Positions 1 through 64,000 of a stretch of 64,000 nt of DNA are shown here, one piece after another. The notes under the pieces are model-generated. The model made no database searches. It saw nothing but the letters and a program-made list of their open reading frames with translations, and had not been told where the DNA came from. The stretch covers positions 13,154-77,153 of the forward strand of contig JBJXGV010000070.1 in the NCBI GenBank assembly GCA_046160485.1, read 5' to 3'. The DNA comes from a bacterium. Its GTDB lineage: Bacteria > Orphanbacterota > Orphanbacteria > JBJXGV01. Positions within the stretch are counted from its first letter, which is position 1, and the number at the start of each line of letters is the position of its first letter. Made by a program: the position numbers and the translations under genes.

Positions 1-258
1 CCCGGCACCGTGATGCCGCGCGCGAACGCCGAGTAGAGGTGCAGATGCGCGTTGACGAAGCCGGGGAGGATGACGCATCCGCGTGCGTCGATTGCGGGCG
101 TCTTCGTGTGCCGCGCCGCGAGCGCCGCCGCGCCCGGAGCGCCGACCACCTCGTCGACGGCACCGTCGCGAATCGATAGCGCGCCGCCATCGAGGACGCG
201 GCCCGATTCGTCGAGCGTGACGATCGTGCCGCCCGTCACGAGCAGGTCCGCGCTCATC
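1..258 (-). CDS. Amidohydrolase-family deaminase/chlorohydrolase (MtaD/guanine-deaminase-like), N-terminal 86 aa only; 3' end lies beyond window start
   Basis: Reverse-strand translation from ATG at 256-258 reads MSADLLVTGGTIVTLDESG...ILPGFVNAHLHLYSAF, the classic amidohydrolase N-terminus with metal-binding HxH. Short unlisted frame found by hand. Confidence 0.6.
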
Positions 259-270
259 GCCGCATCGCCT

Positions 271-1431
271 CTACTGAAACGTCGCCTTCTCTTCGAGGTA
301 GGAATCGTCGTCGAGGTCGAAGTACTCGCCGATCACGCGATCCATCTCGACGATCGCCTTCTTGAGCAGCTCGCGCTTCTCCTGATAGCGCAGAAACGCG
401 CTTCGATAGCCATTGATGACAATATGCCGCAGCTCGTACGGATTCAGGTCGAACGCGCGCGTCGCCAGATGCAGTTCCTTCGTCATCGTCGTGTCGGAGA
501 TCAGCCGGTTGTCCGTGTTGAGCGTCACGCGCAATCCTGCCTCGTGGTAGATGCGAAACGGATGTTCCTCGAGGTTTTCGACGACGCGCGTGTGCACGTT
601 CGACGAGAGGCAGATCTCGAGCGGAATGCGATGGTCGCAGACGAACGCCATCAGGTCGCGATCTTCATGAAGAAGCGTGCCGTGGCCGATGCGGTGCGCG
701 CCGCAATAGTGCAGCGCCTGGTGAATCGACTTCGGCCCGAACGCCTCCCCCGCATGCACCGTCGTGTTGATGTTGTTGTTCAGGATTCGGTAAAACGCCT
801 CGCGATGCTTCTTCGCGGGGTAATCCTTCTCTTGTCCCGCGAGATCGAACGCGACGACACCGGCGTTCTTGTAAGCGATCGCGAGCTCCGCAAGCTCGAG
901 CGAAACGTCGGGCGAGATCTGGCGAATGCCGCAGATGATCACGCCGGTGCGAATTCCCGTCTCCGCCTCGGCGCGCTTGAGCCCCCGCAAAACAGCGTCG
1001 ACCGAATCCGCGGTCTCCATCTTCCGCTCGAGGTGCAAGACCGGCGAGTAGCGCACCTCCATGTACCAGATGTTCTCGGCGGCCGCGTCGATCCCGAGTT
1101 CGTACGCCGCGCGCTCGAGCCCCTCCGGCTCCTGCAGAACCTTGAGCGTGATATCGAAGATGCGCAGGTAGTCGACGAGACTCTTGCAGTCGTCGCCGAC
1201 GAGGAGCATTCTCGCGAGCTCCGCCTGCGACCGCGCGCCGAGATCGACGCCCTGCTGCTTCGCCAGGTCCCAAATCGTCGGGATGCGCATCGATCCATCG
1301 ACGTGCACGTGCAGGTCCGTCTTCGGAATCCGCGCGATCATCTCCATCGGGAGCCCGCGCACTTTTCCGCCCGCCCCTTTCTTCGTGTTTCCTTTCTTGT
1401 CGCCGCCCGAGCGCGCTTTCTTGTCCGGCAC
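271..1431 (-). CDS. add: Adenosine deaminase
   Basis: 386-aa ORF with DLHVHVDGS metal-binding motif near N-terminus and TLNTDN motif near C-terminus, typical of adenosine deaminase. Lys-rich N-terminal 28 aa; true start may be the internal Met near 1347. Confidence 0.8.
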   Translation of the reverse strand: MPDKKARSGGDKKGNTKKGAGGKVRGLPMEMIARIPKTDLHVHVDGSMRIPTIWDLAKQQGVDLGARSQAELARMLLVGDDCKSLVDYLRIFDITLKVLQEPEGLERAAYELGIDAAAENIWYMEVRYSPVLHLERKMETADSVDAVLRGLKRAEAETGIRTGVIICGIRQISPDVSLELAELAIAYKNAGVVAFDLAGQEKDYPAKKHREAFYRILNNNINTTVHAGEAFGPKSIHQALHYCGAHRIGHGTLLHEDRDLMAFVCDHRIPLEICLSSNVHTRVVENLEEHPFRIYHEAGLRVTLNTDNRLISDTTMTKELHLATRAFDLNPYELRHIVINGYRSAFLRYQEKRELLKKAIVEMDRVIGEYFDLDDDSYLEEKATFQ

Positions 1432-1448
1432 GAATTCCTCCTCGCGGC

Positions 1449-2045
1449 CTACGCCGTGGTTCCCCGCTCCTCGATTGCCATGATCTTCGCAACGCGCCGC
1501 TCATGCCGCCCGCCCGCAAACGGCGTCTCGACGAAAATACGCGCGATCGTCCGCGCAAGCCCGCGCTGAACACTCCCCGCGCCGAGCGCCAGCACGTTCG
1601 CATCGTTGTGCTCGCGCGCGTTTCGCGCCGTACGTTCGTCGTGGCAGAGCGCCGCGCGCACGCCGCGCACCTTGTTCGCCGCCATCGTCGAGCCGATCCC
1701 CGCGCCGTCGATGAGAAGCCCGAAGCGCGCCTCGCCGCTCGCCACGGAGCGCGCGACTGCGAGCGCCAGATCGGGGTAGTCGACGGCCTCCTCGGAGTGC
1801 GTTCCGTGGTCGATCACGCGCCAGGCGAGTTCTTCCTCGAGGAATCTCCGGAGCGTCTCCTTGAGTCGGTAGCCTCCGTGGTCGGCGCCGACGGCGATCG
1901 TCTTCGCGGGCGGCGCGGACGCGGCGTGCGGCGCGCGCGCCGCGGGCGCTGCGGCGGCACCGCGGCTCGGCGCTGCGCCGGCGGCCTCGGAGAGCGCCTC
2001 GATCACGAGTCGCCGGATCTCGCCGCGGTCGATCTCGCGCGTCAT
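1449..2045 (-). CDS. rpiB: Ribose-5-phosphate isomerase B (RpiB/LacA/LacB family)
   Basis: IAVGADHGGYRLKE and GLLIDGAGIGSTMAANKVRGVRAALCHD motifs; start 5 nt from the stop of the upstream kinase gene. About 45-aa Ala/Pro-rich N-terminal extension of uncertain reality. Confidence 0.75.
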   Translation of the reverse strand: MTREIDRGEIRRLVIEALSEAAGAAPSRGAAAAPAARAPHAASAPPAKTIAVGADHGGYRLKETLRRFLEEELAWRVIDHGTHSEEAVDYPDLALAVARSVASGEARFGLLIDGAGIGSTMAANKVRGVRAALCHDERTARNAREHNDANVLALGAGSVQRGLARTIARIFVETPFAGGRHERRVAKIMAIEERGTTA

Positions 2046-2049
2046 CGCT

Positions 2050-2688
2050 CTACGTCCTCGCCTCGGGCGCGCGCACGCTGCGCGGCAGCGCCGCCGCGAT
2101 CCAATGCCACGCCGTCTTGTTCGTCAGGAAATCGACCTCCTCCGCGGGAACGTGCACGACGTGCGTCTCGCGAGCGACGCGCTCAATCCACGTGTCGTAC
2201 GCGTCACCGAGCCGCGCGAGGTAGTCGCGATCGATCCGCTTCTCGTAATCGCGTCCGCGCGAACGCACACGCTCGAGCAGGAACTCCGGAGAGGCGCGCA
2301 GGTAGACGATCATGTCCGGCCGCTTCAAGTGACTCGTCAGAATCGCGTAGAGCCGCTGATACATCTGGTGGTCGACGTCGCTTAAGAGCCCCTGCGCGTG
2401 GAGCGCCGTCGCGAAGATCTCGCCGTCTTCGTAAATCGTCCGGTCGACGATGTAAAAACGCTCCTCGCGGCCGAGTTGTTCGAGCGCCTCGTAGCGCCGC
2501 GTGAGGAAGTAGATCTGCGAGTGAAACGCCCAGGCCTTCGGGTCGGCGTAGTACTTCTCCAAATACGGGTTCTCGATCGTCGGCTCCAGATAAGCGCGCC
2601 AACGGAGATTCTCCTCGAGGATCCGCGTGAGAGTCGACTTGCCCGCGCCGATGTTGCCCGCGATGCCGAGGAAGAAGCCGGAAGCCAT
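2050..2688 (-). CDS. Deoxynucleoside kinase (dAK/dGK/dCK family)
   Basis: Start placed at internal Met (MASGFFLGIAGNIGAGKSTL P-loop); conserved E-P and DRTIYED motifs. The listed 261-aa ORF carries an Arg-rich shadow extension. Confidence 0.8.
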   Translation of the reverse strand: MASGFFLGIAGNIGAGKSTLTRILEENLRWRAYLEPTIENPYLEKYYADPKAWAFHSQIYFLTRRYEALEQLGREERFYIVDRTIYEDGEIFATALHAQGLLSDVDHQMYQRLYAILTSHLKRPDMIVYLRASPEFLLERVRSRGRDYEKRIDRDYLARLGDAYDTWIERVARETHVVHVPAEEVDFLTNKTAWHWIAAALPRSVRAPEART

Positions 2689-2696
2689 CGGCCGCC

Positions 2697-3149
2697 TCAG
2701 CCCGGGCTCTTGAATCGGAAGCTGTCTGGGAGCAGTACGTCGAGTGTTTGCACGTCCACACGGCCCGCAAGATCGGACATGATCACGCGCAGCGCGCCGC
2801 CGAACTCGGAGAGCGCCTGGCGGCAGAGCCCGCACGGCCGGACGGGGCCGTCCGTGTCCGCGACGATCGCGATGGCGTCGAACTCGAGTTCGCCCGCTGT
2901 CACCGCCGCGAAGAGCGCCGCGCGCTCGGCGCAGACTGTCACGCCGTACGATGCGTTCTCGACGTTGACGCCGCGATACACACTGCCGGATCGCGCCAGA
3001 AGCGCCGCGCCGACAGGGAATCGTGAGTATGGCGCGTAGGCGTTCGCCCGAGCCGCCGCCGCCGCCGAGACGAGCGCGTTGTCATCCAACGGAGGCGCTC
3101 GCGTCGATCGGCTGAAAGCACGCGCGGCAGCGCGGCTCGTAGATCGCAC
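2697..3149 (-). CDS. cdd: Cytidine deaminase
   Basis: [11 protein letters not shown] and PCGLCRQ zinc-binding motifs. Maximal ORF overlaps tdk; the true start is probably a non-ATG codon near 3090. Confidence 0.75.
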
Positions 3150-3663
3150 CGCCGCCGATGACGACGCGCTCGTGCGATTCGATGAGGCGCTGCGATTTCG
3201 TCGCGGGGCGCCCGCACACGACGCATATCGCCGTCACCTTCGTGATCGAGTCGGCGATCGCGAGGAGCTGCGGAATCGGTTCGAAGGGCTTGCCGAGGTA
3301 ATCCTGGTCCAGTCCGGCGACGATGACGCGCACGCCGCGCGCGGCGAGCGCTTCGCAAACCTGCACGAGCGGCCCCGCGAGAAACTGCGCCTCGTCGATT
3401 CCGACGACGCGCGTGTCGGCGTCGACGAGATCGAGAAGTTCGTCAGCCCGCGAAACGGCGACGGACTCGACGGAGCGCGCATCGTGCGAGACGATCGTGT
3501 CCTTGGAGTAGCGCGTGTCGATCGCCGGCTTGAACGCCTGCACTTTTTGCCGCGCGATCGCGGCGCGGCGAAGGCGCCGGATCAGTTCCTCGCTCTTCCC
3601 GCTGAACATGCATCCGCAGATCACCTCGATCTGCCCGGACGACGAATCGATTCCTTCGATCAT
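3082..3663 (-). CDS. tdk: Thymidine kinase
   Basis: [17 protein letters not shown]-loop, VIGIDEAQF, and C-terminal CxxC...CxxC zinc ribbon (CVVCGRPA...PRCRAC). Confidence 0.85.
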
Positions 3664-3747
3664 GCGGCGATGCTATCAACCGCGGGCGCGCGGTGCAATC
3701 GCGAAGCCCGCGCCCTCGCCCGGGGATCTTCCGCGGATGCCCGCGAC

Positions 3748-5418
3748 TCACCTCTGCCGCGCCGCGGCCTTGTAGAGCTGCACGAAACCCGTTCCCGGCG
3801 AGACGAAGATCCTCTCGTACCCATACGAAAGCTGCTTGAGAATCCCCTTCGCGGCCAAGTTGTGCTCGTGCTCGGGGCCGAAGCCGCTGACGAGAATGTA
3901 GTCGACGCTCGCTCCGGTGCGCTTCGCGTAGTTGATGAAATCGACCCGCGGCGGCTCCGCCTCCATGTCGGGATCGGACCCGAATGCGCGGAACGGGTTC
4001 CGCTCGAACCGGTATCGGACCGGGAATACCGAGGTGTTCGCTTCGTAGTTGCGCACGTCGATTGCGCCTCGCTCCGCTGCGATGGCGGCGCCGGTGTGGA
4101 GAAATGGCTTGATGCGAGTCGAGAGCGGGCTTCCGTCCGCCGAGCGTCCGCGATGCGAGAAGCCGAGCGAGAGAATCGTTGAGTTCGGCGCAACCAGAGG
4201 CGCTGCGGTCAGACTCTCCGCGAGCAACTCGCCGGCGGCGAGGATCGTCGGCTGCCGCGCCAGCAAGAAGGCGATCCCGAACGCGAAGCCCGAGACGGCG
4301 GCGGTGCGCGCTATCCACGGCCGTAACGGCGCGCTTCCGATCGCGATGATGAGGGCCAGGACGGCGAACACCAGGATGCGGCCATTGACGTACCAGCATC
4401 CTCCGACTCCGGACGGCGCCGCGAAGTAGAGAGCGAAAAGGCTCGCCGCCGCCGCGAACAGACCCGCCGAGGGGACGCTGTCGGAATCCCGGCGGCGGAC
4501 GATCAACGCGAGTGCGAAGAGAAGCGCGAGGCAGGCTGCGTACGCAATTCCGAAGGGACGCTCGTTTTCGTTGAGCGCCACGAGCGGATCCATCGTCATG
4601 AGCTCTCGCGTCAGTTTCGCCGTTGAGACCCAACCCACTCCATGCGACTCTCCGTTGCGCTGATAGATGGCGAAGAGGGCGATCGCAGGGAGTGCTGCGA
4701 CGAGTGGCGCCAAAAGCCGGGCGCGCAGCGATCCGGGCGGCGAAGTTTCCGCGGCCCCGTTCGCCGGCCGGCCCCGATGCCGGATGCGATCAGACACCGT
4801 TGTCCAGAGGGTGACCGCTCCGATCACGAGGCCGAGCGCCCCGAGCGCGATGAGATGGCTCGCGTAGAGAAGCAGGCAGAACACCATGAACAGGCCGATC
4901 TGCCGCCAGGTCCGAAGGCCGCCGCGACGGAGCCAATAACCGAACGCCACGCACCAGACGACCACGCCGAGGCAGAAGTTGTAGAAGCCCATCTGTAGGT
5001 GCCAGCTCAGAATGAACGGGGTCGACAGAAGCGCTAGCGACGCGGCGCTCGTCCGTGTCGAGCCCAGGGCGAACCGCACTGCGAGCGCGAACGCGATGAC
5101 GTAGGTCGAGAGGAATACTTTTTCGGCGACGACCGGGGAGAACATCGTCAGAAGAAACGCCAGTGTGGCGTGGCCGAGCCAATTCGGACTTGGCGTGGCG
5201 TTCACCTCGTAGTACTCCCCGAACGCTGGCGATTCCGGATCTGAGATTCGAAGCAGGGCATCGGCGTTGTGAAGGTGCGCGGGCCCATCTTGGGTTGGGA
5301 AGCGCGCAGGCCACCAGATCAGCGCCACGTGAAGCAGGATGATCGTCGCAAGGCCGATGTCCGGCAGGGCGAGGAAGCGACTCGCCCCCCGGGGGTTCAC
5401 GGACTCACTTCCATTCAT
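3748..5418 (-). CDS. Polytopic membrane protein of unknown function embedded in the nucleoside operon
   Basis: Many hydrophobic helices ([26 protein letters not shown] etc.) and a C-terminal soluble domain. Start set at internal ATG 5416-5418 (MNGSESV) to avoid deep overlap with deoB. Confidence 0.5.
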
Positions 5419-6628
5419 CGAGAAAGCTGCGCCCTGGGCCGGGGTTCCTGACGGCAAAGAAGTCCGCGATGGTCGCAGCCAGGTCGGCGAACGTGTCGCG
5501 CAAACCGAGGTCGCGCCCGATCGGCGTCGAAGCGCGTGCGCTCCCATCCTCGATTCCTCGCGGCGTGGCCGCTCCGCCTATGAAAAGCAGCGGCACGAGT
5601 TCGCGCGAATGGTCCGTCGACGGCGTCGTGGGATCGCAGCCGTGGTCCGCGGTAAAGACAAGGCGGTCGCCGGGGCCGAGCGCGTCGATGAGCGCGGGAA
5701 CACGCGCGTCGATCTCCTCGAGAGCGCGAGCGTAGCCGGCGGTGTCGTTGCGATGGCCCCACAACATGTCGGTCTCGACGAGATTCGTGAAAAGAAATCC
5801 GCGCTCGAGTTCGGCGAGCCCGTCGAGCGTCGCGTCGAGGCACTCGGCGTTCGACTTCCCTCCGAGCGAACACGTTATGCCGCGCCCCGCGAAGATGTCG
5901 GGAATCTTGCCGACGCCCCAGACGGGAACGTGTGCCGCCTCGAGGACCTCGCAGATCGTCGGCGAAAGCGGCGGGAGCGAGAAGTCGTGGCGCCGCGGCG
6001 TGCGCGCGTACGCGCCGCTCTCCCCCGCGAAGGGCCGCGCGATCACACGGCCCACGGCGTGCGGGCCGGTGAGAATGCCGCGCGCCGTCTGACAGATCGC
6101 GTACAACTCCTTGACGGGAATCACCTCTTCGTGAGCTGCGATCTGGAAGACGCTGTCCGCCGACGTGTAAACGATCGGCTTGCCGGTGCGGCGATGTTCG
6201 TCGCCGAATTCCTCGATGATCGCGGTGCCTGACGCCGCGCGGTTCGCGAGCACGCCGCGGCCGATCGCCGCCTCGAACGGCTCGAGCACCTCGCGCGGAA
6301 ATCCGTTCGGGTACGTTGGAAACGCGCGATCCACGACGCACCCCGCCATCTCCCAATGCCCGCTCGTCGTGTCCTTCCCGTGGCTCCGCTCGCGCATCCG
6401 GCCGAACGAAGCACGCGGCGCGAGCGACGGCGGAACGCCCGCGATGTCGAGCAGATTCCCGAGCCCGAGCGATTGAAAGTTTGGAAGCCGCAGCCCGCCG
6501 ACAACGCGCGACAAATTACCGAGCGTGTTCGATCCGAGATCGCCGTACTCCGCCGCGTCGGGCGCCGCTCCAGCGCCGACTCCGTCGAGGACGATCACGA
6601 CGAACCGAACAGGAGGGCGCGAACTCAT
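5405..6628 (-). CDS. deoB: Phosphopentomutase
   Basis: N-terminal [13 protein letters not shown] and C-terminal TADHGCDPT motifs of the DeoB/alkaline-phosphatase superfamily; 407 aa. Confidence 0.85.
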
Positions 6629-7383
6629 CGGCGCGCGCTCCGTGCGGCGTCGACGAGCCGCCGCACGCGCGCCGCATCGACGGGGTTCGATGTGATGCCA
6701 CCCTGCTTCACGCTCGTGCCGACGATCGCCGCGTCGACGAATGGCGCGAGCGCCGCGGCATTCCCTTCGGCGAGGCCGCTTCCGAGGACGAGGCGCGCGC
6801 CGGGCGCGGCGTGACGAACCGATGCAAGGTACTCCGCGTCAGGCGCCGAGCCTGTGGCGGCGCCGGAGACGACGATCGCATCCGCGCCGGCGCGCCCCGA
6901 CAGCTCGGCGAGTTCCACCTTCGCATCGCGCTCGCCGAGCGGCGCGGCGTGCTTCGCGCGAAAGTCGGCCCACACCTCGACTCGGGCGCCGATCGCGCGG
7001 CGCCGCCTCATGATGGCGTGCGACTCGCCGCGCAGAAGCCCCTCGCCCGCTACCGCCAGCCCCGCGAACACGTTGACTCGAATAAACCGCGCACCCGTCG
7101 CCGCTGCGATGGCGAGCGCGGAGAGCGCGTCGTTCCGAAGCACCTGCACTCCGACCGGCGCCGGGCTCAGCGCGACGATGCGCGCGACGATCACCGACAT
7201 CGCTGCGACGGTGATTGCGTCGACGCGCCGCGGAACGAACGGCGTGTCGCCGTAGTTCTCGACAAGAAGCGCCGCGACGCCGCCGTCCAACAAGGCGCGG
7301 GCGTCCGCCACAGCAAGCTCGGCGATCTCGTGCACGGAGTGTTCAGCGCGCGGGCTTCCCGGCAGCGGTGCCAGGTGCACCAT
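6625..7383 (-). CDS. BtpA/SgcQ-family TIM-barrel protein
   Basis: Start at internal Met ([11 protein letters not shown]..., ATG at 7381-7383); the upstream 228 codons of the listed ORF are Arg-rich shadow. 4-nt overlap with the deoB start. Confidence 0.65.
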
Positions 7384-7436
7384 CCCGATGATCGGAAACA
7401 CCTCGGCGTCGAGTGACCACGGCGTCGCGTGCGCCA

Positions 7437-8696
7437 CTACGCCCGCTCCCCATCGCCGGCGCCGTCGCACCGAGATCCACGCAGCGCCGCCCCTTCGCCG
7501 CGCCCGCGCGGTGCCGCCGCGATCCCCTTCGTCTGCGCAAGAGACGCCGCGATGGCCGAGTGCGCGCGCCGTTTGACCGCGATCATCTCGGCGACGATCG
7601 ATACGGCGATCTCTTCGGGCGTCACGGCGCCAATATCGAGCCCGATCGGTGCGTGAAGCGCCAAGAGCCGCGCTTCGGGAATACCGCGCGCGAGCAACTG
7701 CGCCGCGGCGCGCTCGTGCTTTCTGCGGCTGCCGATTACGCCGAGGTAGCGAGTCGGCGGCAAGCGCAAGAGTCCCTCGAGCACCTGCTCGTCGTACTGG
7801 TGGCCGCGCGTTGCAAGAACGACGAAGTCGTGCGGCGCGAAGTCGACGCGCTCCGAAAGCTCCGCATAACCGGGAAGGACGATGCGGCGCGCGCCCGGAA
7901 AACGCTCGGCGGCGACGTACTTCTCGCGGTCGTCGACGACTGTGACTTGAAATCCCGCAGCGGTCGCGGCGGCGTGCACCGCGCGCGATACGTGCCCGGC
8001 GCCGATCAAGACAACGCGCGGGCGACCCACGACCGGTTCGAGATAGATCGCGCCGCCCGCCGCCCATGCAGAGCGTTCGTCGCGCACGGCGCTCATGGCA
8101 GTCGAGTGCAGCGCTTGCGGAAGCACCGCCAGACCGAGCAGGGGTTCGCCCTCTTCGCCGAGAACGATCCGCGCGGGAGCAGACGCGCCGCTCGCGCGAT
8201 CGCGCGGTGCCGCCGGTTCCGCGCGTGTTCCGATGAGCGGCGGCCCGCCATCGGAGAAAATTCGCGCGAGCACGCTCGTCGTTCCCAACTCGGTGCGGCG
8301 CTCGAGCAACTCACAAAGCGCGATGTCGCCCAATTCGAGCCGTTCCAGGAGAATCTCGACGGTTCCTCCGCAAACCATCCGCAATTCTTCTTCGGTTTCG
8401 GTCAATGTGAACACAACGCGCGCCCACCCTCCGGCCGCGCGCAGCTTCTGCGCCTCGCGCTGCACCTCCGCTTCGAGACAGCCGCCGCCAACGGTACCAA
8501 TCGCTTCGCCCGTATCGGAGACGAAGAGGCGCGACAGCACGGGCGCGGGCGTCGAGCCATGCACCGACGCGATCGTCGCCATCACGCCGCCGCCACACCG
8601 CGCCAATTGTTGCGCGCATTCACCAAAATGATTTCGAGAAGACACCGCGTCGCACTCCTCTCTGACGAGATCTGGTATCATGATATCACTTCGCAC
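7437..8696 (-). CDS. XdhC/CoxI-family accessory protein
   Basis: N-terminal VMATIASVHGSTPAP...TVGGGCLEAEV and central Rossmann-like VVLIGAGHVSRAV motifs typical of XdhC. Start may be 8681 or 8696. Confidence 0.65.
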   Translation of the reverse strand: MRSDIMIPDLVREECDAVSSRNHFGECAQQLARCGGGVMATIASVHGSTPAPVLSRLFVSDTGEAIGTVGGGCLEAEVQREAQKLRAAGGWARVVFTLTETEEELRMVCGGTVEILLERLELGDIALCELLERRTELGTTSVLARIFSDGGPPLIGTRAEPAAPRDRASGASAPARIVLGEEGEPLLGLAVLPQALHSTAMSAVRDERSAWAAGGAIYLEPVVGRPRVVLIGAGHVSRAVHAAATAAGFQVTVVDDREKYVAAERFPGARRIVLPGYAELSERVDFAPHDFVVLATRGHQYDEQVLEGLLRLPPTRYLGVIGSRRKHERAAAQLLARGIPEARLLALHAPIGLDIGAVTPEEIAVSIVAEMIAVKRRAHSAIAASLAQTKGIAAAPRGRGEGAALRGSRCDGAGDGERA

Positions 8697-8745
8697 AGTG
8701 CGAAGATCGACCCCCGTCGAACGCCATCAACCTCGGAGTCACAAG

Positions 8746-10995
8746 ATGAGCTGCACGCGCACCGCTTGCTTTGCATCCGCTCTCGTCTTCGCCGTACTGC
8801 TTGCGCCGTCCACCCCGAGCGCGCAGGTCGTCCTCAACGAAATCCTACCGAACCCCGCCGGCGACGACGTCGGCACAGAACGCATCGAAATCGTGAATGC
8901 TGGGCCGACATCCGTCGACGTGACGGGATGGGCCATCGATGACGCCGCGACGATCGATGAAGTGGGCGTGCGCTGCCGGATCCCTGAAGACTTCGACACC
9001 TCGGTCTGCTCGGGAAGTGCCATCCTCGCGCCGGGAGAGTTTCGCGTCGTGAAGGGAACATCCACGGCCGCGTTTCTCAACAACAGCGGTGACGACGTCT
9101 ACCTCATCAAAGATCGCACGCTCGCGCCGGTCGTCGCCGACCTCGTTACGTATCCGAGCGCGGCTCTGCAAGTCGACATGACGTGGGGCGCGATTCCGAA
9201 CGGGTCCGAGAACTTCGCGTGGCGAACGAAGACGCTCTGCGGGTCGAACGGCGGAGCGGGCGACTTCATCGCGCCCTCGACGATCGCGGATCTCGCCGCG
9301 GTGTCGGGTGCGTACTCCGGCGAAGTGCGCCTCACGTGGACCGCGCCCGGCGACGACGGCATGACCGGCACCGCGAGCGCATACGAATTCAAGGTTGCCC
9401 TCTCGTCGATCAACGCGGGGAATTTCGACACCGCGACCGATCTCGAATTTTGGATCAACGCGCCGCTGCCGCAGGCCGCGGGCACCGCGGAAACGCTTGT
9501 TGTCTTCGGGCTCGATCCCGCGTTCACGTGGCACTTCGCGGTGAAGGCGGTCGATGACGCGGCGAACCTCGGCGCCGTCTCGAACAGCCCGAGCGCGCTG
9601 CCGCTTGCAGGCGCGCTCCCCGATCCGAATCTTGGCGGCAACGTCTACTTCGGAAATCTGCATGCGCACACCGGATACTCGGACGGGCAGCTCACGCCCG
9701 CCGACGCCTACAGCTTCGCGCGGAACACGGCGCCGACGCCGCTCGACTTCCTCGCGGTAACCGATCACAACCACGCCGGCGCGGGAATGTCGCTGCCGAA
9801 CTATTCGCTCGGGCTCGCGCAAGCTGCCGCGGCGAACGATGACGGCAACTTCGTCGCGATCTACGGGCAGGAGTGGGGATTCGCTTCGAACGGACACGTC
9901 AATATTCTGGAAGCGCCCGTGCTCTTCGGCTGGGAGGCCGGCAACTACGACGTATTCGTCGCGGAAGGCGACTACCCGAGCCTCTACACCGCCGCGCTCG
10001 CGAACCCGCCCGCTTCCTATCCGGTGGTTCTGCTCTGGTGTCATCCTGCGGCGAGCGACTTCGACAACCTCGCCGTCACGAGCGATGGATTGGCGGCGGT
10101 TCATCTCATGTGTCTTGTGAACGGTCCCGCGTTCTCGACCGCGACCGACGAAACCGACGTCGGCAACACGGGCTTCGACGATGTTTTCCACGAAGCGCTC
10201 CGCAAGGGATACCGCGTTTCGCCGACCGCCGACCAAGATAATCACAACGTTACGTGGGGTGCGTCGTCGCAGAGTCGTACCGCGGCGCACGCGAGCACCA
10301 AATCGAAGGCCGCGATTCTCGGCGCGCTCGCGGCCGGCAACAACTACGCGACTCAGGATCACAACGCGCGTGTCGACTTCACCGCGGACGGGCACGGAAT
10401 GGGCGAGGCGTTCACGGCGACGAGCGGCGTGCGAATCGCGGTGCGCGTGACGGACCCGGATGTCGGCGAGACGGTGTCGCTCATCGAACTCTTCCGCGGT
10501 ATCCAAGGTGTTTCATCCGCGGTCCGCGTCGCGTGGAACGCCGACAACAACGAGCTGCATTGGCGCGAGCTCGAAGAGTTCGCCGACGGGACCGAGGTGC
10601 ACTACACGCTGCGGATCCGTCAGGGCGACAATCACAGCATTTGGACCGGACCCGCGTACATCACCTATCAATCCGCGACGGGCGTTGCGGACGGAGCGAG
10701 CGCTCCGGCGTCGGCCATTCGCCTCGCTTCCCCCACGCCGAATCCGACGCGCGGCGCAACGCGCATGGCGTTCGCCTTGCCGCGCGACGTCGCCCGCGTG
10801 CGCGCGACGTTGTTCGACGTCGAGGGACGGTTGACGCGTGTCCTTCTCGACCGGCCGCTCGGCGCGGGCAATCACGAGGTCAGGTGGGACGGCGGCCTCG
10901 CGTCGGGCCGCCAGGCGCCGCCGGGCATCTACCTGCTCCGGCTCGATGCGGGCGACGAAGGATCCGCCACCGCGAAGATTCACCTGCTTCGCTAA
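8746..10995 (+). CDS. Secreted multidomain protein: signal peptide, lamin-tail domain, Fn3-like domain, PHP phosphoesterase domain, C-terminal FlgD-like/sorting-type beta-sandwich tail
   Basis: Start at internal Met (MSCTRTACFASALVFAVLLAPSTPSAQ signal). LTD motif VVLNEILPNPAGDD...ERIEIVN...VDVTGWAIDD; PHP motif YFGNLHAHTGYSDGQ...VTDHNH; C-terminal tail PPGIYLLRL. Confidence 0.75.
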   Translation: MSCTRTACFASALVFAVLLAPSTPSAQVVLNEILPNPAGDDVGTERIEIVNAGPTSVDVTGWAIDDAATIDEVGVRCRIPEDFDTSVCSGSAILAPGEFRVVKGTSTAAFLNNSGDDVYLIKDRTLAPVVADLVTYPSAALQVDMTWGAIPNGSENFAWRTKTLCGSNGGAGDFIAPSTIADLAAVSGAYSGEVRLTWTAPGDDGMTGTASAYEFKVALSSINAGNFDTATDLEFWINAPLPQAAGTAETLVVFGLDPAFTWHFAVKAVDDAANLGAVSNSPSALPLAGALPDPNLGGNVYFGNLHAHTGYSDGQLTPADAYSFARNTAPTPLDFLAVTDHNHAGAGMSLPNYSLGLAQAAAANDDGNFVAIYGQEWGFASNGHVNILEAPVLFGWEAGNYDVFVAEGDYPSLYTAALANPPASYPVVLLWCHPAASDFDNLAVTSDGLAAVHLMCLVNGPAFSTATDETDVGNTGFDDVFHEALRKGYRVSPTADQDNHNVTWGASSQSRTAAHASTKSKAAILGALAAGNNYATQDHNARVDFTADGHGMGEAFTATSGVRIAVRVTDPDVGETVSLIELFRGIQGVSSAVRVAWNADNNELHWRELEEFADGTEVHYTLRIRQGDNHSIWTGPAYITYQSATGVADGASAPASAIRLASPTPNPTRGATRMAFALPRDVARVRATLFDVEGRLTRVLLDRPLGAGNHEVRWDGGLASGRQAPPGIYLLRLDAGDEGSATAKIHLLR

Positions 10996-11004
10996 CGTAT
11001 CGCG

Positions 11005-12519
11005 TTGCCGCCGCTCGACACCATCACGCGCGAGCCGAAGGCGTCCGATCTCGACGCGGGCGCCGCGGGGCTCGTCCAGCGGATGCACGCCGTGATCGAG
11101 CAGCTTCACGTCGCGCGCGCGGAGCTCTCGCCCGATGCCGTGCACGACCTCCGCGTTGCGCTTCGCCGATGCCGATCGATCGCCGAAGGCGCCGGGGCGA
11201 TCGACTCGCATCGAAGCTGGCGGCGCCTTCGCCGTGCGAGCCGGTCGCTCTTCCGGCAGCTCGGCGCGCTGCGCGACGCTCACGTGATGGCGGAGTGGAT
11301 CGAGAAGCTTGCGCCCGCCGGCGATACCGCGCGCGAACGCCTCTCCGCGCAGATTCACGCACGCGAAGCCCAGCTCGCTCGGTCGGCGCGCGACGCCGTG
11401 TTCGAGTTCGACGACGCCGCGTGGCGCGCGCTCGCCGCGGTGGTCGCCGCGCGCGCGGAGAGGCTGCGCCCTGGCAGCGCCGTCTTCCGCCACCTTGCGC
11501 TCGAGCGCTGGACCGAGGCGCGTGCGCTTCACGATGCCGCCCTCGAAAGCGGCAGCGGTGAGGCGTTCCACGCGCTGCGCATCGGCGTGAAGCGATTTCG
11601 CTACACCGTCGAAAACTTTCTTCCTCGGAAATACGAGGTGTGGGCGAAGCAGTTCAAGCGCGTTCAGGACTCCCTCGGCGAGATGCACGACCTCGACCTG
11701 CTCTGGGGCGCCATCGCCGCCGCCGAGCCGCCGCTTTCCGACGAGGAGCTGGCCGAGTGGCGCGACGTGCTCAGCAACGAACTCGAATCGCGTCTCTCCG
11801 ACTACCACGAACGCATGAGTGGCGATGATTCTCTCTGGGCGGAGTGGCGGGACGGGCTGCCGGACGAAGGCGCGCTTCCCGCCGTTTCGTTCGCGCGCGT
11901 TGCGGCCTGGGCCGCGCTCCGCGACCCGGCTCCGCGCCACGCGCGCCGTGTCGCGAGGCTCGCCGTGGAAATCTTCGACGGCCTCGGCGCGCTCGAGCGA
12001 GCACATCCGTTCGGCGATCGACGATCCCGGCGGTCTCTGCGCGGGGCGGCGCTCGCGCATCACATCGGACGCGCGGGCGGCCGCAGCCGCCGCCACAAGC
12101 GCACCTATCGATTGCTCACCGAACTGCGCGCACCGCTCGGTTGGGAAGAAGATGAGATTCGCGCGGTGGCGATCATCGCGCGCTACTATCGCGGGTCAGA
12201 GCCGCATGCGTCCCATGCGGGCTTTCGCGATCTCGACGCCGCGGGCCGCACGGCGGTCTCCGCACTCGCGGGCGTCCTGCGCATCGCAGACGCGCTCGAC
12301 AGCCGGCACGACGGCGCGGTCGCGCATGTGCGCGTCGAGTCGGCGCCCCCCGCGATTCTCGTTCGAGCGTTCGGATACGAAGAGGACCAACGCACCGCGG
12401 CTCGCATGGGCGGCAGAAAGCGACTTCTCGAGTCCGTTCTCGGCCGTCCGATCGTGGTCTTGGGCGCGCAGCGCGACGAGTCGCCTGCCATTCGCGCCGG
12501 AGCGCGCCCTCCGCGCTAA
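11005..12519 (+). CDS. CHAD domain protein fused to a Ppx/GppA C-terminal (HD-like) domain
   Basis: CHAD signatures (VHDLRVALRRCRS; FHALRIGVKRFRY). C-terminal 200 aa align block by block with the C-terminal domain of the neighbouring Ppx (HARRVARLAVEIFDGL vs HAEHVRSLALSLFDQL; AIIARYYRGSEP vs ACLVRYHYKAEP). Confidence 0.75.
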   Translation: MPPLDTITREPKASDLDAGAAGLVQRMHAVIEQLHVARAELSPDAVHDLRVALRRCRSIAEGAGAIDSHRSWRRLRRASRSLFRQLGALRDAHVMAEWIEKLAPAGDTARERLSAQIHAREAQLARSARDAVFEFDDAAWRALAAVVAARAERLRPGSAVFRHLALERWTEARALHDAALESGSGEAFHALRIGVKRFRYTVENFLPRKYEVWAKQFKRVQDSLGEMHDLDLLWGAIAAAEPPLSDEELAEWRDVLSNELESRLSDYHERMSGDDSLWAEWRDGLPDEGALPAVSFARVAAWAALRDPAPRHARRVARLAVEIFDGLGALERAHPFGDRRSRRSLRGAALAHHIGRAGGRSRRHKRTYRLLTELRAPLGWEEDEIRAVAIIARYYRGSEPHASHAGFRDLDAAGRTAVSALAGVLRIADALDSRHDGAVAHVRVESAPPAILVRAFGYEEDQRTAARMGGRKRLLESVLGRPIVVLGAQRDESPAIRAGARPPR

Positions 12520-13013
12520 CGCGCCAACGCGCGCAGCATCTTTCCGGTAAGCAGCCAACCGATCGTCGCCTGCGGCGGGACGGCGGATTTCATTTCGAGG
12601 CACGCGATGCCGGCTTTCTTCAACGCGGTCGCCGCGCCCTTGGCACCCAGCGCGAGGGAGATCATCTCGTCGAGGTGCGTGGCATGGCCGAAACACGCGA
12701 CATCCTTGCCGTTGAGCTTCGCGATCTCCTGAAAGATCGCGCGCGGATTCGCGCACGGCTTGAGCGCCGCGGTCTTGCGAAGTGCCGACTTCGAAACGTC
12801 GAAGGCTGCGGCGAAAAGCTCGGCCGTCTCGAGCGCGCGCGTGTAGGGACTCGTAAGAAAGACCTCGGGCGCCGCGCCGAGCGCGCGGAAGCCGCGCGCT
12901 GCGGCTTGCGTTTTGAGGATTCCGTCCGCCGTCAACGCACGCGCCGGATCGGCGGGCGAAGCGGGGTCGTTCCGATCGATCGCGATTCCATGCCGCACGA
13001 CGTAGAGCCTCAT
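12516..13013 (-). CDS. sixA: Histidine phosphatase family protein (SixA-like phosphohistidine phosphatase)
   Basis: MRLYVVRHGIA N-terminal RHG motif, about 165 aa, conserved late His (CFGHATH). Confidence 0.7.
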   Translation of the reverse strand: MRLYVVRHGIAIDRNDPASPADPARALTADGILKTQAAARGFRALGAAPEVFLTSPYTRALETAELFAAAFDVSKSALRKTAALKPCANPRAIFQEIAKLNGKDVACFGHATHLDEMISLALGAKGAATALKKAGIACLEMKSAVPPQATIGWLLTGKMLRALAR

Positions 13014-13037
13014 GATTTCTGAAAATCCCCCTCGAGC

Positions 13038-14579
13038 CTAGTGGGCCGCCGCCGACTCGACGCGCACGACCACGCCGAATTCTTCTTCGAAGAGGCTCGC
13101 ACGCCGCGCAGCCTCATCGATCGATCGCCTTTCGGCTTTCGCCGGCGTCACGCGAATGACCACTTCGCCGCGAACGAACGCGACGTCGACCCGGCGAACG
13201 GCGCGACCCATGTCGACGTCGAGCGCGGACGCGAGGCGAAGAATCGCGGTGAGCCCGCGCACCTGATGTTGCCGCTCCGTATCGAGCCCTCCGTACACCT
13301 TGTGATCGGGCACCGGTTCCGCTTTGTAGTGATAGCGCACAAGACACGCGAGCATGTCGCGCCGCCATCCGTTGATGCCATCGATCTCGCCGTGGCGCAC
13401 GAGATATTCGCCGTGTTTGTGATGATCGCGATGGTTGACGAAGTGCCCCGCGTCGTGAAGAAGCGCGCCGAGCGACAAAACGACGCGCTCGTCGCGGCCC
13501 ATTCCGTGCAGCGGGCGGAGCTGATCGAAAAGCGAAAGCGCGAGCGATCGCACGTGCTCGGCGTGTTTCATGTCGCAGTGAAGCCGCCGCCCGAAGGCGC
13601 GCGCCTTCTCGAGAAGCAACCGCGAACGCGCGTCGTCCGGCCCGATCGCCGGCAGCGCGAAGTGGCCGCTTACGAGGTCGTCGAGCACGCCTTCGCGAAC
13701 GCCGACGCCGGGCACGAGCAACTCGCGCAGCGAGAGCATCCGCCCGAGAGTCGTGAATATGATCGCGGCGATTCCCATCACCTCGGCGCGGTCGCGGCGC
13801 ACATCGAAGAGCCGCATCCGTCCGCGAACGTCGTTCGAGAGAATCTGCGGGAGGCGGTTCGTCAGCACGCGAAGGCTCAGCGACGGGATGCCGTGCGGCC
13901 GCCGGCCCGGCGCGATCTGCGCGAGCGCTTCCGCGTTTCCGCCGCAGGCCACGACGACGGCGCGCGACAGGTCGCCTGCGCGAGAAAGATTGCGTCCGAT
14001 CTTCGCGACGATGCGGCGCTCGAGCGCGGCTCGCATCGCCGCGTCGATTTTGCCGGACACGTCGAACGTTTCCATAAGGCGCACGGTCCCGACCGGAAGC
14101 GTGACGCTCCGCTCGACGTCGCCGCCGCGCATCAGGTTCAGCTCCAAGCTCCCGCCGCCGAGATCCACGATCAATCGCGGCGCAAGATCTTCCCCCAGGC
14201 TCGCGCGCACGGCCGCGCGCACCAGGCGTGCTTCGTCATTGCCGCCGATGACCGTAAGCCGGATGCCCGACTCGCGCTGAATCCGGCGTAGGAGCGCGGC
14301 GCGATTCTTCGCCTCGCGCGTCGCCGAGGTCGCCACCGCGCGGTACTTCGTGACGTGATACCGGTTCATGAGCGCGCGGAAGTGGCAAAACGCCTTCGCT
14401 GCCGCGGCGATCGTCGCGCGGTCGAACGCACCATCCGTGAAGACGTTGTGCCCGAGCCGAACGGGGACGCGCTCCGTCTCGAGCACGCGGACGCGAAGCG
14501 GCGACTCGGCGCGGGCGATCAACAAGCGAATCGCGTTCGATCCGGCGTCGATCGTCGCGAACTGAACCGGTGCGTTCAC
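13038..14579 (-). CDS. ppx: Exopolyphosphatase / guanosine pentaphosphate phosphohydrolase (Ppx/GppA)
   Basis: GTG start at 14577-14579 (VNAPVQFATIDAGSNAIRLLIA); IVDLGGGSLEL actin-like fold motif; C-terminal LLHDAGHFVNHRDHHKH HD-like domain. The listed 747-aa ORF has a long shadow N-terminus. Confidence 0.8.
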   Translation of the reverse strand: MNAPVQFATIDAGSNAIRLLIARAESPLRVRVLETERVPVRLGHNVFTDGAFDRATIAAAAKAFCHFRALMNRYHVTKYRAVATSATREAKNRAALLRRIQRESGIRLTVIGGNDEARLVRAAVRASLGEDLAPRLIVDLGGGSLELNLMRGGDVERSVTLPVGTVRLMETFDVSGKIDAAMRAALERRIVAKIGRNLSRAGDLSRAVVVACGGNAEALAQIAPGRRPHGIPSLSLRVLTNRLPQILSNDVRGRMRLFDVRRDRAEVMGIAAIIFTTLGRMLSLRELLVPGVGVREGVLDDLVSGHFALPAIGPDDARSRLLLEKARAFGRRLHCDMKHAEHVRSLALSLFDQLRPLHGMGRDERVVLSLGALLHDAGHFVNHRDHHKHGEYLVRHGEIDGINGWRRDMLACLVRYHYKAEPVPDHKVYGGLDTERQHQVRGLTAILRLASALDVDMGRAVRRVDVAFVRGEVVIRVTPAKAERRSIDEAARRASLFEEEFGVVVRVESAAAH

Positions 14580-14581
14580 CC

Positions 14582-15349
14582 CTAGCGCCAAAGAGGAGCG
14601 AGCGCGGCCGAAGGCTGGTAGCGTGTTCTGCGAATGCCGAGGTGCTGCGCGATGCGGCGGCGAAGCCCGTTGTTGATCGCGCGAATCCCCAGCTCGCCGT
14701 CCATCTCCTCGAACTTGTGGCGCCGCGAGAGCGACTGGAACTGCGTGCGGACCAACTGCTGGTAACGGATAAACGAGCGATACAGATCGTTCGAGAGCGA
14801 CATATCGCGCCCCGCTTCCCAATAGCTGATGACGCTCGACTTCTTGAACTCGCGTTCGAACGCGGCTTGCGGGCCGACCTTGAGCCAGAACGTCAGGTCG
14901 GGGCGAAGCGCCATCGCGTAGAGGCCGTGCAGGTATTCGCGCGAAAGCCCGCGCACCGCGCTCCGCGCGATCAGCGAGTAGATGTAGCGGTCGGCGAGCA
15001 CGACCATTCCCGATCGAAGGGCCGGAATGATGCGGTGCTCGAGCTGATCGAAGAAGTCGGTGGCGTACATGAGCGCGAGCGTCAGGCGCGTGACGGCGTT
15101 TTCCGCGAGAAGGTTGTCGATGTCGCGCGCCACGAGATTCGAGCGCCGCAGTCCCATCGTCTGGACTGGAAACCCCTCGGACTCGAGCCACTCTTTCAGA
15201 AGCGCGATCTGGGTCGACCGCCCGGAGCCGTCCGTCCCTTCGATGACGATCAGAGAGCCCGACAGCTCTTCGGGTGCGCACCCGGGAAGCACGGTTCCGT
15301 AGAAGCGTGTCGCCTCGACCGACGCCGCCTTTCGCTTTCGCGTCGTCAT
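14582..15349 (-). CDS. Thymidylate kinase-like P-loop kinase (paralog 1)
   Basis: Start at internal Met (MTTRKRK); LIVIEGTDGSGRSTQ P-loop and VLADRYIYS (DRY) motif. Confidence 0.7.
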   Translation of the reverse strand: MTTRKRKAASVEATRFYGTVLPGCAPEELSGSLIVIEGTDGSGRSTQIALLKEWLESEGFPVQTMGLRRSNLVARDIDNLLAENAVTRLTLALMYATDFFDQLEHRIIPALRSGMVVLADRYIYSLIARSAVRGLSREYLHGLYAMALRPDLTFWLKVGPQAAFEREFKKSSVISYWEAGRDMSLSNDLYRSFIRYQQLVRTQFQSLSRRHKFEEMDGELGIRAINNGLRRRIAQHLGIRRTRYQPSAALAPLWR

Positions 15350-16077
15350 CGGCGCGGACCGAACCGGCTCAGATCGATTCGCGTTGCGACCTTCGCCCGC
15401 ATATCTTCTTGCAGTTTGTTCACGGGCAACGTGCCGTCCATCAGCACGAAATTGTCGGTTGCGATCATCTGCTCGTACTCGTCCATGATCATTCCCTGGA
15501 AGCGGCGGAAACTTTCGCCGGGATCGAACGACAATCCCAAGTCCATCCCCGCCTCGTAGTGTTTGAGTTTCGGGCGCCCGCCGAGGATGCGATTGACCGC
15601 GACGTCGAGCGGCGCGCGGAAATAGAACGTGATATCGGGAATCGGCGCGAAGCCGTAGAGATTGCGAAGCCACGCCGTCGAGCAGCCGCGAGCCGAGTCG
15701 CGCGCGAACGCCGTGTAGATGTAGCGGTCCGCGAGCACGAGGTAGCCGCTCTGCAACAGCGGGAGAATCTGCCGCTCGCACCGGTCCGCGAAATCGGCGG
15801 AGTGCAGAAGCGAGAACGTGACGGGCGTCAGGAGCCGGCGGCGTTTTCCGCGCCGCGTCGCCGCCTTGACGAGCAGCGACGAATTCCACTCGGTGAAGTG
15901 AATCCGGTACCCCGAGATCTCGAGCCAGCGCTTCAGAAGATAAAGCTGCGTGCTCTTCCCGGAGCCGTCGATTCCTTCGACGACGATGAGCGCGCCAGGA
16001 TAGTCGCGGCCGCCCGTGTTCCGCGCACTGGCGCGGAGCGCCGCCGCGCGCGGCTCTTTTGCGAGGACGCGTGTCAT
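15346..16077 (-). CDS. Thymidylate kinase-like P-loop kinase (paralog 2)
   Basis: LIVVEGIDGSGKSTQ P-loop and LVLADRYIYT motif; 4-nt overlap with paralog 1. Confidence 0.7.
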   Translation of the reverse strand: MTRVLAKEPRAAALRASARNTGGRDYPGALIVVEGIDGSGKSTQLYLLKRWLEISGYRIHFTEWNSSLLVKAATRRGKRRRLLTPVTFSLLHSADFADRCERQILPLLQSGYLVLADRYIYTAFARDSARGCSTAWLRNLYGFAPIPDITFYFRAPLDVAVNRILGGRPKLKHYEAGMDLGLSFDPGESFRRFQGMIMDEYEQMIATDNFVLMDGTLPVNKLQEDMRAKVATRIDLSRFGPRR

Positions 16078-16213
16078 GACGGTGAGATTACACGCTGCAC
16101 AGCGAACGAGGGAAGCGATGAACGCGCCCCGAGTGTGACAATTCCGTGGTGGTGCGTGGCACCACGAGTGTGCAGAGGAATCGCGACGCGAGCGGCCATG
16201 GAGGCGAGCGCGG

Positions 16214-17419
16214 CTAAAGGCCGACGCGCGCGCGCTTGGCGAGAACGGATTCGGAAAGACACGGGCAATCTTGCAGGACCGAAAGCGTCACGGTCCTCCC
16301 GGAAGCAATCGTCGCAACGACCGTCACGGGCGCGCCGCTCCCGAGCTCGCGCGCCAGCTCCACGTCGCCTGTGGCCGTCGGCCGGAACGTCAGCGTCGCA
16401 ACGCCGCCGGAGAATCGCCCCTCGTCGATCGGGATCGGGCCATAGCGGATGTCGTCGTTCTCGAGTGTCACGCTGCCGTCGAGGATCGAACCTTCCTGCT
16501 CCGTGGCGATTCTCAGATCGTAGCTCTCGCCGGCGATCGTCGCGGGAATCGTGATCTCGAATTCGTCGTAGACACGCGCGGCCGTCCAGGACGTTCCGCC
16601 GGTGAAGCAGGTATCGATCACTCCGGCAACGTTCGTCTCCTGCCAGATGAAGAAGCGCACGACGCTCCCCTGATCGAGACGACCCGCGTAGCGAATCGGC
16701 GCGGCGCAACCGAGCGACTCCGCGAGCGCGCCCGTCGGATCGTCGGCGGGATCGACGATGAAGAAGATGGTGCTCGTGTCGGAGACGCCGCCTGTGACCA
16801 GCGGGAGCGTCGGCCCGATCGTCCCGCCCTGCGCGTTCCCGTACGTGATCTGAATGTTCCCGGTAAGCGACGCACCGTCTTGGATGAGGGAGAGCTCGCC
16901 GAGCATTCGCGAGCGCCCGAGCGGGCGGTCGAGCGGGCCCCGCGCGGTGAAGACCGGCGTTTCCAACGCCGCCGCGCCCGAGGCGACGAGGCACTGCTCG
17001 CTCGCGCAGTTCTGCGACACGCTCAAGAGCATCGTTTCGCGGTTCACGAGCGCGCCGTCGAATCGAACGGGCGCCGCGTTGCCGAACGCGTCGATCACCG
17101 CGACGATCGGCGGCGAGAACGGATCGATCGTGAACGAGAACCCAGCATCCGAGAGCGAACCCTGCGCGAGCGCGTACTCGCCGACCGGTTCGCGATTCTC
17201 GAGGACGATCAGTCGGCCGCCGATCGAGGTGTCGCGTTCCTCGAGCTCGAGGATCGCCTCCGTGCCATCGAGGTCCGTGATTTCCCAGCGGCCGGTGATG
17301 GAGTTCGAGGACTGCAGCGGGTCGCCGCTCTCGCCGCAGCCGAAGAGAAGCATGGCGACCGAAAGGACGAGAGGCGCGCGGATCGATCGCGCATTCGATG
17401 AGGACGCTCGCCAGATCAC
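16214..17419 (-). CDS. Hypothetical lipoprotein
   Basis: N-terminal signal with lipobox (LVLSVAMLLFGCGES); Thr/Gly/Ser-rich non-shadow composition; no recognised catalytic motif. Confidence 0.5.
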   Translation of the reverse strand: MIWRASSSNARSIRAPLVLSVAMLLFGCGESGDPLQSSNSITGRWEITDLDGTEAILELEERDTSIGGRLIVLENREPVGEYALAQGSLSDAGFSFTIDPFSPPIVAVIDAFGNAAPVRFDGALVNRETMLLSVSQNCASEQCLVASGAAALETPVFTARGPLDRPLGRSRMLGELSLIQDGASLTGNIQITYGNAQGGTIGPTLPLVTGGVSDTSTIFFIVDPADDPTGALAESLGCAAPIRYAGRLDQGSVVRFFIWQETNVAGVIDTCFTGGTSWTAARVYDEFEITIPATIAGESYDLRIATEQEGSILDGSVTLENDDIRYGPIPIDEGRFSGGVATLTFRPTATGDVELARELGSGAPVTVVATIASGRTVTLSVLQDCPCLSESVLAKRARVGL

Positions 17420-17481
17420 GGCGGCAGTCTACAAGGCGGGCGCGCCGCCCGCAATAACGAAGGTGCGCGCGCCGGGCCGAA

Positions 17482-19023
17482 CTAACCCGGAAGCTTCACG
17501 TCGATCATGAGGAGGCTCCCCTTTGCAACGAGCGAGAACGCGAATTGGAGCGCGAGAATCGCGATGAGGCCGCGCGTGCCGCCGGGCACGCCGCCGCGCG
17601 TCGCGGCGATCACCACGGGCGCAACGAGAAAGAGCCACACGCGCGAAGTCTCCGCGGGGATGAGTCCCGAGAGGTCGAGCACCGCGAGGAACGCGAGCAC
17701 CGCGAGCGTGAAAGGCGCCTCGATGCGGCGTGCGCGAAGGTCGCGAACGGCCGCGAACACCTCGCGCGCGAAAAGCACCGCCACGGCGGGCCCGAGGAAA
17801 ATGAAGAAGTCGGGGAGATTCCAGAAGACCCACGTGAGCCACTCGCGCCGCTGCTCCGGAATCAGAACCTCGTGCTGGATCTTGTAGGCGGCAAGGAAGA
17901 CGCGCGGAATCGAGCAGCCCGTCGCGAGCTGGAACAGCGCGAGGACCGAGGCGAATCCAGCGCCGAGGGCGAGCAGACGCCGCAGGCGCCAGCGCGGCGG
18001 CGGCCGCGTCCCCGCGTCGTCCGCCCGAGCAAATCGCGTGATCGTAATATCCACAATGCCAACAAGTAACAGAAAGAAGCTCGCCACGAACGTAAAGAGG
18101 CAGAGCACCCCGCACAGCGCGCCGGCGGCCACGAGCGACCGGAGTCCGCGCCCGCGGCCGACAAGGAGGAACGCAGCGAGGATCAGAAGCGGATACGCGG
18201 CATCGAACTCCCCGGCGAAGAGGAGGTGCGACGGGATCACGGCTAGGAGGAGCACGGCGGCGCGAGCAGCCGGCGCGCCGCTCAGTCGACGCGCGAAGAA
18301 GAACGCGGGAATCAGCGCCAGGCGCGAGCAGATGACGACGGCGAGCCCAACGATGATCAGGCTCGCGAGCTCGGCCGGAGCCGCGCCCGGAAGATCGCCC
18401 TCGGAGATCCCGAACGCGCGCGCCACGCCGAGCACGCCATCGGTCGCGCCCGCCGACCCGCGGAAGAACTCGAGAATCTGGTGATTGACCGCAACGAGTC
18501 CCGGCGGATGCGTGCGCGCGTGATGCGGCAGTCCCGCCACGATTTCGTGGAACGACGTCAGCATCTCGGGCAGCGACGTGACGGAGCGCGCGGTCCAGAA
18601 GTAGCCGGTCACCCATGGCACGACGTGAATGAGCGGCAGCGTCACGGGCCCGAGCGGCGAGAGTCCGAGAAACGACAGCTCGAGCGCGATCGCGATCAGA
18701 ACGACGAGTGCGAGCATCGCCGCGTCGCCGCGAGGGCGCGAGTCGCGCCGGCGAGTCCACGTCGCGGCCGCCCCCGCGAGCAGGGCGAAGAGGAGTGTCG
18801 TCCCGAGCGCACGCGGCCAAAGCGACGTCGCGACGTACGGCCATCGCCAAGAAGGCGGGCCGACGATCCACGGGAACCGGACCAGAAGAAGAATCGCAAT
18901 CGCCACGGTCGCGGCCGCGGCAGCGATCAGAACGCGCCGGTCGCCGCGAGCGCCGTCGTGCGTCGCGTTCGCGCCATCCTCGCTCACGGTGCGTCCCCGA
19001 TCATGCCGTTGCGCGAAATCCAA
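17482..19023 (-). CDS. Polytopic integral membrane protein, unknown function
   Basis: More than 10 hydrophobic segments (LIAAAAATVAIAILLLV, FTFVASFFLLLVGIV etc.). Start uncertain: the listed start overlaps the upstream SGNH gene by 40 nt. Confidence 0.5.
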   Translation of the reverse strand: MDFAQRHDRGRTVSEDGANATHDGARGDRRVLIAAAAATVAIAILLLVRFPWIVGPPSWRWPYVATSLWPRALGTTLLFALLAGAAATWTRRRDSRPRGDAAMLALVVLIAIALELSFLGLSPLGPVTLPLIHVVPWVTGYFWTARSVTSLPEMLTSFHEIVAGLPHHARTHPPGLVAVNHQILEFFRGSAGATDGVLGVARAFGISEGDLPGAAPAELASLIIVGLAVVICSRLALIPAFFFARRLSGAPAARAAVLLLAVIPSHLLFAGEFDAAYPLLILAAFLLVGRGRGLRSLVAAGALCGVLCLFTFVASFFLLLVGIVDITITRFARADDAGTRPPPRWRLRRLLALGAGFASVLALFQLATGCSIPRVFLAAYKIQHEVLIPEQRREWLTWVFWNLPDFFIFLGPAVAVLFAREVFAAVRDLRARRIEAPFTLAVLAFLAVLDLSGLIPAETSRVWLFLVAPVVIAATRGGVPGGTRGLIAILALQFAFSLVAKGSLLMIDVKLPG

Positions 19024-20018
19024 TCGAAGATGGCGCGCGCCGCGATCGCGTGGCCGGCGGCGTTCATGTGGTTATCGAGCGGCGTGACGGAGAGCGCCGA
19101 GGCGGACTTGCCGAGGAAGGCCGGGAGAAGGTCGAGATGCTCGATAGCCGCGCTCGCGCAGAACGCGACGACTTGCTCGTGCGCCGCGCGAAGCGGATAC
19201 GAATCGTCGAGGCTCACAATAAACGGGAGGACGACGACGCCGAAGCGGCCGCCGCTTGCGCGCACGTCGGTGGCGAGCGTACGAATCCCCGCTTCACACG
19301 CGAGCCAGCCCGGGGCGCGCGCGGCGAAGGTGTCCGCGTAGCGCCCGACGGCGGAACCGCGCGGGGCGATCCCGAATCGCCGCGCGAGCGCCGCGCCGCG
19401 CGACTTGACGAACTGCACCGTGCGGAGGGGCGGAACCCGAAGCCGAGACGCGCGCCGCGGCGCGGGCGCGATCCCCGCGGCCGGAGCGGCCGTTTTCGCC
19501 GCGGCCGCGAGCACCGGCGGATCGACGTCGTTCATGAAGAATCCGACAAGCACCAGATCAGGCGCGCGGGGCGCGACATCGAGCGCGAATGCCTCCGCTT
19601 GCTGCGCCGTATTCGACCCGATCATCGCGAAATTCTCGACCTCCCAGCGGCGATCCGGAAACGCGTCGGCTAGCATTTCCGCGAGCTGCACCGCGAAGGT
19701 TTCCTCATCGCGCACGCCCCAACCGAATGTCATCGAGTCGCCGAGGAGCGCGATTCGAAAGGTGCCGGGCGCCTTCGCGACGTCGAGTTCTGCGCCGCGA
19801 TAGCCCGAGGCGTTCGTGCGCACCGGAACGCCGGCGATCACACCCGTCGCGCTCGGCGGCAAACACGCAAGCCGCGGCGAAGCGGGGTGCGGCACGAGCG
19901 CCATCCCCCACGGGCGGTCGAACGAGCGGAGCCAGAGTTCGCAGCACGCGAGCGCTACGATGAGCGACAGCGCGATGAGCAGTAGGCGTGCGGCCCACTC
20001 GCGAGAGCGTGATATCAT
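18984..20018 (-). CDS. Membrane-anchored SGNH/GDSL-like hydrolase family protein
   Basis: N-terminal TM helix; block I FRIALLGDSMTFGWGV; block V-like DNHMNAAGHA. Confidence 0.7.
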   Translation of the reverse strand: MISRSREWAARLLLIALSLIVALACCELWLRSFDRPWGMALVPHPASPRLACLPPSATGVIAGVPVRTNASGYRGAELDVAKAPGTFRIALLGDSMTFGWGVRDEETFAVQLAEMLADAFPDRRWEVENFAMIGSNTAQQAEAFALDVAPRAPDLVLVGFFMNDVDPPVLAAAAKTAAPAAGIAPAPRRASRLRVPPLRTVQFVKSRGAALARRFGIAPRGSAVGRYADTFAARAPGWLACEAGIRTLATDVRASGGRFGVVVLPFIVSLDDSYPLRAAHEQVVAFCASAAIEHLDLLPAFLGKSASALSVTPLDNHMNAAGHAIAARAIFDWISRNGMIGDAP

Positions 20019-20026
20019 CCGGCGCG

Positions 20027-22141
20027 ATGACCGCCGCGAAAACCTCGGCCGCCGCGCGCGCCGCGCTGATACTCGTCGGCCTTCTTCTCTTCGCGGCGCT
20101 CGAAGGGTTGCTCGCGCTCGCCGGTCTCGGCGGTGCGCGCGATCGCGGCGACCCGTTCCTCGGGTTCAGCCAGGAGTACGCGATCTTCGTTCCCGATGCG
20201 ACGGGCGCGAGGCTCGTCACCGATCCCGCGAAGCGCGAGTCGTTCAACGAGCAGGCGATCGCGCGCACGAAGGCCGAGGGGACGATTCGCATCTTCTGCC
20301 TCGGCGGCTCGGCGACGTACGGGTTTCCGCGCGGCGCGGCCGGCGCGTTCCCCGCGATCCTCGGCGAGAAACTCGCGCGCGCGTTCCCCGCGCGGCGCTT
20401 CGAGGTCGTCAATCTCGGCGGGCTCTCGTACGCGGCGTTTCGCTGCGTCAACGTCGCGCGCGAGGTCGCGCGTTACGAACCCGACGCGATCCTCTACTAC
20501 GACGGGAACAACGAGTACGTCGAGCGGCGCTTCTTCGCGGAGATGCTCGCCGAACCCGCGTGGAGGCGAAACCTGCGCGCGCAAGCGAGCCGCCTTCGAA
20601 CGTACACGCTGCTGAAGAAAGCGATCGATCGCGGCCGCCCCCAGCGCTGGAGCGGCGACGAGTCGGAACTCTTCGGCGTGCGCGTTCTGCGCGAGGACAA
20701 CGAGTCCCTTCCGAGAAGCGATGCGGAGGATCGGGTCATCGAGGAGAGTTTCGCGGCGTCGCTCGCGCAGATGCGCGCGATCGCGCGCGAGGCCGGCGCG
20801 GCCTTCGTCGTCGGCGTCGCCGCTGTGAACGAAGCCGATTGGCCGCCGGGACTTTCGCTTCACGATCCCTCCAAGGACTCGGCGGCGATCGCCGCGTTCG
20901 ACGGGCGCATGCAGGAGGCCGCGCGGCTTCGCGCCTCGGGCGACATCGCGGGCGCCGCGCGCGCGTTCGAGGCCGCGATCGCAATCGATTCGCGTTACGC
21001 AGCCGCTCACTTCGAACTCGGCGGATGCTATCACGCGCTCGGAGAGAGTCACAAGGCGCGCGCGGCGTTCCGCGCGGCGATCGCGTCGGACGGGCTGCCG
21101 ATTCGCGCGACGCCGCGCATTCAGAATGCCGCGCGCGCGTTTGCGGACGCGTCCGGCACGCCGCGCGTCGACATCGACAGCCTCTTCGCGAGCATCTCAC
21201 CGGGCGGCATCATCGGCCGCGAGTTGTTCATCGACTATTGCCACCCGACGCGCGATGGCCACGAGCGGATCGCGGACGCGTTCTTCGCGGTAATCGCACG
21301 CGATCTGCTCGACGCGCCGGGCGCGCCGCCGCCCGCGATCGGCCCGGACGAAGCGCCGAGCGATACGTCGTCCGCGTTCGGCATCGCGTGGGAGGGGCAG
21401 ATGTTCATTCGGCAGGGACGATTCGCTGAGGCCGAGGAGCGCTTTCGCGCCGCGCTCGCGCTCGACGCGGAGCTCTCCTACGCGCTCGAGGGAATGGGCC
21501 GCTGCCTGATCGCGCGCGGCGACTCCGCGGGCGCGGTTTCGTTCTACGAGAGCGCCGCTCGCGTGAACCCGGGCAATCCGACGATCCTCACGAATCTCGC
21601 GAACACATATCTCGCGGTGGGACGCATGGCGGAGAGCGAAGCGGCGATACGCAAAGCAATCGACGCGGATCCGAACTCGGCGAGCGCGCGGCTACTCCTC
21701 GCGCGGCTCCTCGCGCGCAGCGGGCGCGCGCCGGAAGCGCGCACCACGCTCGAGGCCGCGGTCGCGGCGAGCCCGGCGAACGCGGACGCGCGCAAGCTCC
21801 TCGCGCGCCTCCTCGCGGACGCGGGCGAGACCGCCGCCGCCGAGGCGCACTATCGCGAAGCGCTTCGCCTCGACCCGAGCGACGGAGCCGCCGGCTACGC
21901 GCACGCGATTCTCTTGATCAAGCTGGAGCGACCCGACGAAGCGCTCGCGATACTCGACGCGGCGATCGCGCGGAATGCCGACTTCTACCCCGCCATCGGA
22001 GCGGCCGGAGTTCTGCGCATGAACCGCGGAGAGCGCGACGCCGCCGTGCGCCACTTCCGGCGCGTGCTCGAGCTTCACCCTGGCGATCAACTCGCCTCGC
22101 GCTATCTCGCGGTACTCGAGAGTCCGGGGGGCGTGCCGTAA
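20027..22141 (+). CDS. SGNH-like domain protein with C-terminal TPR repeats
   Basis: Start at internal Met (MTAAKTSAAARAALILVGLLLFAAL). IRIFCLGGSATYGF block I variant, DYCHPTRDGH block V; C-terminal half is TPR-like (AEAEERFRAALALD, AEAHYREALRLDP). Divergent from the 18984-20018 gene. Confidence 0.7.
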   Translation: MTAAKTSAAARAALILVGLLLFAALEGLLALAGLGGARDRGDPFLGFSQEYAIFVPDATGARLVTDPAKRESFNEQAIARTKAEGTIRIFCLGGSATYGFPRGAAGAFPAILGEKLARAFPARRFEVVNLGGLSYAAFRCVNVAREVARYEPDAILYYDGNNEYVERRFFAEMLAEPAWRRNLRAQASRLRTYTLLKKAIDRGRPQRWSGDESELFGVRVLREDNESLPRSDAEDRVIEESFAASLAQMRAIAREAGAAFVVGVAAVNEADWPPGLSLHDPSKDSAAIAAFDGRMQEAARLRASGDIAGAARAFEAAIAIDSRYAAAHFELGGCYHALGESHKARAAFRAAIASDGLPIRATPRIQNAARAFADASGTPRVDIDSLFASISPGGIIGRELFIDYCHPTRDGHERIADAFFAVIARDLLDAPGAPPPAIGPDEAPSDTSSAFGIAWEGQMFIRQGRFAEAEERFRAALALDAELSYALEGMGRCLIARGDSAGAVSFYESAARVNPGNPTILTNLANTYLAVGRMAESEAAIRKAIDADPNSASARLLLARLLARSGRAPEARTTLEAAVAASPANADARKLLARLLADAGETAAAEAHYREALRLDPSDGAAGYAHAILLIKLERPDEALAILDAAIARNADFYPAIGAAGVLRMNRGERDAAVRHFRRVLELHPGDQLASRYLAVLESPGGVP

Positions 22142-22180
22142 CGAACGTCGCCGTGCGGATCGCGCAGCGGCCCGGCGCGA

Positions 22181-23329
22181 CTAGCGAACGCGGCGGCGGC
22201 GGTTCTCGACGAAGTCCATGAGGATGTATTCGCCGAGCTTGTTGAGCGAGGAGAAGTACGCGCGGCCGCGATTGAGCTCGGTGAGTTGCGTGACGAAATC
22301 CTGGAAGTGCGCGTCGCGCGTCACCATGAACGTCGTGATCGGAATCCGCTTGCGCCGGCAGACGACGGCTTCGTCGAGCGTGCGATTGATGATCTTCGGA
22401 TCGAGGCCGAACGTGTTGCGGTAGATCGTGCCGTCGCTCTCGCGAATCACGGTCGGCTTGCCGTCGGTGATGAGAAAGATCTGCCGGTTCGCCGCCTTCC
22501 GCCGTTCGAGAATCTTGCGCGCCATTTGCAGCGCGGCCTTCGTATTCGTGTGGTACGGCCCGACCTCGAGGTACGGGATGTCGCCGATGGCGATCTCGAA
22601 CGCGTCGTCGCCGAACGCGATCACGTCGAGCGTGTCCTTCGGGTACTTCGTCAGAATCAGTTCCGTCAGCGCAAGCGCGACACGTTTCGCCGGCGTGATC
22701 CGGTCCTCGCCGTAGAGAACCATGCTGTGCGAGATGTCGATGAGGAGCGCGGTCGCGCACGACGACGAGTGTTCGGTCTCGAAGACCTCGAGGTCTTCCT
22801 CCTTCAATCCGCCGCCGAGTAGTCCCGTGCCTTCGAGGCCCGTCAAACTCACCTGCGTTTCGTCGGCGCCGGTCGCGCTCGCGCGCCGAAACGAATTCAG
22901 GAGCGACCCCCTAAAGTCGATGTTGTTGACCTCGTCGCCGAAGCGCCACGGCCGCCGCTCCGAGAGCATCTCGCGGCCATCGCCTTCGCGCGGAACGCGG
23001 TGGTCCCCCGACTCGCCTTTGCGCAGCGCCGAAAACACGTACGAAAGCGCGCTCTTGCGAATGCCGCGCTCCCCTTTTCGCGTCAGCCGCGCGCCGTCGT
23101 CGGAGACCTCGATGTACTCCTCTTCCTCGAGACGCTTTGCAAACTTTTCGACGTCGAAGCCATCGGGGAGATAGCCCTGCTTCGCGAGATAACGCAGCAT
23201 CTCGAGCGCCTCGTCGACATCGCCGTCGCTTTGCAGCAGCAGATGATTGAACAGATCGAGGACGTTCTGGAATTCGGCGAGATCGCGCAGAAGCGCTTCG
23301 TCGAACCGGAAGTAGCGAAAGCGCGACAC
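22181..23329 (-). CDS. VWA domain protein (partner of the ChlI-like ATPase)
   Basis: MIDAS motif LLIDISHSM (DxSxS) followed by a typical von Willebrand A fold region ending FLITDGKPT; about 170-aa N-terminal domain of unknown function. Confidence 0.75.
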   Translation of the reverse strand: MSRFRYFRFDEALLRDLAEFQNVLDLFNHLLLQSDGDVDEALEMLRYLAKQGYLPDGFDVEKFAKRLEEEEYIEVSDDGARLTRKGERGIRKSALSYVFSALRKGESGDHRVPREGDGREMLSERRPWRFGDEVNNIDFRGSLLNSFRRASATGADETQVSLTGLEGTGLLGGGLKEEDLEVFETEHSSSCATALLIDISHSMVLYGEDRITPAKRVALALTELILTKYPKDTLDVIAFGDDAFEIAIGDIPYLEVGPYHTNTKAALQMARKILERRKAANRQIFLITDGKPTVIRESDGTIYRNTFGLDPKIINRTLDEAVVCRRKRIPITTFMVTRDAHFQDFVTQLTELNRGRAYFSSLNKLGEYILMDFVENRRRRVR

Positions 23330-23338
23330 GAGAGCCGG

Positions 23339-24811
23339 CTAGCCCTTCATGTTCTTGAACATGTTCGCGAGCATGTCGCTGTAGCGGACGCGTTGATCGA
23401 GCGCTTCCTTCGCGACGAGCGAGTTCTGGTGCAACCCGTCGAGAACGAACTCCATGACCGTCGCCATTTCTTCTTCGTCCGCGGGCCGCATTTGCTTCTT
23501 CGCGATCGCCTTGAGGCCCGGCACCTTCGACAGCTCCGCGTAGTAGTCCGCAAACGGCATCTCGTCGCTGATCTCGATCCGGCCGCCGCCCGCGAAGTGA
23601 TCGGAGATTTCCTTGTACGGCCCGGGCCCCTTCCCCGGCTCCTCTTTTCCGTCCTTCGACTTGTAGACCGCCGGAAAATGCCGCTGGAAGACCTTGTTGA
23701 TCGCCTTGCCGATGAGCGTGAGCGAAACGATCGTCGGTCCCTCCTGCTCGCCTTCGTAGACCAGCTCGATCTTTCCGGTGATCGCGGGGAGCGCGGAGTA
23801 GAGATCGCACATGCGCGGCGTCCAGCGTTCCTCGCCGGTCAGCAAGACGCGCCGCTCGATGTTCGAGAGCAGGTTCTCGTATGCGGAGATCGGAAGCCGC
23901 GCCGAAACGCCGCTCGATTGATCGACGAACTCGCTCTTCCGCGCCTCGAACGCGATCTCCTCGACGATCTCTTGGATGAAACGCGGCATGCGAAACGGCT
24001 GGCCGCGATCGACCCACGCCTCTTGAGCGGTGATCGCGATCGCGTCGTCGACCGTCTGCGGGTAGTGCGTGATGATCTGCGAGTCGATGCGGTCTTTGAG
24101 CGGCGTGATGATGTTCCCGCGATTCGTGTAGTCCTCGGGATTCGCCGTGAAGACGAGCAACAGATCGAGCGGCAGCCGAATCGGAAATCCGCGAATCTGC
24201 AGATCCTTCTCCTCGAGGATGTTGAGGAGCCCGACCTGAATGCGCGGCTGAAGATCCGGCAGCTCGTTGAGCGCGAAAATCCCGCGATTCGTGCGCGGCA
24301 CGATGCCGTAGTGGATGACGCCTTCGTCGGAGAGGTCGAGCCTCTCGCGCGCGGCCTTGATCGGGTCGATGTCGCCGATCAGGTCCGCCATCGTCACGTC
24401 GGGCGTCGCGAGCTTCTCCTGATACCGCTCCTCGCGCGTGATCCATCGAATCTCGATCTGCTCGCCGAGTTCGGAGGCGAGCCGCCGGCAACGCGAACAG
24501 ACGGGATGAAGCGGATCGTCGTTGAGCGCGCAACCCTCGATCGCGGGAACGCGCTCGTCGAGAAGCGACGTCAGCGCGCGAATGATGCGCGTTTTCGCCT
24601 GACCGCGAAGGCCGAGGAGGATCAGGTCGTGTTTCGCGAGCAGCGCGTTTTCGATTTGAGGAATCACGGTCCGGTCGTAGCCGACGATTCCGGGGAAGAC
24701 CGGCTCCTTGGCGCGGATCTTCCGCGCGAGGTTGCGCCGGATCTCATCCTTTACGGAGAGCGCGGCATAACCGGTCTTCTTCAGTTCTCTAAGCGTCTTC
24801 GGGTGAGGCAT
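23339..24811 (-). CDS. Mg-chelatase ChlI-like AAA+ ATPase
   Basis: FPGIVGYDRTVIPQIENALLAKHDLILLGLRGQAKT Walker A-region variant typical of ChlI/BchI-like ATPases; GIFALNELPDL Walker B-like. 10 nt upstream of the VWA gene. Confidence 0.75.
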   Translation of the reverse strand: MPHPKTLRELKKTGYAALSVKDEIRRNLARKIRAKEPVFPGIVGYDRTVIPQIENALLAKHDLILLGLRGQAKTRIIRALTSLLDERVPAIEGCALNDDPLHPVCSRCRRLASELGEQIEIRWITREERYQEKLATPDVTMADLIGDIDPIKAARERLDLSDEGVIHYGIVPRTNRGIFALNELPDLQPRIQVGLLNILEEKDLQIRGFPIRLPLDLLLVFTANPEDYTNRGNIITPLKDRIDSQIITHYPQTVDDAIAITAQEAWVDRGQPFRMPRFIQEIVEEIAFEARKSEFVDQSSGVSARLPISAYENLLSNIERRVLLTGEERWTPRMCDLYSALPAITGKIELVYEGEQEGPTIVSLTLIGKAINKVFQRHFPAVYKSKDGKEEPGKGPGPYKEISDHFAGGGRIEISDEMPFADYYAELSKVPGLKAIAKKQMRPADEEEMATVMEFVLDGLHQNSLVAKEALDQRVRYSDMLANMFKNMKG

Positions 24812-24945
24812 TCACGACTCCAAGGGGGCGAGGACGATGTTCTGTTCGGCGATTTTGTCGGCGAATGATAGCAGCGCAAGGGAAGCCGGGCAAACAGGGC
24901 GCGCACGGGAGCGCGACGACGCGCGATCCGGCGATGCTCGCGCTG

Positions 24946-24975
24946 TTGACGCGGCGGCGCGACGCTGTCTACTCT
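24946..24975 (+). promoter_or_regulatory. Candidate sigma70-like promoter for PolX (TTGACG-N18-TACTCT); implies a leaderless or near-leaderless transcript
   Basis: -35-like TTGACG at 24946-24951 and -10-like TACTCT at 24970-24975, 9 nt upstream of the ATG at 24984. Hexamer matching by eye in GC-rich DNA is weak evidence. Confidence 0.3.
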
Positions 24976-24983
24976 GTCGCTCG

Positions 24984-26780
24984 ATGAGCGACGCCCGGCC
25001 GCAACCGATCGACAAGACGAACGTCGCGCGGATTCTGCGTGAGATCGCGGCGCTTCTCGAAATCCGCGGCGAGAATCCGTTCAAGGCACGCGCCTACGAG
25101 AACGCGGCGCGCGCGATCGAGGGAACGACCGAGGAGTTCGGCGCGCTCGTCGCGAGCGGCGCGTACAAAGAGATCGCCGGCATCGGCCCTGCGCTCCGCG
25201 AAAAACTCGAGGAGTTGGCCGCGACGGGGCGGCTCGAATACTACGATGCGCTGCGTGCCGAGCTTCCCGCGACGATTCTCGAACTGACGGCGATTCCCGG
25301 CCTTGGGCCGAAGAAGATCCACTCGCTCCACACGAAGCTCGGCATTGCATCGATCGAAGCGCTCGAAGCGGCCGCGCGCGACGGCCGTCTCACGACGCTT
25401 CCTGGCTTCACCGCGAAGACCGCGGCGAAAATACTCGAGGGGATCGAGTTTCTCCGCGCGAACGCAAGCCGCAGGCTCCTCGTCGAGGGCCTCGATGAAG
25501 CCGCGCGGGTCGTCGCCGCGCTCGGACACGTCGTTGCGCTCCCGGGCGCAACCGCGCCCGCGGGAAGGGCGCTCCCGGTCGTGACATCGTTCGCCGTCGC
25601 GGGGAGCCTGCGCCGTTTCAAGGAGACGGTGAAGGACGTCGACATGGTCGGTTGCAGCGACGAACCCGAAGCCGTGATGACGGCGTTCCAATCGCTGGGG
25701 CTCGCGGCGCGCGTCGTCAATCGCGGCGCGACGAAATCGACGATCGTTCTCGACTCCGGCATGCAGGTCGACCTGCGGCTCGTCGCGCCCGAAGAGTTCG
25801 CGTACACGCTTCTCCATTTCACGGGAAGCGCCGAGCACAACACGGCGATGCGGGCGCGCGCGAAGGAACGCGCGCTGAAGCTCAACGAGTACGGTCTGTG
25901 GAGCGGCGAAGAACGGATTCCCGCCGCGAGCGAGGAGGAGATCTTCGCGACGCTCGGGCTCGCCCCGATCGCGCCGGAGCTGCGCGAGGCGATGGGCGAG
26001 ATCGAGGATGCCGAGGCCGGCGCCATTCCACGGCTCGTCACCGCGTCGGATCTTCGCGGGGTCCTTCACTGTCACTCCACCTGGAGCGATGGACGCAACA
26101 CGATCGCCGAGATGGCGGAGGCGGCGCGCGACGCCGGCTACGAGTACATCGGCATGAGCGATCACAGCCGCACGGCCGCGTACGCGGGCGGCCTCACGCC
26201 CGAGCGGGTCCGCGCGCAGTGGGACGAGATCGACGCGCTCAACGCGCGCCTCGCGCCGTTTCGCATCTTCAAGGGAATCGAATCGGACATTCTCGGCGAC
26301 GGCGCGCTCGACTACGACGATGAACTTCTCGCAGGTTTCGATTTCGTCGTCGCGTCGGTGCACTCGCGAATGACGATGGAGCTCGAGGAGATGACGGCGC
26401 GAATCGTGCGCGCCGTCGAACACCCGCGCACCACGATTCTCGGGCATCCGACGGGGCGGCGGCTTCTCACGCGCGACGCCTACGCCGTCGACATGACTCG
26501 AGTCATCGACGCGGCTCTGGCGAACCACGTCGTCGTCGAACTCAATTGCAACCCGGAGCGGCTCGACATCGACTGGCGCGTGTTGCGCGGCGCGCTCCCC
26601 CGCGGACTGACGACGAGCATCAATCCCGACGCGCACGCGACGGCGCACTTTCGGTTCTTGGAGATCGGCGCGGGCGTCGCACGGAAGGCGCGCACCGAAG
26701 CGCGTCACGTTCTGAACACGCGATCCGCGAGCGAGATCGCCGACTACTTCGCGGAGCGGAAGCGCCGTGCCGCGCGCTAG
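24984..26780 (+). CDS. polX: DNA polymerase X family protein with C-terminal PHP domain
   Basis: Start at internal Met (MSDARPQPIDK). Helix-hairpin-helix motifs (IAGIGPALREKL; IPGLGPKKIHSL), pol-beta-like palm (VAGSLRRFKETVKDVDMV), C-terminal PHP (GVLHCHSTWSDG). Confidence 0.8.
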   Translation: MSDARPQPIDKTNVARILREIAALLEIRGENPFKARAYENAARAIEGTTEEFGALVASGAYKEIAGIGPALREKLEELAATGRLEYYDALRAELPATILELTAIPGLGPKKIHSLHTKLGIASIEALEAAARDGRLTTLPGFTAKTAAKILEGIEFLRANASRRLLVEGLDEAARVVAALGHVVALPGATAPAGRALPVVTSFAVAGSLRRFKETVKDVDMVGCSDEPEAVMTAFQSLGLAARVVNRGATKSTIVLDSGMQVDLRLVAPEEFAYTLLHFTGSAEHNTAMRARAKERALKLNEYGLWSGEERIPAASEEEIFATLGLAPIAPELREAMGEIEDAEAGAIPRLVTASDLRGVLHCHSTWSDGRNTIAEMAEAARDAGYEYIGMSDHSRTAAYAGGLTPERVRAQWDEIDALNARLAPFRIFKGIESDILGDGALDYDDELLAGFDFVVASVHSRMTMELEEMTARIVRAVEHPRTTILGHPTGRRLLTRDAYAVDMTRVIDAALANHVVVELNCNPERLDIDWRVLRGALPRGLTTSINPDAHATAHFRFLEIGAGVARKARTEARHVLNTRSASEIADYFAERKRRAAR

Positions 26781-27435
26781 CTCAACGCGGAAGCGCGCTG
26801 CGGCCGCGGAGATTCTCGAGCGCCTGCGCCGCGCGATCCCCGACGCGACGATCGCGCTCGACTTCGCCGACCCGCTGCAGTTGACCGTCGCCACGATCCT
26901 CGCCGCGCAATGCACGGACGCGCGCGTCAACATCGTCACGAAAGATCTCTTCCGGCGCTACAAGACCGCGGCGGATTTCGCGGCGGCGGATCCCGCGCGG
27001 CTCGAGAAAGAAGTTCACTCGACGGGATTCTTCCGCGCGAAGACGAAGTCGATCCTCGGAATGGCGAACGCGCTCGTCGAACGCCACGGCGGCGAGGTGC
27101 CGCGCACGATGGAAGAACTCACGGCGCTACCGGGAGTCGGGCGCAAGACGGCGAACGTCGTGCTCGGAAATGCATTCGGCATTCCGGGAATCATCGTCGA
27201 CACGCATTTCCTGCGCGTGACGCACCGGCTCGGGCTCACGAAGCATTCCGAGCCCGAGAAGGTCGAAGCGGACCTCGCCGCACTCGTGCCGCAACCCGCG
27301 TGGACCGAGTTCTCGCATCTCATCACGCATCACGGCCGCCGCACGTGCGACGCGCGCAAGCCGAAGTGCGATGCGTGCGCGCTTCTCGATCTCTGCCCCG
27401 CGGGGACGCGGTGGGCGAAGCTCGCACGCGCGTAG
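26767..27435 (+). CDS. nth: Endonuclease III
   Basis: HhH-GPD motif LTALPGVGRKTANVVL, catalytic region, and C-terminal 4Fe-4S cluster loop CDARKPKCDACALLDLC. Confidence 0.85.
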   Translation: MPRASSTRKRAAAAEILERLRRAIPDATIALDFADPLQLTVATILAAQCTDARVNIVTKDLFRRYKTAADFAAADPARLEKEVHSTGFFRAKTKSILGMANALVERHGGEVPRTMEELTALPGVGRKTANVVLGNAFGIPGIIVDTHFLRVTHRLGLTKHSEPEKVEADLAALVPQPAWTEFSHLITHHGRRTCDARKPKCDACALLDLCPAGTRWAKLARA

Positions 27436-27445
27436 AGCCTTCGCG

Positions 27446-29251
27446 CTACCGGCGCGACGCCGCGACGTGCGCGCGAATCGCATCGATCGCGGGGTCGGTC
27501 CCCGACTCCCAGGCCTCCATCGTCGGCGGCGCGGCAATGTGCGGCCCGATCCAAGTCCGCGTATCGGTTGATTCCGTGTTCTGGTGGTACCGCGACGAGA
27601 TACTGACGCGAACGCGGCTGTACGGAAGTGTGACGGGCGAAGACTCTCCGACGAAATTCGGCCGCGAGCCGGTGGGTTCCCCGACGAAGAGCGCGTTTGT
27701 TCGAGCCTCGAGTTCGGCGGCGCCGCACATCGCCGCGGAGAACGTGCGGCGCCCGATGAGTACGAAGAGATGATCGCGACGATTGAGGCGCTCGGATCGA
27801 GCGATCCCGTCGACGAGCGCTCCGAAGAGCGCCTTGTTCCCTCCAGGATTGTTGCGCAGATCGATGATGAGACCCTCGGACGCGTCCGACGAGGCGGCCG
27901 CCAGCACGCGCGCGCAGAAATCCGCGAACGGCTCTGCGGGGTCGTCTCGAGTCTGATTGAATTGGAGGTAAACAAGGGGCGGCTCGTCGAGTGTCGCGAA
28001 CCAGTACGGCCGATTCCGGTCGCGAAGCGTCGGCGCCAGCGCATCGCGCTGCGGTTCGACAGATACCCATTCGGAAGCGTGGCCCTCGGTCGCGAGCGCG
28101 CTGATCCGCGCGTGCACCGGGCGACCATCGCGATCGCCGGCGAATTCCACGACTCCGGCGGAATCGGCGAGCCCCGTGACTCGGAGTACCTCGGGACACC
28201 CGAGGAGCCACGCGTTCCAGAGCAGCTCGCCCATCGCGTTGTCGACCGAGCGAAACGGCGCCAGGCGCGCGACCGCGTCGTCGATGGGTATTCCGCCAAC
28301 CCGTGTAAGACGCGCACCGAGAATGTCGGCCGAAGCGGAGGACGCGCGCACGACGTAGTACCCGCCTTCCGCGACCGCGATCGCGATGGGAAGCCGCGGC
28401 GAACTCGCACCGGCGTGCCCGGCTGCGGACAATCCCGTCAACGGATCCTCGAGCACCGCGCCAGCGTCCACGCCGAGGAGAGTGTGCCCGGCACCAAGCT
28501 CGGCAAGGAGGCGCCGCAGCTCGACGAGAATCGCGTCATCCGAGAGCGACTCCGCGCTTGCGGCAAGCGTATTGAACGAGTCCAAATATTGGGCGCGATC
28601 AACGATGGCGAATGGACTCCAATGCGTTGCGACGATCCGATCGCGAAGGAACAGGATATCGCGGCGCCAGCGCTCGGAACGCGAGCCGACCGGCGCGAGG
28701 CCGACTCCGGTGATCTCCGCGAACCGTGCGTCGGCGCGAAGCGGCGCCAGATCGGCGTCCTCCGCGAACGCGGTCTCGTCCCAGTAGCCGTGTTCGATCG
28801 CCGTTCGGAGATGATCGAACGCGCGATCGACGCGCCCTAGGGCCGCGTCGGCGCAAGCGCAATTGAAGTAGCAGTCCGCGCGCCGGTGCCCGAGCCGCGC
28901 GCATTCCATCCAGATTTCAATCGCCTCTTCGTCACGCCCGACGTGGTGAAGCGAGTACGCGTACAGATCGAGATGGCTGCCGCGGCTGCGATTGACGCTC
29001 ACGGCTTTCTCGTAGTGGCGGACGGCGCCCTCCCAATCCTTCGCGTTGTAGGATTCGATGGCCAGCCGCGCTTCGGCGAACGCGGCTGCACCCGGCGACA
29101 CCGCCGGCGGCGACGCCGCGCCCGCATCGACGACGGGAACGGTGCCGAACGCGACGAGCGCCGCGACGAGCGCCCCGCGAAGATCAGCCCGGTAACGCAA
29201 GCCACGCCACCCGCTCGGCGCCACCTCACTCGCAATGCGATTCCTAACCAC
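27446..29251 (-). CDS. S41-family peptidase (C-terminal processing/tail-specific protease-like) with N-terminal TPR-like region
   Basis: LIIDLRNNPGGN and IGRRTFSAA S41 active-site region motifs; N-terminal signal-like segment. Confidence 0.7.
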   Translation of the reverse strand: MVRNRIASEVAPSGWRGLRYRADLRGALVAALVAFGTVPVVDAGAASPPAVSPGAAAFAEARLAIESYNAKDWEGAVRHYEKAVSVNRSRGSHLDLYAYSLHHVGRDEEAIEIWMECARLGHRRADCYFNCACADAALGRVDRAFDHLRTAIEHGYWDETAFAEDADLAPLRADARFAEITGVGLAPVGSRSERWRRDILFLRDRIVATHWSPFAIVDRAQYLDSFNTLAASAESLSDDAILVELRRLLAELGAGHTLLGVDAGAVLEDPLTGLSAAGHAGASSPRLPIAIAVAEGGYYVVRASSASADILGARLTRVGGIPIDDAVARLAPFRSVDNAMGELLWNAWLLGCPEVLRVTGLADSAGVVEFAGDRDGRPVHARISALATEGHASEWVSVEPQRDALAPTLRDRNRPYWFATLDEPPLVYLQFNQTRDDPAEPFADFCARVLAAASSDASEGLIIDLRNNPGGNKALFGALVDGIARSERLNRRDHLFVLIGRRTFSAAMCGAAELEARTNALFVGEPTGSRPNFVGESSPVTLPYSRVRVSISSRYHQNTESTDTRTWIGPHIAAPPTMEAWESGTDPAIDAIRAHVAASRR

Positions 29252-29360
29252 GATGCCTCCTCAGTTTGATTGTCCCGATTCATAGACGCGTCAGAGCGCC
29301 GCCGCGTTCACGTGATACGGCGCCGGCGTCGCACGGTTACGGAGATCGTGGAGAGAGCCC

Positions 29361-31251
29361 CTAGAGAAGCGGCTTGCCGTCGAGGTCTGGCGGTATCGGC
29401 ACGCCCAACAACTTCAAGATCGTCGGCGCCAGATCCATGATCGACGGCGTCGCACCCGCGAGCGGCAGCGCACGGTTGCAGAGCAGCGTTCCGCACGTGA
29501 TCTCGGGGTCGAACGAGCAGTGATCCCCGCTCCACTTGCGCGCGTTGTCGGTGAAAACCTCGGACGGGATTCCGCCGAGCGCCGTCTGCCAAGAGACGCG
29601 GTAGCCGTCGACAAAGCCGACAATCAGATCGCCCGATTTGTGGACGTACTCGCCGGAGAAAATTTCCTCGGGGCGATAGACCTTGCGCACGACGTTCTCG
29701 GGCGGGCGCCCGTTCGGCGTGTCCTTCAGACCGTAGATTGCCTTCTCGATCGACTCGCGCAACTCGCGCGCTTCCTTCCCGTGCCCGACGATCCCCTCGG
29801 CTTCGCGTCCCGCGAGATTGAGATAGACCTTGCCGAGCCCCATCGAGTACGCGCGCGTCTTCGACCAGTCGACGTTCGGCCAAAACGTGCCGCCGCCCGT
29901 CAGATCAGAAAGCGTGAATTCCTTGTCGGCCACGCCCGGATTCTTAAGCGCAAGCCAACCGTTCTGGTGCAGCCACGTGTTGATGTTGACCGCGCGCCGG
30001 AACGAATGGAATCCGTGATCCGAGAGCACGAACAACGTCGTGTCCTCGCCCATGAACTTCATCACTTCGCCGAGGAGGCGATCGAACTTTTGATAGACCT
30101 TGAGAATCTCGCCGCCCCAGAGCCGCTCTCCGTCGGCGGAGTAGAGCGGGTGCTCGCGATCGAGGAAGCGCCAGAACATGTGCTGCACGCGATCCGTCGA
30201 GTTCATGACCGAGATCACGAGATCGGAATCCATTTTGCGCAGCGCCGAGAGCGTGATGTCGATCCGCTTGTCGAACGCGTAGTGCAAATCTTCGAGGAAC
30301 GCCTTCTCGTCGAGGCGCCCTTCGTTCAGGCCCCACGTGTCGGTCGCCCAGCCGAGCGTCTTGAACAATCCGATCTCGTCGGCAAGTTCGCCGGACCATC
30401 CCGCGGGATACGTGATCGCAAACGGCGGGTTCTTCGGATGAAAGTTGATCGCGCTCTGGTAGACGCGCAGATGCGGGCGGATTGCACGCGGGTAAAAGCG
30501 AACGATCCCGCGCGCCGAGAAGAGCGGATTGACGGGGAACGCGACCTCGAACCACTCGCTCCACGTTTCGAGCGCGACAACGCGATCGGTTCCGCCCGCC
30601 GAAATGCGAATATGCGTATCGTCCACGACCTCGAAACGAAGCCCGAGCGTGATCTCGCGCGGCCCGAGGAGCTTCAGCTCCGCGCGCCCGTCGTTGAGCA
30701 CGAGGCGCACGTTGCGCCCGCCGAGCTCCGTCGACGAGTCGGACTCGAGGTCGGTCGCATAGTAGAAAGACGTCCCCCACGAACCGCGCAGATCCGGAAC
30801 GCCGAGCCCCGACATCATTCGGCCGCGCACCTTCTCCGGCGGAAACGTGACGGGTACTTGGATGATCGACACGGTGCGGCCGGCGCGGCTTAGGTAATCC
30901 CACAACGCGCCGCCTTTGCGGTTGTTGATCACCTCAGGCTTGCCGATCGCGGACGGCTTTACCGACGTGATCGACAGCCGCGGCAGATAATCCTCCGGCG
31001 ATCGCTCGAGGAAATCGAAGATCGACGTCTTCCCCGGATTCTTGCCCGAGATAAACGACGACCACGCGACGGGAGATTCGGCGGGCACGGTGGTGCCGAG
31101 ATGCGAGTGGTGCCCCGAGGCGCGCAGGCGCGCGAAGTTCGGCAGATCGCCGGACGCGATCCACTTCTCGACGAGGCTCGGCTCCATGCCGTCGCCGCCG
31201 AGGACGATCACCTTCGGGTGGCGCTTTCCCCAGCGGCCGAAGAGCTTCACG
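29361..31251 (-). CDS. Type I phosphodiesterase / nucleotide pyrophosphatase (alkaline phosphatase superfamily) protein
   Basis: GTG start at 31249-31251 preceded by GGGAG. KVIVLGGDGMEPSLV N-terminus and LFVLSDHGFHSF motif of the Phosphodiest family. The listed 918-aa ORF is extended by an Arg-rich shadow. Confidence 0.7.
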
Positions 31252-32269
31252 CGAGTAACTCCCGCGATCGAGCCATCAGGTCCGATTCGAGCTGCTTGGC
31301 GGACGCGCCGTTCGGTATCGGCACTTTGCCTCCGGCCATCGTTCCGTGTCCGCCGGCCTTGCCGTGCGCGCCGACGATTCGACGAACCATCTGGCCCGCG
31401 CCGCGCGCGCGCGTCGTTCGCACGGAAAGGTAGATCGCGCCCTCGAAGCGTCCCATCACGACGACCCATTCGACCCCTTCGAGGCGGATCGCCATATCGG
31501 CGTATTCCGCGACGCGATCGGGATAGTCGAGATCGCCGAGCCGCGCGAGCGCAAGCCGTCCCTCGAGCGATGTCCCCGTTATCGCGGTCTTGAGCCACTC
31601 GAGGTAGTCGCGCGACAGAGGCGCGTTCTCGATACGCGACAAGAGCACGCGATCGACGCGATCGAACAGCGAGCGATGAAACGCGATGTCGCGCGCGGTG
31701 GCTTCGCGCGAAAAGTCGAGCGTCTCCGATTTGATGCCGAGGAAGAGCGCGGTCGCGAGAGGCCGTTCGATGCGGATCTTCGCGGCGTCGAGGTACTCGC
31801 CGACGATCGTCGCCGTCGCGCCGATCGTCGGGCGGACATCGTAGTACGCGACCGCGCGTGTCTCGTCGCGCAGCGGGTGATGATCGATCACGACGTCGGG
31901 AACACGGTCGGCGGGTATCGAGTTGTTCCCCGTCTCCGGCTGGGAGTCGACGAGCGCGAGCCGCTCGTAGCGCTCGAACGCGATCTGGTCGAGCGGTACG
32001 AGCGGATACCCGACCAGCGTCGCCATCGCGCGATTCTCCGGGCGTCCGATGATGCCGCCGTAGGCGACGTCGACGACGCGGCGCGTGCCGGCCTTGAAGA
32101 GCGCGCGAAGAGCCCAAGCACTCGAGAGCGCGTCCGGGTCGGGATTGTCGTGCGTAATGACGAGGATGCGCTTCGCGTTGCCGAGAGCGCGCGCAAGGCG
32201 CGCGAGCCGCTGCCGCGCGGCGTTGCCACTCACCGGCACGCCGCGCTCCCAGTCGCGCGCGAGCGCCAC
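31247..32269 (-). CDS. nrnA: DHH-family phosphoesterase (NrnA-like oligoribonuclease / pAp phosphatase)
   Basis: ILVITHDNPDPDALSS and VVIDHH DHH motifs, C-terminal DHHA1-like GGGHxxAAG (GGHGTMAGG). Confidence 0.75.
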   Translation of the reverse strand: MALARDWERGVPVSGNAARQRLARLARALGNAKRILVITHDNPDPDALSSAWALRALFKAGTRRVVDVAYGGIIGRPENRAMATLVGYPLVPLDQIAFERYERLALVDSQPETGNNSIPADRVPDVVIDHHPLRDETRAVAYYDVRPTIGATATIVGEYLDAAKIRIERPLATALFLGIKSETLDFSREATARDIAFHRSLFDRVDRVLLSRIENAPLSRDYLEWLKTAITGTSLEGRLALARLGDLDYPDRVAEYADMAIRLEGVEWVVVMGRFEGAIYLSVRTTRARGAGQMVRRIVGAHGKAGGHGTMAGGKVPIPNGASAKQLESDLMARSRELLA

Positions 32270-32287
32270 CGCACTGCCGGCGGAGGT

Positions 32288-32776
32288 TTAGCCTTCACCC
32301 AGTCGAGAGAGCTCGCCGCGAAGCCATGAGGCGTGCTTCCGCTCCTGCTGGATGAGTTCGTCGATCGCCCGGCGTGCTTCTTCCCGCTCGGCGAACGGCA
32401 AGAGCCCTTCATAGAAGCGAATGGCGTCCTCTTCCATGCGAATCCCGAGCCGCAGTGCGTCGGCGTCGGAGGTGATCGTTGCCATCTGCTCCCGAGGAGG
32501 GTTCTTACTTCCGAAAATTGTCCCCTGATAGAGCTTCTCTAGCGCGTCGAGAGATTTCGCTTCGCCGGGAGTCTCGGGCGCGTCGCCGCGGCTCGAGAAG
32601 TAGATGTCCTCGAAATCGTGGACGTGTTTTTCTTCGTCGGCCGCGATTTCCGCGAAGACGCGCATCACCCCGGGGTTGAGGTTGAGCTCCCGCCCGCGCC
32701 GGTAAAATGCGAGTCCGTCTTGCTCGAGTTGGACGGCCACTCGAAAGACATCAGCGAATGTCCAGGCGTAACCCAA
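32288..32776 (-). CDS. Rubrerythrin/ferritin-like diiron protein
   Basis: Two E...ExxH diiron motifs (AADEEKHVHDFE; MEEDAIRFYE...QQERKHASWL). Confidence 0.6.
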   Translation of the reverse strand: MGYAWTFADVFRVAVQLEQDGLAFYRRGRELNLNPGVMRVFAEIAADEEKHVHDFEDIYFSSRGDAPETPGEAKSLDALEKLYQGTIFGSKNPPREQMATITSDADALRLGIRMEEDAIRFYEGLLPFAEREEARRAIDELIQQERKHASWLRGELSRLGEG

Positions 32777-32892
32777 CGGTCTCCTCCGGGCGATCCGTGT
32801 CCGAATCGCGTGGCGCCACTCTAGGTGGCTCGCTCTCTCGTGTCAAGTTGAAACACGGCAGCAACCGCAAGCAGCAGAAACAATTGCGAGGA

Positions 32893-33561
32893 TTACTGGA
32901 ACCTCGCGATGCCCTCCGAAAGGAACGGATTCTCGATCCGCTCGCGCCCCACCGTGGTCGCTTCCCCGTGGCCGGACAGCACCGCCGTCTCGTCCGGAAG
33001 CGCCAGAATCTTCTCGCGAATCGAACGAAGCAGAATCGCCAGCGAACCGCCGGGCAGATCGGTCCTTCCGATCGATCCCTCGAAGAGCGCGTCGCCGCTG
33101 AAGAGGAGGTGACCCGCGAGGAACGAGACGCTCCCCGGGCTGTGACCCGGCGTTTCGAGCACCCGGATCGCGTGCGAGCCAAGCGTAAACGTGTCCCCCT
33201 CCGCGAGGCCGTAGTCGACGCGCGGCGCTTCCATCGGCGGGATTCCGAGTGCGTGGCAGAACTCGCCGAGCCCATCGAGCAGGAAAGTGTCGCGCGCGTG
33301 GAGATAGAACGGGATCGCGAGTTCGCGCTGGAGCCGCGCCGCGCCGCCGACGTGGTCCGGGTGCGCGTGCGTGTTGAGGATCGCCTTCGCTGTCCACCGC
33401 TCGTTCGCGAGCAGATCGAGAATCGCGTCCTCTTCGCCGCCGGGATCGATGAGAACACACTCGCGCGTATCGCCGTCGGTTAACACGTATGTGTTCTCCG
33501 CGAACGGCTCGACGACGAACCGATGCACGAGGAGCGCGCCGCGCGGCTCATCCACCGACAT
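32893..33561 (-). CDS. MBL-fold metallo-hydrolase (glyoxalase II-like)
   Basis: NTHAHPDHVGG (HxHxDH) motif and downstream TPGHSPGS; overlaps the moaA stop by 14 nt. Confidence 0.75.
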   Translation of the reverse strand: MSVDEPRGALLVHRFVVEPFAENTYVLTDGDTRECVLIDPGGEEDAILDLLANERWTAKAILNTHAHPDHVGGAARLQRELAIPFYLHARDTFLLDGLGEFCHALGIPPMEAPRVDYGLAEGDTFTLGSHAIRVLETPGHSPGSVSFLAGHLLFSGDALFEGSIGRTDLPGGSLAILLRSIREKILALPDETAVLSGHGEATTVGRERIENPFLSEGIARFQ

Positions 33562-34528
33562 TGACGAAGCTCACCATGTTGCCCCAGCGCCCCTCGCCCA
33601 GGAAGTGCGACGGCGGCTTCTCGACGAGCGTTCGGCGAATCACCGCGGCGATCTCGCCGCGCCAATTCGGCGACGCGAGGTGCTGTGCGAGCGCCACGTT
33701 TTCCTCGGAGAAGAGGCAACTCCGCAATTCGCCGCGCGCCGTGAGGCGAAGCCGGTTGCAGTTCTCGCAGAAATTATGCGAAAGCGGGCTGATGAAACCG
33801 ACGAGGCCTTTTCCGTCGCCGCGCGAGTAGTACCGCGCCGGACCGCCCCGCTCCTCGAGAACCACCTCGCGCCACGTGCCGTTCGCGCGAAGCCGCGCCT
33901 TAATCTCTTCGTTCGAAACGAAGCGGTCGGGCTGAAAGTCGGCGTTGGCCGCCGTCGGCATCAGCTCGATGAACCGGACCATAACGGGAAGCCGCGCGGA
34001 GAGATCAGCGACGCGTTCGATGTCGTCCTCGTTGACGCCGCGCAGGATCACCGCGTTGACCTTGACCGGCGCCATTCCCGCTTCAATCGCCGCATCGAGT
34101 CCCGAGAGGACGCGTCCGAGAAAATCCTCGCCCGCCATGCGCACGAAGAGTTCGGGGTCGAGCGTGTCGATGCTGATGTTGACGCCCGAGACGCCGGCTG
34201 CCTGGAGCGGGCGCGCCAGCTTCTCGAGCAGCACCCCGTTCGTCGAGAGATGAATGGTTCGGATTTGCGGCAGCGCCCGAATCCCCGAGACGATTTCGAG
34301 GATGTCCTTGCGAAGAAGCGGCTCGCCGCCTGTCAGGCGCACGCGCTCGATCCCCATCTCGGCGAACACCGAAACGAGTCGAACGAAGTGGTCCGCGGAG
34401 AGGAAATTATCGTGCGGCGTAAAACCAGTCTTGCCGTCGGGCAGGCAATACGTGCACGCCAGATTGCAGTTCTGCGTAACCGAGACCCGCAGATACGTGA
34501 GCCGCCGGCCAATGCCGTCGATGAGCAT
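33548..34528 (-). CDS. moaA: GTP 3',8-cyclase (radical SAM, molybdenum cofactor biosynthesis)
   Basis: CNLACTYCLP radical-SAM CxxxCxxC motif, GGEPLL, C-terminal CxxCxRxR cluster (CENCNRLRL). Confidence 0.85.
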   Translation of the reverse strand: MLIDGIGRRLTYLRVSVTQNCNLACTYCLPDGKTGFTPHDNFLSADHFVRLVSVFAEMGIERVRLTGGEPLLRKDILEIVSGIRALPQIRTIHLSTNGVLLEKLARPLQAAGVSGVNISIDTLDPELFVRMAGEDFLGRVLSGLDAAIEAGMAPVKVNAVILRGVNEDDIERVADLSARLPVMVRFIELMPTAANADFQPDRFVSNEEIKARLRANGTWREVVLEERGGPARYYSRGDGKGLVGFISPLSHNFCENCNRLRLTARGELRSCLFSEENVALAQHLASPNWRGEIAAVIRRTLVEKPPSHFLGEGRWGNMVSFVNVGG

Positions 34529-34670
34529 GACACGCTCTCCTTTCCAAGAAAGGGAGGCGACGCCGTTTCCGGCGCCACCCTATCGGCCGGTCGCTCGTAG
34601 CTACACGCCGTAGAGCGACGGGCTCGGAGAGTTCAGAATAGAGCGAGGGTAGAACGGCGTGCGGACCGCG

Positions 34671-36041
34671 TCAAGACGAGGCGACAATTTCCTTCGTCGA
34701 GCGGCGCTTGACCGAAGTGAGGACTGGCAGTTCGAGATAGCGTTCGACTTCCTCAGGGCTCTTGAGCGAGTGGTCGAGGTTCTCGAAGAAGAACGCGAGT
34801 CCGATGCCGACGAGAAGCGAGAGGATCGGACCGAGCGAGAGGCGCACGAGGTCGCGCGGGTTCGACGCGCGGCCGTAGCCCGGCTCGCTGATCAAGAAAA
34901 TGTGGTAGTCGGCCATGCTGCGCGCGCTCGCGAGCGCCTGGCCCTTCATGTACGTCAGGTCGCCGAGCGACTTCTTGCTCGACTCGAGGTCCTTGTCGAG
35001 GTCGTTGAGGTCGCGGTCCATCATCGGGAGAATCCGGAGCCGCTCCTCGGCTTCGTTCATGCGGCGCTGCACGACATCGCGCTGCATCTCGATGCGCGAC
35101 AACTCGTCCTTCTTCGCAACGAGAATGCGCGCCCGCTCCGACTCGGCGAACTGTTGAAGCTCCGCGATCTCCTTGTCGACCTGTTCGACCAGCGGATGGC
35201 GATCGGTGTACGTCGCGAGAAGCCGCTCGCGCTCCAACTCGCGGACGGAGAGGTCTTTCAGAACCGAGCCGAGGATTCCCGCGTCGACCCGGCCCCACGA
35301 CATGAAACGCTGCTCGCCCCCAAGCTTGTCGATCTTCTCCTCGGCGCTGATCTCGGCGCGAAGCGCCACGATCTGCGTTTCGAAATTCACGACATCGTTG
35401 CGGAGCTGCGCCAGAACCGCGTACTGAATCCCGAGCTCGCCGGGGATATCCGCCACGTCGTTCTCTTGCTTGATCTCGAGCCGGCGGTTGAGGAGGTCCG
35501 TGACCTTCGCGCCCGTGCGCTGCAGCTCGGCATCGAAGAAGTCGGCGAGGTCCGGGACGGTGAAAAGCTCCTTGTGGTACTCGAGATACGCCGTAGTCAC
35601 GGCCTGATTCACCTTGAACGATTCTTCGGGATCCTGCGACGTGTACGAAATCGAGAGCATGCGCGACTTCGGTATCGGCGCCGGCTTGAGGTTCGCGCCG
35701 ATCACTTTGTATTTCGGCTCGCCCTTCGCGGCGGCGGAGTCGAGAAGCGCCTGAGCGCGCTCGATCACCGGGCGCGACTTGATCAACTCGCACTCGGAGG
35801 ATGACAACTCGTCGGCGTTAAGCGGAACGATGACGCGGTCGATAGCGCTGCCGCGCTGCACGCCCCAGAGCATGATCTTCGAGTCGGAGGTGTAGACGAT
35901 CGGCTGCAAGAGGAGCGCGGACCCGACGACGGTACTCGTCACGCCGACCATCGCCAGAATCAACGCCTTCCTCCGGAAGATGACCATGAGGAAGTCGCGA
36001 AGAGATATCTGTGCTTCTTGACGTTCTGTGTACTCGGCCAC
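34671..36041 (-). CDS. Polysaccharide chain-length determinant (Wzz/GumC-like) protein
   Basis: N-terminal TM and ISLRDFLMVIFRRKALILAMVG signature, long coiled-coil periplasmic region, C-terminal TM; no tyrosine-kinase domain. Confidence 0.7.
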   Translation of the reverse strand: MAEYTERQEAQISLRDFLMVIFRRKALILAMVGVTSTVVGSALLLQPIVYTSDSKIMLWGVQRGSAIDRVIVPLNADELSSSECELIKSRPVIERAQALLDSAAAKGEPKYKVIGANLKPAPIPKSRMLSISYTSQDPEESFKVNQAVTTAYLEYHKELFTVPDLADFFDAELQRTGAKVTDLLNRRLEIKQENDVADIPGELGIQYAVLAQLRNDVVNFETQIVALRAEISAEEKIDKLGGEQRFMSWGRVDAGILGSVLKDLSVRELERERLLATYTDRHPLVEQVDKEIAELQQFAESERARILVAKKDELSRIEMQRDVVQRRMNEAEERLRILPMMDRDLNDLDKDLESSKKSLGDLTYMKGQALASARSMADYHIFLISEPGYGRASNPRDLVRLSLGPILSLLVGIGLAFFFENLDHSLKSPEEVERYLELPVLTSVKRRSTKEIVASS

Positions 36042-36210
36042 GCGTTTACCTTCCAGACCCCGTAATTGACGAACGGCAGGTTCACATCGATGAAACTTCT
36101 CTGAATTGCTTATCGGGCGGGGCGGCGATCGAGATTAGGGAACATTTCGCCAGGAACGACGGAGGCCACTATAAGAGCGTCCCCATAGGCCGTCAAGGCG
36201 CGCGGAACAC

Positions 36211-38271
36211 TCAGGGCGCGGGAGCCGCCGGCGCGACCGCGTAGACGCGATACCGCGGAGACTCGTACGCCACCGGCAGATCGAGGAGCCCTCGCGCGCG
36301 CGCCGCCGGGCCCGCGGCGGCGGTTGCCTCCAAATCGTGGACGACGAACAGCGGCCCACCGCTTGCCGGGCCGGCAAGATCAGCCCGAGTCACGACGCCG
36401 CGAGCGAAGAGCGAGTCCTCGATCGCAGCGCGGCGATCGATCTCGGCGCGCGGATAGCCCCACTCGCGCGCGAGGTGATCGGCCCCGGCGAAAACGCGGC
36501 GGGGAGCCAAGACCGAGAGTCGCATCCGCTCGTGGACATCCGCGTCGCGGCACTGCAAGAAGATCGCATCGCGCGGTGTCGCGCGGCGCACCCATTCGTA
36601 GAGAGCCCGCTCCTCGGGGCCGACGCCGTAATCGTTCGGCAGCGCGAGGTAACCGAAGAGCATCGCGGCATTCGCGGGGACGAGGATCGCGGAAGCCAGA
36701 AGGAGGCGACGAGCGCCGGGGCGGAATCGCCGCGTCCAATCGGCCAGCGCCCAGCCGGCCGGAAGCGCGAGGCCGAGCACGAGGAAGTAGGGGTTCTTGT
36801 CCATCGTCTGCGCGCGCTCGCTCCCAGGAAGCCGCAGGAGCATTGCGAGAAGCACGAGCGCGACACCAGTGAACAATACGAATCGCCCCGAAGGCTCGGC
36901 GTGCCGGAAGAGATCACGGAATCGAAACGGCGCGAGTAGGAAGAAGGCGCTGCCGACGGCGGCGATGGCGACCGCACGCCGGACGTTGACGTCGAGGAGT
37001 TGAGAGAGCACCTCCTCGCGGCCGCCGACGCGCAGAAGGTACGGTGCGAAGAGCGCAGTGACCGCGACCGTCGCCAAAACCGGCAGCACGACGCGCCGAA
37101 GAGGAACGAGTCGAACGCGGGAATCGCCGAACGCGATCGTCGCGGCGAGACCGAGCCCCATTGCGGGCGCCAGGAAGAGCGCGACATCGGGATGGAATGC
37201 CCACACGCCCGCGAGCGCGATTGCGGCGAGCGGCGCAGCGGAGCGCGACTCCCCCGCCACGGCGCGAGCGAAATAGAGCATCAAGAACACGGCGAGCGCG
37301 AGGCCGATCGAGAACGCGCTCCCAACGTAGAACTTCGAGAGAAAGAACGGCTGCGCGCCGTCGAGCGGCGAGAGAAAGTCGATCCAGCGGAGAAGGTCGA
37401 TCGGGAACTGATCGTAGATGCGCGCGAGTTCGGCGCCACCCTTTTCCGAGCCGATGAGCGCGCGCACCGCTTTGAGAGGCAGGAAGAGCCAGAAGAGCGC
37501 GTTCAATCCAAGAATGCCCATCAGCACGGCGAAGCGGTTCGACGCGGCGTCCGCACGGAATCGCGCGGAGAGCAGATGCAGGCCGAGTACGAGCGCAACG
37601 AGCGCCTGCACGTTGATCAAGACGAAGAACGGGAACGGCGACGACCCGGCCAGTTGCGACAGGCCCGCGAGGTACAGGTGGAATAGCCAGAAGTAGTGCA
37701 GCGGCAGGCCGGCGAAGAACGGATCCTGGGGCGGTATTCCGAAGTCGAGAATCTCGATGGCGAAGGCGGCGTGGAACCAGGCATCGGAGCGAACCCGCCA
37801 CCATTCGCTCGCAATCGGCAGCGACGCGATGAGCGGCACGAGCGCCGCGAGCAGCGGCGCGACCGATCGCCAGTCGCGCGCGCGTTCATCCGCGGCCGGC
37901 GGCCGGATGCGGCGCGCGAGAAGCAGCGCGGCGGCGAGCGATACGGTCGTGCACGGAACAAATACCGCGCGCGGCGAGGATGCGACGGCGACGCCTGCTA
38001 CATAGAGAAGGACCGACACGACGGGGCCGAGCGCCAGGGCAATGAGGACGCCGTCGATGGAGCGCGCGTGCGGCGCGAAGAGCGCCCACAAGAGGATCCC
38101 GGGGATGACGGCCGCCAGCAGATAGGCGCCGAGTATCCGAGCCAGGACGAATGCGGGGACGAGCGTGCCCGCGCCCCAGAGGAGCAACGCCGCGAGCGAC
38201 GCAACGGTTGCGACCATGCGCGCGCTCGGAAAGCGGCGCGACTCGAGAGTTGCGTCGACGGTGCGGACCAT
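36211..38271 (-). CDS. Large polytopic membrane protein, unknown function (polysaccharide locus)
   Basis: 686 aa with numerous hydrophobic helices and a C-terminal soluble region; start 5 nt from the stop of the O-antigen-ligase-like gene. Confidence 0.5.
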   Translation of the reverse strand: MVRTVDATLESRRFPSARMVATVASLAALLLWGAGTLVPAFVLARILGAYLLAAVIPGILLWALFAPHARSIDGVLIALALGPVVSVLLYVAGVAVASSPRAVFVPCTTVSLAAALLLARRIRPPAADERARDWRSVAPLLAALVPLIASLPIASEWWRVRSDAWFHAAFAIEILDFGIPPQDPFFAGLPLHYFWLFHLYLAGLSQLAGSSPFPFFVLINVQALVALVLGLHLLSARFRADAASNRFAVLMGILGLNALFWLFLPLKAVRALIGSEKGGAELARIYDQFPIDLLRWIDFLSPLDGAQPFFLSKFYVGSAFSIGLALAVFLMLYFARAVAGESRSAAPLAAIALAGVWAFHPDVALFLAPAMGLGLAATIAFGDSRVRLVPLRRVVLPVLATVAVTALFAPYLLRVGGREEVLSQLLDVNVRRAVAIAAVGSAFFLLAPFRFRDLFRHAEPSGRFVLFTGVALVLLAMLLRLPGSERAQTMDKNPYFLVLGLALPAGWALADWTRRFRPGARRLLLASAILVPANAAMLFGYLALPNDYGVGPEERALYEWVRRATPRDAIFLQCRDADVHERMRLSVLAPRRVFAGADHLAREWGYPRAEIDRRAAIEDSLFARGVVTRADLAGPASGGPLFVVHDLEATAAAGPAARARGLLDLPVAYESPRYRVYAVAPAAPAP

Positions 38272-38275
38272 GCGA

Positions 38276-39730
38276 TCAGGCCGCGGCGCGCTTCCGCCGG
38301 CGTTCCTCGTCGACGAGGCGCATGCAGACGAGTGTGAGCCCGAAGATTACCCACATCATGTAGACGTAGCTCGGCGATCGCTGATAGTCGGTGCGGAGCT
38401 GGACCACGACGAATGTCGCGATCTGAACGTGCAACACCGTGAGCAATCCGGACGCGAAACCTCCTCGTTCCAGATTTCCTCGCATCCGCTTGCCGCTCTC
38501 CCAAAGCAGTTTGATCAGAATAAGGACGAATGGAATTGTCCCCAATATGCCGACCGTGATCAGCGACCAGAGATAGCCGTTGTGCGGCTGCGCGATGACC
38601 CGGTAGTCGAAATAGAGTCCGTGACCGACGAAGATGTGCTCCTTAAACGCCGCCCATCCGAGCGCCCACACCTCGGTGCGCGTATCGGGAACCAGGTTCG
38701 TTCCGACTTCCGTCGCCGCCATTCGATTCAGAATCGAGTCGCCGTCTCTGTACGTGGATAAGTAAAAATCGAAGATCGGCAAGATCGTGAAGAGGGCCAG
38801 GAAGACGAATGTGTACCGAACGATCTTGAATTCGCGGCGCGTCAGCCACAGGAGATACCCGATGGCAATCGCCAGACCGATGAGACCCCCGCGATTCGCG
38901 GTCGAGACGAGCGCGAAGATGTCGAGAATGAGAATCGCCGTGTAGAGCACGCGTCGCGTCACCGTCGTCGCGCGGTAGAGGCGGAATAAGAGCAGAGGGA
39001 ACAAGATCGCGCACATATCCGCAAGGGAGTCGTGGCCGCCGACGACACCCGCCATACGCCGCACGCTTCCCGCGCCATATGTGTAACGCACTCCGATCCA
39101 GCCCGGAATGATCGTCGCGTACGGAAAGAAGACCTCGACGATCACCGTGACGAAAACAAGAAGCCCCATGATCGTCAGCGCGAAGGTCACGCGATCGAGG
39201 TCGCGTTCGTCGTTGACGAGGTTGTAGGTGAGGTACATCACCATGTAGGCGCTGATGTAGAAGAACATGTTCAGCATCCCTTCGCGGAACCACTGCACGT
39301 TGGGAGCGTTGTACTGCGAAACCACAAGCGTGATCACCGTCGCCACCAAGAGTCCGTCGAGCATCGTCTTGCCGCGAACGCGCAACTCGCCCGTCGAGAT
39401 TCGCAAGAACCAGAACATCGTGATGAGGAACACGATCATCGTGTTCGTGCTGCCGAAGCTCGTGTACGCGGGGAACGGGAACATGATGATGAAGAACGAG
39501 AGACCGAACGCCGGAGGCGCAAGCAGAAGAAGCGTCACGAGCCCCACGCCGAGAAGGCCCTTGATGCCGCGTTTATTCGGACTGACGATTTGCCCGCCGA
39601 GGATGTAGGCGACAGCGAGCCCGACGAGCCAGAAGACGTGAGTGCGAAGAAACTCGACGCCGCTCGACACGCCGGCGAGGGCGCGCCGCACCGGCGACCG
39701 TGGCGGACGTGTGGCGATCGCCCGGTCCAT
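38276..39730 (-). CDS. O-antigen ligase/polymerase family (Wzy_C-like) membrane protein
   Basis: Start at internal ATG 39728-39730 (MDRAIA), overlapping the upstream stop by 1 nt (TGATG). STANRGGLIGLAIAIG and FVGHGLYFDYRVIAQPHNGYLWSLI motifs. Visibly lower GC than flanks. Confidence 0.7.
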   Translation of the reverse strand: MDRAIATRPPRSPVRRALAGVSSGVEFLRTHVFWLVGLAVAYILGGQIVSPNKRGIKGLLGVGLVTLLLLAPPAFGLSFFIIMFPFPAYTSFGSTNTMIVFLITMFWFLRISTGELRVRGKTMLDGLLVATVITLVVSQYNAPNVQWFREGMLNMFFYISAYMVMYLTYNLVNDERDLDRVTFALTIMGLLVFVTVIVEVFFPYATIIPGWIGVRYTYGAGSVRRMAGVVGGHDSLADMCAILFPLLLFRLYRATTVTRRVLYTAILILDIFALVSTANRGGLIGLAIAIGYLLWLTRREFKIVRYTFVFLALFTILPIFDFYLSTYRDGDSILNRMAATEVGTNLVPDTRTEVWALGWAAFKEHIFVGHGLYFDYRVIAQPHNGYLWSLITVGILGTIPFVLILIKLLWESGKRMRGNLERGGFASGLLTVLHVQIATFVVVQLRTDYQRSPSYVYMMWVIFGLTLVCMRLVDEERRRKRAAA

Positions 39731-40947
39731 CAGCGACTCGCCGCCGGCAACGCCGCCGCGCTCGCACCGTTTGTCGCGACGCCTTCGGCCTCGCGCGCAT
39801 CGAACGCGATGAGCGATTCCGGGAGCGCGGCCGCGACGAAACGCGCCATCTTCGCCGCGCCCTCGTCGGTCCAGTGACAGTAGTCCGCGAAATCGGTGTC
39901 CGCGGTGGCCAGATTCGCGGCGACATCGACAAGAGGCGCTTCGAGCGAGTCGGCGACCTCGCGAGTGATTGCGTTGTATCGCGCCATGCCGGCGATCATC
40001 CCATCCACCGTCAAGTAGGGCAACCAACGATGCGCGGAGATGGAATCCGCGAGTGTGATCGGGCGATCCGGTCCGAAGCGAATCTGCTGCGTCACGAAGA
40101 CGACGTCGGCGCCGCGCGCGCGAGCGACGCGAGCGATCTCTCCTAAGCGCTCCCGGTAGACGGCTTCGGCTTCGGGAAGCGTGCGATCGCTGCGCGGCGT
40201 ATCCGGCATCTCGGGCGGCGTGTCGCCGAGCTTCGCGTGGATCTTCGCGAGGAGAAGGCTGCGTGCAAGCAACGCGGGAGGCCTCGATTCGAAACCGAGG
40301 AATCGCCGCTGAATTTCCGCGTGTCCAACGGTGTAGTCGGCGCGAAACCCGGGCGCCGCGCTCGGCTGAAGGTCGTTGAGTCCGGCGAACACGACGACGA
40401 CATCGGGCTGCACGATGTCGAGGTCGATGATCTGAAGTTTCAAGAGCATCTCGATCGTCGTGTAGCCGGGGTGGCCGCCGTTGACGACCTCGATCGTCGT
40501 CCCGGGAAATCGCTGCGCGAGAAATTTCTCGAGCTGGCGCGGCCACATCGCGTCGTCGTTGGTCACGCAAACATCGAACGTCGTGGAGCCGCCGATCGCG
40601 AGAACGCGAACGACGCCGGGCGGCTTCGGGCTCGCGAACTCGGCGCCGCGATAACCGTGCGAGTTGACGCCCGCGCCGCGGCCGCGAGCCGCCGTCGCAC
40701 CGCCGGGCCGCAGCACGCCGATCAGATACGGATGCGGCATGACAATCTCCAGGAGCCTTCGCGCTTCCACGTAGCGTTCGACGGCGGGCGTGACCATCCA
40801 GCGGCCGAAGCGAATGCGATCGCGCACTCGCACCGCGGCTTCGAGAACGCCGAAGAGCGCCAACGCGATCGCGAACATCGCGGCCGCGGTCGCAACTCGT
40901 CTCATGAGAGTCCGGCTCCCCTGCTCACTCCGCGGCGTCGCTGGCAT
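39730..40947 (-). CDS. Membrane-anchored SGNH-like hydrolase family protein (paralog of the 20027-22141 N-domain)
   Basis: RVLAIGGSTTFDV block I variant, GGHPGY block II, NDL block III, DYCHWTDEGA block V. Start may be the internal Met at about 40905. Confidence 0.65.
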   Translation of the reverse strand: MPATPRSEQGSRTLMRRVATAAAMFAIALALFGVLEAAVRVRDRIRFGRWMVTPAVERYVEARRLLEIVMPHPYLIGVLRPGGATAARGRGAGVNSHGYRGAEFASPKPPGVVRVLAIGGSTTFDVCVTNDDAMWPRQLEKFLAQRFPGTTIEVVNGGHPGYTTIEMLLKLQIIDLDIVQPDVVVVFAGLNDLQPSAAPGFRADYTVGHAEIQRRFLGFESRPPALLARSLLLAKIHAKLGDTPPEMPDTPRSDRTLPEAEAVYRERLGEIARVARARGADVVFVTQQIRFGPDRPITLADSISAHRWLPYLTVDGMIAGMARYNAITREVADSLEAPLVDVAANLATADTDFADYCHWTDEGAAKMARFVAAALPESLIAFDAREAEGVATNGASAAALPAASR

Positions 40948-40996
40948 CCGACCAGATCATCGGCCAGCCGGAGCGATTTCGCGATGCCGGGGCGCG

Positions 40997-42181
40997 CTAG
41001 ATGATCCCAAGCTGGCTTCCGGCGCGCTGGAACGCGTCGAGCGCGCGCTCGACATCGGCGCGCGTGTGGGCCGCCGAGAGCTGGACGCGGACGCGCGCCT
41101 CACCCTTCGGAACAACCGGGAACGAGAAGCCGATGACGTAGATCCCCTCGCCGAGCAAAACGCGCGCAAGCTCCGCGGCGAGGCGTGCGTCGCCGATCAT
41201 CACCGGTACGATCGGGTGCGATCCGGGCTTGAGTCGAAACCCGCGTTCGGCCATGCCTTCGCGGAAGAGGCGCGCGTTGTCGTTGAGGCGCTGGCGCAGA
41301 TCGTTGGAACCGGCGATGAGTTCGATCGCCTTGCGCGCGGCGGCGACGACCGCCGGTGCGAGCGAGTTCGAGAAGAGATAGGGCCGCGATCGCTGGCGGA
41401 GAAACTCGACGACCTCGCGCGCACCCGTTGTGAAACCGCCGAGCGCCCCACCCATCGCTTTGCCGAGCGTAGACGTGATGATGTCGACGCGCCCCTCGAC
41501 GCCGAGAAGCTCCGGCGTGCCGCGACCCGACGTGCCGACGAACCCGGTCGCGTGCGAATCGTCGACCATCACGATCGCGTCGAACGTCGCCGCGAGGTCG
41601 CAAATGCGGCCGAGCTTCGCGAAATCGCCGTCCATCGAGAAGACGCCATCGGTTGCGATCATGCGAAGGCGCTTACCGCGCGTCGCCGCAAGGTGCCGCT
41701 CGAGTTCGTCCATATCGCCGTGCGCGTAACGGAGCCGCTCGGCTTTGCAGAGCCGCACACCATCGATGATGCTCGCGTGGTTGAGCGCGTCGGAGATGAT
41801 CGCGTCCTCTTCCGTGAGCAGCGTTTCGAACAGGCCGCCGTTCGCGTCGAAGCACGACGAGTAGAGAATCGCGTCCTCCATCCGAAGAAAGCTCGCGACC
41901 TCGGCCTCGAGGCTCTTGTGGATGTCCTGCGTGCCGCAGATGAACCGCACGCTCGACATACCGAAGCCTCGCTCGTGCAACCCCGCCGACGCGGCCTCGA
42001 CGATCGCCGGATGACTCGAAAGCCCCAGATAGTTGTTCGCACAGAAATTGAGAACATCGCGGCCGCCGACGTGAATCGACGCGCCCTGCGGCGACGCGAT
42101 GACGCGTTCCTCCTTGTAGAGCCCGGCGTCACGAATCTCCGCCACAGCCTTCGTCATGATCTCGCGAAGATTGCCGTTCAT
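40997..42181 (-). CDS. kbl: Glycine C-acetyltransferase (2-amino-3-ketobutyrate CoA ligase)
   Basis: PLP-dependent alpha-oxoamine synthase motifs ([10 protein letters not shown]; TLGKAMGG Schiff-base Lys region); adjacent to tdh. Confidence 0.85.
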
Positions 42182-42218
42182 CGCGCTTCGACCTCCCGCC
42201 GCACGCCTTCCACGAAGG

Positions 42219-43409
42219 CTAGAACTTGATGAGGAGTTTCGGATGCTCGAGGAGCTTCTCCTCGAATCGCGCGGGGTCGAAGCTGTCGGCCTCGACGACC
42301 GTGTCCGTGGCCCCGCGAAGAATCACGTCGTAGATCTTCTGCTGAATGCCGTTCGAGCGATCCTCGAGAAGACCGCGCGTCACATACCACGTACGGAAAA
42401 CCTGTCGCCCGATCACGGAGTGCATCGTGATGCCGTTGACGATCACTCGATCGAATCCTTCGACGGTGAAGTCGCCGCTCTTCAGGCCGAAGAGGACGAC
42501 GTCGCCGCCGCGCCGGACCGATTGAATTGCGCTATTCACCGACGAGTTGTAGCCCGCCATCTCGACGGAGACGTCGACGCCCGTTCCACCAGTCGCCCCG
42601 CGCAGCGCCTTGACGACTTCGCGATCGGCCGCCCACGTCGCCGCGTGCGCCGCGGCGTCTGGGCGCGCGGTTCCCGGCGCGAAGACTTCGTCGGCGCCGA
42701 GTGTCATCGCCATTTCACGCTTCGCCGCGTCGGGCTCGATCCCGAACACGCGCGATGCCCCGAGCACGCGCGCGATCAGAATCGTGAAGAGGCCGATCGG
42801 CCCGCAGCCGAAAACCGCGACCGTCCGCCCGCGCATGTCGACCTTCGTGCACGCATGGACGGCGTTTCCGAACGGTTCCTGCACGGCCGCGACCTTCAGG
42901 CTGATCTTCTTCTCGTCCGTCGGCCAGAGGACGCGCGCCGGCAGCTTGATGTATTCGGCGAAGCACCCGTCGCGCGAGATGCCGATGATGCGGTCGTCGT
43001 CGCAAACGTGCGTCTCGCCGAGGCGGCACTGATAACACCGGCCGCAGATGATGTGCGACTCGGCGGCGACGATGTGCTTCTCGCGAAAACCGTAGTGGCT
43101 GCGCGCGTACGATCCGAGCGCGACAATCTCCCCCACCATCTCGTGGCCGATGACGCGGCACGTTTTCTTCTCCGCGCGAAGCGACTCGAAGATCATTCCC
43201 TTGAACGACTGCCGAAACCAGATCCCGCGATCGGAGCCACAAACGCCGGCGTAGATCACTTTGACGATCGTCGCGGCGGCGTCCTCCGGATCGGACTCCT
43301 GCTTGAGCACGGGCCGCGGCACCTCCATCTTGCGGAAGCCCTTCGTGGTATCCCAGTCGTCGCGGGCCTTGTCGTAGACGAGGGCGAGCATGCCGTCGCC
43401 AGAACTCAT
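42219..43409 (-). CDS. tdh: L-threonine 3-dehydrogenase-like zinc-dependent dehydrogenase
   Basis: Start at internal ATG 43407-43409 ([14 protein letters not shown]); GVCGSD zinc motif, GHEMVGEIV, Rossmann GCGPIGL. Upstream 66 codons of the listed ORF are shadow. Confidence 0.8.
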
Positions 43410-44383
43410 GTCGGTTCCTCCAGGAGAAATCGTGCGTTGCGGCGAAGTCCGTCGCGGCGCGCGCGTGTCAGCGCGGTGCCGGCGAATCGGTCGCGATATT
43501 CGTCTTTCGTCAGATGGGCAACAGCCTCGAGCGCGAGCCCCGATAGGCCCGGGCGCGGCAGAAAATCGTCGGTCGACGTCTCTTGCTCGAAGCGATTCCA
43601 CGGGCAAACCTCTTGGCAGATGTCACAGCCGAAGAGCCACCCTTCCATTTTTCCGCGGAACGCGTCGGGAATCTTGCCGCGATGCTCGATGGTCGCGTAC
43701 GAGATGCAGCGCGTGGCATCGAGCTCGTACGGCGCGGTGATCGCCTGCGTGGGACACGCCTCGATGCACCGCACGCAGGTGCCGCAGTAGTCGAACGCGA
43801 ACGGCTCATCGAAATCGAGCGGGATAGTCAAGAGGATCTCGCCGAGCAGAATCCAGGAGCCGTACGACTGCGTGATGAGGTTCGTGTGTTTGCCGATCCA
43901 ACCGATCCCCGCGCGCTCGGCGATCGCTTTCTCGAAGAGCGGGACCGCGTCGGCGGAGACGCGACCCTCGCACCCCGGCGACATCTCGATGATCGCCCCG
44001 AGAAGAGAGGTGAGCCGCTCGCGCAGGACGGCGTGGTAGTCGCGCCCCCACGCGTACCGCGCGACCGCCCCGCCCGCGGGCCCGACATCCGACGCGTCGC
44101 GCTTCCCGGTAAAATAGTTCATCGCGACCGAGACGATCGTCCGCGCGCCCGGAAAGAGCGTGCGCGGATCGCGCCGCGCGTCGGCGGCGTCCGCCATGTA
44201 GCGCATCGTGCCGTGGCGCCCGGCGGCAATCCACTCGGAGAGCCGCGCCGCCTCCGCGTCGAACGGGTCGGCACTCGTCACGCCGACGCAATCGAATCCG
44301 AGCGCGAACGCGCGTTCCTTCACGCGCCGCGTCAACTCCGACTGCGAGATCACGAACTCAGAGGTTGACGTACTTGGGGCCAT
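43406..44383 (-). CDS. queG: Epoxyqueuosine reductase
   Basis: Two 4Fe-4S ferredoxin-type motifs (CGTCVRCIEACP; CDICQEVCP) in the QueG arrangement. Confidence 0.8.
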   Translation of the reverse strand: MAPSTSTSEFVISQSELTRRVKERAFALGFDCVGVTSADPFDAEAARLSEWIAAGRHGTMRYMADAADARRDPRTLFPGARTIVSVAMNYFTGKRDASDVGPAGGAVARYAWGRDYHAVLRERLTSLLGAIIEMSPGCEGRVSADAVPLFEKAIAERAGIGWIGKHTNLITQSYGSWILLGEILLTIPLDFDEPFAFDYCGTCVRCIEACPTQAITAPYELDATRCISYATIEHRGKIPDAFRGKMEGWLFGCDICQEVCPWNRFEQETSTDDFLPRPGLSGLALEAVAHLTKDEYRDRFAGTALTRARRDGLRRNARFLLEEPT

Positions 44384-46049
44384 CGCCGCCTTCGGGCGTC
44401 GTCCATGTGATCAGCTCGTACGGATCCATGACGTCGCACGTCTTGCAGTGAACGCAATTCGAGAAGTTGATTTGGAGCTTCTTTCCGCCCCGCGCGTCGT
44501 CGTCGACCATTTCGTAGACGGCCGCGGGGCAGAAGTGCTGGCACGGGTTGCCGAACTCTTCGGCGCAGCGCGTGCGGCAGACGTCGAGGTCGGCGACCTT
44601 CAGGTGCGACGGCTGGTGCTCGTCGTGCGTCGTCCCCGAATGAAACACGTCGGTGAGTTTGTCGACGGTCAGCTTCCCGTCGTACGCGGAGAGATGGCGC
44701 ACCGGCTCGCCCGCGTCGCGGCGTTTCCGCATGTGCGTGAAATCCGGAGTGAGCTTCGAGTCGACGCCGGGCGCCCAGCCGCCCGTAACAAGCCCGATAC
44801 CCGCGTAGACCAACCCCGGGTACATCCCCTTCGCGAATCCCTGGCGGAAGTTTCGCACCTTGTAGAGTTCGTCGCGCACGTACGACTTCTCGACTCGCGC
44901 CTCGAATCCGGCGAGCGACGCGTCGCTCGTGTCGCCGCGCACGAGCGCCTCGAAGATCGTCTCGGCGGCGAGCATGCCGGTCTTGATCGCGAGGTGAATT
45001 CCCTTCAGCCGCTGGGCGTTGAGGTACCCGCCCGAATCGCCGACGACGAGGAAACCGTCCCCGTGGTTTTTCGGGATCGAGTACCAACCGCCCTCGGGAA
45101 GCGTCTTCGCGCCGTAGTGAAGCAGCTCACCGCCCTCGAGCGCGCGCGCGACAAACGGATGCGCCTTCCATTCCTGAAACGAGCGATGCGGATCGAACGC
45201 AGGATTGCGGTAGTCGAGGCCGACGACGAATCCGAGCGAGAGCAGATCGTCCTTCATCGGGTAGATGAAACCACCGCCGTACTCGCGGCTCGAGAGCGGG
45301 TAGGCCATCGTGTGGACCACGCGCCCGGCCGGCCATGAGCCCGGCCGAACTCGCCACACTTCCTTCACGCCGGTGGCGTAGATTTGCGGGTTCTTCCCGT
45401 CCGCAAGGCCGAGGCGCGCCGTGAGTGCCTTCGCGAGGCTCCCGCGCGGCCCTTCGGCGAATACGGTGACGTCGGCCTTTACGTCCGGTCCGGGCTCGTA
45501 ATTCGCCTTCGGACTCCCGTCCTTGTCGACGCCGCGATCCATCGTGCGAACGCCGGCGACGCGGCGTCCGTTAAGAAGCGTCTCGCTCCCGGGAAAGCCC
45601 GTGAAGACCTCGACTCCGCGGGCCTGCGCCTGGGCTCCCATCCAACGCACGACCTTGTGGAGCGACACGATATGATTCCCGTCGTTGCGCAGGGGCGGCG
45701 GCGTGAACGGAAACGGGATCGTGCCGGTTCGAGTCATCATGAGGAGCGCTTCCGAATGAACCTTGCCCTCGGAGGGAAACCCTTGCGCCTCGAAGTCCGG
45801 GATCAGTTCGGTGAGCGCGACCGGGTCCATCACCGCGCCGGAGAGCGTGTGAAAACCGAGTTCGGCGGCCTTTTCGATCACGACGATCCCGGACTCGCAG
45901 ACGGGCTTGCCTCCCGGCACGAGCCCAGCGGAGACGCGCTCGTTGTGCGATTTACAGAGATCGGAGAGGCGGATCGCCGCGGCGAGTCCGGCGGGCCCGG
46001 CGCCGACGATGCAGACGTTCACGTCGAGTGTTTCGCGCTCGCGCGGCAT
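44358..46049 (-). CDS. Electron transfer flavoprotein-ubiquinone oxidoreductase
   Basis: Start at internal Met (MPRERETLDVNVCIVGAGPAGLAAA FAD-binding GxGxxG); C-terminal 4Fe-4S region (CQHFCPAAVYE...CVHCKTCD). Confidence 0.8.
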   Translation of the reverse strand: MPRERETLDVNVCIVGAGPAGLAAAIRLSDLCKSHNERVSAGLVPGGKPVCESGIVVIEKAAELGFHTLSGAVMDPVALTELIPDFEAQGFPSEGKVHSEALLMMTRTGTIPFPFTPPPLRNDGNHIVSLHKVVRWMGAQAQARGVEVFTGFPGSETLLNGRRVAGVRTMDRGVDKDGSPKANYEPGPDVKADVTVFAEGPRGSLAKALTARLGLADGKNPQIYATGVKEVWRVRPGSWPAGRVVHTMAYPLSSREYGGGFIYPMKDDLLSLGFVVGLDYRNPAFDPHRSFQEWKAHPFVARALEGGELLHYGAKTLPEGGWYSIPKNHGDGFLVVGDSGGYLNAQRLKGIHLAIKTGMLAAETIFEALVRGDTSDASLAGFEARVEKSYVRDELYKVRNFRQGFAKGMYPGLVYAGIGLVTGGWAPGVDSKLTPDFTHMRKRRDAGEPVRHLSAYDGKLTVDKLTDVFHSGTTHDEHQPSHLKVADLDVCRTRCAEEFGNPCQHFCPAAVYEMVDDDARGGKKLQINFSNCVHCKTCDVMDPYELITWTTPEGGDGPKYVNL

Positions 46050-46120
46050 TGGCTGGCTCCCTAATGGCTTACGATTTCGGGCGGGCGGCGCGGGCGCGCC
46101 GTCCGCCGAGGTATCTCGGC

Positions 46121-46154
46121 AAAAAAAACACCCTGCGCAAGATAGCACAGGGTG
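46121..46154 (-). terminator. Rho-independent terminator (7-bp GC-rich stem, 12-nt loop, T8 tail) on the minus strand
   Basis: Minus-strand read: CACCCTG-tgctatcttgcg-CAGGGTG-TTTTTTTT. Lies 30 nt downstream of the small zinc-ribbon ORF stop; the only clean intrinsic terminator seen in the window. Confidence 0.6.
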
Positions 46155-46184
46155 GGTACCGCCTCAACGAAGAGGCTCGAAGGC

Positions 46185-46349
46185 TTAAACGCGCAGACTC
46201 GGCGCGTGCCGGGCGATCTTCGAACAACAATGCTCGGCGTAATTCTTCACGTTGTAGCGCATTCCGCAGATCGGACATGGGAACCGCCCATCCGGCACGG
46301 AGAACTTCTCAACGTCGGGAAACAGGAGCGCGATCTTCTTCTTCATCAT
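46185..46349 (-). CDS. Small (54 aa) zinc-ribbon-like protein, unannotated in the ORF track
   Basis: ATGATG start preceded by GAGGT RBS. Translation MMKKKIALLFPDVEKFSVPDGRFPCPICGMRYNVKNYAEHCCSKIARHAPSLRV has CPxCG...HCC Cys/His spacing and Lys/Ile/Tyr-rich non-shadow composition; followed by the terminator. Confidence 0.45.
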   Translation of the reverse strand: MMKKKIALLFPDVEKFSVPDGRFPCPICGMRYNVKNYAEHCCSKIARHAPSLRV

Positions 46350-46567
46350 CCGCCTGACCTCGCTTACGGCACTGTTCGTAGGACAATTTTCCCAGGGGCC
46401 TCGGGCAACAACCTTGATTCGTTTTTTCGTTCGGGGGTCCGTCGACTCACGCGTCGTAGGTGAATTGGCAACGCCGACATGGTAACCGAATCCGGCGCGT
46501 GCTTCAAGGAAACTCTTAGGGTCGGAAGCTGTTGCCGCCGGTCCGCCGGGGGTGGTAGCGTCGCCCC

Positions 46568-47368
46568 GTGTCCGCGTCCCCCAACCGCCCGAAAATCATT
46601 GCGGTTATGCCGGCGTACAACGCCGCCGCAACACTCCGCGCCACGGTCGCCGACATCCCCCCGGGAACGGTCGACGAAATCATCCTCGTCGATGATGCGA
46701 GCCGCGATGCGACGGTCGCTATCGCGGAGGAACTCGGCCTCGTCGTGATCCGGCACCCGAAAAACCGAGGCTACGGCGGCAATCAAAAAACCTGCTACGA
46801 CGAGGCGCTCCGCCGGGGCGCCGACATCGTGGTGATGATCCACCCGGACTACCAGTACGACAGCCGACTCGTACCGTACGTGATCGGGTTCATCCGAGAC
46901 GGCGTCTGCGACATGGTTCTCGGGTCGCGCGTTCGCACGCGCCGCGAGACGATCGACTCCGGCATGCCGATCTGGAAGTACGCCGCGAATCGCTTTCTCA
47001 CACTCGTCGAGAACATCGTGCTCGGGCTCAACCTCTCCGAGTTGCACACAGGCTACCGCGCGTATTCGCGTCGCCTACTCGAAACGATCCCCTATCACCG
47101 GAACGCCGACGGCTTCGTGTTCGACTCGCAAGTGATCGCTCAAGCGGCGCGGTTCGGGTTTCGTATCGGCGAGGTTCCAGTGCCGTGCCGCTATATGAAA
47201 GAGGCGTCGTCGGTGAACTTGAGCCAGGGGATCGCCTATGGGCTCGGGACACTCGGCGTACTCGTGAGGTTTATGCTGCACGGGATCGGCGTCTCGCAGG
47301 AACTCTTCGCGCCGAAGCCAGAAGCGCCGCCCGGCGCAGCGAATGCGAGCGAGCCCCGCGTTTCTTGA
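46568..47368 (+). CDS. Family 2 glycosyltransferase (dolichyl-phosphate mannose/glucose synthase-like)
   Basis: [11 protein letters not shown]...[11 protein letters not shown] (DxD region) and GT2 fold motifs. Confidence 0.8.
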
Positions 47369-47401
47369 CCGCGCACGCACGCCCCTGATAGTCTGCGGCC
47401 C

Positions 47402-48775
47402 ATGTCGTCGATCGCCCCAGTTCTTGCGCGCGCCGCGTCGCAGCGCGACCGCCACGTCGCCGAGCTAATCGAGTTTCTGCGAATCCCGAGTGTCTCCGCG
47501 GATTCGCGGCGGCGCGACGACATGGGGCGTTGCGCGGAGTTCGTCGCGGCGAAGCTGACGGCGGCTGGAATGGCCGCGCGCGTCTTCGCGACCGATGGGC
47601 ATCCGATCGTCTACGGAGAGCTGCTCGGGGCGCCAGGCCGCCCCACCGTCCTCGTCTACGGCCACTACGACGTACAGCCGCCCGATCCGCTCGAGCTGTG
47701 GACGAGTCCGCCGTTCGAGCCGCGCATCGACGGCGAAAACGTCTACGCGCGCGGCGCCGCGGACGACAAGGGCCAGGTCTACACGCATATCAAGGCCGTC
47801 GAGGCCTACCGCGATGCGGGCATCCCGCTCCCCGTGAACGTGAAGTTCCTCATCGAGGGCGAAGAAGAGGTCGCGAGTGTGCATCTCGACGACTTCCTCG
47901 AGCGCGAAAAGAAGCGGCTGGCTTGTGATGTCGTCGTCATCTCCGACACCAATCAGTTCGCGCCGGGTATTCCCGCGATCACCTACGGGCTCCGCGGCCT
48001 GACGTACATGGAGATGCGCGTCGACGGCCCCGAGAGAGATCTTCACTCCGGCGCGTTCGGCGGGGCGCTCGTCAACCCCGCGACGGCACTCGCCGCGATA
48101 CTCACGTCGCTCAAAGACGCAGGGGGCCGCATTCTGATTCCCGGCTTCCACGACGACATCGTGCCGCTCGCGAAGTGGGAGCGCGAGATGTGGGCCACGC
48201 TTCCGTTCGACGAAGAGGAGTTTCGGAAGATCGCCGGTTCGCCGCGGCTCACGGGCGAAACGGGGTACTCGACGCTCGAGCGGCGCTGGGCGCGGCCGAC
48301 GCTCGAGATCAACGGGATCTACGGCGGTTACCAGGGCGAAGGCGCGAAGACAGTGATCCCCGCTTGGGCCGGCGCGAAGATCAGCATGCGGCTCGTTCCG
48401 AATCAAGACCCGACGCGGATCGCGGAGCTTTTCGAGCGCGCCGTCGCGGATCGTTGTCCGGAGGGCGCGCGCGTGTCGACGACACGCCTCTCGGGGGGCA
48501 AGCCAGTGTTGGTCGCGGTCGACAGCGCCGAAATGCGCGCCGCAAGCCGCGCGATCGAACGCGGCTTCGGAAAGAAACCCGTCCTCATTCGAACGGGTGG
48601 CTCGATCCCCGTGGTCGCGAGCTTCAAAGAAACCCTGGGCGCCGACTCGCTGCTCGTCGGGTGGGGCCGGCCAGATGACAACTGCCACTCACCGAACGAG
48701 AAATTTCACCTTGGCGACTTCCAAAAAGCGATCGAAACCTCAGCCATCCTCTTCGCGGAACTCGGCGAAGCGTAA
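47402..48775 (+). CDS. M20-family metallopeptidase (dipeptidase-like)
   Basis: VYGHYDVQPP, ARGAADDKG, and C-terminal metal-ligand region of the M20/ArgE/DapE family; 457 aa. Confidence 0.8.
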   Translation: MSSIAPVLARAASQRDRHVAELIEFLRIPSVSADSRRRDDMGRCAEFVAAKLTAAGMAARVFATDGHPIVYGELLGAPGRPTVLVYGHYDVQPPDPLELWTSPPFEPRIDGENVYARGAADDKGQVYTHIKAVEAYRDAGIPLPVNVKFLIEGEEEVASVHLDDFLEREKKRLACDVVVISDTNQFAPGIPAITYGLRGLTYMEMRVDGPERDLHSGAFGGALVNPATALAAILTSLKDAGGRILIPGFHDDIVPLAKWEREMWATLPFDEEEFRKIAGSPRLTGETGYSTLERRWARPTLEINGIYGGYQGEGAKTVIPAWAGAKISMRLVPNQDPTRIAELFERAVADRCPEGARVSTTRLSGGKPVLVAVDSAEMRAASRAIERGFGKKPVLIRTGGSIPVVASFKETLGADSLLVGWGRPDDNCHSPNEKFHLGDFQKAIETSAILFAELGEA

Positions 48776-49427
48776 GGGCTGGGTTCGCTCGTCCGGCAGC
48801 GAGCCCTCGTCCGACGCTTGGGCCGGCGACTATCGCTTCTGCCCCGCTTGCGGCGGGCGTCTGACGATGGCGACCGCATCCGCGTCTGCGACCGCGAAAA
48901 CGACCGGGCCGTCGCGGCCGACGTGCAAAGCGTGCGGATTCGTCCACTGGAGCGAGCCCAAGTTGGCGGCGTGCGCGGTCGTTATCCTCGGCGGCCGCGT
49001 GCTTCTCGCGCGGCGCGGCATCGAGCCATCGATCGGCAAGTGGGTGATCCCGGGCGGGTTTGTCGAGCGCGGTGAGACGGTCGAGACTGCAGCCGTCCGC
49101 GAAACGCGCGAGGAGACAGGGCTCGACGTCAACCTCGTTGCGCTCCTGAACGTCTATTCGTATCACGGCGTCGGCGTCGTGCTTGTCGTGTTCGTCGCCG
49201 AGCCCACAAACGACAAACCCCCTGAGGCGCTCGACGAGACTCTCGAGGTGCGTTATTTCGCGTTCGACGAAATCCCGTGGGATGAAATCGGATTCTCGAG
49301 TTCGCACGACGCGCTGCGCGAGATCATCGAACTGGGCGTACCAGCTCGGGAACCGTTCCACTCCTCGATCTCGTCACAACCGCGTGCGAGGCGCTCTCGG
49401 CGCCTGGCGCGTTCCGGGAGCCGCTAA
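48675..49427 (+). CDS. Nudix hydrolase with N-terminal zinc ribbon (NudC-like)
   Basis: Zinc ribbon FCPACGGRL...CKACGF followed by Nudix box GGFVERGETVETAAVRETREETGL. Start uncertain: first in-frame ATG at 48675 overlaps the M20 gene by 100 nt. Confidence 0.65.
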   Translation: MTTATHRTRNFTLATSKKRSKPQPSSSRNSAKRKGWVRSSGSEPSSDAWAGDYRFCPACGGRLTMATASASATAKTTGPSRPTCKACGFVHWSEPKLAACAVVILGGRVLLARRGIEPSIGKWVIPGGFVERGETVETAAVRETREETGLDVNLVALLNVYSYHGVGVVLVVFVAEPTNDKPPEALDETLEVRYFAFDEIPWDEIGFSSSHDALREIIELGVPAREPFHSSISSQPRARRSRRLARSGSR

Positions 49428-49429
49428 CC

Positions 49430-50269
49430 GTGCTGGCTGATCTGCCCAATCTGAAAATCGTTCCGACGGCGAGCATTCACTTGCACGAGGAGTTCGACGA
49501 ACAGCGCGCCGTCGGACTCGGCGCCAAGATGCGAAAGGCCGGCATCCTGACGAATCCGCCGATCGTCGCGGCGATTCCGCGTAAACGCGAGTATGTCGTG
49601 CTCGACGGCGCGAACCGCGTGACGGCGGCGGCGCGAATCCGCCTGCCGACCTTGCTCGTTCAACTCGTCGACTACGACGACGCGGAGATCGTGCTCTCGA
49701 ATTGGGCGCACGTCGTGAGGGGATTTCCCGCGGCGAAGTTTTTCAGCGAGGCGCAGGCGCTCTACGGCGCGCGAATCGACGCCGCACCCTTCGCCGACGC
49801 GCGCCGCGAACTGGCGAATCGCCGCATTTCGTGCTTCTTCCATCACAAAGATCGCGGCACGTTCGTGCTGCGCCGCGTCACGACGCGTGGCTCGGATGCC
49901 ACCGAGGTGAAAGCCCTTCGCGACATCACGGGAATCTACAAGGACCGCGCGTCGATCGTCAGAATCCCGCTCACGGCGGAAAACGCGAAAGACCTGGCCG
50001 TGTACGACGGATTCGTGGTCGCGTTTCCGACGTTCTCGAAGGCGGACATCGTGCGCTGCGCGGTGCGTCCGGACGACCGCCTCCCGACCGGCATTTCGCG
50101 CCACACGATTCCGCTGCGCGCGCTGCGTGTGAATCTCCCGCTGTCGGTGCTCCGCTCGTCGAAGCCGCTCACCGAGAAGAATCGTATCCTCGATGCGTTC
50201 ATCGCGCGCAAGGCGCGCACGAGTTCGATCCGCCTCTACAACGAGCCGACGTTTATCTACGACGATTGA
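49430..50269 (+). CDS. ParB/Srx-fold protein of unknown function (DGxxR motif)
   Basis: N-terminus KIVPTASIHLHEEFDEQR...ILTNPPIVAA...YVVLDGANRVTAA matches the ParB N-domain/sulfiredoxin pattern; starts 3 nt after the Nudix stop. No DNA-binding HTH recognised. Confidence 0.5.
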   Translation: MLADLPNLKIVPTASIHLHEEFDEQRAVGLGAKMRKAGILTNPPIVAAIPRKREYVVLDGANRVTAAARIRLPTLLVQLVDYDDAEIVLSNWAHVVRGFPAAKFFSEAQALYGARIDAAPFADARRELANRRISCFFHHKDRGTFVLRRVTTRGSDATEVKALRDITGIYKDRASIVRIPLTAENAKDLAVYDGFVVAFPTFSKADIVRCAVRPDDRLPTGISRHTIPLRALRVNLPLSVLRSSKPLTEKNRILDAFIARKARTSSIRLYNEPTFIYDD

Positions 50270-50303
50270 TCGCGGTGCCCCACCGCGCGCGGCGGGCGAG
50301 GCG

Positions 50304-51167
50304 TTATGCGCGCGCGCGCGGCGGCGTCTCGACGACGCTGATGAGCCGCGTGAGTCGATCGGCGCGCCCCTTGTCGTTCCCTTCGCGGCAGATGTGCACG
50401 AGGTTGCGGAGCATGCGGCAGAGGATTTCCCGCGGCGGCGACGGAACGAAATGTTCGGGGCGCGGCTCGAATCCCGCCGCCGTAAGAAACCGCGCACAGT
50501 CACTCCGCGAAAGAATGCGGCCGCGGCTGAACGCGTCGACGAAATGCTCTTCGTCGGAGCACGAGAAACGCACGACGAAATGCCCGGGGAAACCGACGCC
50601 TTCCATCTTGAGCCCAACTCGCCGAGCGAGGAACAAGTAGACGAGCGACAGCGTAATCGGAATTCCCGTGCGGCGATCGAGCACGCGGTTCATGTACGAG
50701 TTGTCCGCGTCGTAGTAGTCGAGACTGTTGCCGGAGAATCCGAACTCGTCGAAGAGGGTTTGCGCGAACGCGCCGAGGATATCGCGGCCGCGCCGCAGCC
50801 CGGCGAGCCGTTCGCGCAACGTCGCCGCCATCTCGGCGAGAAGGCGGTCGCAGTGCTCGCGATCGAGATCGGGATACCCGATGCGCGATATCAGGAACGC
50901 GCCCGTCTCGAGGCCCGCCGCGTCGATCGGCGAGCGCGCGAAGACTTCGATGGCGGCTTCCGCTTCGTCCATCGTGATCTCGTCGAGAATCGAGCGGGCG
51001 CGCACGCGGACCGGCTCGATCTGACTCTCGAGCGCGACGGCCAGAAACGGCTTCGCCTCGGGGCCGGCCTCGAGAATTCGTTCGCGAACGATGCGAGCGA
51101 CCTTCTGATTCTCGTCGTCGAGGAGAGAGACCAGCGCCTTCAGCGCGCTTTCCGAAACGGCTTTCAT
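50304..51167 (-). CDS. SirB1/UPF0162-like transglutaminase-like family protein
   Basis: Start at internal Met (MKAVSESALKAL). ITLSLVYLFLARRVGLKMEGVGFPGHFVVRF matches the conserved core of the SirB1-type transglutaminase-like family. Confidence 0.55.
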   Translation of the reverse strand: MKAVSESALKALVSLLDDENQKVARIVRERILEAGPEAKPFLAVALESQIEPVRVRARSILDEITMDEAEAAIEVFARSPIDAAGLETGAFLISRIGYPDLDREHCDRLLAEMAATLRERLAGLRRGRDILGAFAQTLFDEFGFSGNSLDYYDADNSYMNRVLDRRTGIPITLSLVYLFLARRVGLKMEGVGFPGHFVVRFSCSDEEHFVDAFSRGRILSRSDCARFLTAAGFEPRPEHFVPSPPREILCRMLRNLVHICREGNDKGRADRLTRLISVVETPPRARA

Positions 51168-51396
51168 CGATGCCCTCCACTTCGATCCGTCGCGTCGGGG
51201 CGTTGACCAATGACGACGGCGACAAGGATAAACCTCGCTCCGCGACGCGACAAGTGCGGCGGGCGCCCCGCGCGGCGTTCGCGCGCTTGCCGCGCCTTGA
51301 GGGCGTCGAGTAAGATGCGGCCCGCGAGCGATGCGCCACGCGCTCGCGAGAACGAGAAGCGTGCCGCAGCGAGGCACCGCAAGAGGGTAATCCGGA

Positions 51397-51975
51397 ATGG
51401 CCATCGAGCCGTGGAAGACGATTCACCAGAGCGAGCGCGAGTCGTACCGCATCTTTTCGGTGCGGCGGGAGACGGCGGTCTCGCAGACGAGCGGAGTCTC
51501 GCACGAGTTTATCGTGATCGAGGCGCCGACGTGGGTGAACGTGATTCCGATCACGCCGGAAGACGACGTGGTGTTCGTGCGCCAGCACCGTCAGGGGACG
51601 CGAAGCGTGACGCTCGAGATTCCGGGCGGCATGGCCCATCGCGGCGAAACGCCGGAGGAGGCGGGCGCGCGCGAGTTGCTCGAGGAAACCGGCTTCCGCG
51701 GAGACCGCGTCGTGAGCATCGGTAGCGTCTACCCGAACCCGGCGATCCAGAACAACATCTGCCACACCGTGCTGGTCGAGGGCGCGCGCCGCGTCGCGGA
51801 TCCGACGCCCGATCCGTCGGAAGAACTCGAGACGCAACTCATCCCGCTTGCGGATATTCCGCGCCGCATTCGCGACGGCGAGATCACGCACGCGCTCGTC
51901 GTCGCCGCGTTTCATCACCTCGCGATCTTGCGGCCGCCGAATGCTGCGGCCGCGACCGAAACCGGCCGCGCGTGA
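51397..51975 (+). CDS. Nudix hydrolase (ADP-ribose pyrophosphatase-like)
   Basis: Nudix box GGMAHRGETPEEAGARELLEETGF; 192 aa. Confidence 0.75.
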   Translation: MAIEPWKTIHQSERESYRIFSVRRETAVSQTSGVSHEFIVIEAPTWVNVIPITPEDDVVFVRQHRQGTRSVTLEIPGGMAHRGETPEEAGARELLEETGFRGDRVVSIGSVYPNPAIQNNICHTVLVEGARRVADPTPDPSEELETQLIPLADIPRRIRDGEITHALVVAAFHHLAILRPPNAAAATETGRA

Positions 51976-53192
51976 TCCGCGGCGGCAACGGCGCAAGAGG
52001 AGATTCGCTCGCGATCGAGAACTCGATCGTGCGCTCCGCGCGCCATCTCCGCCGCGTCTTCGCGATCCTCGCCACGTTCGCCGCCGCCGTCGGATGCGCC
52101 GACACGCCGCGCGGCGCGGCGAGCGCGAACACGACGCGACCGGGCTCCGCGGCAGCCACATCGGGCGCCGCCGTGGAGTCCGCGCCTCCGGCGCCAGCGC
52201 GCGCGCCTGCGCCCGTAGCGCCGCGCGCACCGGGCTCCGCACTCGAGCCCGAACCCGGTTGGCCGCGCTGGCTCGAAGCGCGAGACCGTCACGCGGACCA
52301 AACCTCCGGGCTCGCATTCGTCGGCCGCGACGCCTCCGGAGCGCGCGTCTTCCTCGTCGCGGACGATGTCGGCGATCTCTGGCGGCTTCGCGTCTTCGGC
52401 TCCGCAGACTCCTTCGCACTCAGCCCGATCGCGTTCGAAGGCGCCGCGGCGGAAACGCTCGCGCGATTCCCAAAGAGCGACCTCGAAGAGATTTCGTTCT
52501 GCCCGATCACGCACCGCGTGATCCTGTCGATCGAGGGGAACGGCCCGAAGGAAGACCCGGCGGACACGACGTTTCGCGAGTGGCTCGGAGTCTTCGAGCT
52601 CGCCATGGCGCCCGACGCGCTCACCGCGACGCGCGTGACGTCGATCGCCCGGCTCGATCTGCCGGAGTGGGCGGCGGCCACGCGCCTTGCGACCAAGAAC
52701 GTGGGCTTCGAGGCCGCTTCGCTCTGCGGCGACACTCTCCTACTCGGCCTCGAAGGCGTCTCGAGCGGCGAGGGGCTCTTCGCCGACTCGACGCTCTTCG
52801 AGGTTTACGACATCGCACGCGGAACACGGCGCGAGATCAGCACGCACGGCCTCTCGATCATGACGGCGACCGGGTTTGCACGGGCGGCCGACGGGCGCTA
52901 CTTCGGAATCGATCGAAATAGTTACCGACTCTTCGCCTTCCGCATCGAACACGGCACGCTGTCGCATCTGCAATCGATTCCGCTTTCGATGCCCGGCGTG
53001 GGAGGCGTCGCGTACCTGATCCCCTCCGCCGAGGCGGTCGCGGTCGACGACGAGGGCTTTGTCTGGGTCGTCGTCGATCCGTGGAAGTACGAGCCGATCA
53101 CGCGCGAGGGACTTTCACCGCGCGACATCTCGAACTACAAGCAGAAGGTGCCGCTCATCTACAAATATCGCGATCCGTTCACATCCGGATAG
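51972..53192 (+). CDS. Hypothetical lipoprotein
   Basis: Signal with lipobox (FAILATFAAAVGCAD), Ala/Pro-rich linker, then a non-shadow C-terminal domain (KVPLIYKYRDPF). No catalytic motif recognised. Confidence 0.5.
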   Translation: MIRGGNGARGDSLAIENSIVRSARHLRRVFAILATFAAAVGCADTPRGAASANTTRPGSAAATSGAAVESAPPAPARAPAPVAPRAPGSALEPEPGWPRWLEARDRHADQTSGLAFVGRDASGARVFLVADDVGDLWRLRVFGSADSFALSPIAFEGAAAETLARFPKSDLEEISFCPITHRVILSIEGNGPKEDPADTTFREWLGVFELAMAPDALTATRVTSIARLDLPEWAAATRLATKNVGFEAASLCGDTLLLGLEGVSSGEGLFADSTLFEVYDIARGTRREISTHGLSIMTATGFARAADGRYFGIDRNSYRLFAFRIEHGTLSHLQSIPLSMPGVGGVAYLIPSAEAVAVDDEGFVWVVVDPWKYEPITREGLSPRDISNYKQKVPLIYKYRDPFTSG

Positions 53193-53211
53193 CAGAATTA
53201 GGAGAGGCTCG

Positions 53212-54246
53212 ATGACACAGGCTGTAACACATCGAATTACGGAGCTCTTGGGCGATGGCATCGGGCCGGAGCTTTCGGACGCGCTTCACACGCTCGCGTC
53301 GGCGCTGCCGGTGCGGATCGAGTTCGTCCCGGTCGATCTCTCGCTCGAAGGCCGCCGAAGCACCGGACACGCCGTCTACAACGAGGCGCTCGCGTCGATC
53401 CGCGCGACGCGTTACGCCGTCAAACATCCGACCGTGACGGCCGAGGAGAGCCCGAACGCCGTGCTCCGCGGTCTCTGCAAGTTCAGCGTCATTCACCGTC
53501 CGGTCGTCTCGATACCGGGCGTGCGCACGAATTTCAACGCACACGTCGATCTCGACATCGTTCGCATCGCGACCGGCGGGACGTACGATGATCCGGGCCG
53601 CATGATCGGTCACGAGGCGGCGGTGTCGCTGCGCATCGTCGAGCGCCGCCCCAGCCGCGACGCGGCGATCTTCGCGTTCGAACTCGCTCGAAAACTCGGC
53701 AGATCCGTGACCTCGTCGTCGAAGTACACGATCCAAAAGGTCACCGACGGTTTGTTCGAAGGGATCGTCAACGACATCAGCCAGTCGTATAAAGACGTCG
53801 CGCACCACAAGGAATTGTTCGACGCGCTACTGGCGAAGCTCGTGATGCATCCGGAGCGGTTTCAGGTCGTGCTCGTGTTGAACGAGTACGGCGACTTCCT
53901 CTCCGACATGGCGTGCGGCCTCGTCGGCTCGATCGGCATCGGCGCAAGCGCGTCGTACGCGTTCGATGAGAATCACGAGATTACGCTCGGGTTGTTCGAC
54001 CCCGTCGGCGGCTCGGCGCCCGACATCGCCGGCAAAGGCGTCGCGAATCCGACCGCGACGTTCCTGTCGTTCTCGCTTCTCTTGGCGCAGATGGACCTCG
54101 TCGCCGAGTCGGCCGCCGTGCGGGAGTCGACGCTCGGGCTCCTCGCGTCGGGGCGGCTCACGCCCGATCTCGGAGGAACGCTGACGACGCGCGAGTTCAC
54201 CACGCTCGTCGCGGGATCCGTGAAGCAGCGGCTCGCGTCCGCGTAG
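53212..54246 (+). CDS. Isocitrate/isopropylmalate dehydrogenase family protein
   Basis: ATG at 53212 preceded by AGGAGAGG RBS; ITELLGDGIGPE N-terminal motif and family-typical length (344 aa). Substrate cannot be assigned by eye. Confidence 0.75.
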   Translation: MTQAVTHRITELLGDGIGPELSDALHTLASALPVRIEFVPVDLSLEGRRSTGHAVYNEALASIRATRYAVKHPTVTAEESPNAVLRGLCKFSVIHRPVVSIPGVRTNFNAHVDLDIVRIATGGTYDDPGRMIGHEAAVSLRIVERRPSRDAAIFAFELARKLGRSVTSSSKYTIQKVTDGLFEGIVNDISQSYKDVAHHKELFDALLAKLVMHPERFQVVLVLNEYGDFLSDMACGLVGSIGIGASASYAFDENHEITLGLFDPVGGSAPDIAGKGVANPTATFLSFSLLLAQMDLVAESAAVRESTLGLLASGRLTPDLGGTLTTREFTTLVAGSVKQRLASA

Positions 54247-54264
54247 CGCGCGTCCGTTGCGCCG

Positions 54265-55308
54265 CTAGACGCGCGCGATCTCGGCGTAGATCGCGGAAAG
54301 ACGCTCGCCGAGAGCTGCGCGCCCGGAATCTTCGCCGGCAATCCCGCCGACTCGCTTCGGCGACTTCATCGCGTAGAGAAGCGCGGCTCCGAGGCCGATC
54401 GCATCGGTCGCGCCGACGTAGTGCGCCGCGTCCGCGAACAGCGCGCGCGCGTACTCGCTCTCGACCGCGACGAGGCGAGTGCGCGACGCAAGAGCCAGAA
54501 GCGCGTACGGCTCGATCGCGCCGGGGTCGGGCACCGCGAAGAACGCCCCGCGCGCGCGATCCATCTGCTCGGCGAGAAACGCAACCGGAGGATGGCCGCC
54601 GAACGTGACGCGCGGCACGAGTCCGCGCGCCGAAACCGCCTTGAGGGCATCCTTCCCGATCGGGTGTCCCATGATGAGCAGGTGGAGCCGCGCGTTGGAG
54701 GCGATCGCGGTATCGAGGCCCGCCAGGCACGCGTCGAGGTTTCCCTCCGCGAGCGGCGCGAAGACGAGGAGAAAATCGCGATCCGCGGGAAGCATGATCG
54801 TCTCCCCCGGCGCCGGGGCGAGGTCGTCGTGATCGAGCGATCCGCGGAGGTGAACGATGCGTCGCGTGTCGCCGCCGAGTGTGGCGAGCTGCGCGGCAAC
54901 CGATGCGGCCGGCGTAACGATACGATCCGCAAGGGAGAGCACGTTCGCATCATGACGTCCGCGCGCAAACGGCTCGATCACTTCGACGACAAGCGGCGCG
55001 CCGATATCCTTCGCGACCGCGTGGCCGGTGCGAATCGCATCCCACCCGTGCGCGTGAATCACGGAAGGCCGGGCCTTCGACGCCGCGGACATGACGCGAT
55101 CCGCCAGACTCGCGCCGGAAAACACGGCGAGCGGCCCACGGCCGCGCGCAGGGCCGGCGTCGGCGCCGCCGAACTCGGCGAGCCCAGGCGCGCCGAAAAC
55201 AAGCGACGGATGCCCAGCGTCGCGCAGCGCGAGCAGTTCTTCGCGGATTCGATGTTCGGCGAGCCCGCCGGATGCGATCGTGCCCGATGTGATGTGAAAC
55301 GAAATCAT
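54265..55308 (-). CDS. Putative GT-B fold glycosyltransferase-like protein
   Basis: Weak resemblance to GT4 N- and C-terminal regions (VIHAHGWDAI...; C-terminal E-x7-E-like region). Divergent. Confidence 0.45.
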   Translation of the reverse strand: MISFHITSGTIASGGLAEHRIREELLALRDAGHPSLVFGAPGLAEFGGADAGPARGRGPLAVFSGASLADRVMSAASKARPSVIHAHGWDAIRTGHAVAKDIGAPLVVEVIEPFARGRHDANVLSLADRIVTPAASVAAQLATLGGDTRRIVHLRGSLDHDDLAPAPGETIMLPADRDFLLVFAPLAEGNLDACLAGLDTAIASNARLHLLIMGHPIGKDALKAVSARGLVPRVTFGGHPPVAFLAEQMDRARGAFFAVPDPGAIEPYALLALASRTRLVAVESEYARALFADAAHYVGATDAIGLGAALLYAMKSPKRVGGIAGEDSGRAALGERLSAIYAEIARV

Positions 55309-55386
55309 AGGAGGGTGTCCGTGGCCGCTGCACTCGTTGGCGTCACGAGCGAAGTTCGCGCAAAGTAGCAGACGCCTCCGTGCGCG

Positions 55387-55899
55387 TCAAGGAAGCGGGC
55401 GCTGAGCGAGCTGGCGCGCCGCGAGCGCGATCGCGGCAGCGACCACGACGATGACGATCGCGAAGACGCCAAACCGGCCGCGAGCGGACGGCGAAGCGTG
55501 CGGCGGCTGCATCGGAGGCGCGGACGAAGGCGAAGGCGCCTGATGGCTCGCGCCCGGGGCGGCGTAGGGACGCGGCGCCTCACCCTTCAATCCGCCCGCC
55601 CAGAATTGGAAAAGCGCACCGCCGAATGCGACCTGGTCGCCGTCGTTGAGCAACCCGCCCGGGAAGTCTCGGCGGTTGACGACGACTCGCGCCCCCGGCA
55701 TCGGCGCAAGACGGAACGTGGCCCCCTCGCGCCGCAGCTCCGCGTGGCGCTCGAGAATATCGGGAGCATCGATCGCAATGTCCGGAGCCGCGCCGGCGCT
55801 CGGTCGCCCCACCACGAGCGAATCGCCTTTCAAGACGTACTCGCGGCGCCCCTCGAGACCGCGGAGGACGATGAGCCGCATCGCTTCTTCATGAGCCAT
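55387..55899 (-). CDS. FHA domain protein with C-terminal transmembrane anchor
   Basis: ATG at 55897-55899 preceded by GGAG. FHA core (LKGDSLVVGRPSAGAAPDIAIDAPDILERHAELRREGATFRL...NGT-like) and C-terminal hydrophobic helix FGVFAIVIVVVAAAIALAA. Confidence 0.65.
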   Translation of the reverse strand: MAHEEAMRLIVLRGLEGRREYVLKGDSLVVGRPSAGAAPDIAIDAPDILERHAELRREGATFRLAPMPGARVVVNRRDFPGGLLNDGDQVAFGGALFQFWAGGLKGEAPRPYAAPGASHQAPSPSSAPPMQPPHASPSARGRFGVFAIVIVVVAAAIALAARQLAQRPLP

Positions 55900-56026
55900 G
55901 TTTTCTCCGTGACGAGTCTGGCGGGGAGCGTGTTCGCCGCTTAGGTATACCGGAGCGCACGCGCCATTGCAATTGTCCGCTCGCGCCGATAAGGTTGCGC
56001 TCGTGCCGCGGCCCATCGCCACATTC

Positions 56027-57172
56027 ATGAGAACTGCCTTCGTCGCCGCGATTCTTCTCGCCGCGTTTGCCGGTTGTTCCGACCAAGACCCGATCGACAC
56101 GCCGCCCCCCGACACGAAATCGCTCTGGACCGTACGCGCGAACGGCGGCGGAGACTTCACCGACTTGCAAGAGGGGATCAACGCAGCGGGCGACGGCGAC
56201 ACCGTGATCGTGGGCCCGGGCCGCTACGCGACGATTGGACAACGCATCGTCGGCGGCATCCCTCGCGTCTACGCACTCCACATCGGCGCGTCCACGCGTT
56301 CGAACGCGAAGTCGCTGACGATTCGCTCGGAAGCGGGGCCCGACTCCACGATCATCGGCGACGAAACGATCGTCGACTTCGCCGTCGTACTCCAGAACAC
56401 GCCCGGCGTCACGATCGAAGGATTCGAGATCCGCGGCGGCGGTAACCGCGGCGTGTTTCTATACCGGGCCGACGCGACGCTCACGCGCAATCGCATCACG
56501 GGCTCGACGTTCGCCGTCCGCGCCGAGGAGAGCGAGATCACGCTGCGCTCGAATCACATCATCGAGAACCAGACCGGCCTCGAGGCGAACGCATCGACGA
56601 TTACGACGATCGAAAATCTCTTCGATGAAAACACGAGCGACGGCATCGTGCTGATCTCCGCGACGACCGCGACGCTGCGAGGCGACACGATTCGCGCAAG
56701 CGGCGCGACGGGGATCGTGCTCGCGCTCTCGGGCGCGACGGTCGAGCGCGCGCTCATCTCGCATTCTGCTGGACCCGCGTGCGACCTGACCGACTCGCGC
56801 CTGTCGATTCGCGAAAGCACTCTCGTCTCCAACGGCCGCCCGGCGATCGGCGCGTTTCGCGACGCTATCAGCGTGACGGGAGTTTCGTCGGTGCTCAACG
56901 CGGAGCGCGTCATCATCGCGTATTCCGGCGGGTGCGCGGTGCGCAATCGCCAAGGCGCCGTAACGCTCTCGTGCTGCGATTTGTGGGAGAACCTCGGCGG
57001 TGACGGAGGGGCCGATTGCTCGGCCCCTGGAACCAACGGCACCTTCGCGATCAATCCATCGTTTTGTAATCTCGACACGCGCGACTACTCGCTCCGCGCC
57101 GATTCCCCGTGCGCGTCCGAAAACTCCGGAGCGTGCGGCCTCGTCGGCGCGTTCCCCGTTCGCTGCGAATAG
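56027..57172 (+). CDS. Right-handed parallel beta-helix repeat lipoprotein
   Basis: Start at internal Met with lipobox (MRTAFVAAILLAAFAGCSD); repeated beta-helix motifs (NRGVFLYRADATLTRNRITGS; ITLRSNHIIENQTG). Confidence 0.65.
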   Translation: MRTAFVAAILLAAFAGCSDQDPIDTPPPDTKSLWTVRANGGGDFTDLQEGINAAGDGDTVIVGPGRYATIGQRIVGGIPRVYALHIGASTRSNAKSLTIRSEAGPDSTIIGDETIVDFAVVLQNTPGVTIEGFEIRGGGNRGVFLYRADATLTRNRITGSTFAVRAEESEITLRSNHIIENQTGLEANASTITTIENLFDENTSDGIVLISATTATLRGDTIRASGATGIVLALSGATVERALISHSAGPACDLTDSRLSIRESTLVSNGRPAIGAFRDAISVTGVSSVLNAERVIIAYSGGCAVRNRQGAVTLSCCDLWENLGGDGGADCSAPGTNGTFAINPSFCNLDTRDYSLRADSPCASENSGACGLVGAFPVRCE

Positions 57173-57202
57173 CCGGCACTCGCAAACCGACCGCGGCGTT
57201 CT

Positions 57203-57727
57203 CTACGAAACGAGCTTCTTAAGCGCCGCGATCACCGCGTCGTAGTTCGGCTGGTCCGGCATGTCCAGTACGTACTCGACGTGCCGAATCACGCCGCCTG
57301 CGTCGACTACGAAGACCGCGCGCGAGTCGACTCCCAACTCCTTGACGTACGCTCCGTACGCGCGCCCGAAGTTGGCGTCGACGTGGTCGTGGAGCGTCGT
57401 CACGGTCGTAAGACCCGCATCGGCGCACCAGCGCTTCGCGGCGTACGGCAAATCACGGCTGAACGTGTAGAACGCGACCCGGTCTTCGAACTTCACCGCC
57501 TCGTCATTGAAGCGCTTCGTCTGCGCGGAGCAGACGCCGGTATCGAGCGACGGCACGACGGAGAAGAGCCGCACGCGGTTCCCGGTCGCTGCGAGATTTA
57601 CGGGCGAAAAAGTCTGGTCGAGGACGGTGAAGTCCGGTGCGCGATCGCCGGCCTTCAGTTCCGGCCCGACGAGAGTGAACTGTTTGCCACGCAGCGTAAA
57701 AGCATTGGCGCGTTCGATGGCTGACAT
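57203..57727 (-). CDS. tpx: Thiol peroxidase
   Basis: ATG at 57725-57727 preceded by GGAGG RBS. MSAIERANAFTLRGKQFTLVG N-terminus, peroxidatic Cys context (PSLDTGVCSAQT), resolving Cys (AAKRWCAD). Confidence 0.85.
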   Translation of the reverse strand: MSAIERANAFTLRGKQFTLVGPELKAGDRAPDFTVLDQTFSPVNLAATGNRVRLFSVVPSLDTGVCSAQTKRFNDEAVKFEDRVAFYTFSRDLPYAAKRWCADAGLTTVTTLHDHVDANFGRAYGAYVKELGVDSRAVFVVDAGGVIRHVEYVLDMPDQPNYDAVIAALKKLVS

Positions 57728-57761
57728 GAAGACTGCCTCCATACTGGGAGCGTTGCCCCGC

Positions 57762-57787
57762 GTGTGATTTGTCGTGATGTGATCGTG
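57762..57787 (-). promoter_or_regulatory. Triple GTGAT (ATCAC on the coding strand) direct repeat 35-60 nt upstream of tpx; candidate operator
   Basis: GTGAT at 57764, 57774 and 57779 within tgtgatttgtcgtgatgtgatcgtgg, in the tpx/hypothetical divergent intergenic region. No known box matched with confidence. Confidence 0.25.
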
Positions 57788-58024
57788 GAAGAACGTAGAG
57801 TTTGCGAACCCGAGCCCCGCCAATCTAGCAGAGCGGGCGAAAAAGAAAAGGGCGCCGCAAGAGCCGCGCCGGTCGCCGCGTCCTTCGCTCGACGAGCACC
57901 CGGCCCCGCGTCGCGTATGCGCCCTGGACCGCGCCCGCACGGCACGTTATCCTCTACGCTCGACACGGAATGCGCGCCGTCGTACCGCCGCACGCGCCGC
58001 GAAAGCTGACCGAAGAGGAGTGCG

Positions 58025-58441
58025 ATGCCCTGCGAAGAGATCAGCGCCGTCGTGACCGTCGTTCTCGACAAGGACGAGCGCCTGCGCTACTACACGTTCG
58101 AAAAAATCACGTGCGGGAAGATCATCCCCCTCTCGCAAACGCTACAGGCCCACTGTAAGGGGATGACGCTCGACGCGCTCGCGTCGCTTCGACTCGAGGA
58201 ACTCGTGCGTGCCTTCGACGTTCGCGACGAAGACTCGTTCTTCGTGCTCGACAAGGAACTCGACGCGTTGCAGAGCGCGGTCGCGAACTACCGCGGCTCC
58301 GACGCCGGGCTCGACTTCGAGCGATACAAGATCGAGAGCATCGAGTACGGCGACGACTCGATCCGCATTCAACAAGTCATTCTCGAGCCAAAGCCCGACG
58401 CGGCAGTTCCGTCGTGCCGGGTCGTCTTCAAGTCGCGGTGA
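58025..58441 (+). CDS. Hypothetical protein (138 aa)
   Basis: Preceded by GAGGAG RBS; Lys/Ile/Glu/Tyr-containing composition (MPCEEISAVVTVVLDKDERLRYYTFEKITCGKIIPL) unlike Arg-rich shadow ORFs. No family recognised. Confidence 0.5.
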   Translation: MPCEEISAVVTVVLDKDERLRYYTFEKITCGKIIPLSQTLQAHCKGMTLDALASLRLEELVRAFDVRDEDSFFVLDKELDALQSAVANYRGSDAGLDFERYKIESIEYGDDSIRIQQVILEPKPDAAVPSCRVVFKSR

Positions 58442-58466
58442 CGCGCGCGCGCCACGACGGCCGGCG

Positions 58467-60083
58467 ATGACGCGGTTCTTTCTCGTTGGAGCCGAGCGCG
58501 ACGTCCCGATGCGTTTCGCACTGCGCGAAGGCCCGCAGACGATCGGCCGCGCCTCCGATTGCGACATTACCCTCGCGAGTTCCTCGGTGTCGAAACGCCA
58601 CGCCGAGATCGACGTCTCCGGCATGGATGTCGTCGTTCGCGACCTCGGCAGCAAGAACGGAACGTTCGTCAACAAGACGCCGGTCAACAAGACCACCCCG
58701 CTCGTGCACGGCGACTCGCTCGCGCTCGGCAGCCTCCAGCTTCAGCTCGTCGACAACCAGGATCGCCCCTCCACGCGGCTCACACCCGAGGACAACGTCC
58801 GCACGCCCTACAGCACGTCGTTCGTCGAGGCGTGGACGGCGATGGAGTCGCGCCAACCGAAGCGCGCGCTCGAGGCCGTGCACGAGGCGGGGCAAACGCT
58901 CGCGCAGACGCTGACGCTCGACGGCCTCTACGAAAGCGTGCTCGCGCTCTTGGCGCGCCATTTCACGGCCGATCGCATTCTCATCCTCACGCACGGCGTC
59001 GCCGGGAGCGAACCGGTCGTCGTCGCGTCGCATCTTCAGGGGCGATCCGCGACGGACCCGCTTCACCTCAGCCAAACCCTGCTTCAAGAAGTGCTCGTCA
59101 AGGGCCGCTCCCTTCTGACCGAAGATGCAGCAGCGGACGATCGATTCGCGGGCCATCAAAGCATCATCATGTCGGGCATTCACTCCGCGATGGCCGCGCC
59201 GCTTCTCGACAAGGGCGTCATCCTCGGAATGATCTACCTCGACTCGCTGCGGCGCGCGATCGTCTACTCGCACGACGAGCTGCGCCTCCTGACGCTGCTT
59301 GCCAACATGACCGCGGTGAAAGCGACGACGTGCCGTCTCGACGAGGTCGAGAAGGAGCGCGCACGGCTACGCGGCGAACTCGATCTCGCGTCGCGGATCC
59401 AGCGGCGCCTCGTGCCCGACGAAATTCCGCACATTCCCGGCTACACCGTTTTCGCGGAGATGACGCCGTGCCACGAAATCGGCGGCGACCTTTTCGACAT
59501 ACGGCCGCGCTCGGACGGACGCGTTTGGCTGGCGGTCGGCGATGTCACGGGGAAAGGCGTCGCCGCGGCGCTTCTCATGTCGAACGTGATGGCCGCGCTC
59601 CGCTTTCTCGAGGACGACGTCGACGATGTGCTCGTCCTCGTCGACCGGCTGCAGGCGCGGCTCCTGCAGAACCTCGACATCGGGCAGTTCCTCACGCTAT
59701 TCGTTGGGCTGCTCGACCCGGCGACGGGGCGGCTCACGTACGTCAACGCGGGGCACGCACCGCCGCTCTGGATCGGCGTCGATTCTTGCGAGTCGCTGGC
59801 CTCGACGGCGCCGCCCGTCGCGCTCGTGCCGTCGATCGTGCCCGAGGTCGCAGAGATCGTTCTCGCGCCGAACGAGACGATCGTGATCTTCAGCGACGGA
59901 CTCAGCGAGGCCTCCGAAACGGACGAGCAATACGACGAAAAGCGGCTGGGCGATTTCGTCGGCGCACACCGGGGCGAGAGTGCCGAAGTTCTCGGGCGAG
60001 GACTGCTCGCCGACGTCGAGGCGTTTCGCGGTGCGTCGCCCGTTGCCGACGACCTGACGATTCTCATCGTTCAGCGACTGTAG
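58467..60083 (+). CDS. FHA-GAF-PP2C (SpoIIE-like) serine phosphatase
   Basis: Start at internal ATG 58467 (MTRFFLVGAE). N-terminal FHA (QTIGRASDCDITL...SKRHAEI...RDLGSKNGTFVN), central GAF-like region, C-terminal PPM/SpoIIE motifs (GGDLFDI; AVGDVTGKGVAAALLM; IFSDGLSEA). Confidence 0.8.
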   Translation: MTRFFLVGAERDVPMRFALREGPQTIGRASDCDITLASSSVSKRHAEIDVSGMDVVVRDLGSKNGTFVNKTPVNKTTPLVHGDSLALGSLQLQLVDNQDRPSTRLTPEDNVRTPYSTSFVEAWTAMESRQPKRALEAVHEAGQTLAQTLTLDGLYESVLALLARHFTADRILILTHGVAGSEPVVVASHLQGRSATDPLHLSQTLLQEVLVKGRSLLTEDAAADDRFAGHQSIIMSGIHSAMAAPLLDKGVILGMIYLDSLRRAIVYSHDELRLLTLLANMTAVKATTCRLDEVEKERARLRGELDLASRIQRRLVPDEIPHIPGYTVFAEMTPCHEIGGDLFDIRPRSDGRVWLAVGDVTGKGVAAALLMSNVMAALRFLEDDVDDVLVLVDRLQARLLQNLDIGQFLTLFVGLLDPATGRLTYVNAGHAPPLWIGVDSCESLASTAPPVALVPSIVPEVAEIVLAPNETIVIFSDGLSEASETDEQYDEKRLGDFVGAHRGESAEVLGRGLLADVEAFRGASPVADDLTILIVQRL

Positions 60084-60142
60084 ATCGCGCCGCGCCGAAA
60101 CTCGTCCGCCGTGCTGAATCCTCCGCGGGCTATAATCGCGGC

Positions 60143-62980
60143 GTGACACTGCAACGTGACCATCACGAAGCACACCGTGTCCTAACCCGGCTTCGCACAC
60201 GCAGACACGCCGCGGGCCTCGCCGCGATTTCCGTGTCGGCATCGCTTCTTCTCTCATTCGCCGGCCCCGCGTTAGCGCACGAAGAACCAGGCGCGCAAGT
60301 TCACGCGCTCTCGGAAGCGATCGCAAGCAGCCCCGGGGACGCCGGGCTCCTCCTCCGCCGCGCCGCGCTCTACCTCCTCGATCATGAGTGGGACGCGGCC
60401 GGAATCGATCTCGATCGCGCGGAGCGGATCGCTCCTGGGCTCGACGGGGTCGCGGTTGCGCGCGCCCAGCTTCACCTCGGCACCGGCGACCCCGCGCGGG
60501 CGGTTGCGAGCGCGAATCAGCACCTTGCGCGTCACCCCGGGAGTGCCGAAGCACTGCGGCTGCGCGCCCGTGCGCACCTGGCGCTCGGCGACGCGAACGC
60601 GGCGGTGCGCGATCTGGGCGCCGCGATCGACGCGTCGCCTCGGCCGGCGCCCGAGATCTACATCGAGCGCGCGAACGCGATCCTCACCGCAGATGCGAAC
60701 GACGCGCACGACGCTCTTCGAACGCTCGACGAAGGCGAGGAACGTCTCGGTGTCAGCGCTCCGTTGTCACTTCGTGCGATCGAAATCGAACTCGCGCGCG
60801 GCGACACGGCGGCGGCGCGCCGGCGCGCCGATCGGCTCGACGAGGCACCGTCGCGCGCCGTTTCCGCGGGATCGCGAATGGACGCGTCGAGCGTGTCCGT
60901 CGCCGCCCCCGGGGCGCAATCCTCCGCCGCCGACCCGGTCTTCGTGCCCGCGGGCGCCGTGTGGCGCTACAACGCGACCGGCACCGACCTCGGCATCGCG
61001 TGGCGCGATCCTGCGTACGATGACGCCGCGTTGCCCGCGGGCGCCGCGCCGCTCGGATACGGCGAGCCCTACATCGTTACGACCATCCCCTCCGGCTCGC
61101 CGGCGCGCTATCCGACGAGTTACTTCCGCACCGAATTCACGCTCCTCAACGCGACCATCGACGTCGGCCGGTTGACGCTGCGCGCGAACTACGACGACGG
61201 CTTCGTCGCGTACCTCAACGGCCGCGAGATTCTCCGGCGCATGATGCCGGATGGGGAGATCACCTACGCGACGTTCGCGGCGGGCCAACACGAGGGCGGC
61301 GCTCTCGAGACTTACGACCTCTCGCAGTTCGTCGGATACCTCTCCGCCGGAACGAACGTCCTCGCGGTCGAAGCGCACCAGGTCAACGCGACGAGCAGCG
61401 ATCTGGTGATGGACATCGAACTCTCGGGTTCGACGGAATCGGCGGTCGTCACGCGCGGCCCGTATCTGCAAGTCGGCACCCCGACGAGCGTCGCGGTTCG
61501 CTGGCGCACGGATGCGGCGGTCGTCGGACGCGTGCGATACGGCGCAAGCCCGAACGCACTCGATGCTTTCGTCGAGGAGGCGGGCGCGACGACGGAGCAC
61601 ATCGTCACGCTCGCCAACCTCTCCCCCGACACCAAGGTGTACTACGCCGTCGGAACGGGAAATGAAATCCACGCGGGCGGCGACGCCGATCACTTCGTCG
61701 TGACGCCGCCCGCGCCCGGCGCCGCGCGGAGCGCGCGCATCTGGGTCATCGGCGACTCCGGGCGCGGCAACGCCGGTGCGCGCGCCGTGCGCGATGCGTA
61801 TTTCGATTTCGCGGCGGATCGCGACACGGATCTATGGCTCATGCTCGGCGACAACGCCTACAACAGCGGGACCGATGCCGAGTACCAAGCGGGCGTCTTC
61901 GACGTCTACGGCGATATTCTGCGCAACTCGGTGCTCTGGCCGACGCGCGGCAATCACGACGGCGTCTACCCCGGCCCGAACAACGACTACTACGACATCT
62001 TTTCGATGCCGACAGGCGCCGAAGCCGGCGGCGTGCCATCCGGAAGCGAGGCGTACTACTCGTTCGACTTCGGACGCGTCCACTTCGTGTGCCTCGACTC
62101 CGAGGGCTCCGACCGTTCTCCGAGCGGGGCGATGCTCACGTGGCTCGATGCGGACCTCGCCGCGAACACGCAAGACTGGACGGTCGCGTTCTGGCATCAC
62201 CCGCCCTACACGAAGGGCTCTCACGATTCCGACAACCCGTTCGACAGCGCCGGACGAATGAAAGACATGCGCGAGAACGCACTGCCGATTCTCGAGGAGC
62301 ACGGAGTCGATCTCGTCCTGACCGGGCACAGCCATTCCTACGAGCGATCGTTCCTCATCGACGGACACTACGGGACATCGGACACGTTCGCGGACTCGAT
62401 GACGATCGACGGCGGCGACGGAAGCATCCTCGGCGATGGCGCGTACACGAAGCCGACGCTCGGACCGGGTGCGCACGAGGGCTCGATCTTCGCGGTCGCG
62501 GGAAGTTCAGCGACAATCAGCGGCGGCTCGCTCGATCATCCGGTCATGATTACGTCGCTCAACATTCTCGGATCGATGGTCGTCGACGTGAACGGCAATC
62601 AACTCGACGCGATCTTCCTCAGCGACACAGGCGCGATCCTCGACGAGTTCACGATCGTCAAAGACGCGATGACCGGAGTCGCCGCGCCGGTGCGCGGCGC
62701 GGGTGCGCTCGCGATCCGATCGATCGAGCCCAACCCGGCGCGCGACACCGCGCGCATTCACTACACGATTCCCTCGACGGGGCCGGTGACGGTCACGGTG
62801 CACGATACGTCGGGGCGGCTCGTCGCCACGGTCGAGGATGGCGTGCGCGGTGCGGGCGCGCATGTGGCGACCTGGGATGGCCGCGGCGCCGATGGCCGGC
62901 AAGCGGCTGCCGGCGTCTACGTCGGCCGCGTCCGGTTCCTCGGCGCGGAGCGCGCGCACAAACTCGTCATCATGCGATGA
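60143..62980 (+). CDS. Secreted TPR / purple-acid-phosphatase-like metallophosphoesterase with C-terminal FlgD-like/sorting-type tail
   Basis: C-terminal part of a 1473-aa shadow-extended ORF; GTG start proposed at 60143. Signal-like AAISVSASLLLSFAGPALA; metallophosphatase motifs (WVIGDSG; LMLGDNAYN; TRGNHD; LTGHSHSYER); tail ends GVYVGRVRF. Confidence 0.7.
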   Translation: MTLQRDHHEAHRVLTRLRTRRHAAGLAAISVSASLLLSFAGPALAHEEPGAQVHALSEAIASSPGDAGLLLRRAALYLLDHEWDAAGIDLDRAERIAPGLDGVAVARAQLHLGTGDPARAVASANQHLARHPGSAEALRLRARAHLALGDANAAVRDLGAAIDASPRPAPEIYIERANAILTADANDAHDALRTLDEGEERLGVSAPLSLRAIEIELARGDTAAARRRADRLDEAPSRAVSAGSRMDASSVSVAAPGAQSSAADPVFVPAGAVWRYNATGTDLGIAWRDPAYDDAALPAGAAPLGYGEPYIVTTIPSGSPARYPTSYFRTEFTLLNATIDVGRLTLRANYDDGFVAYLNGREILRRMMPDGEITYATFAAGQHEGGALETYDLSQFVGYLSAGTNVLAVEAHQVNATSSDLVMDIELSGSTESAVVTRGPYLQVGTPTSVAVRWRTDAAVVGRVRYGASPNALDAFVEEAGATTEHIVTLANLSPDTKVYYAVGTGNEIHAGGDADHFVVTPPAPGAARSARIWVIGDSGRGNAGARAVRDAYFDFAADRDTDLWLMLGDNAYNSGTDAEYQAGVFDVYGDILRNSVLWPTRGNHDGVYPGPNNDYYDIFSMPTGAEAGGVPSGSEAYYSFDFGRVHFVCLDSEGSDRSPSGAMLTWLDADLAANTQDWTVAFWHHPPYTKGSHDSDNPFDSAGRMKDMRENALPILEEHGVDLVLTGHSHSYERSFLIDGHYGTSDTFADSMTIDGGDGSILGDGAYTKPTLGPGAHEGSIFAVAGSSATISGGSLDHPVMITSLNILGSMVVDVNGNQLDAIFLSDTGAILDEFTIVKDAMTGVAAPVRGAGALAIRSIEPNPARDTARIHYTIPSTGPVTVTVHDTSGRLVATVEDGVRGAGAHVATWDGRGADGRQAAAGVYVGRVRFLGAERAHKLVIMR

Positions 62981-62990
62981 CGCCCCGCGC

Positions 62991-63932
62991 CTAAGACGGC
63001 GGGGTGAATAGAAACGGCGTCTTGAACGTCACGCTGCCTTCCGGGATGGCGGGGAACTTCCAGCCGCGCACTTGAGTCAGCACACACGTCGCGAGGACCG
63101 GCGAGCCGACCGTGTCCTGCATGATCTTCGCGTCGGTCACTTCGCCGCCCGGCGCAACGGTCATGCTCACGACGAGCCGCCCGCCGAGCCCACCGCTTTT
63201 TGCCAGTTCGTTCTCGTAGCAGAACTGAATGCCTGTGGCGTAGCGGCGTATCACAGCGAGGAGCGACGCGTTGCTGCGCGCATCCGACGCGAGCGCGATG
63301 CGATCCCCCGTCGCGACGCCTTCTCCCGCTACGCCGTCCCAGATCGCGCCGCCGGCGGAGCCGCCGCGAACGCCGCGTCCGCGCGAACCCGCCTCCCCGC
63401 CGCCGCCCACGGGCGCCAATTCCGCCGACGCGAGGAGCGGCGCGCTGCCGGCCCCCGCGCCACCGCTCGCGCTATGCGCCGCGGCGGGCATCGCGCCGAT
63501 CTCGTCGCCCGTGCGCGCGGAGCGCACGCTCGCGCCGCGCGCGCTCGCGGTGCTTCGCGATGACGGCGCGGAACTCGTCGTTCGCGTTTCCGTCGCGGAG
63601 GCGAGGCCGCCGAGAACATCGTCGAGCGACGACGTGATTCCGGCGAGCGATTCCGAGACCTTCGCGCGGGCGGCGCTCGCCTCCGCGTCTCGTGCCGCTT
63701 GCGCGCGCGCGGCGGCGGCCTCGGCCAGCGCGGCCTGCGCGGCGCGAGCGTCTTCCGCGGAAACTTCGGCCACGACCACCGGCGCGGGTGCTTCGCGCAC
63801 GGCGCGCGCCGGCGCCGGTGCCGCGGTCGGCGGCGCCTCGACGCGCGCGGGCAATGCGACCGGTCCCGGCGCCGGAGGCTCGGGGGTTTCGATTCGCGCG
63901 GCGATGCGCGCCTCGGGCTCGATTCGCGGCAA
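62991..63932 (-). CDS. Pro/Ala-rich protein with TonB-C-like (AgmX/PglI-type) C-terminal domain; 5' end may lie beyond the window
   Basis: C-terminal IRRYATGIQFCYENELAKSGG...ATCVLTQVRGWKFP resembles TonB C-terminal/AgmX-PglI domains (Cys pair); N-terminal low-complexity linker. Start not established. Confidence 0.45.
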   Translation of the reverse strand: MPRIEPEARIAARIETPEPPAPGPVALPARVEAPPTAAPAPARAVREAPAPVVVAEVSAEDARAAQAALAEAAAARAQAARDAEASAARAKVSESLAGITSSLDDVLGGLASATETRTTSSAPSSRSTASARGASVRSARTGDEIGAMPAAAHSASGGAGAGSAPLLASAELAPVGGGGEAGSRGRGVRGGSAGGAIWDGVAGEGVATGDRIALASDARSNASLLAVIRRYATGIQFCYENELAKSGGLGGRLVVSMTVAPGGEVTDAKIMQDTVGSPVLATCVLTQVRGWKFPAIPEGSVTFKTPFLFTPPS

Positions 63933-64000
63933 CTCGACAACGACCGGCGTCGCATCTTCACGTGCGAGTTTGCCCGGCGCATCGAGACCGCCGGCCCCAG

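Follow-up and report, generated by a model that had tools for sequence, protein, structure and literature searches.

The window, i.e. the complete 64,000-nucleotide stretch of bacterial DNA that was analysed, contains three genes coding for membrane-anchored proteins of the SGNH type, designated here SGNH1, SGNH2-TPR (SGNH2) and SGNH3. The open reading frames delineated by an earlier sequence-only reading were all found at 18984–20018, 20027–22141 and 39730–40947, each is also annotated by NCBI, and the N-terminal membrane helix ascribed to the three products was borne out by one strong hydrophobic N-terminal helix per protein (residues 12–30 in SGNH1). The gene models and the predicted active sites are as follows:

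18984–20018, minus strand: SGNH1, 344 aa, corresponding to NCBI MFN0152316.1
19734–19736 and 19068–19070, minus strand: active-site Ser95 and His317 (in L-D-N-H) of SGNH1; block I is LGDSMTF, block II N129-F-A131 (in N-F-A-M-I-G) and block III N163-D164
20027–22141, plus strand: SGNH2-TPR, 704 aa from ATG 20027
20309–20311 and 21242–21244, plus strand: active-site Ser and His (in D-Y-C-H) of SGNH2; block I is LGGSATY, block II N135-L-G137 and block III N-N-E (N168-E169)
39730–40947, minus strand: SGNH3, with an ORF that reaches 40947; the NCBI product MFN0152331.1 has 391 aa from ATG 40905
40585–40587 and 39874–39876, minus strand: active-site Ser107 and His (in D341-Y-C-H344) of SGNH3; block I is IGGSTTF (G-G-S-T-T), block II N142-G-G144 and block III N177-D178

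NCBI lists SGNH2 as MFN0152317.1, a 710-aa 'tetratricopeptide repeat protein' starting at GTG 20009. Its SGNH domain is interrupted by a four-helix (two-TPR) insertion at 20879–21085, and the C-terminus consists of an array of about seven TPRs (21374–22120). SGNH3 carries an N-S-x-G-Y-R motif in a pre-domain located between the anchor helix and the SGNH domain. Counts of the charged residues flanking the anchor favour an N-in/C-out orientation in the SGNH1 and SGNH2 families; the topology of SGNH3, which has five Lys/Arg residues after the helix, is ambiguous by the positive-inside rule.

A search with the Pfam model Lipase_GDSL_2 (PF13472; cut-off 32.9 bits) placed SGNH1 (51.6 bits) and SGNH3 (70.7 bits) above the cut-off and SGNH2 (31.0 bits) just under it. 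Pairwise BLASTP among the three proteins gave 28–33% identity with E values of 1e-8, 3e-13 and 1e-6. When the orthologue alignments were compared using hhalign, a match of 314 columns (99.9% probability, E 2.7e-37) and, in a second comparison, one of 336 columns (99.8% probability, E 3.4e-30) were obtained, both of which took in the anchor helix and the pre-domain. The proposal that the three proteins are paralogues is thus upheld over their full length, and they do not belong to unrelated families. HMMs of each family matched just these three among the 419 six-frame ORFs of the window. The three-layer alpha/beta/alpha fold of SGNH enzymes was found (the AF2 models have pLDDT values of 93.8 and 86), and the best structural neighbours were mostly carbohydrate esterases (CE3, CE17 and acetyl-xylan esterases), together with CgnD.

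The catalytic Ser and His residues are present in all three proteins and are invariant in the orthologue alignments of each; in SGNH1, D94, S95 and H317 are invariant across 33 homologues. The Asn and Gly of block II, the N-D of block III and the Asp of block V are at least 90% conserved, both in the orthologue sets and in 147 representatives, and the oxyanion positions of SGNH2 (N135-L-G137, N168-E169) and SGNH3 (N142-G-G144, N177-D178) are invariant or conserved to at least 90%. Some of the motifs first assigned to the family needed adjustment. A second block of the form EVxN.G had been described for all three; its N-x-G core holds in SGNH2 and SGNH3, but SGNH1 has Ala at the canonical Gly position. 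Likewise, the last block, described as DxxH/DYCH, is D-Y-C-H in SGNH2 and SGNH3 but D-x-H in SGNH1, where the Asp at His-2 is replaced by Asn in 4 of the 12 closest orthologues; it is possible that this protein operates with a Ser-His dyad. Block III of SGNH2 is correctly read as N-N-E and not N-D. A backbone NH in this role has been described for SmEst24 (PMC9487903), and by analogy the backbone NH of Ala131 in SGNH1 could still contribute to the oxyanion hole. Because all three retain the Ser nucleophile, the His that acts as general base and the positions of the oxyanion hole, we predict that they are active serine hydrolases that form an acyl-enzyme.

The canonical G-D-S(-L) form of block I is seen in SGNH1 alone (as G-D-S-M), SGNH2 and SGNH3 having G-G-S, which is kept in their orthologues. 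The sequence-only reading had called this replacement atypical for GDSL esterases. The description is accurate against the Pfam consensus but not for the subfamily to which these proteins belong, where most members have G-G-S (120 of 144 family representatives). The motif does not stem from an error of sequencing or reading frame, as it is kept in 57–88% identical orthologues from independent assemblies. G-G-S is also present in two solved SGNH enzymes, RiCE17 and CgnD. In our alignment, the nucleophile of RiCE17 is carried by G39-G40-S41, and this enzyme, whose triad and oxyanion hole are normal, is active as a 2-O-acetyl-mannan esterase (bioRxiv 10.1101/788067); in CgnD, the sequence of which likewise has G-G-S, the triad is Ser79/His328/Asp325 (PMC10070186). 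The second Gly takes the place of an Asp that has no catalytic function and is what the subfamily normally has; the Gly-for-Asp change loses the special status it had been given and is compatible with ordinary esterase chemistry of the RiCE17 kind. That the G-G-S proteins might be catalytically dead scaffolds, with the Asp of G-D-S absent and, in the CgnD crystal, a Ser poorly placed relative to the His (PMC10070186), is hardly credible. Across hundreds of divergent sequences, the Ser and His are kept together with the Gly of block II, the Asn of block III and the Asp of block V, and RiCE17 is fully active with the same motif; on these two grounds the pseudo-enzyme reading was discarded.

The signature of the subfamily comprises (i) an N-terminal helix that anchors the protein in the membrane and has a conserved Glu at its end, followed four residues on by an Arg, (ii) a pre-domain N-x-x-G-(F/Y)-R motif, (iii) an invariant Arg seven residues ahead of the nucleophile, and (iv) the blocks G-G-S-T-T (I), N-x-G (II), N-D (III) and D-x-x-H (V). 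The subfamily comprises 5,566 clusters (50% identity) at E<=1e-30 and has no curated model, and the one solved and assayed member that we found is CgnD (PDB 8A2N), a hydrolase from the pathway by which Chondromyces crocatus makes the RiPP crocagin. The window proteins show similarity to this CgnD-like subfamily over their full length, including the N-x-x-G-(F/Y)-R pre-domain, G-G-S-T, N-x-G and D-x-x-H. Unlike them, encoded as they are beside membrane glycan-assembly genes, CgnD, the nearest solved relative, is soluble, lacks the N-terminal anchor (its profile match begins at profile position 50) and belongs to a peptide natural-product operon. CgnD has been assayed as a slow peptide-cleaving hydrolase (PMC10070186), and the three proteins might by extension be peptide or amide hydrolases that process a secreted or membrane peptide. 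We consider this very unlikely: because turnover of CgnD is very slow, and neither substrate binding nor PMSF labelling was detected by its authors (PMC10070186), peptidase may not be the ancestral activity. Moreover, homologues of the binding proteins CgnB and CgnE and of the dioxygenase CgnC were not recognised among the window ORFs scanned, nor were genes of a crocagin-type RiPP operon, in which CgnA is the precursor, in the window ORFs compared with Pfam or in the orthologous loci, a search whose range lay above short precursor peptides. The other G-G-S enzyme, the CE17 esterase RiCE17 (RiCEX, PDB 6HFZ), acts on 2-O-acetyl-mannan and comes from Roseburia intestinalis, where it has a catabolic function and belongs to a mannan utilisation locus. 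It has neither anchor nor pre-domain, and its C-terminal CBM35 forms part of the active site; similarity to it covers only the first half of the SGNH domain, and a Pfam search detected no CBM domain in any of the three proteins.

The genes surrounding SGNH1 and SGNH3 code largely for membrane proteins:

16214–17419, minus strand: predicted lipoprotein with an LLFGC lipobox, family unassigned, downstream of 17482–18987 in the same direction
17482–18987, minus strand: polytopic protein predicted to span the membrane 11 times, 501 aa (GTG 18987) or 513 aa (TTG 19023)
34671–36041, minus strand: polysaccharide co-polymerase or chain-length determinant-like protein that has membrane helices at its N- and C-terminal ends
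36211–38271, minus strand: 686-aa protein predicted to span the membrane about 15 times, beginning 4 nt past the Wzy_C stop
38276–39730, minus strand: Wzy_C-family polytopic membrane protein of the O-antigen ligase or polymerase type (PF04932, 54.8 bits; cut-off 31.7)

The genes had been placed next to membrane proteins and inside a Wzz/O-antigen-ligase locus, which proved correct for SGNH1 and SGNH3. SGNH1 is translationally coupled to the gene for the 11-segment protein, the start of which overlaps the SGNH1 stop codon (GTGA). SGNH3 heads a compact gene block and is followed by the genes for the Wzy_C protein, whose ATG shares one base with the SGNH3 stop (TGATG), the DUF2298-like protein and the chain-length determinant. 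The latter matched Wzz below the cut-off (18.4 bits) and TIGR03007 over its full length (E 2.6e-17), under the curated cut-off. No Pfam family was detected for the 17482–18987 product, which gave a very weak STT3-like (GT-C) signal (TIGR04154, E 0.0011, 17 bits), and the 36211–38271 product showed weak matches to DUF2298 and Chlor_Arch_YYY, which are GT-C-like (PF10060, 24.2 bits versus a cut-off of 27.8). These two large membrane proteins have no sequence matches in the PDB and no homology to each other; with STT3 and DUF2298 matches that are below threshold, their assignment to the GT-C type is a lead.

A scan of GTDB genomes using a 16-sequence alignment returned three loci. Both gene arrangements recur in a related MAG, with proteins that are 53–66% identical. 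At the orthologous locus L002, the counterpart of the 11-segment protein is 60% identical and its gene shows the same 4-nt overlap with that of the SGNH1 orthologue. The lipoprotein has 44% identity to a 362-aa protein of L002 that also adjoins the membrane protein, and this conserved order suggests that it may be part of the SGNH1 module. At locus L001, the 1-nt overlap between the SGNH3 and Wzy_C genes is preserved and the 686-aa protein has a 55% identical orthologue. The argument from conservation is weakened because synteny between the two MAGs extends across the entire region. Among distant relatives, several reside in glycan or LPS loci with glycosyltransferase, ABC-transporter or carbamoyltransferase neighbours, and several others, 28–38% identical, have neighbours unrelated to glycans; the link to Wzy_C is therefore lineage-specific. 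As to the affiliation of the organism, a FlgD_ig-tailed protein in the window, together with PorV and Por_Secre_tail at the locus of a relative, gives a hint of membership in the FCB group. No exosortase gene was detected among the window ORFs scanned against Pfam.

A lipid substrate is another possibility. As lysophospholipase-L1-like or acyloxyacyl-hydrolase-like esterases, the three proteins would remodel membrane lipids, lipoproteins or the acyl chains of lipid A, and a membrane tether does set the active site beside lipids. Relatives are named 'lysophospholipase L1-like esterase' by JGI, and one from Planctomycetota adjoins genes for a lipid A acyltransferase and of the CMP-Kdo synthetase type. 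Such names are automatic, however, the operon partners in this lineage are of glycan-assembly types and the structural neighbours are mostly those carbohydrate esterases noted above besides CgnD, which makes a lipid-directed role quite unlikely.

The glycan-assembly neighbours lend support to the suggestion that the proteins take part in polysaccharide O-acyl transfer or removal, with removal favoured, although the link is circumstantial and the neighbours of other relatives are unrelated. If transfer were the reaction, the three would be periplasmic O-acyltransferases of the AlgX/AlgJ, PatB or OatA C-domain type, which pass an acyl group from a membrane translocase to a glycan, or SGNH2 would be an SGNH-TPR O-acetyltransferase resembling TviD. 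We regard this as unlikely; sequence alone cannot tell a transferase from an esterase. AlgX and AlgJ are comparable in being periplasmic SGNH-like enzymes that act on a nascent exopolysaccharide (alginate O-acetylation). AlgJ is anchored by a single N-terminal helix, and the D-x-H spacing of SGNH1 resembles that of the Asp-x-His motif of AlgX, a motif that precedes the Ser in the AlgX and AlgJ sequences. The ALGX model (PF16822) matched weakly at the C-terminal half only (E 6.8e-4 and 0.035), AlgX in the PDB was matched at E 0.028, and at L001 an ALGX-like protein is encoded, as part of a Dlt-like cassette, beside the chain-length determinant gene. The ALGX scores of 14.2 and 19.8 bits are nevertheless below the cut-off of 26.5, and the match of SGNH3 to DUF459/PatB (PF04311; 28.4 bits, cut-off 27.2) is faint, being confined to residues 258–286 with no single stretch that passes. 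AlgX is reported to work bound to the TPR protein AlgK (PMC9734138), a complex that the architecture of SGNH2 parallels and would mimic in one chain.

TviD, the O-acetyltransferase of the Vi antigen, also combines an N-terminal SGNH-like domain with a long TPR region in a single chain. Its block V is a conserved D-x-x-H and its substrate a surface polysaccharide, but it is cytoplasmic and membrane-associated via its TPRs, has Cys in G-S-C, lacks recognisable blocks II and III and is paired with the GT4 polymerase TviE (PMC8760489). SGNH2 departs from that description: the nucleophile is the Ser of G-G-S, blocks II and III are intact, a helix anchors the N-terminus and a TPR pair is inserted in the SGNH domain; no GT4 gene is adjacent to it among the neighbouring window ORFs or in the orthologous locus. 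PatB, Ape1, the OatA C-domain and the OafB SGNH domain differ from SGNH2 and SGNH3 in having the canonical G-D-S, and enzymes of these types either form a fusion with an AT3 or MBOAT translocase or have one as a partner (PMC9487903, PMC9833829); AlgX and AlgJ similarly depend on the MBOAT protein AlgI. An MBOAT or AT3 gene was found neither among the window ORFs scanned against Pfam nor in L001 and L002, and none adjoins the three genes or their orthologues. Acyl removal is for this reason better supported than transfer; a partner of either type could still have its gene in another part of the genome.

Our preferred explanation, to which we give an even chance when taken as a whole, is that the three genes, with about 30% identity, are paralogues of ancient origin in a single large and essentially uncharacterised SGNH subfamily and that their products are esterases of envelope glycans. 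The latter role is plausible, inferred as it is from motifs and gene context. The proteins would be tethered to the outer face of the cytoplasmic membrane and act there on envelope glycans, lipid-linked or nascent, that the membrane proteins encoded next to them handle; the reaction would be removal of O-acyl groups from these glycans or, with lower probability, their transfer. In this lineage, SGNH3 is co-translated with the Wzy_C protein, the DUF2298-like membrane protein and the chain-length determinant, and SGNH1 with another polytopic membrane protein; SGNH2 brings its own TPR scaffold. A bolder proposal, which we offer as speculation with a distinctly small chance of being right, is that the subfamily defined by the anchor helix, its Glu and G-G-S-T-T consists of dedicated membrane-tethered partners of polytopic glycan-assembly proteins (Wzy_C, GT-C-like). 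The helix with its near-invariant Glu and Arg would dock on the partner, and the SGNH domain would acylate or de-acylate lipid-linked repeat units at polymerisation or ligation without an MBOAT or AT3 protein. Were this true, SGNH2 would correspond to AlgX and AlgK joined in a single chain, and a step of envelope-glycan assembly that is widespread but has gone unrecognised would come to light.

As it stands, the work is a routine refinement of annotation in an uncultured bacterium. Its main value lies in a correction, namely that Gly-Gly-Ser in block I is not the mark of an aberrant or dead SGNH enzyme but a hallmark of the subfamily. Beyond this, the window offers two conserved, translationally coupled pairings of an SGNH protein with a polytopic envelope-assembly protein, in addition to an SGNH-TPR fusion; if such pairings are general, they would provide an unstudied family with a testable role in envelope-glycan modification.

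The window has a G+C content of 66%, and the three membrane-anchored SGNH proteins, with the TPR regions of SGNH2, are encoded as follows:

18984-20018, minus strand: SGNH1, 344 aa
19988, 20009 or 20027 to 22141, plus strand: SGNH2, 717, 710 or 704 aa, respectively, by start codon
20879-21085, within SGNH2: internal TPR pair (residues 291-359 of the 710-aa form), located on the AlphaFold2 model
21374-22120, within SGNH2: about seven C-terminal TPRs (residues 456-704), after the SGNH domain
39730-40947, minus strand: SGNH3, 405 aa; the NCBI start (ATG at 40905) gives 391 aa

A Kyte-Doolittle scan revealed a single strong N-terminal hydrophobic helix in each protein and no other. The block I sequences are LGDSMTF in SGNH1, LGGSATY in SGNH2 and IGGSTTF in SGNH3, and the corresponding Pfam Lipase_GDSL_2 scores were 51.6, 31.0 and 70.7 bits, that of SGNH2 lying below the cut-off of 32.9. 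AlphaFold2 models generated from family alignments were confident, with pLDDT 93.8 and pTM 0.90 for SGNH3, and pLDDT 86.0 and pTM 0.78 for SGNH2; the latter model displayed four additional helices, constituting two TPR motifs, between the fifth strand and block V.

Pairwise BLASTP comparisons of SGNH1-3 showed 28-33% identity. Homologues of each protein were then gathered and aligned, and the family alignments were compared profile to profile. The SGNH3 family matched the SGNH1 family with 99.9% probability (E 2.7e-37, 314 columns) and the SGNH2 family with 99.8% probability (E 3.4e-30, 336 columns), and in both comparisons the alignment started at the anchor helix. The HMM of each family recovered the other two proteins among the 419 six-frame ORFs of the window, and no further family members were found among these ORFs. 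Since each protein has its own orthologues in other assemblies at 50-88% identity, the three are old paralogues and not recent duplicates.

Across the alignments of all three families, neither the nucleophilic Ser nor the His of block V varies, and this, along with the profile-profile kinship, upholds the proposal of the sequence-only reading that the three are SGNH-like paralogues and not members of unrelated families. Within the SGNH2 and SGNH3 families, the Asn-x-Gly of block II, the Asn of block III and the Asp three residues ahead of the His are either invariant or at least 90% conserved, with block III of SGNH2 reading N-N-E instead of N-D. All of the features that define the SGNH superfamily are present in SGNH1-3, with small deviations in SGNH1: its block II is N-F-A-M-I-G, with Ala at the usual Gly position, and its last block is L-D-N-H, in which the Asp is two residues ahead of the His instead of three and is replaced by Asn in 4 of the 12 closest orthologues. 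The proteins thus carry the residues required for the standard acyl-enzyme mechanism on an SGNH fold. That they are pseudo-enzymes is extremely improbable given the invariant Ser and His, and we consider SGNH1-3 very probably to be active SGNH hydrolases of the G-G-S-T-T subfamily.

The Gly in place of Asp in block I had been taken as atypical. This view did not hold, as the residue deviates only from the generic GDSL consensus and G-G-S is the norm of the subfamily; the Asp of G-D-S is not among the four residues that define the SGNH superfamily (PMC9487903). Most of the 52 SGNH3 homologues possess G-G-S (G-A-S in 6, G-D-S in 2 and G-E-S in 1), as do 13 of 14 SGNH2 homologues that were aligned over block I; the remaining one has G-A-S. 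When 1.84 billion cluster representatives were searched exhaustively by HMMER with the profile of the SGNH3 family, 88,245 proteins matched at E<=1e-3, of which 41,650 reached E<=1e-10 and 5,566 reached E<=1e-30. Among the best 147 representatives, 144 were aligned at block I, and 120 of these had G-G-S, 19 G-A-S and 3 G-D-S. The signature derived from the same 147 comprises a Glu closing the anchor helix (129/132), which is also at least 90% conserved in the SGNH1-3 families, the pre-domain motif N-x-x-G-(F/Y)-R, an Arg seven residues ahead of the catalytic Ser (143/143), and the elements G-G-S-T-T, N-x-G, N-D and D-x-x-H; an Arg four residues past the Glu occurs in 115 of 133 SGNH3-type representatives. 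The anchor helices are encoded in the window at:

about 19930-19990: anchor helix of SGNH1
about 20090-20130: anchor helix of SGNH2
about 40830-40845: anchor helix of SGNH3

Conservation of a charged residue inside a membrane anchor suggests a specific contact, which may be with a partner protein or with the catalytic domain. Variant architectures were also seen among the homologous proteins: P0137, P0140, P0143, P0144, P0151, P0153, P0158 and P0161 (650-705 aa) contain two tandem SGNH stretches, and in P0171 and P0176, proteins of about 970 aa (962-985), the SGNH domain is C-terminal.

The G-G-S sequence is shared with two solved enzymes. RiCE17 (6HFZ), the best PDB sequence match of SGNH1, aligns over IAFLGGSITQG, with Ser41 following Gly39-Gly40; it is an active 2-O-acetyl-mannan esterase with the triad Ser41/His193/Asp190 and an oxyanion hole made up of Ser41-N, Gly81-N and Asn110 (bioRxiv 10.1101/788067). 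The other, CgnD, aligns over LVGGSTVFG and has the triad Ser79/His328/Asp325 (PMC10070186). CgnD is a relative of SGNH1-3 in both sequence and structure, but no crocagin-type operon genes were recognised among the window ORFs scanned against Pfam or at the orthologous loci, and a membrane anchor is added; it is very unlikely that SGNH1-3 are peptide hydrolases of its kind. SGNH2 and SGNH3 are not members of the canonical G-D-S-L proteins, and SGNH1-3 fell outside AlgX/AlgJ, CE17 and TviD when membership of each was tested. Against PatB/DUF459 (PF04311), SGNH3 reached 28.4 bits for a cut-off of 27.2, but without any individual stretch that passed, the match being confined to residues 258-286. 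As an architecture, the fusion of SGNH and TPRs in SGNH2, which includes a TPR pair inside the domain, is a modest variant and has functional precedents. What is new is therefore the membership of SGNH1-3; the SGNH kind to which they belong was known already, and with Gly as the family norm, the feature that drew attention to them is less remarkable than thought.

The charged residues (Lys/Arg and Asp/Glu) around the anchor helix were counted over the 15 residues that flank it. Lys/Arg counts before and after the helix were 2.8 vs 1.9 in the SGNH1 family and 2.9 vs 1.7 in the SGNH2 family, which favours an N-in/C-out orientation for both; the SGNH3 family, with 2.5 vs 3.3 and a conserved R-V-x-x-R following the helix, is ambiguous by charge. 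The SGNH domains are thus predicted to be periplasmic.

SGNH3 heads a compact block on the minus strand. Its TGA and the ATG of a Wzy_C-family gene (PF04932, 54.8 bits) share one base (TGATG), and 4 nt past the stop of the latter starts a 686-aa protein that is predicted to span the membrane about 15 times and has sub-threshold matches to DUF2298 and Chlor_Arch_YYY; a chain-length determinant-type protein (TIGR03007, E 2.6e-17, full length) follows after a further 169 nt. The stop of SGNH1 overlaps the GTG (GTGA) of the next gene, whose product is predicted to span the membrane 11 times, has no Pfam family and gives a 17-bit STT3-like match as its sole signal. Downstream of it lies:

16214-17419, minus strand: predicted lipoprotein (LLFGC lipobox)

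The lipoprotein, which has no family in Pfam or NCBIfam, is conserved at 44% identity and in the same relative position in L002, the SGNH1/SGNH2 locus of a related MAG. SGNH1 and SGNH2 are divergent, with start codons 8 nt apart (20016-20029 in the window, 9990-10003 in L002), so each promoter must sit within the coding region of the other gene. A related JGI metagenome contig (438 kb) with orthologues 53-66% identical retained the same gene orders, including the 1-nt and 4-nt overlaps and the 8-nt head-to-head spacing; as the entire region is syntenic, kept gene order is weak evidence by itself.

Other genes differ between these loci or accompany them. A VWA-domain protein (382 aa) and an AAA_5 ATPase (490 aa), at 22181-24811 on the minus strand, converge on SGNH2; the pair is kept in L002, where the VWA protein also matches Rv0959_3rd. 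In L001 (Ga0394882_0000025), the SGNH3-region locus, a Dlt-like cassette at 16281-21182 converges on the chain-length determinant gene. Its products are a 526-aa AMP-binding enzyme, a carrier protein of 81 aa (…GGILDSISTLKL…), a membrane protein of 838 aa that has no Pfam family, and an ALGX/GDSL_2 protein of 408 aa; at this position the window instead carries moaA and a gene of the metallo-beta-lactamase fold. L002 has an additional ALGX/GDSL_2 gene (17471-18574, 367 aa) after an HhH-GPD glycosylase gene, and the counterpart neighbourhood in the window encodes a 601-aa S41-peptidase/TPR-like protein (27446-29251, minus strand).

The contexts of more distant relatives were mixed, some being related to glycans or LPS and others uninformative or different. 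In the first group, P0080 (SGNH1 family, 38% identity) lies among GT2, GT4, polysaccharide deacetylase and methyltransferase genes, and P0085 is accompanied by two more SGNH genes, a carbamoyltransferase, DUF268 and an ABC-2 exporter. At 4601-10870 of L015, a relative's locus, three SGNH genes (466, 336 and 356 aa) have genes for a DUF5989 mini-protein and a DUF268 methyltransferase-like protein between them. A carbamoyltransferase is encoded upstream and an ABC-2 exporter downstream, so several SGNH paralogues appear to be used side by side in this glycan locus. The first group also includes P0028 (SGNH3 family), which lies directly beside a 642-aa membrane protein, with YfhO, PMT_2-TPR and DegT genes nearby, and a Planctomycetota relative with a lipid A acyltransferase and a CMP-sugar synthetase nearby, a setting in keeping with esterases acting on lipid or LPS, a role that we regard as improbable for SGNH1-3. 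In the second group, P0021 adjoins an ALGX-like gene and a methyltransferase, P0037, P0020 and P0063 have unrelated neighbours, and P0065 is one of two convergent SGNH-TPR genes and adjoins type IX secretion components. A 771-aa protein of the window (8680-10995, plus strand) combines a Lamin Tail Domain with FlgD_ig at its C-terminus, and a relative's locus, L010, encodes PorV and a Por_Secre_tail protein (13969-17223); taken together, these proteins hint at an FCB-group lineage with type IX secretion.

The sequence-only reading had proposed O-acyl transfer to, or removal from, polysaccharides. Neither the window ORFs scanned nor the orthologous loci yielded an MBOAT or AT3 acyl-translocase gene, and the closest characterised structural neighbours are mostly carbohydrate esterases; hydrolysis is accordingly favoured over transfer, and a role as O-acyltransferases is rather unlikely. 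A role as glycan esterases we place at about an even chance. The Ser would attack the ester, the oxyanion being held by the Ser-NH, by the backbone NH of block II and by the Asn of block III, with the His acting as the base, with or without the Asp. The TPR array of SGNH2 would be a scaffold for protein-protein contacts, comparable to the TPRs of AlgK-AlgX or TviD-TviE. SGNH1-3 would be tethered at the outer face of the cytoplasmic membrane, and their substrates would be envelope glycans that carry acyl groups and are handled by the co-translated membrane proteins.

Follow-up and report, generated by a model that had tools for sequence, protein, structure and literature searches.

Pairs made up of an AAA+ ATPase and a VWA protein carry out metal insertion into, or remodelling of, finished enzymes, and are known from Rubisco activation, nitric oxide reductase maturation, and the chelation steps of chlorophyll and B12. 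The described systems closest to the locus presented here are Mg-chelatase, which combines an AAA+ motor (ChlI/BchI) with a VWA/MIDAS domain carried by ChlD/BchD—a protein whose N-terminal half is AAA+-like and is joined by an acidic/Pro-rich linker to a C-terminal VWA domain—and the two-gene ATPase plus VWA/MIDAS modules of the MoxR class (NorQ-NorD, CbbQ-CbbO, CoxD-CoxE, RavA-ViaA and CobS-CobT), whose partners consist of an N-domain, a linker, a VWA domain and a conserved C-terminus. Of the latter, the nor, cbb, cox and cob systems adjoin the genes of their clients. Rea1/Midasin, a eukaryotic AAA+ protein with a MIDAS domain that serves ribosome assembly, belongs to the dynein-like class and is one giant polypeptide; the homology seen with it is at the domain level. 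NorD reaches into the pore of NorQ with a ‘finger’ of its VWA domain and holds the post-sensor-1 loop with its C-terminus (PMC13036017), a set of contacts that we take as our mechanistic template; CobT, in turn, pushes a ‘shaft’ into the ring of CobS (bioRxiv 10.64898/2026.07.21.739949).

Within the window (the whole stretch of 64,000 nucleotides that was analysed), two open reading frames lie on the minus strand between positions 22181 and 24811, just as the sequence-only reading of this DNA had them:

23339–24811, minus strand: AAA+ ATPase gene, 490 aa, ATG start; distantly ChlI/BchI-like, an orthologue in the Rv0958 family
23330–23338, minus strand: spacer of 9 nt, from the ATPase stop codon (TAG) to the VWA start codon (GTG)
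22181–23329, minus strand: VWA/MIDAS partner gene, 382 aa, GTG start; short form of the Rv0959 family
24865–24893, minus strand: candidate sigma-70-like promoter, TTGCCC, 17 nt, TATCAT with TG extension, ~50 nt 5' of the ATPase start codon; a consensus match only

The explanation that we favour, with a probability of roughly 0.6, is that this is a self-contained two-gene operon of the Rv0958/Rv0959 type, encoding a ChlI-like clade-7 ATPase and a dedicated VWA/MIDAS adaptor that together remodel another protein.

The VWA gene sits directly 3' of the ATPase gene, separated from it by one nucleotide fewer than the 10 nt originally given. A GGAG is found 7 nt ahead of the ATPase ATG, and the promoter candidate is the sole promoter-like site between 21900 and 25200, an interval in which shuffled sequences lead one to expect 0.3. 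The flanking genes do encode PolX and an SGNH/TPR protein, as first proposed, but their sides need to be exchanged: in the pair’s own direction PolX is upstream and divergent, with SGNH/TPR downstream and convergent. These flanks, taken together with the promoter-like site, argue for a standalone operon; the short spacer and a same-strand adjacency conserved in two gene orders (see below) argue for co-transcription and functional coupling, and we found no evidence against co-transcription.

The ATPase had been described as ChlI-like, and ChlI/BchI are indeed its nearest relatives, albeit distant ones that leave it below curated cut-offs. Among Pfam families it hits AAA_5 (E 1.5e-7) as well as Mg_chelatase (E 1.1e-4), the latter at 22.1 bits and thus only marginally over the cut-off of 20.3, across a 58-residue stretch; the closest solved structures are likewise ChlI/BchI (8osf, E 2.8e-7; 1g8p, E 3.3e-5), with matches that stop near residue 280. 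Against the NCBIfam model for ChlI/BchI (TIGR02030) it scores 26.8 bits where the curated equivalog cut-off is 466.95; it also fails the MoxR family AAA_3 (PF07726; 19.3 bits, gathering cut-off 27) and the sigma-54 activators (PF00158; 17.5 bits, cut-off 20.2). A profile search of solved structures returned ChlI and LonB, and no MoxR protein at E ≤ 0.01. Foldseek’s top matches for the AlphaFold model (mean pLDDT 86.6) are BchI, LonB, MoxR, MCM, NorQ, CbbQ and ComM, neighbours that identify the fold as the helix-2-insert/pre-sensor-1-hairpin type. With fold and sequence both pointing to ChlI/BchI, LonB, MoxR, MCM and NorQ, we place the protein in clade 7 of the AAA+ superfamily (helix-2-insert type) as a distant relative of ChlI/BchI, closer to ChlI and LonB than to the MoxR class. 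No characterised subfamily claims it in these profile searches, in keeping with the proposal that the pair follows a chaperone-like logic of the BchI/BchD or MoxR/VWA kind. The following features of the ATPase are referred to below:

24590–24613, minus strand: Walker A, GLRGQAKT (residues 67–74), with Ala for the canonical Gly before Lys; aligns with GDRGTGKS of ChlI
24488–24532, minus strand: cysteine triad C94, C105 and C108, within the ChlI-type segment after helix 2
24251–24283, minus strand: Walker B, GIFALNELPDL (residues 177–187), with Asn for the canonical Asp; aligns with YVDEVN of ChlI
24089–24145, minus strand: putative sensor 1 (N224), acidic post-sensor-1 loop (PEDYTNRG) and arginine finger (R241), with roles assigned from the ChlI alignment
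23897–23914, minus strand: sensor 2 region, SGVSAR (R305); S300, G301, S303 and R305 invariant
23342–23794, minus strand: C-terminal extension of ~150 aa beyond the AAA+ lid, modelled as a helical domain with a small beta-hairpin; no Pfam match

Both Walker motifs depart from the canonical patterns, with GLRGQAKT in place of GxxGxGK[ST] and FALNE in place of hhhhDE. Across 69 family members K73 is invariant and position 72 is Ala in 60 and Gly in nine, such that the family’s Walker A usually reads GQAK[ST]; the Walker B residues N182 and E183, N-E and not D-E, are present in 69 out of 69 and also in orthologues from Tsukamurella and Thermomicrobium. From sensor 1 to the arginine finger, nearly every residue is invariant in the same 69 sequences and these two distant orthologues. 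The invariance of sensor 1, arginine finger, sensor 2 and the Walker A lysine suggests a nucleotide site that works; at the same time hydrolysis could be slow, conditional or absent, since every member has Asn at the place of the Walker B Asp, and Ala usually precedes the Walker A lysine. Both substitutions also favour an alternative in which the ATPase hydrolyses little, if anything, and serves as a nucleotide-binding switch or scaffold (a ‘pseudo-ATPase’), the pair then being a stable MIDAS-dependent adaptor or regulator and not a motor. We consider this unlikely, if a serious contender: no member departs from the catalytic glutamate (E183), the Asn of sensor 1, the arginine finger or the Arg of sensor 2, a constancy that would be unexpected if hydrolysis were dispensable, and the canonical glycine at position 72 is tolerated in the nine members mentioned and in Tsukamurella. 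The invariant Asn-Glu Walker B offers, moreover, a natural test case for the tolerance of an AAA+ motor to loss of its metal-binding aspartate.

Of the remaining features, the cysteines had been taken to mark an inserted CxxC segment (CSRCRRL); the alignment corrects this, as C94...C105-x-x-C108 coincides with a segment that ChlI/BchI themselves possess after helix 2, and the cysteines are all that is special about it. The triad behaves in an all-or-none manner, being complete in 52 of the 69 members with at least two cysteines missing from each of the other 17, and is missing too from the Tsukamurella and Thermomicrobium orthologues. The C-terminal extension, which together with the N-E Walker B and the low family scores separates the protein from Mg-chelatase, is modelled with pLDDT mostly >90, except at residues 385–395.

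The partner protein matches Pfam VWA_2 (E 2.6e-10), and its AlphaFold model (mean pLDDT 82.9) has the VWA domain of NorD as a structural neighbour, in parallel with NorQ and CbbQ for the ATPase. Its features are as follows:

23015–23329, minus strand: N-terminal helical domain with a beta-hairpin (residues 1–105), inside the region ahead of the VWA domain in which PF27098 ‘Rv0959_3rd’ matches
22802–22873, minus strand: 24-residue stretch holding a Gly/Thr-rich insertion of ~18 residues, in the linker that leads to the VWA domain; disorder predicted
22250–22792, minus strand: VWA domain (residues 180–360)
22724–22738, minus strand: MIDAS motif D198-I-S200-H-S202, opening a nearly invariant 20-residue stretch (DxSHSMxLYGEDRITPAK)
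22541–22552, minus strand: HTNT (residues 260–263), carrying the MIDAS threonine; T261, N262 and T263 invariant
22463–22465, minus strand: MIDAS aspartate D289 (in TDGKP), invariant
22400–22456, minus strand: conserved beta-hairpin within the VWA domain (residues 292–310), strands 294–296 and 302–304 in the model; G300, N305, G308, L309 and D310 invariant
22184–22216, minus strand: basic C-terminal tail, DFVENRRRRVR; D372 and R377 invariant

The MIDAS is intact, as previously stated, with D198, S200, S202, T261/T263 and D289 invariant in 50 homologues and the stretch that it opens conserved at almost all positions (50/50 sequences). An N-terminal part of about 170 aa is also present; described at first as a domain of unknown function, it is now covered by PF27098, which precomputed Pfam matches place N-terminal to VWA_2 on an identical protein (P0121) and on 120 of the 120 homologues listed. 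In a scan of 1.84 billion representative proteins, the N-domain turned up in ~400 clusters at 50% identity, N-terminal in all of them and in no other architecture, the proteins being either full length (~360–370 aa) or fragments. The Gly/Thr-rich insertion is missing from most homologues (360–367 aa), and pLDDT falls below 50 at residues 161–171. In contrast to ChlD/BchD, the partner has no AAA+ module, either by profile match or as a fold in the model, its helical N-domain amounting to just ~105 aa. What we see instead—N-domain, linker, VWA domain and an essential-looking C-terminus, the last with a comparable basic counterpart in the long partners of Tsukamurella and Thermomicrobium—mirrors the layout of NorD and CobT, which counts in favour of a remodeller; by analogy with NorD, hairpin 292–310 is a candidate ‘finger’ for the pore of the ATPase.

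On these grounds of analogy, the pair most likely works as a remodelling machine in two parts, AAA+ motor and MIDAS adaptor, whose client is encoded elsewhere. [quoted passage not shown] The MIDAS metal would then capture an acidic residue of the client, with ATP binding and hydrolysis serving to twist or stretch the adaptor and so remodel the client, for instance by insertion or release of a cofactor, or by assembly or dismantling of a complex. We infer complex formation, contact sites, ATP dependence and the remodelling function alike from the described pairs, and transfer from MoxR or ChlI systems is an extrapolation, because the ATPase falls outside the MoxR family and resembles ChlI only weakly.

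Judged by sequence comparison, the pair belongs to the uncharacterised Rv0958/Rv0959 family and is orthologous to Rv0958/Rv0959 of Mycobacterium tuberculosis, which carry the annotations ‘possible magnesium chelatase’ and conserved hypothetical protein (VWA), respectively; PF27098, carried by our partner, is named after Rv0959. Taking Tsukamurella as a Mycobacteriales stand-in for Rv0958, the ATPases share 42% identity over 471 residues (E 2e-110), and the Tsukamurella gene lies about two to four genes after purN-purH on the same strand, resembling the Rv0956–Rv0959 arrangement; in M. smegmatis, MSMEG_5512 (the Rv0958 orthologue) is close to MSMEG_5515 (purH, Rv0957). The VWA part is 30–35% identical to actinobacterial and Thermomicrobium partners, and it is these two levels of identity, together with the position after purN-purH in Tsukamurella, that argue for orthology. 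Both the Tsukamurella and Thermomicrobium pairs share the N-E Walker B, post-sensor-1 loop, arginine finger and basic C-terminal tail, although the Tsukamurella ATPase differs in having a canonical GQGKT P-loop and no cysteine triad. Actinobacterial and Thermomicrobium partners are longer (659–699 aa, against 382 aa), containing a middle region of ~350 aa, without a Pfam match, that ours lacks; aligning to residues 6–48 and 397–699 of the Thermomicrobium protein, it represents a short variant, and VWA homologues from the FCB group and Acidobacteriota are mostly ~364 aa. The link to Rv0958/Rv0959, the N-E Walker B, the GQAK[ST] Walker A, the all-or-none cysteine triad and the conserved basic VWA tail are all new with respect to the sequence-only reading.

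The family is an ancient, widespread and strongly conserved bacterial pair, as much so as the known AAA+/VWA systems. Each protein has thousands of homologues at E-values down to 0, far beyond chance, and clustering at 90% identity divides the family into >8000 clusters. Its sequences stay ~60% identical from phylum to phylum (Bacteroidota, Zixibacteria, Acidobacteriota and Planctomycetota) and ~42% identical to those of Actinomycetota. We found no functional papers in the literature on Rv0958/Rv0959, PF27098, COG4867 or ChlI-like plus vWA pairs. Conservation of this order, in a cytoplasmic pair lacking a linked client, would be explained were the pair a housekeeping, midasin-like remodeller of a near-universal machine (such as an assembly intermediate of the ribosome or of RNA polymerase, or a core respiratory complex), and the invariant Walker B Asn would in that case be the sign of an ATPase cycle that is distinct, slow or gated; we regard this proposal as distinctly improbable.

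All-against-all ORF clustering of 80 loci, with 10-kb flanks, bears out the gene neighbourhood as a conserved one for the pair itself. In 62 of 80 other genomes the VWA gene is ≤10 kb from the ATPase gene (~15 genomes have an ATPase without a nearby VWA gene despite full 10-kb flanks). The 60 full-length pairs are on the same strand and mostly directly adjacent, 25 as ATPase-then-VWA, with 12 of these 25 spacers between -10 and +15 nt, and 35 in the opposite order. As the earlier statement that no client is evident from the neighbourhood would have it, the 80 loci yield no conserved third gene beside the pair: apart from the pair itself, clustering brought up only antisense shadow ORFs and synteny confined to particular lineages (heptosyltransferase, MurB, SurA, MBL hydrolase and Schlafen AlbA_2 among it), and a census of the 123 immediate neighbours by Pfam counted 106 different families, with no family represented in more than six loci. 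A theme of DNA repair (the window and its close relative have PolX and Nth, locus L083 has UvrD, and locus L084 a 2'-5' RNA ligase) received no support from this census. For the remodelling machine that we favour, and in contrast to the nor, cbb, cox and cob systems, the client is probably encoded elsewhere and, because the pair keeps ~60% identity across phyla, itself widespread and conserved; once found, it would reveal a new maturation or quality-control pathway, in a family that M. tuberculosis also possesses.

A tetrapyrrole chelatase motor (Mg- or Co-chelatase class), working with a ChlH/CobN-type catalytic subunit from elsewhere in the genome, would account for the best sequence matches being ChlI/BchI, for the ‘magnesium chelatase’ label in public databases, and for a logic of ATPase plus VWA protein as in ChlI/ChlD and CobS/CobT. 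It is nonetheless very unlikely. NCBIfam scores of 27–32 bits compare with cut-offs of 467–779 (BchI, BchD and putative cobaltochelatase), the partner is without the AAA+ module of ChlD, and Walker B reads N-E. Further, the locus is outside a chlorophyll or cobalamin context, as had been recognised from the start: no ChlH-, CobN- or BchH-like gene is found among the ten large window ORFs scanned, and no CobN/BchH-like gene is conserved near the pair in the 80 loci. The family is also present in Mycobacteriales and many Bacteroidota, which make no chlorophyll.

An anti-phage or conflict role of the vWA-plus-AAA+ type, brought to mind by the vWA-MoxR modules that occur in conflict systems and by a faint bpMoxR match in two orthologues (E ~0.005, below cut-off), is highly improbable, given that neither protein has a PADLOC match or an effector domain, that homologues are not found in phages, and that the pair retains ~60% identity across phyla amid housekeeping genes with no island features. 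Least credible of all is a sigma-54-dependent transcriptional activator, as suggested by some NCBI product names, a weak Sigma54_activat match and the presence of MSMEG_5512 in an RNA polymerase pull-down list, for PF00158 scores below its cut-off, the alignment has no GAFTGA loop, HTH_8 and receiver domains are lacking, and MSMEG_5512 is without DNA association in a list that also holds metabolic enzymes such as PurH (PMC7092591). The RNA polymerase link of MSMEG_5512 was itself set aside as a non-specific pull-down, EchA6 being listed alongside PurH and the DNA-association test being negative (PMC7092591). The public names of the ATPase family—‘magnesium chelatase’ and, for some members at NCBI, sigma-54 regulator—are misleading.

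The pairing of a ChlI-like AAA+ ATPase with a VWA/MIDAS protein, first noticed in the sequence-only reading, is confirmed: both open reading frames are present, with Pfam matches to AAA_5 and VWA_2 respectively, and the MIDAS residues of the partner are invariant. The two genes run in tandem on the minus strand, 9 nt apart; as the flanking genes are oppositely oriented, the pair is a self-contained two-gene unit.

19988–22141, plus: SGNH/TPR protein, convergent with the VWA gene
22181–23329, minus: VWA protein, 382 aa, GTG start
23339–24811, minus: ATPase, 490 aa, ATG start, GGAG 7 nt upstream
24893–24865, minus: sigma-70-like site, the only one in the region, ~50 nt before the ATPase start codon
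24837–26780, plus: PolX (HHH_8, pol beta thumb and PHP domains), divergent from the ATPase gene
26767–27435, plus: endonuclease III (HhH-GPD), overlapping the end of PolX by 14 nt

The PolX/endonuclease III arrangement is also found in a 78%-identical relative (locus L082), and in none of the other 80 loci.

Clustering at 90% identity yields more than 8000 clusters for each protein, a search limited to 8000 candidates having given E ≤ 1e-5 for every one of them. Across Zixibacteria, Ignavibacteria, Bacteroidota, Chlorobi, Rhodothermales, Acidobacteriota, Planctomycetota, Eisenbacteria and others, the ATPases remain ~60% identical and the VWA proteins ~55%. Across the 80 loci compared, drawn from species-representative genomes, the VWA gene falls within 10 kb of the ATPase gene in 62. 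Where both are full-length (n = 60), the two share a strand and are in most cases immediate neighbours, the VWA gene following the ATPase gene in 25 loci including the window (spacing typically −10 to +15 nt) and preceding it in 35, mainly from Bacteroidota; that the pairing is kept although gene order changes provides good evidence for functional coupling. In some 15 loci whose flanks are complete (from Rhodothermales, Saprospiraceae, Balneolaceae and other groups), no VWA gene lies within 10 kb of the ATPase gene (L010, L016, L019, L021, L025, L032, L043, L045, L055, L062, L064, L068, L074 and L075). Neither clustering of all flanking ORFs nor a Pfam survey of the 123 directly adjoining genes (106 families, each in six loci at most) found a conserved third gene beside the pair, bearing out the earlier remark that no client is evident from the neighbourhood. 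Three Thermoanaerobaculia genomes have an intervening same-strand ORF, conserved, ~140 aa long and unmatched in Pfam (L015, 4205–4636; L027, 1521–1940; L028, 6677–7093), which may represent a lineage-specific third component.

The AlphaFold model of the ATPase (mean pLDDT 86.6) has BchI, LonB, a MoxR protein, MCM, NorQ, CbbQ and ComM as structural neighbours, which assigns the protein to the helix-2-insert clade within the AAA+ family; its ~150 extra C-terminal residues match nothing. In an alignment of 69 ATPase family members the Walker A lysine is invariant (consensus GLRGQAK[ST]), preceded by Ala in 60 and Gly in 9, and Walker B reads hhhhN-E in every member, never D-E. Sensor 1 (N224), the acidic post-sensor-1 loop (PEDYTNRG), the arginine finger (R241) and sensor 2 (R305) are likewise invariant. 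The CxxC segment, previously taken for an insertion, is nothing of the kind, since the alignment pairs it with the stretch that follows helix 2 in ChlI itself; its cysteines, C94, C105 and C108, occur together in 52 of the 69 members, and the other 17 lack most or all of them, a distribution pointing to a metal or redox site that can be dispensed with.

The AlphaFold model of the VWA protein (mean pLDDT 82.9) comprises a helical N-domain with a beta-hairpin (residues ~10–105), a poorly ordered linker, the VWA domain (~180–360) and a C-terminal helix ending in a basic tail, NRRRRVR. The MIDAS residues (D198, S200, S202, T261/T263 and D289) are located in a nearly invariant 20-residue stretch, and a conserved hairpin (residues 292–310) projects from the VWA domain; the linker of the window protein carries a Gly/Thr-rich 18-residue insertion absent from most homologues. 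Precomputed Pfam assignments, for an identical database protein and for 120 of 120 listed homologues, place PF27098 (‘Rv0959_3rd’) N-terminal to the VWA domain. Among 1.84 billion representatives scanned, the N-domain (~400 clusters at 50% identity) is seen in this VWA family only, always at the N-terminus.

To our knowledge, wherever a clade-7 AAA+ ring and its VWA/MIDAS partner have been well studied, the two form a remodelling or metal-insertion machine. The window partner has the layout of NorD or CobT in miniature. In NorQD, a finger of the VWA domain is pushed into the ring pore, the post-sensor-1 loop is bound by the partner's C-terminus and the C-terminal helices of the ATPase by its N-domain, with ATP-driven rotation stretching the linker (PMC13036017); in the cobalt system, the shaft of CobT is inserted into the CobS ring, and CobN is bound on the ring's far side (bioRxiv 10.64898/2026.07.21.739949). 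By analogy, these roles would fall to the best-conserved features of the window partner: its basic tail would face the invariant acidic PEDY loop in a NorD-like role, its hairpin would act as the finger or shaft, and its invariant MIDAS surface would also map onto NorQD/CobST roles. Because layout and conserved features match in this way, we favour, at a probability of roughly 0.6, a two-component AAA+/MIDAS remodeller whose client would be unlinked and probably widespread; the chaperone-like logic proposed from sequence for a ChlI-like ATPase and its VWA partner is supported. With Asn for Asp in Walker B and Ala in the P-loop, a slow or switch-like ATPase is a less probable reading, but still a serious one.

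A true tetrapyrrole chelatase is unlikely. Both proteins are already in GenBank, from a metagenome-assembled ‘bacterium’, under the names ‘magnesium chelatase’ and ‘vWA domain-containing protein’, and ChlI/BchI, with archaeal LonB, are the only sequence relatives of the ATPase among solved structures, the outcome being the same for a single sequence and a 69-sequence profile. Its Pfam matches are AAA_5 (E = 1.5e-7) and, marginally, Mg_chelatase; NCBIfam models for BchI, BchD and cobaltochelatase give 27–32 bits against cut-offs of 467–779, and no CobN/ChlH-like gene occurs among the ten large window ORFs scanned. A sigma-54 activator is also unlikely, the protein scoring below the Pfam cut-off for Sigma54_activat, as it does for MoxR (AAA_3); profile searches leave it claimed by no characterised family. 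A defence system is unlikely too, with no PADLOC match for the pair proteins and no phage homologues found.

The pair does, then, lie outside every characterised family, within the recognised but uncharacterised Rv0958/Rv0959 family (PF27098), named for the Mycobacterium tuberculosis orthologues. A protein search of a plasmid collection returned matches on chromosome-like replicons of Thermomicrobium, Nonomuraea, Nocardia and Tsukamurella. In the last, the ATPase gene shares a strand with purN and purH, which it follows with four unrelated genes in between, and a 659-aa VWA protein comes next, an order resembling the M. tuberculosis numbering Rv0956–Rv0959 and agreeing with the M. smegmatis proteome table, where MSMEG_5512 (Rv0958, ‘magnesium chelatase’) is near MSMEG_5515 (purH, Rv0957). 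The Tsukamurella ATPase is 42% identical to that of the window over 471 residues and shares its N-E Walker B and all sensor motifs; its P-loop is a canonical GQGKT, whereas that of Thermomicrobium is GQAKT, and both orthologues lack the Cys triad. Window VWA residues 2–45 align with 6–48 of the Thermomicrobium partner, and 60–382 with 397–699, skipping a middle region of ~350 aa of the long partners that has no match in Pfam; the window pair is therefore a variant, with a short partner, of a single ancient orthologous family. We found no functional study of the family in the literature searched, where Rv0958 is called ‘magnesium chelatase’ by annotation only and Rv0959 transposon mutants were viable enough for scoring in mice. 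An RNA polymerase pull-down listed MSMEG_5512 together with enzymes such as PurH, and the protein showed no DNA association (PMC7092591); the link to RNA polymerase is weak. The architecture of the pair is unsurprising; its breadth, very high conservation, invariant non-canonical Walker B and presence in M. tuberculosis are reasonable grounds for seeking its client.

Elsewhere in the window, a Moco (molybdenum cofactor) riboswitch (RF01055, 87 bits; 34521–34641, minus) immediately precedes a moaA-type radical SAM gene, after which come metallo-beta-lactamase-fold and rubrerythrin-like genes (33548–34528, 32893–33561 and 32288–32776, minus); the arrangement is ordinary, and at ~10 kb is without link to the pair. 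A FlgD_ig-type domain ends two large, probably secreted proteins: a 1473-aa purple-acid/metallophosphatase (58559–62980, plus) and a 771-aa protein with a lamin-tail domain (8680–10995, plus). The first ~300 residues of a 918-aa ORF with a C-terminal phosphodiesterase domain (29361–32117, minus) are Arg-rich and non-coding in appearance, and the syntenic L082 homologue has only 632 aa; translation probably begins far downstream of the TTG given as its start. A Ppx/GppA phosphatase ORF (13038–15281, minus) has ~250 residues before its first Pfam domain, which may reflect an over-extended start or an additional domain. AT skew is strongly positive (up to 0.30–0.32) and GC skew flat at 16001–20000 and 36001–40000, stretches that overlap minus-strand membrane-protein genes (PMT_2-like, 17482–19023; O-antigen ligase-like, 38276–40570).

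Follow-up and report, generated by a model that had tools for sequence, protein, structure and literature searches.

A putative free L-serine kinase of the SerK/SbnI family beside a zinc-ribbon Nudix hydrolase gene: local gene order of one bacterial lineage, not a conserved module

The window analysed here, i.e., the whole stretch of 64,000 nucleotides, contains at positions 48675-50269 two open reading frames on the same strand, the first encoding a zinc-ribbon Nudix hydrolase and the second a protein of 279 amino acids (Table 1). Neither is a chance reading frame, because both proteins have many conserved homologues. The gene directly upstream of the pair was identified as an M20 dipeptidase (NCBIfam PRK08201, 548 bits against a cutoff of 441), and its position is unchanged in every member of the lineage that was compared. 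No terminator-like site was found on the + strand inside the M20, Nudix and kinase-like genes, which are possibly co-transcribed in that order.

Table 1. Features of the locus, in window coordinates.
Feature	Position	Strand	Basis or remark
M20 dipeptidase gene	47402..48775	+	Pfam Peptidase_M20 and M20_dimer; directly 5' of the Nudix gene
Zinc-ribbon Nudix hydrolase gene (3CNG-like)	48675..49427	+	Maximal ATG-started reading; true start uncertain
Four-Cys zinc ribbon of the Nudix protein	48840..48935	+	CPAC 48840-48851 ... CKAC 48924-48935; direct reading
Nudix box GX5EX7REUXEEXGU, intact	49056..49124	+	Translation GFVERGETVETAAVRETREETGL; direct reading
18-codon C-terminal read-through of the Nudix ORF, window-specific	49371..49427	+	TAA of L094 aligns with TCG 49371-49373
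GGGAG Shine-Dalgarno-like motif, 5' of the kinase-like gene	49416..49420	+	Direct reading; same place conserved in L094
279-aa SerK/SbnI-family protein, putative free L-serine kinase, DGANR clade	49430..50269	+	Profile, AF2 model, Foldseek
His19-Glu20 (HE)	49484..49489	+	Glu20 aligns with the PF0380 Glu numbered like SerK E30
DGANR loop	49604..49618	+	Equivalents: DGVHR in SbnI, DGHHR in PF0380, ParB Box II, Srx GCHR
C-terminal domain motif PTGISRHTIPLRALRVN	50084..50134	+	Common to SbnI (PAGVTRFNISGRCLNLQV); aligned with SbnI and PF0380
SirB1-like Transglut_core2 gene	50304..51167	-	Pfam Transglut_core2, E 2.5e-47; convergent with the kinase-like gene
Second Nudix gene, NudE-like, below cutoff	51397..51975	+	Pfam NUDIX, 1.8e-15

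In Pfam searches, the upstream ORF matched NUDIX (PF00293, E 1.5e-23, 83.7 bits against a cutoff of 21.1) and Zn_ribbon_Nudix (PF14803, E 2.2e-4), and the PDB entry 3CNG, a structural-genomics protein of Nitrosomonas europaea that combines PF14803 and PF00293, is similar to it over its full length, N-terminal ribbon included (E 2.6e-26). The zinc ribbon and the Nudix box that a sequence-only reading of this DNA had noticed are indeed both intact: in an alignment of the orthologues (A2), of the ribbon residues, C84 and C87 never vary and C56 and C59 hardly do, and the Nudix box is invariant at its G, E, RE and EE positions. The architecture of a 3CNG-type ribbon and a Nudix domain appears in hundreds of homologues, and judging from its sequence the protein is an ordinary, catalytically intact member of the zinc-ribbon Nudix pyrophosphatases of the 3CNG/PF14803 type, which are widespread. 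The designation as NudC-like fits only as a loose architectural resemblance. NudC shares the Nudix domain behind a Cys4 zinc ribbon, but its N-terminal domain is missing from the upstream Nudix protein, the NudC-type ribbon PF09297 was matched at E 0.08 over 13 residues only, and the NAD diphosphatase model NF001299 gave 46.3 bits against a cutoff of 158. SQPWPFPxS is the NudC specificity motif, and no motif of this type follows the Nudix box in the translation.

Compared with 3CNG, the window protein carries 6 inserted residues in the ribbon loop (seen in A2) and, at its C-terminus, the 18-residue read-through, and its gene has lost the start codon. In a DNA alignment, the start codon of the closest relative (L094) falls on GTT at 48783-48785 of the window, the ancestral start position. 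The options left for initiation are ATG 48675 and TTG 48711, with either of which the Nudix gene would overlap the M20 gene, and ATG 48867, which is implied by the 186-aa product listed by NCBI and would remove the first zinc knuckle. At the other end of the gene, the stop codon TAA (49425-49427) is separated by 2 nt from GTG 49430, with which the 279-aa ORF begins. All Nudix orthologues in A2 finish at PFHSS[L/P], and the window read-through covers what the relatives have as an intergenic spacer (57 nt in L094 and 46-71 nt in the others; a 4-nt overlap of the two genes was called in L087 and L091). The short gap arose because a stop codon, kept as TAA in L094, was lost in the window sequence, and it is a derived feature specific to the window.

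The 279-aa protein matched NCBIfam SbnI over its full length (E 3.5e-12, residues 7-276 on model positions 7-251 of 254) and NCBIfam SerK at E 2e-6, and phmmer against the SbnI structure 5UJE gave 1.4e-7. A profile built from the family alignment (A1) and searched against all PDB sequences matched only SbnI (1.5e-26, 4.5e-25 and 1.8e-24), PF0380 (1.3e-13) and SerK (1.1e-12), with alignments extending over both domains. The AF2 model (pLDDT 92.7, pTM 0.87) agrees with this assignment, since its nine best Foldseek matches (E 4e-18 to 3e-13) are SbnI, PF0380 and SerK, with TM-scores of 0.63-0.71 when normalised by the query and 0.71-0.81 when normalised by the target; the SbnI match has E 3.9e-18 and TM 0.71/0.81. 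ParB, Noc and sulfiredoxin (Srx) matched the model over about 80 N-terminal residues only (Foldseek, E 1e-4 to 1e-2), which is the extent of the nucleotide-binding fold that the protein shares with ParB/Noc clamps and sulfiredoxin, the loop lying at the position of Box II or GCHR. The ParB/Srx-type N-terminus and the kinship with nucleotide-dependent small-molecule kinases, both anticipated from the letters of the sequence, are thus borne out. A ParB CTPase clamp was rejected: PF02195 scored 12.1 bits against a cutoff of 26.3, the loop reads DGANR and GERRxR is missing, and at E <= 0.01 the search of the PDB with A1 returned no ParB. No HTH DNA-binding domain and no DUF1015 were found by Pfam, the sole match being ParB_N below threshold.

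The bit scores are far under the NCBIfam equivalog cutoffs (46.2 against 350 for SbnI and 27.2 against 380 for SerK), so that the 279-aa protein is not an orthologue of either. It belongs instead to a separate clade within the SerK/SbnI family, a bacterial one with members in Chloroflexota, Burkholderiales, Armatimonadota, Latescibacterota and others. This clade has been neither named nor characterised, and in this respect the protein is as undescribed as the sequence-only reading had expected; the enzyme family itself is known, and some members are labelled L-serine kinase by JGI.

Two motifs of the known kinases can be followed across 268 family sequences. HE was found in 258 of them; its Glu20 is invariant in A1 and also aligns with the HE-motif Glu of SbnI, and the corresponding E30 of SerK is a catalytic residue (the mutants E30A and E30Q are named in titles of PDB entries). 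The loop residues D59, G60 and R63 do not vary in A1, and nearly every one of the sequences has DGxxR (DGANR in 203, DGATR in 41, and other forms of DGx[N/T/S]R in the rest). DGANR is a true hallmark of the clade. The fourth position of the loop, Asn62 in the window, is N, T or S throughout the clade and His in only two of the 268; DG[A/V][N/T/S]R replaces DGxHR clade-wide. With the loop His of SbnI and SerK exchanged for Asn (N, T or S in the clade), the specificity for donor or substrate, and even the activity, could differ. The C-terminal motif is represented in A1 by the invariant residues P219, G221, I222, H225, R230-A-L232 and N235.

Among the closest known systems is SbnI (Staphylococcus aureus and S. 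pseudintermedius; 5UJE, 5UJD, 6NR6), an ATP-dependent kinase of free L-serine in staphyloferrin B synthesis, which shares with the 279-aa protein the two-domain fold, the HE Glu, the Asp-Gly-x-x-Arg loop and a C-terminal P-x-G-[IV]-[ST]-R ... L-x-[LV] pattern. Identity is 18-21% and the loops differ (Table 1); unlike SbnI, the window gene is not part of an sbn siderophore operon, has no SbnA neighbour and gives no indication of a regulatory or heme-binding role. SerK (Thermococcus kodakarensis TK0378; 5X0B and others) and PF0380 (1VK1) are archaeal ADP-dependent kinases of free serine with the same two-domain fold (profile E 1e-12 to 1e-13, Foldseek E about 1e-14), a Glu equivalent to Glu20 and a family-level link to cysteine synthesis via O-phosphoserine, but their identity to the 279-aa protein is 12-16%, the PF0380 loop differs likewise, and SerK is archaeal whereas the clade is bacterial. 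The DUF1015 proteins called SerBK (GapMind 2026 preprint) have been proposed as serine-kinase-like enzymes acting in the phosphoserine pathway; their fold is remotely like that of SbnI, and they are genomically tied to serA. They are a different family, and the analogy to the family treated here lies in the SerA fusions of the latter.

The genomic context of the family was surveyed at 80 loci from GTDB genomes, 49 of which have at least one of the listed neighbour classes within 3 kb. These were CBS-type PLP enzymes (24 loci), TrpB2 (11), CysM-type enzymes (10), ThiS (24, and 4 more whose best match is the ThiS part of the L090 fusion), JAB (10), ThiF-rhodanese (7), SerB (8) and Rrf2 (5); L088, L089 and L090 are examples of such loci. 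Family members are also fused to ThiS, to Prok-JAB and to SerA-like phosphoglycerate dehydrogenase. CysM of Mtb uses O-phospho-L-serine together with CysO (PMC11361707), and SerK provides phosphoserine for cysteine synthesis (PMC5120207). Neighbours that use or make O-phosphoserine in other phyla, together with the fusions, argue by analogy for the conversion of serine to O-phosphoserine, although in the 64-kb window no homologue of PALP, ThiS, ThiF, JAB or SerB is encoded, so that for the window protein the argument is borrowed from relatives at 33-43% identity. SerK homologues have been reported only from Thermococcales and Desulfurococcales (PMC5120207). We lean towards regarding the DG[A/V][N/T/S]R clade as a route from serine to O-phosphoserine that is widespread in bacteria and has been overlooked, and which would feed enzymes of the CysO/CysM, CBS and TrpB2 types.

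Our preferred explanation, to which we give a probability of roughly 65%, is that the 279-aa protein belongs, as a divergent bacterial member, to the free L-serine kinases of the SerK/SbnI family and that its adjacency to the Nudix gene is a matter of gene order in the lineage, with no conserved module behind it. Homology, fold, conservation of the catalytic residue and genomic links across the family are what we observe; the activity, the donor and the roles of individual residues we infer from them. The N-terminal ParB/sulfiredoxin-like domain would bind a nucleotide phosphate donor, ATP or ADP, through the loop Asp59-Gly-Ala-Asn-Arg63, and Glu20 of the His-Glu motif would be the general base acting on the hydroxyl of serine. 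The substrate site may be completed by the C-terminal domain specific to the family (Ser223-Arg224-His225 and the residues following), and the product, O-phospho-L-serine, would pass to phosphoserine-dependent PLP enzymes or into the phosphoserine pathway.

The same contexts admit a second, unlikely explanation, in which the protein runs in the opposite or catabolic sense and replaces phosphoserine phosphatase (phosphoserine + ADP to serine + ATP, a reaction proposed for the unrelated DUF1015 SerBK proteins) or takes part in turning serine into 3-phosphoglycerate, and would thus provide no phosphoserine for making cysteine or tryptophan, or, as a variant, phosphorylates a related hydroxy-amino acid. 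It would suit the fusions to SerA-like domains (P0450, P0452, P0503, P0510), the genes for GcvT directly 5' of the family gene in L010 and L016, the contribution of SerK to serine assimilation in T. kodakarensis (PMC5120207) and the lack of a local phosphoserine consumer in the window lineage, and also the GapMind 2026 preprint, in which an SbnI-like fold is proposed to take the place of SerB and to help in the use of serine. The same preprint describes the reverse reaction as thermodynamically unfavourable, however, SerB is encoded beside the family gene at the 8 loci counted above, and phosphoserine consumers are the commonest neighbours.

The sequence-only reading had interpreted the two genes as a two-step nucleotide-processing unit, possibly for signalling or defence. 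In a fuller form, a Nudix hydrolase and a ParB/Srx-fold protein would jointly make or destroy a derivative of a nucleotide, serving signalling, defence or salvage, perhaps with the dipeptidase in the same operon. The pair does recur: in tblastn searches with positive controls, a gene of the upstream type (Nudix1) adjoins the kinase gene at all loci of the lineage clade, with the genes invariably on one strand and closely following the M20 gene, even though the kinase proteins have diverged to about 50% and the Nudix proteins to about 66-73% identity. Adjacency kept over such divergence, on one strand, with tight spacing and no terminator, may reflect a functional link of the two genes at the level of the operon, and the 2-nt gap in the window and the overlap called in two relatives point in the same direction. 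The co-occurrence holds, however, only in a narrow sense, in about seven genomes of a single rare, deep-branching lineage. Beyond it, the same searches found a Nudix1-type gene beside the kinase gene at none of 157 family loci, the nearest approach being one weak match 6 kb away in L059, and Nudix homologues of 46-51% identity in other phyla (L092, L093) have no kinase-like neighbour. Within the lineage, synteny extends over more than 15 kb, from QueG/ETF-QO through AhpC/FlgD_ig, and unrelated housekeeping genes are conserved equally; the tight spacing of the window is a derived read-through where the relatives have spacers. PADLOC gave for the two proteins only weak, generic matches (Nudix PDC-S07 with 45 bits, and a marginal ParB-like match at E 0.0015), which give no hint of defence or signalling, the neighbours are housekeeping genes, and the remaining contexts and the fusions of the family all indicate phosphoserine metabolism. 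The adjacency is a local gene-order feature of the lineage and not a conserved two-step nucleotide-processing or defence module, and we consider a dedicated unit of this kind improbable.

We hold a related proposal, limited to the lineage, to be improbable as well: there the kinase would have left the cysteine/tryptophan/phosphoserine context usual for it and joined the M20 dipeptidase and the zinc-ribbon Nudix hydrolase in one operon. Either the three would act together on a serine derivative linked to a nucleotide or a peptide, or the kinase, whose DGANR loop is altered, would have taken a new donor or substrate. The clade-wide route from serine to O-phosphoserine is more likely than this three-gene operon.

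A role primarily as a nucleotide-gated regulator, either like the reported second role of SbnI in heme-responsive DNA binding or as a ParB-like CTP-type switch, is very improbable: the N-terminal domain has the fold of the ParB CTPases, NCBIfam names SbnI a bifunctional transcriptional regulator, an archaeal SerK-like protein bound CTP in the PNAS 2025 survey and the nucleotide loop has changed from His to Asn, but against this stand the Pfam results, full-length structural matches that are best to the two-domain kinases SbnI/SerK and not to ParB clamps, the invariance of the catalytic Glu and of the C-terminal substrate-domain motifs, and fusions to metabolic enzymes and sulfur-carrier proteins.

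Downstream of the serine kinase candidate, the SirB1-like gene and the second Nudix gene noted earlier are both present. The former scored 42.5 bits with SirB1 NF008188, well under the cutoff of that model, and the latter, found in only part of the lineage members, scored 51.9 bits with NudE NF008736 against a cutoff of 169. The open frame of the Transglut_core2 gene extends to 51404; its relatives are 287-288 aa long, and the short form begins with MKAVSE.

Homology of the 279-aa protein encoded directly downstream of the zinc-ribbon Nudix gene to the SerK/SbnI family is near certain. In NCBIfam it matched SbnI (bifunctional regulator/O-phospho-L-serine synthase) end to end (E = 3.5e-12, residues 7-276 against 7-251/254) and the archaeal ADP-dependent serine kinase SerK (2e-6), and in Pfam ParB_N was found below threshold only (12.1 bits). 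A profile built from an alignment of 26 family members (A1) was searched against the PDB sequences at E <= 0.01 and matched exactly seven distinct sequences, three of SbnI (1.5e-26 to 1.8e-24), PF0380 (1.3e-13) and three of SerK (1e-12 to 2e-11), with all alignments crossing both domains; no ParB or sulfiredoxin was matched among the PDB sequences at this threshold. The AlphaFold2 model computed from A1 (pLDDT 92.7, pTM 0.87) gave SbnI, PF0380 and SerK as the nine best Foldseek matches in the PDB (E = 4e-18 to 3e-13; TM 0.63-0.71 by query, 0.71-0.81 by target), and ParB, Noc and sulfiredoxin ranked next, over about 80 N-terminal residues only. The sequence-only reading had described a ParB/sulfiredoxin-type N-terminus with a DGANR motif and had proposed a profile search. 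The motif is present (Asp59-Gly-Ala-Asn-Arg63, read directly, as was His19-Glu20) and the fold call was right, but the specific family is that of the free serine kinases, because SbnI, PF0380 and SerK are the best structural matches, and the profile search likewise led to SerK/SbnI. Canonical ParB, DndB-type or Srx membership was rejected, the N-terminal fold alone being shared.

We predict that the 279-aa protein, homologous to SbnI and SerK over its full length, is probably a serine kinase working like them; for the reading as a whole, a SerK/SbnI-like kinase whose adjacency to the Nudix gene reflects gene order, we estimate a probability of about 0.65. It is not orthologous to either, with 46 bits for SbnI (equivalog cutoff 350) and 27 bits for SerK (cutoff 380), and it departs from both at the fourth position of the loop, which reads DGVHR in SbnI, DGHHR in PF0380 (a SerK homologue) and DGANR in the window protein. 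Among 268 family sequences, the loop is DGANR in 203 and DGATR in 41, most of the remainder have another DGx[N/T/S]R, and His occurs in two. Asp, Gly and Arg are retained, and His is systematically exchanged for a small polar residue. The glutamate of the His-Glu motif (HE in 258 of the 268) is invariant in A1 and aligns with the corresponding Glu of SbnI and, by way of PF0380 (1VK1), with the SerK residue that bears the number E30, whose E30A and E30Q mutants are recorded in PDB entry titles. The motif P-x-G-I-S-R-H...R-A-L-R-V-N of the C-terminal domain (50084-50134) is also invariant in A1 and alignable with SbnI. Nothing in these sequences suggests that catalysis has been lost in the predicted kinase, and with the His-to-Asn change its donor preference may differ. 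At NCBI the protein is named 'ParB N-terminal domain-containing protein'. On the opposite strand, an ORF of 397 aa extends over the full length of the kinase-like gene; its richness in Arg and Ala is what a chance frame in DNA of 66% G+C would show.

Coordinates of features in the window
Feature	Position	Strand	Remarks
Two ORFs (Nudix, kinase-like)	48675-50269	+	same strand; 66% G+C genome
Zinc knuckle CPAC	48840-48851	+	read directly
Zinc knuckle CKAC	48924-48935	+	read directly
Nudix box GFVERGETVETAAVRETREETGL	49056-49124	+	read directly
Stop (TAA) of Nudix gene	49425-49427	+	
Start (GTG) of 279-aa ORF	49430	+	GGGAG ahead at 49416-49420
Antisense ORF, 397 aa	49424-50617	-	
SirB1-like (Transglut_core2) open frame	50304-51404	-	366 aa; orthologues 287-288 aa
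Molybdenum/tungsten cofactor (Moco) riboswitch	34521-34641	-	Rfam RF01055, 87.2 bits (gathering score 36), full model matched
Strong terminator-like hairpin	46129-46154	-	10-bp stem, 7 G-C pairs, then T8; just upstream of ETF-QO gene

The upstream gene has both the zinc ribbon and the Nudix box ascribed to it (Pfam NUDIX, 83.7 bits; N-terminal Zn_ribbon_Nudix PF14803, E = 2.2e-4). It is not specifically NudC-like, and identity with NudC was rejected, as the NudC ribbon model (Pfam) matched 13 residues (E = 0.08) and the NAD diphosphatase equivalog (NCBIfam) gave 46 bits, below its cutoff of 158; the nearest solved structure is the uncharacterised 3CNG (E = 2.6e-26, ribbon covered). Orthologues are 178-199 aa long. 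In a DNA alignment, the ATG of the Nudix gene of L094, the locus most closely related to the window, corresponds to GTT at 48783, and the start must therefore lie at TTG 48711, ATG 48675 or ATG 48867. The first two are inside the M20 dipeptidase gene, and the third, implied by the 186-aa product length at NCBI, removes the first zinc knuckle; a start at 48675 is uncertain. Every orthologue stops at PFHSS[L/P] (alignment A2), and the position of the L094 stop codon TAA holds TCG in the window (49371-49373), where the ORF runs 18 codons further, over sequence that forms a 57-nt spacer in L094 (46-71 nt in other relatives). The close spacing that had suggested translational coupling is thus real in the window (a 2-nt gap) but derived through this read-through, and is a recent accident. 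The window gene lacks both the start and the stop of its closest relative (regions 48675-48869 and 49371-49427), which could be due to genuine drift or to misassembly of the MAG.

The close relatives of the 279-aa protein (50-85% identity) are encoded in about seven genomes, each with M20 dipeptidase, zinc-ribbon Nudix and kinase genes and Transglut_core2 on the minus strand; QueG and ETF-QO on one side and DUF4438, AhpC and a FlgD_ig protein on the other are also common to this lineage. It is a deep and sparsely sampled lineage: ETF-QO is 74-85% identical within it (on the same few contigs) and no more than 58% identical elsewhere, in mixed phyla, and kinase identity drops from 52-70% straight to at most 43% in two large collections, with no relatives at 43-50% in the metagenome collection. 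Outside the lineage, a gene like this Nudix was beside the kinase gene in none of 157 loci (one weak match lay 6 kb away), a count that rests on a single tblastn run in which every positive control was recovered. The PF14803 family is very large (958 matches at E <= 1e-10), and in other phyla, Nudix homologues that are 46-51% identical lie among unrelated genes.

The pair had been proposed to form a two-step nucleotide-processing unit, possibly related to defence. Co-occurrence holds for the roughly seven genomes of the window lineage and fails in the 157 other loci, and PADLOC gave weak generic matches only, nothing specific to defence. Since the pairing is limited to one syntenic lineage, inherited gene order accounts for the adjacency no less well than function does; a real functional link between Nudix and kinase is unlikely, and we consider it likely that the two are not mechanistically coupled. 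There may be a lineage-specific dipeptidase-Nudix-kinase operon, because the genes are tightly spaced and a promoter/terminator scan found no terminator-like site on the plus strand within them; the scan (46000-53500) was not above shuffled expectation and is uninformative on operon structure. We conclude that the pair is an ordinary, lineage-specific gene order and no new system.

More useful than the pair is the sizeable, unnamed bacterial clade of SerK/SbnI-like proteins to which the kinase belongs, with 313 word-index matches, at least 513 relatives among GTDB species representatives, and 458, 1225 and 1989 cluster representatives at 50% identity (E <= 1e-30, 1e-10 and 1e-3, respectively). 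The sequences are mostly from MAGs (Chloroflexota, Burkholderiales/Comamonadaceae, Armatimonadota, Latescibacterota, Eisenbacteria, Patescibacteria) and chiefly annotated 'hypothetical' or 'ParB N-terminal domain-containing'. The sequence-only reading had regarded this candidate as the one most likely to be undescribed; this is true of the clade, as yet uncharacterised, but not of the enzyme family, and at JGI some relatives already bear the label 'L-serine kinase (ATP) / ParB family transcriptional regulator'. Several members carry N-terminal fusions: a ThiS/MoaD sulfur carrier (proteins P0088, P0095, P0099, P0107), a Prok-JAB protease (P0415) or a SerA-like phosphoglycerate dehydrogenase (P0450, P0452, P0503, P0510; TIGR01327, 357-382 bits over the catalytic and NAD domains). 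As Rosetta-stone links, they connect the clade with thiocarboxylate-dependent cysteine synthesis and with the phosphoserine pathway.

Neighbours within 3 kb of the kinase-like gene at 80 GTDB loci (bit scores from NCBIfam)
Neighbour	Loci	Remarks
Cystathionine-beta-synthase-type PLP enzyme	24/80	usually directly upstream, often overlapping; TIGR01137, 552 bits (cutoff 510)
ThiS-like carriers	24/80	plus 4 best matching the ThiS part of the L090 fusion
TrpB-like 'TrpB2' enzyme	11/80	TIGR01415, 623 bits
CysM-type synthase	10/80	
Prok-JAB	10/80	
SerB	8/80	TIGR00338, 217 bits (cutoff 144)
ThiF-rhodanese, MoeB/MoeZ-like	7/80	
Rrf2	5/80	

At least one of the listed neighbours was found at 49 of the 80 loci, e.g., a ThiS::kinase fusion with CysM, JAB and Rrf2 (locus L090), kinase with TrpB2 and SerB (L089), or CBS with kinase (L088). 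A conserved trio, in which the kinase-like gene is followed about 145 nt downstream by the TrpB2-type PLP enzyme and then by a convergent SerB, occurs in Comamonadaceae and other Betaproteobacteria (L003, L008, L009, L011, L012, L014, L051, L089) and suggests a dedicated phosphoserine supply for TrpB2. A GcvT-like aminomethyltransferase directly upstream (L010:3625-4749, Candidatus Eisenbacteria, overlapping; L016:5888-6988, 12 nt away) is a further glycine/serine-metabolism context. In a Latescibacterota locus (L033:7890-9435), the kinase-like gene precedes isochorismatase-family and QRPTase-family genes, a pairing that looks like NAD salvage; in another (L039:7889-9434), ORFs match this pair in size and position alone.

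A consistent association links the clade with phosphoserine-dependent cysteine synthesis (CysO/CysM/Mec/MoeZ-like, CBS-like), TrpB2, SerA and SerB. Mycobacterial CysM uses O-phospho-L-serine together with the CysO carrier (PMC11361707), and SerK supplies cysteine synthesis in T. kodakarensis (PMC5120207). We infer serine kinase activity because O-phospho-L-serine is the common denominator of all these partners. No homologues of PLP beta-replacement enzymes, ThiS, ThiF, JAB or SerB were found within the 64-kb window. The SerA fusions, together with a GapMind proposal in which an SbnI-like fold takes the place of SerB or acts in serine catabolism, speak for a rival reading, improbable as it is, in which the kinase-like protein serves the phosphoserine pathway in the other direction. 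Still less probable is that it acts purely as a regulator of the SbnI or ParB kind, as Pfam finds no DNA-binding domain in the 279-aa protein (ParB_N being subthreshold), the catalytic residues are invariant in A1, and family members occur as fusions with metabolic enzymes and sulfur carriers.

With its consistent phosphoserine contexts, the uncharacterised clade of predicted serine kinases is a modestly interesting annotation lead. To our knowledge, free serine kinases have been characterised so far only in a few archaea and staphylococci. In our literature search, no paper was found that connects a serine kinase with CysO/CysM, thiocarboxylate chemistry or TrpB2, and a survey of the ParB-CTPase fold from 2025 names SerK and SbnI but not Nudix. 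If confirmed, the prediction would provide a dedicated phosphoserine source for TrpB2 and CysM-type enzymes and improve annotation of the cysteine, tryptophan and serine pathways in uncultured Chloroflexota, Armatimonadota and Burkholderiales.

Downstream of the kinase-like gene, the convergent Transglut_core2 (SirB1-like) gene and then a second Nudix gene were found; the descriptive part of the earlier account holds, since both ORFs, their motifs and these downstream genes are present as described. The SirB1-like protein is likely to start at the Met at 51167 (MKAVSE...); if read as the longer frame, its gene would share sequence with the beginning of the second Nudix gene. No tRNA genes were found in the window. 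Relatives have a 54-aa ORF at the position of the hairpin upstream of the ETF-QO gene.
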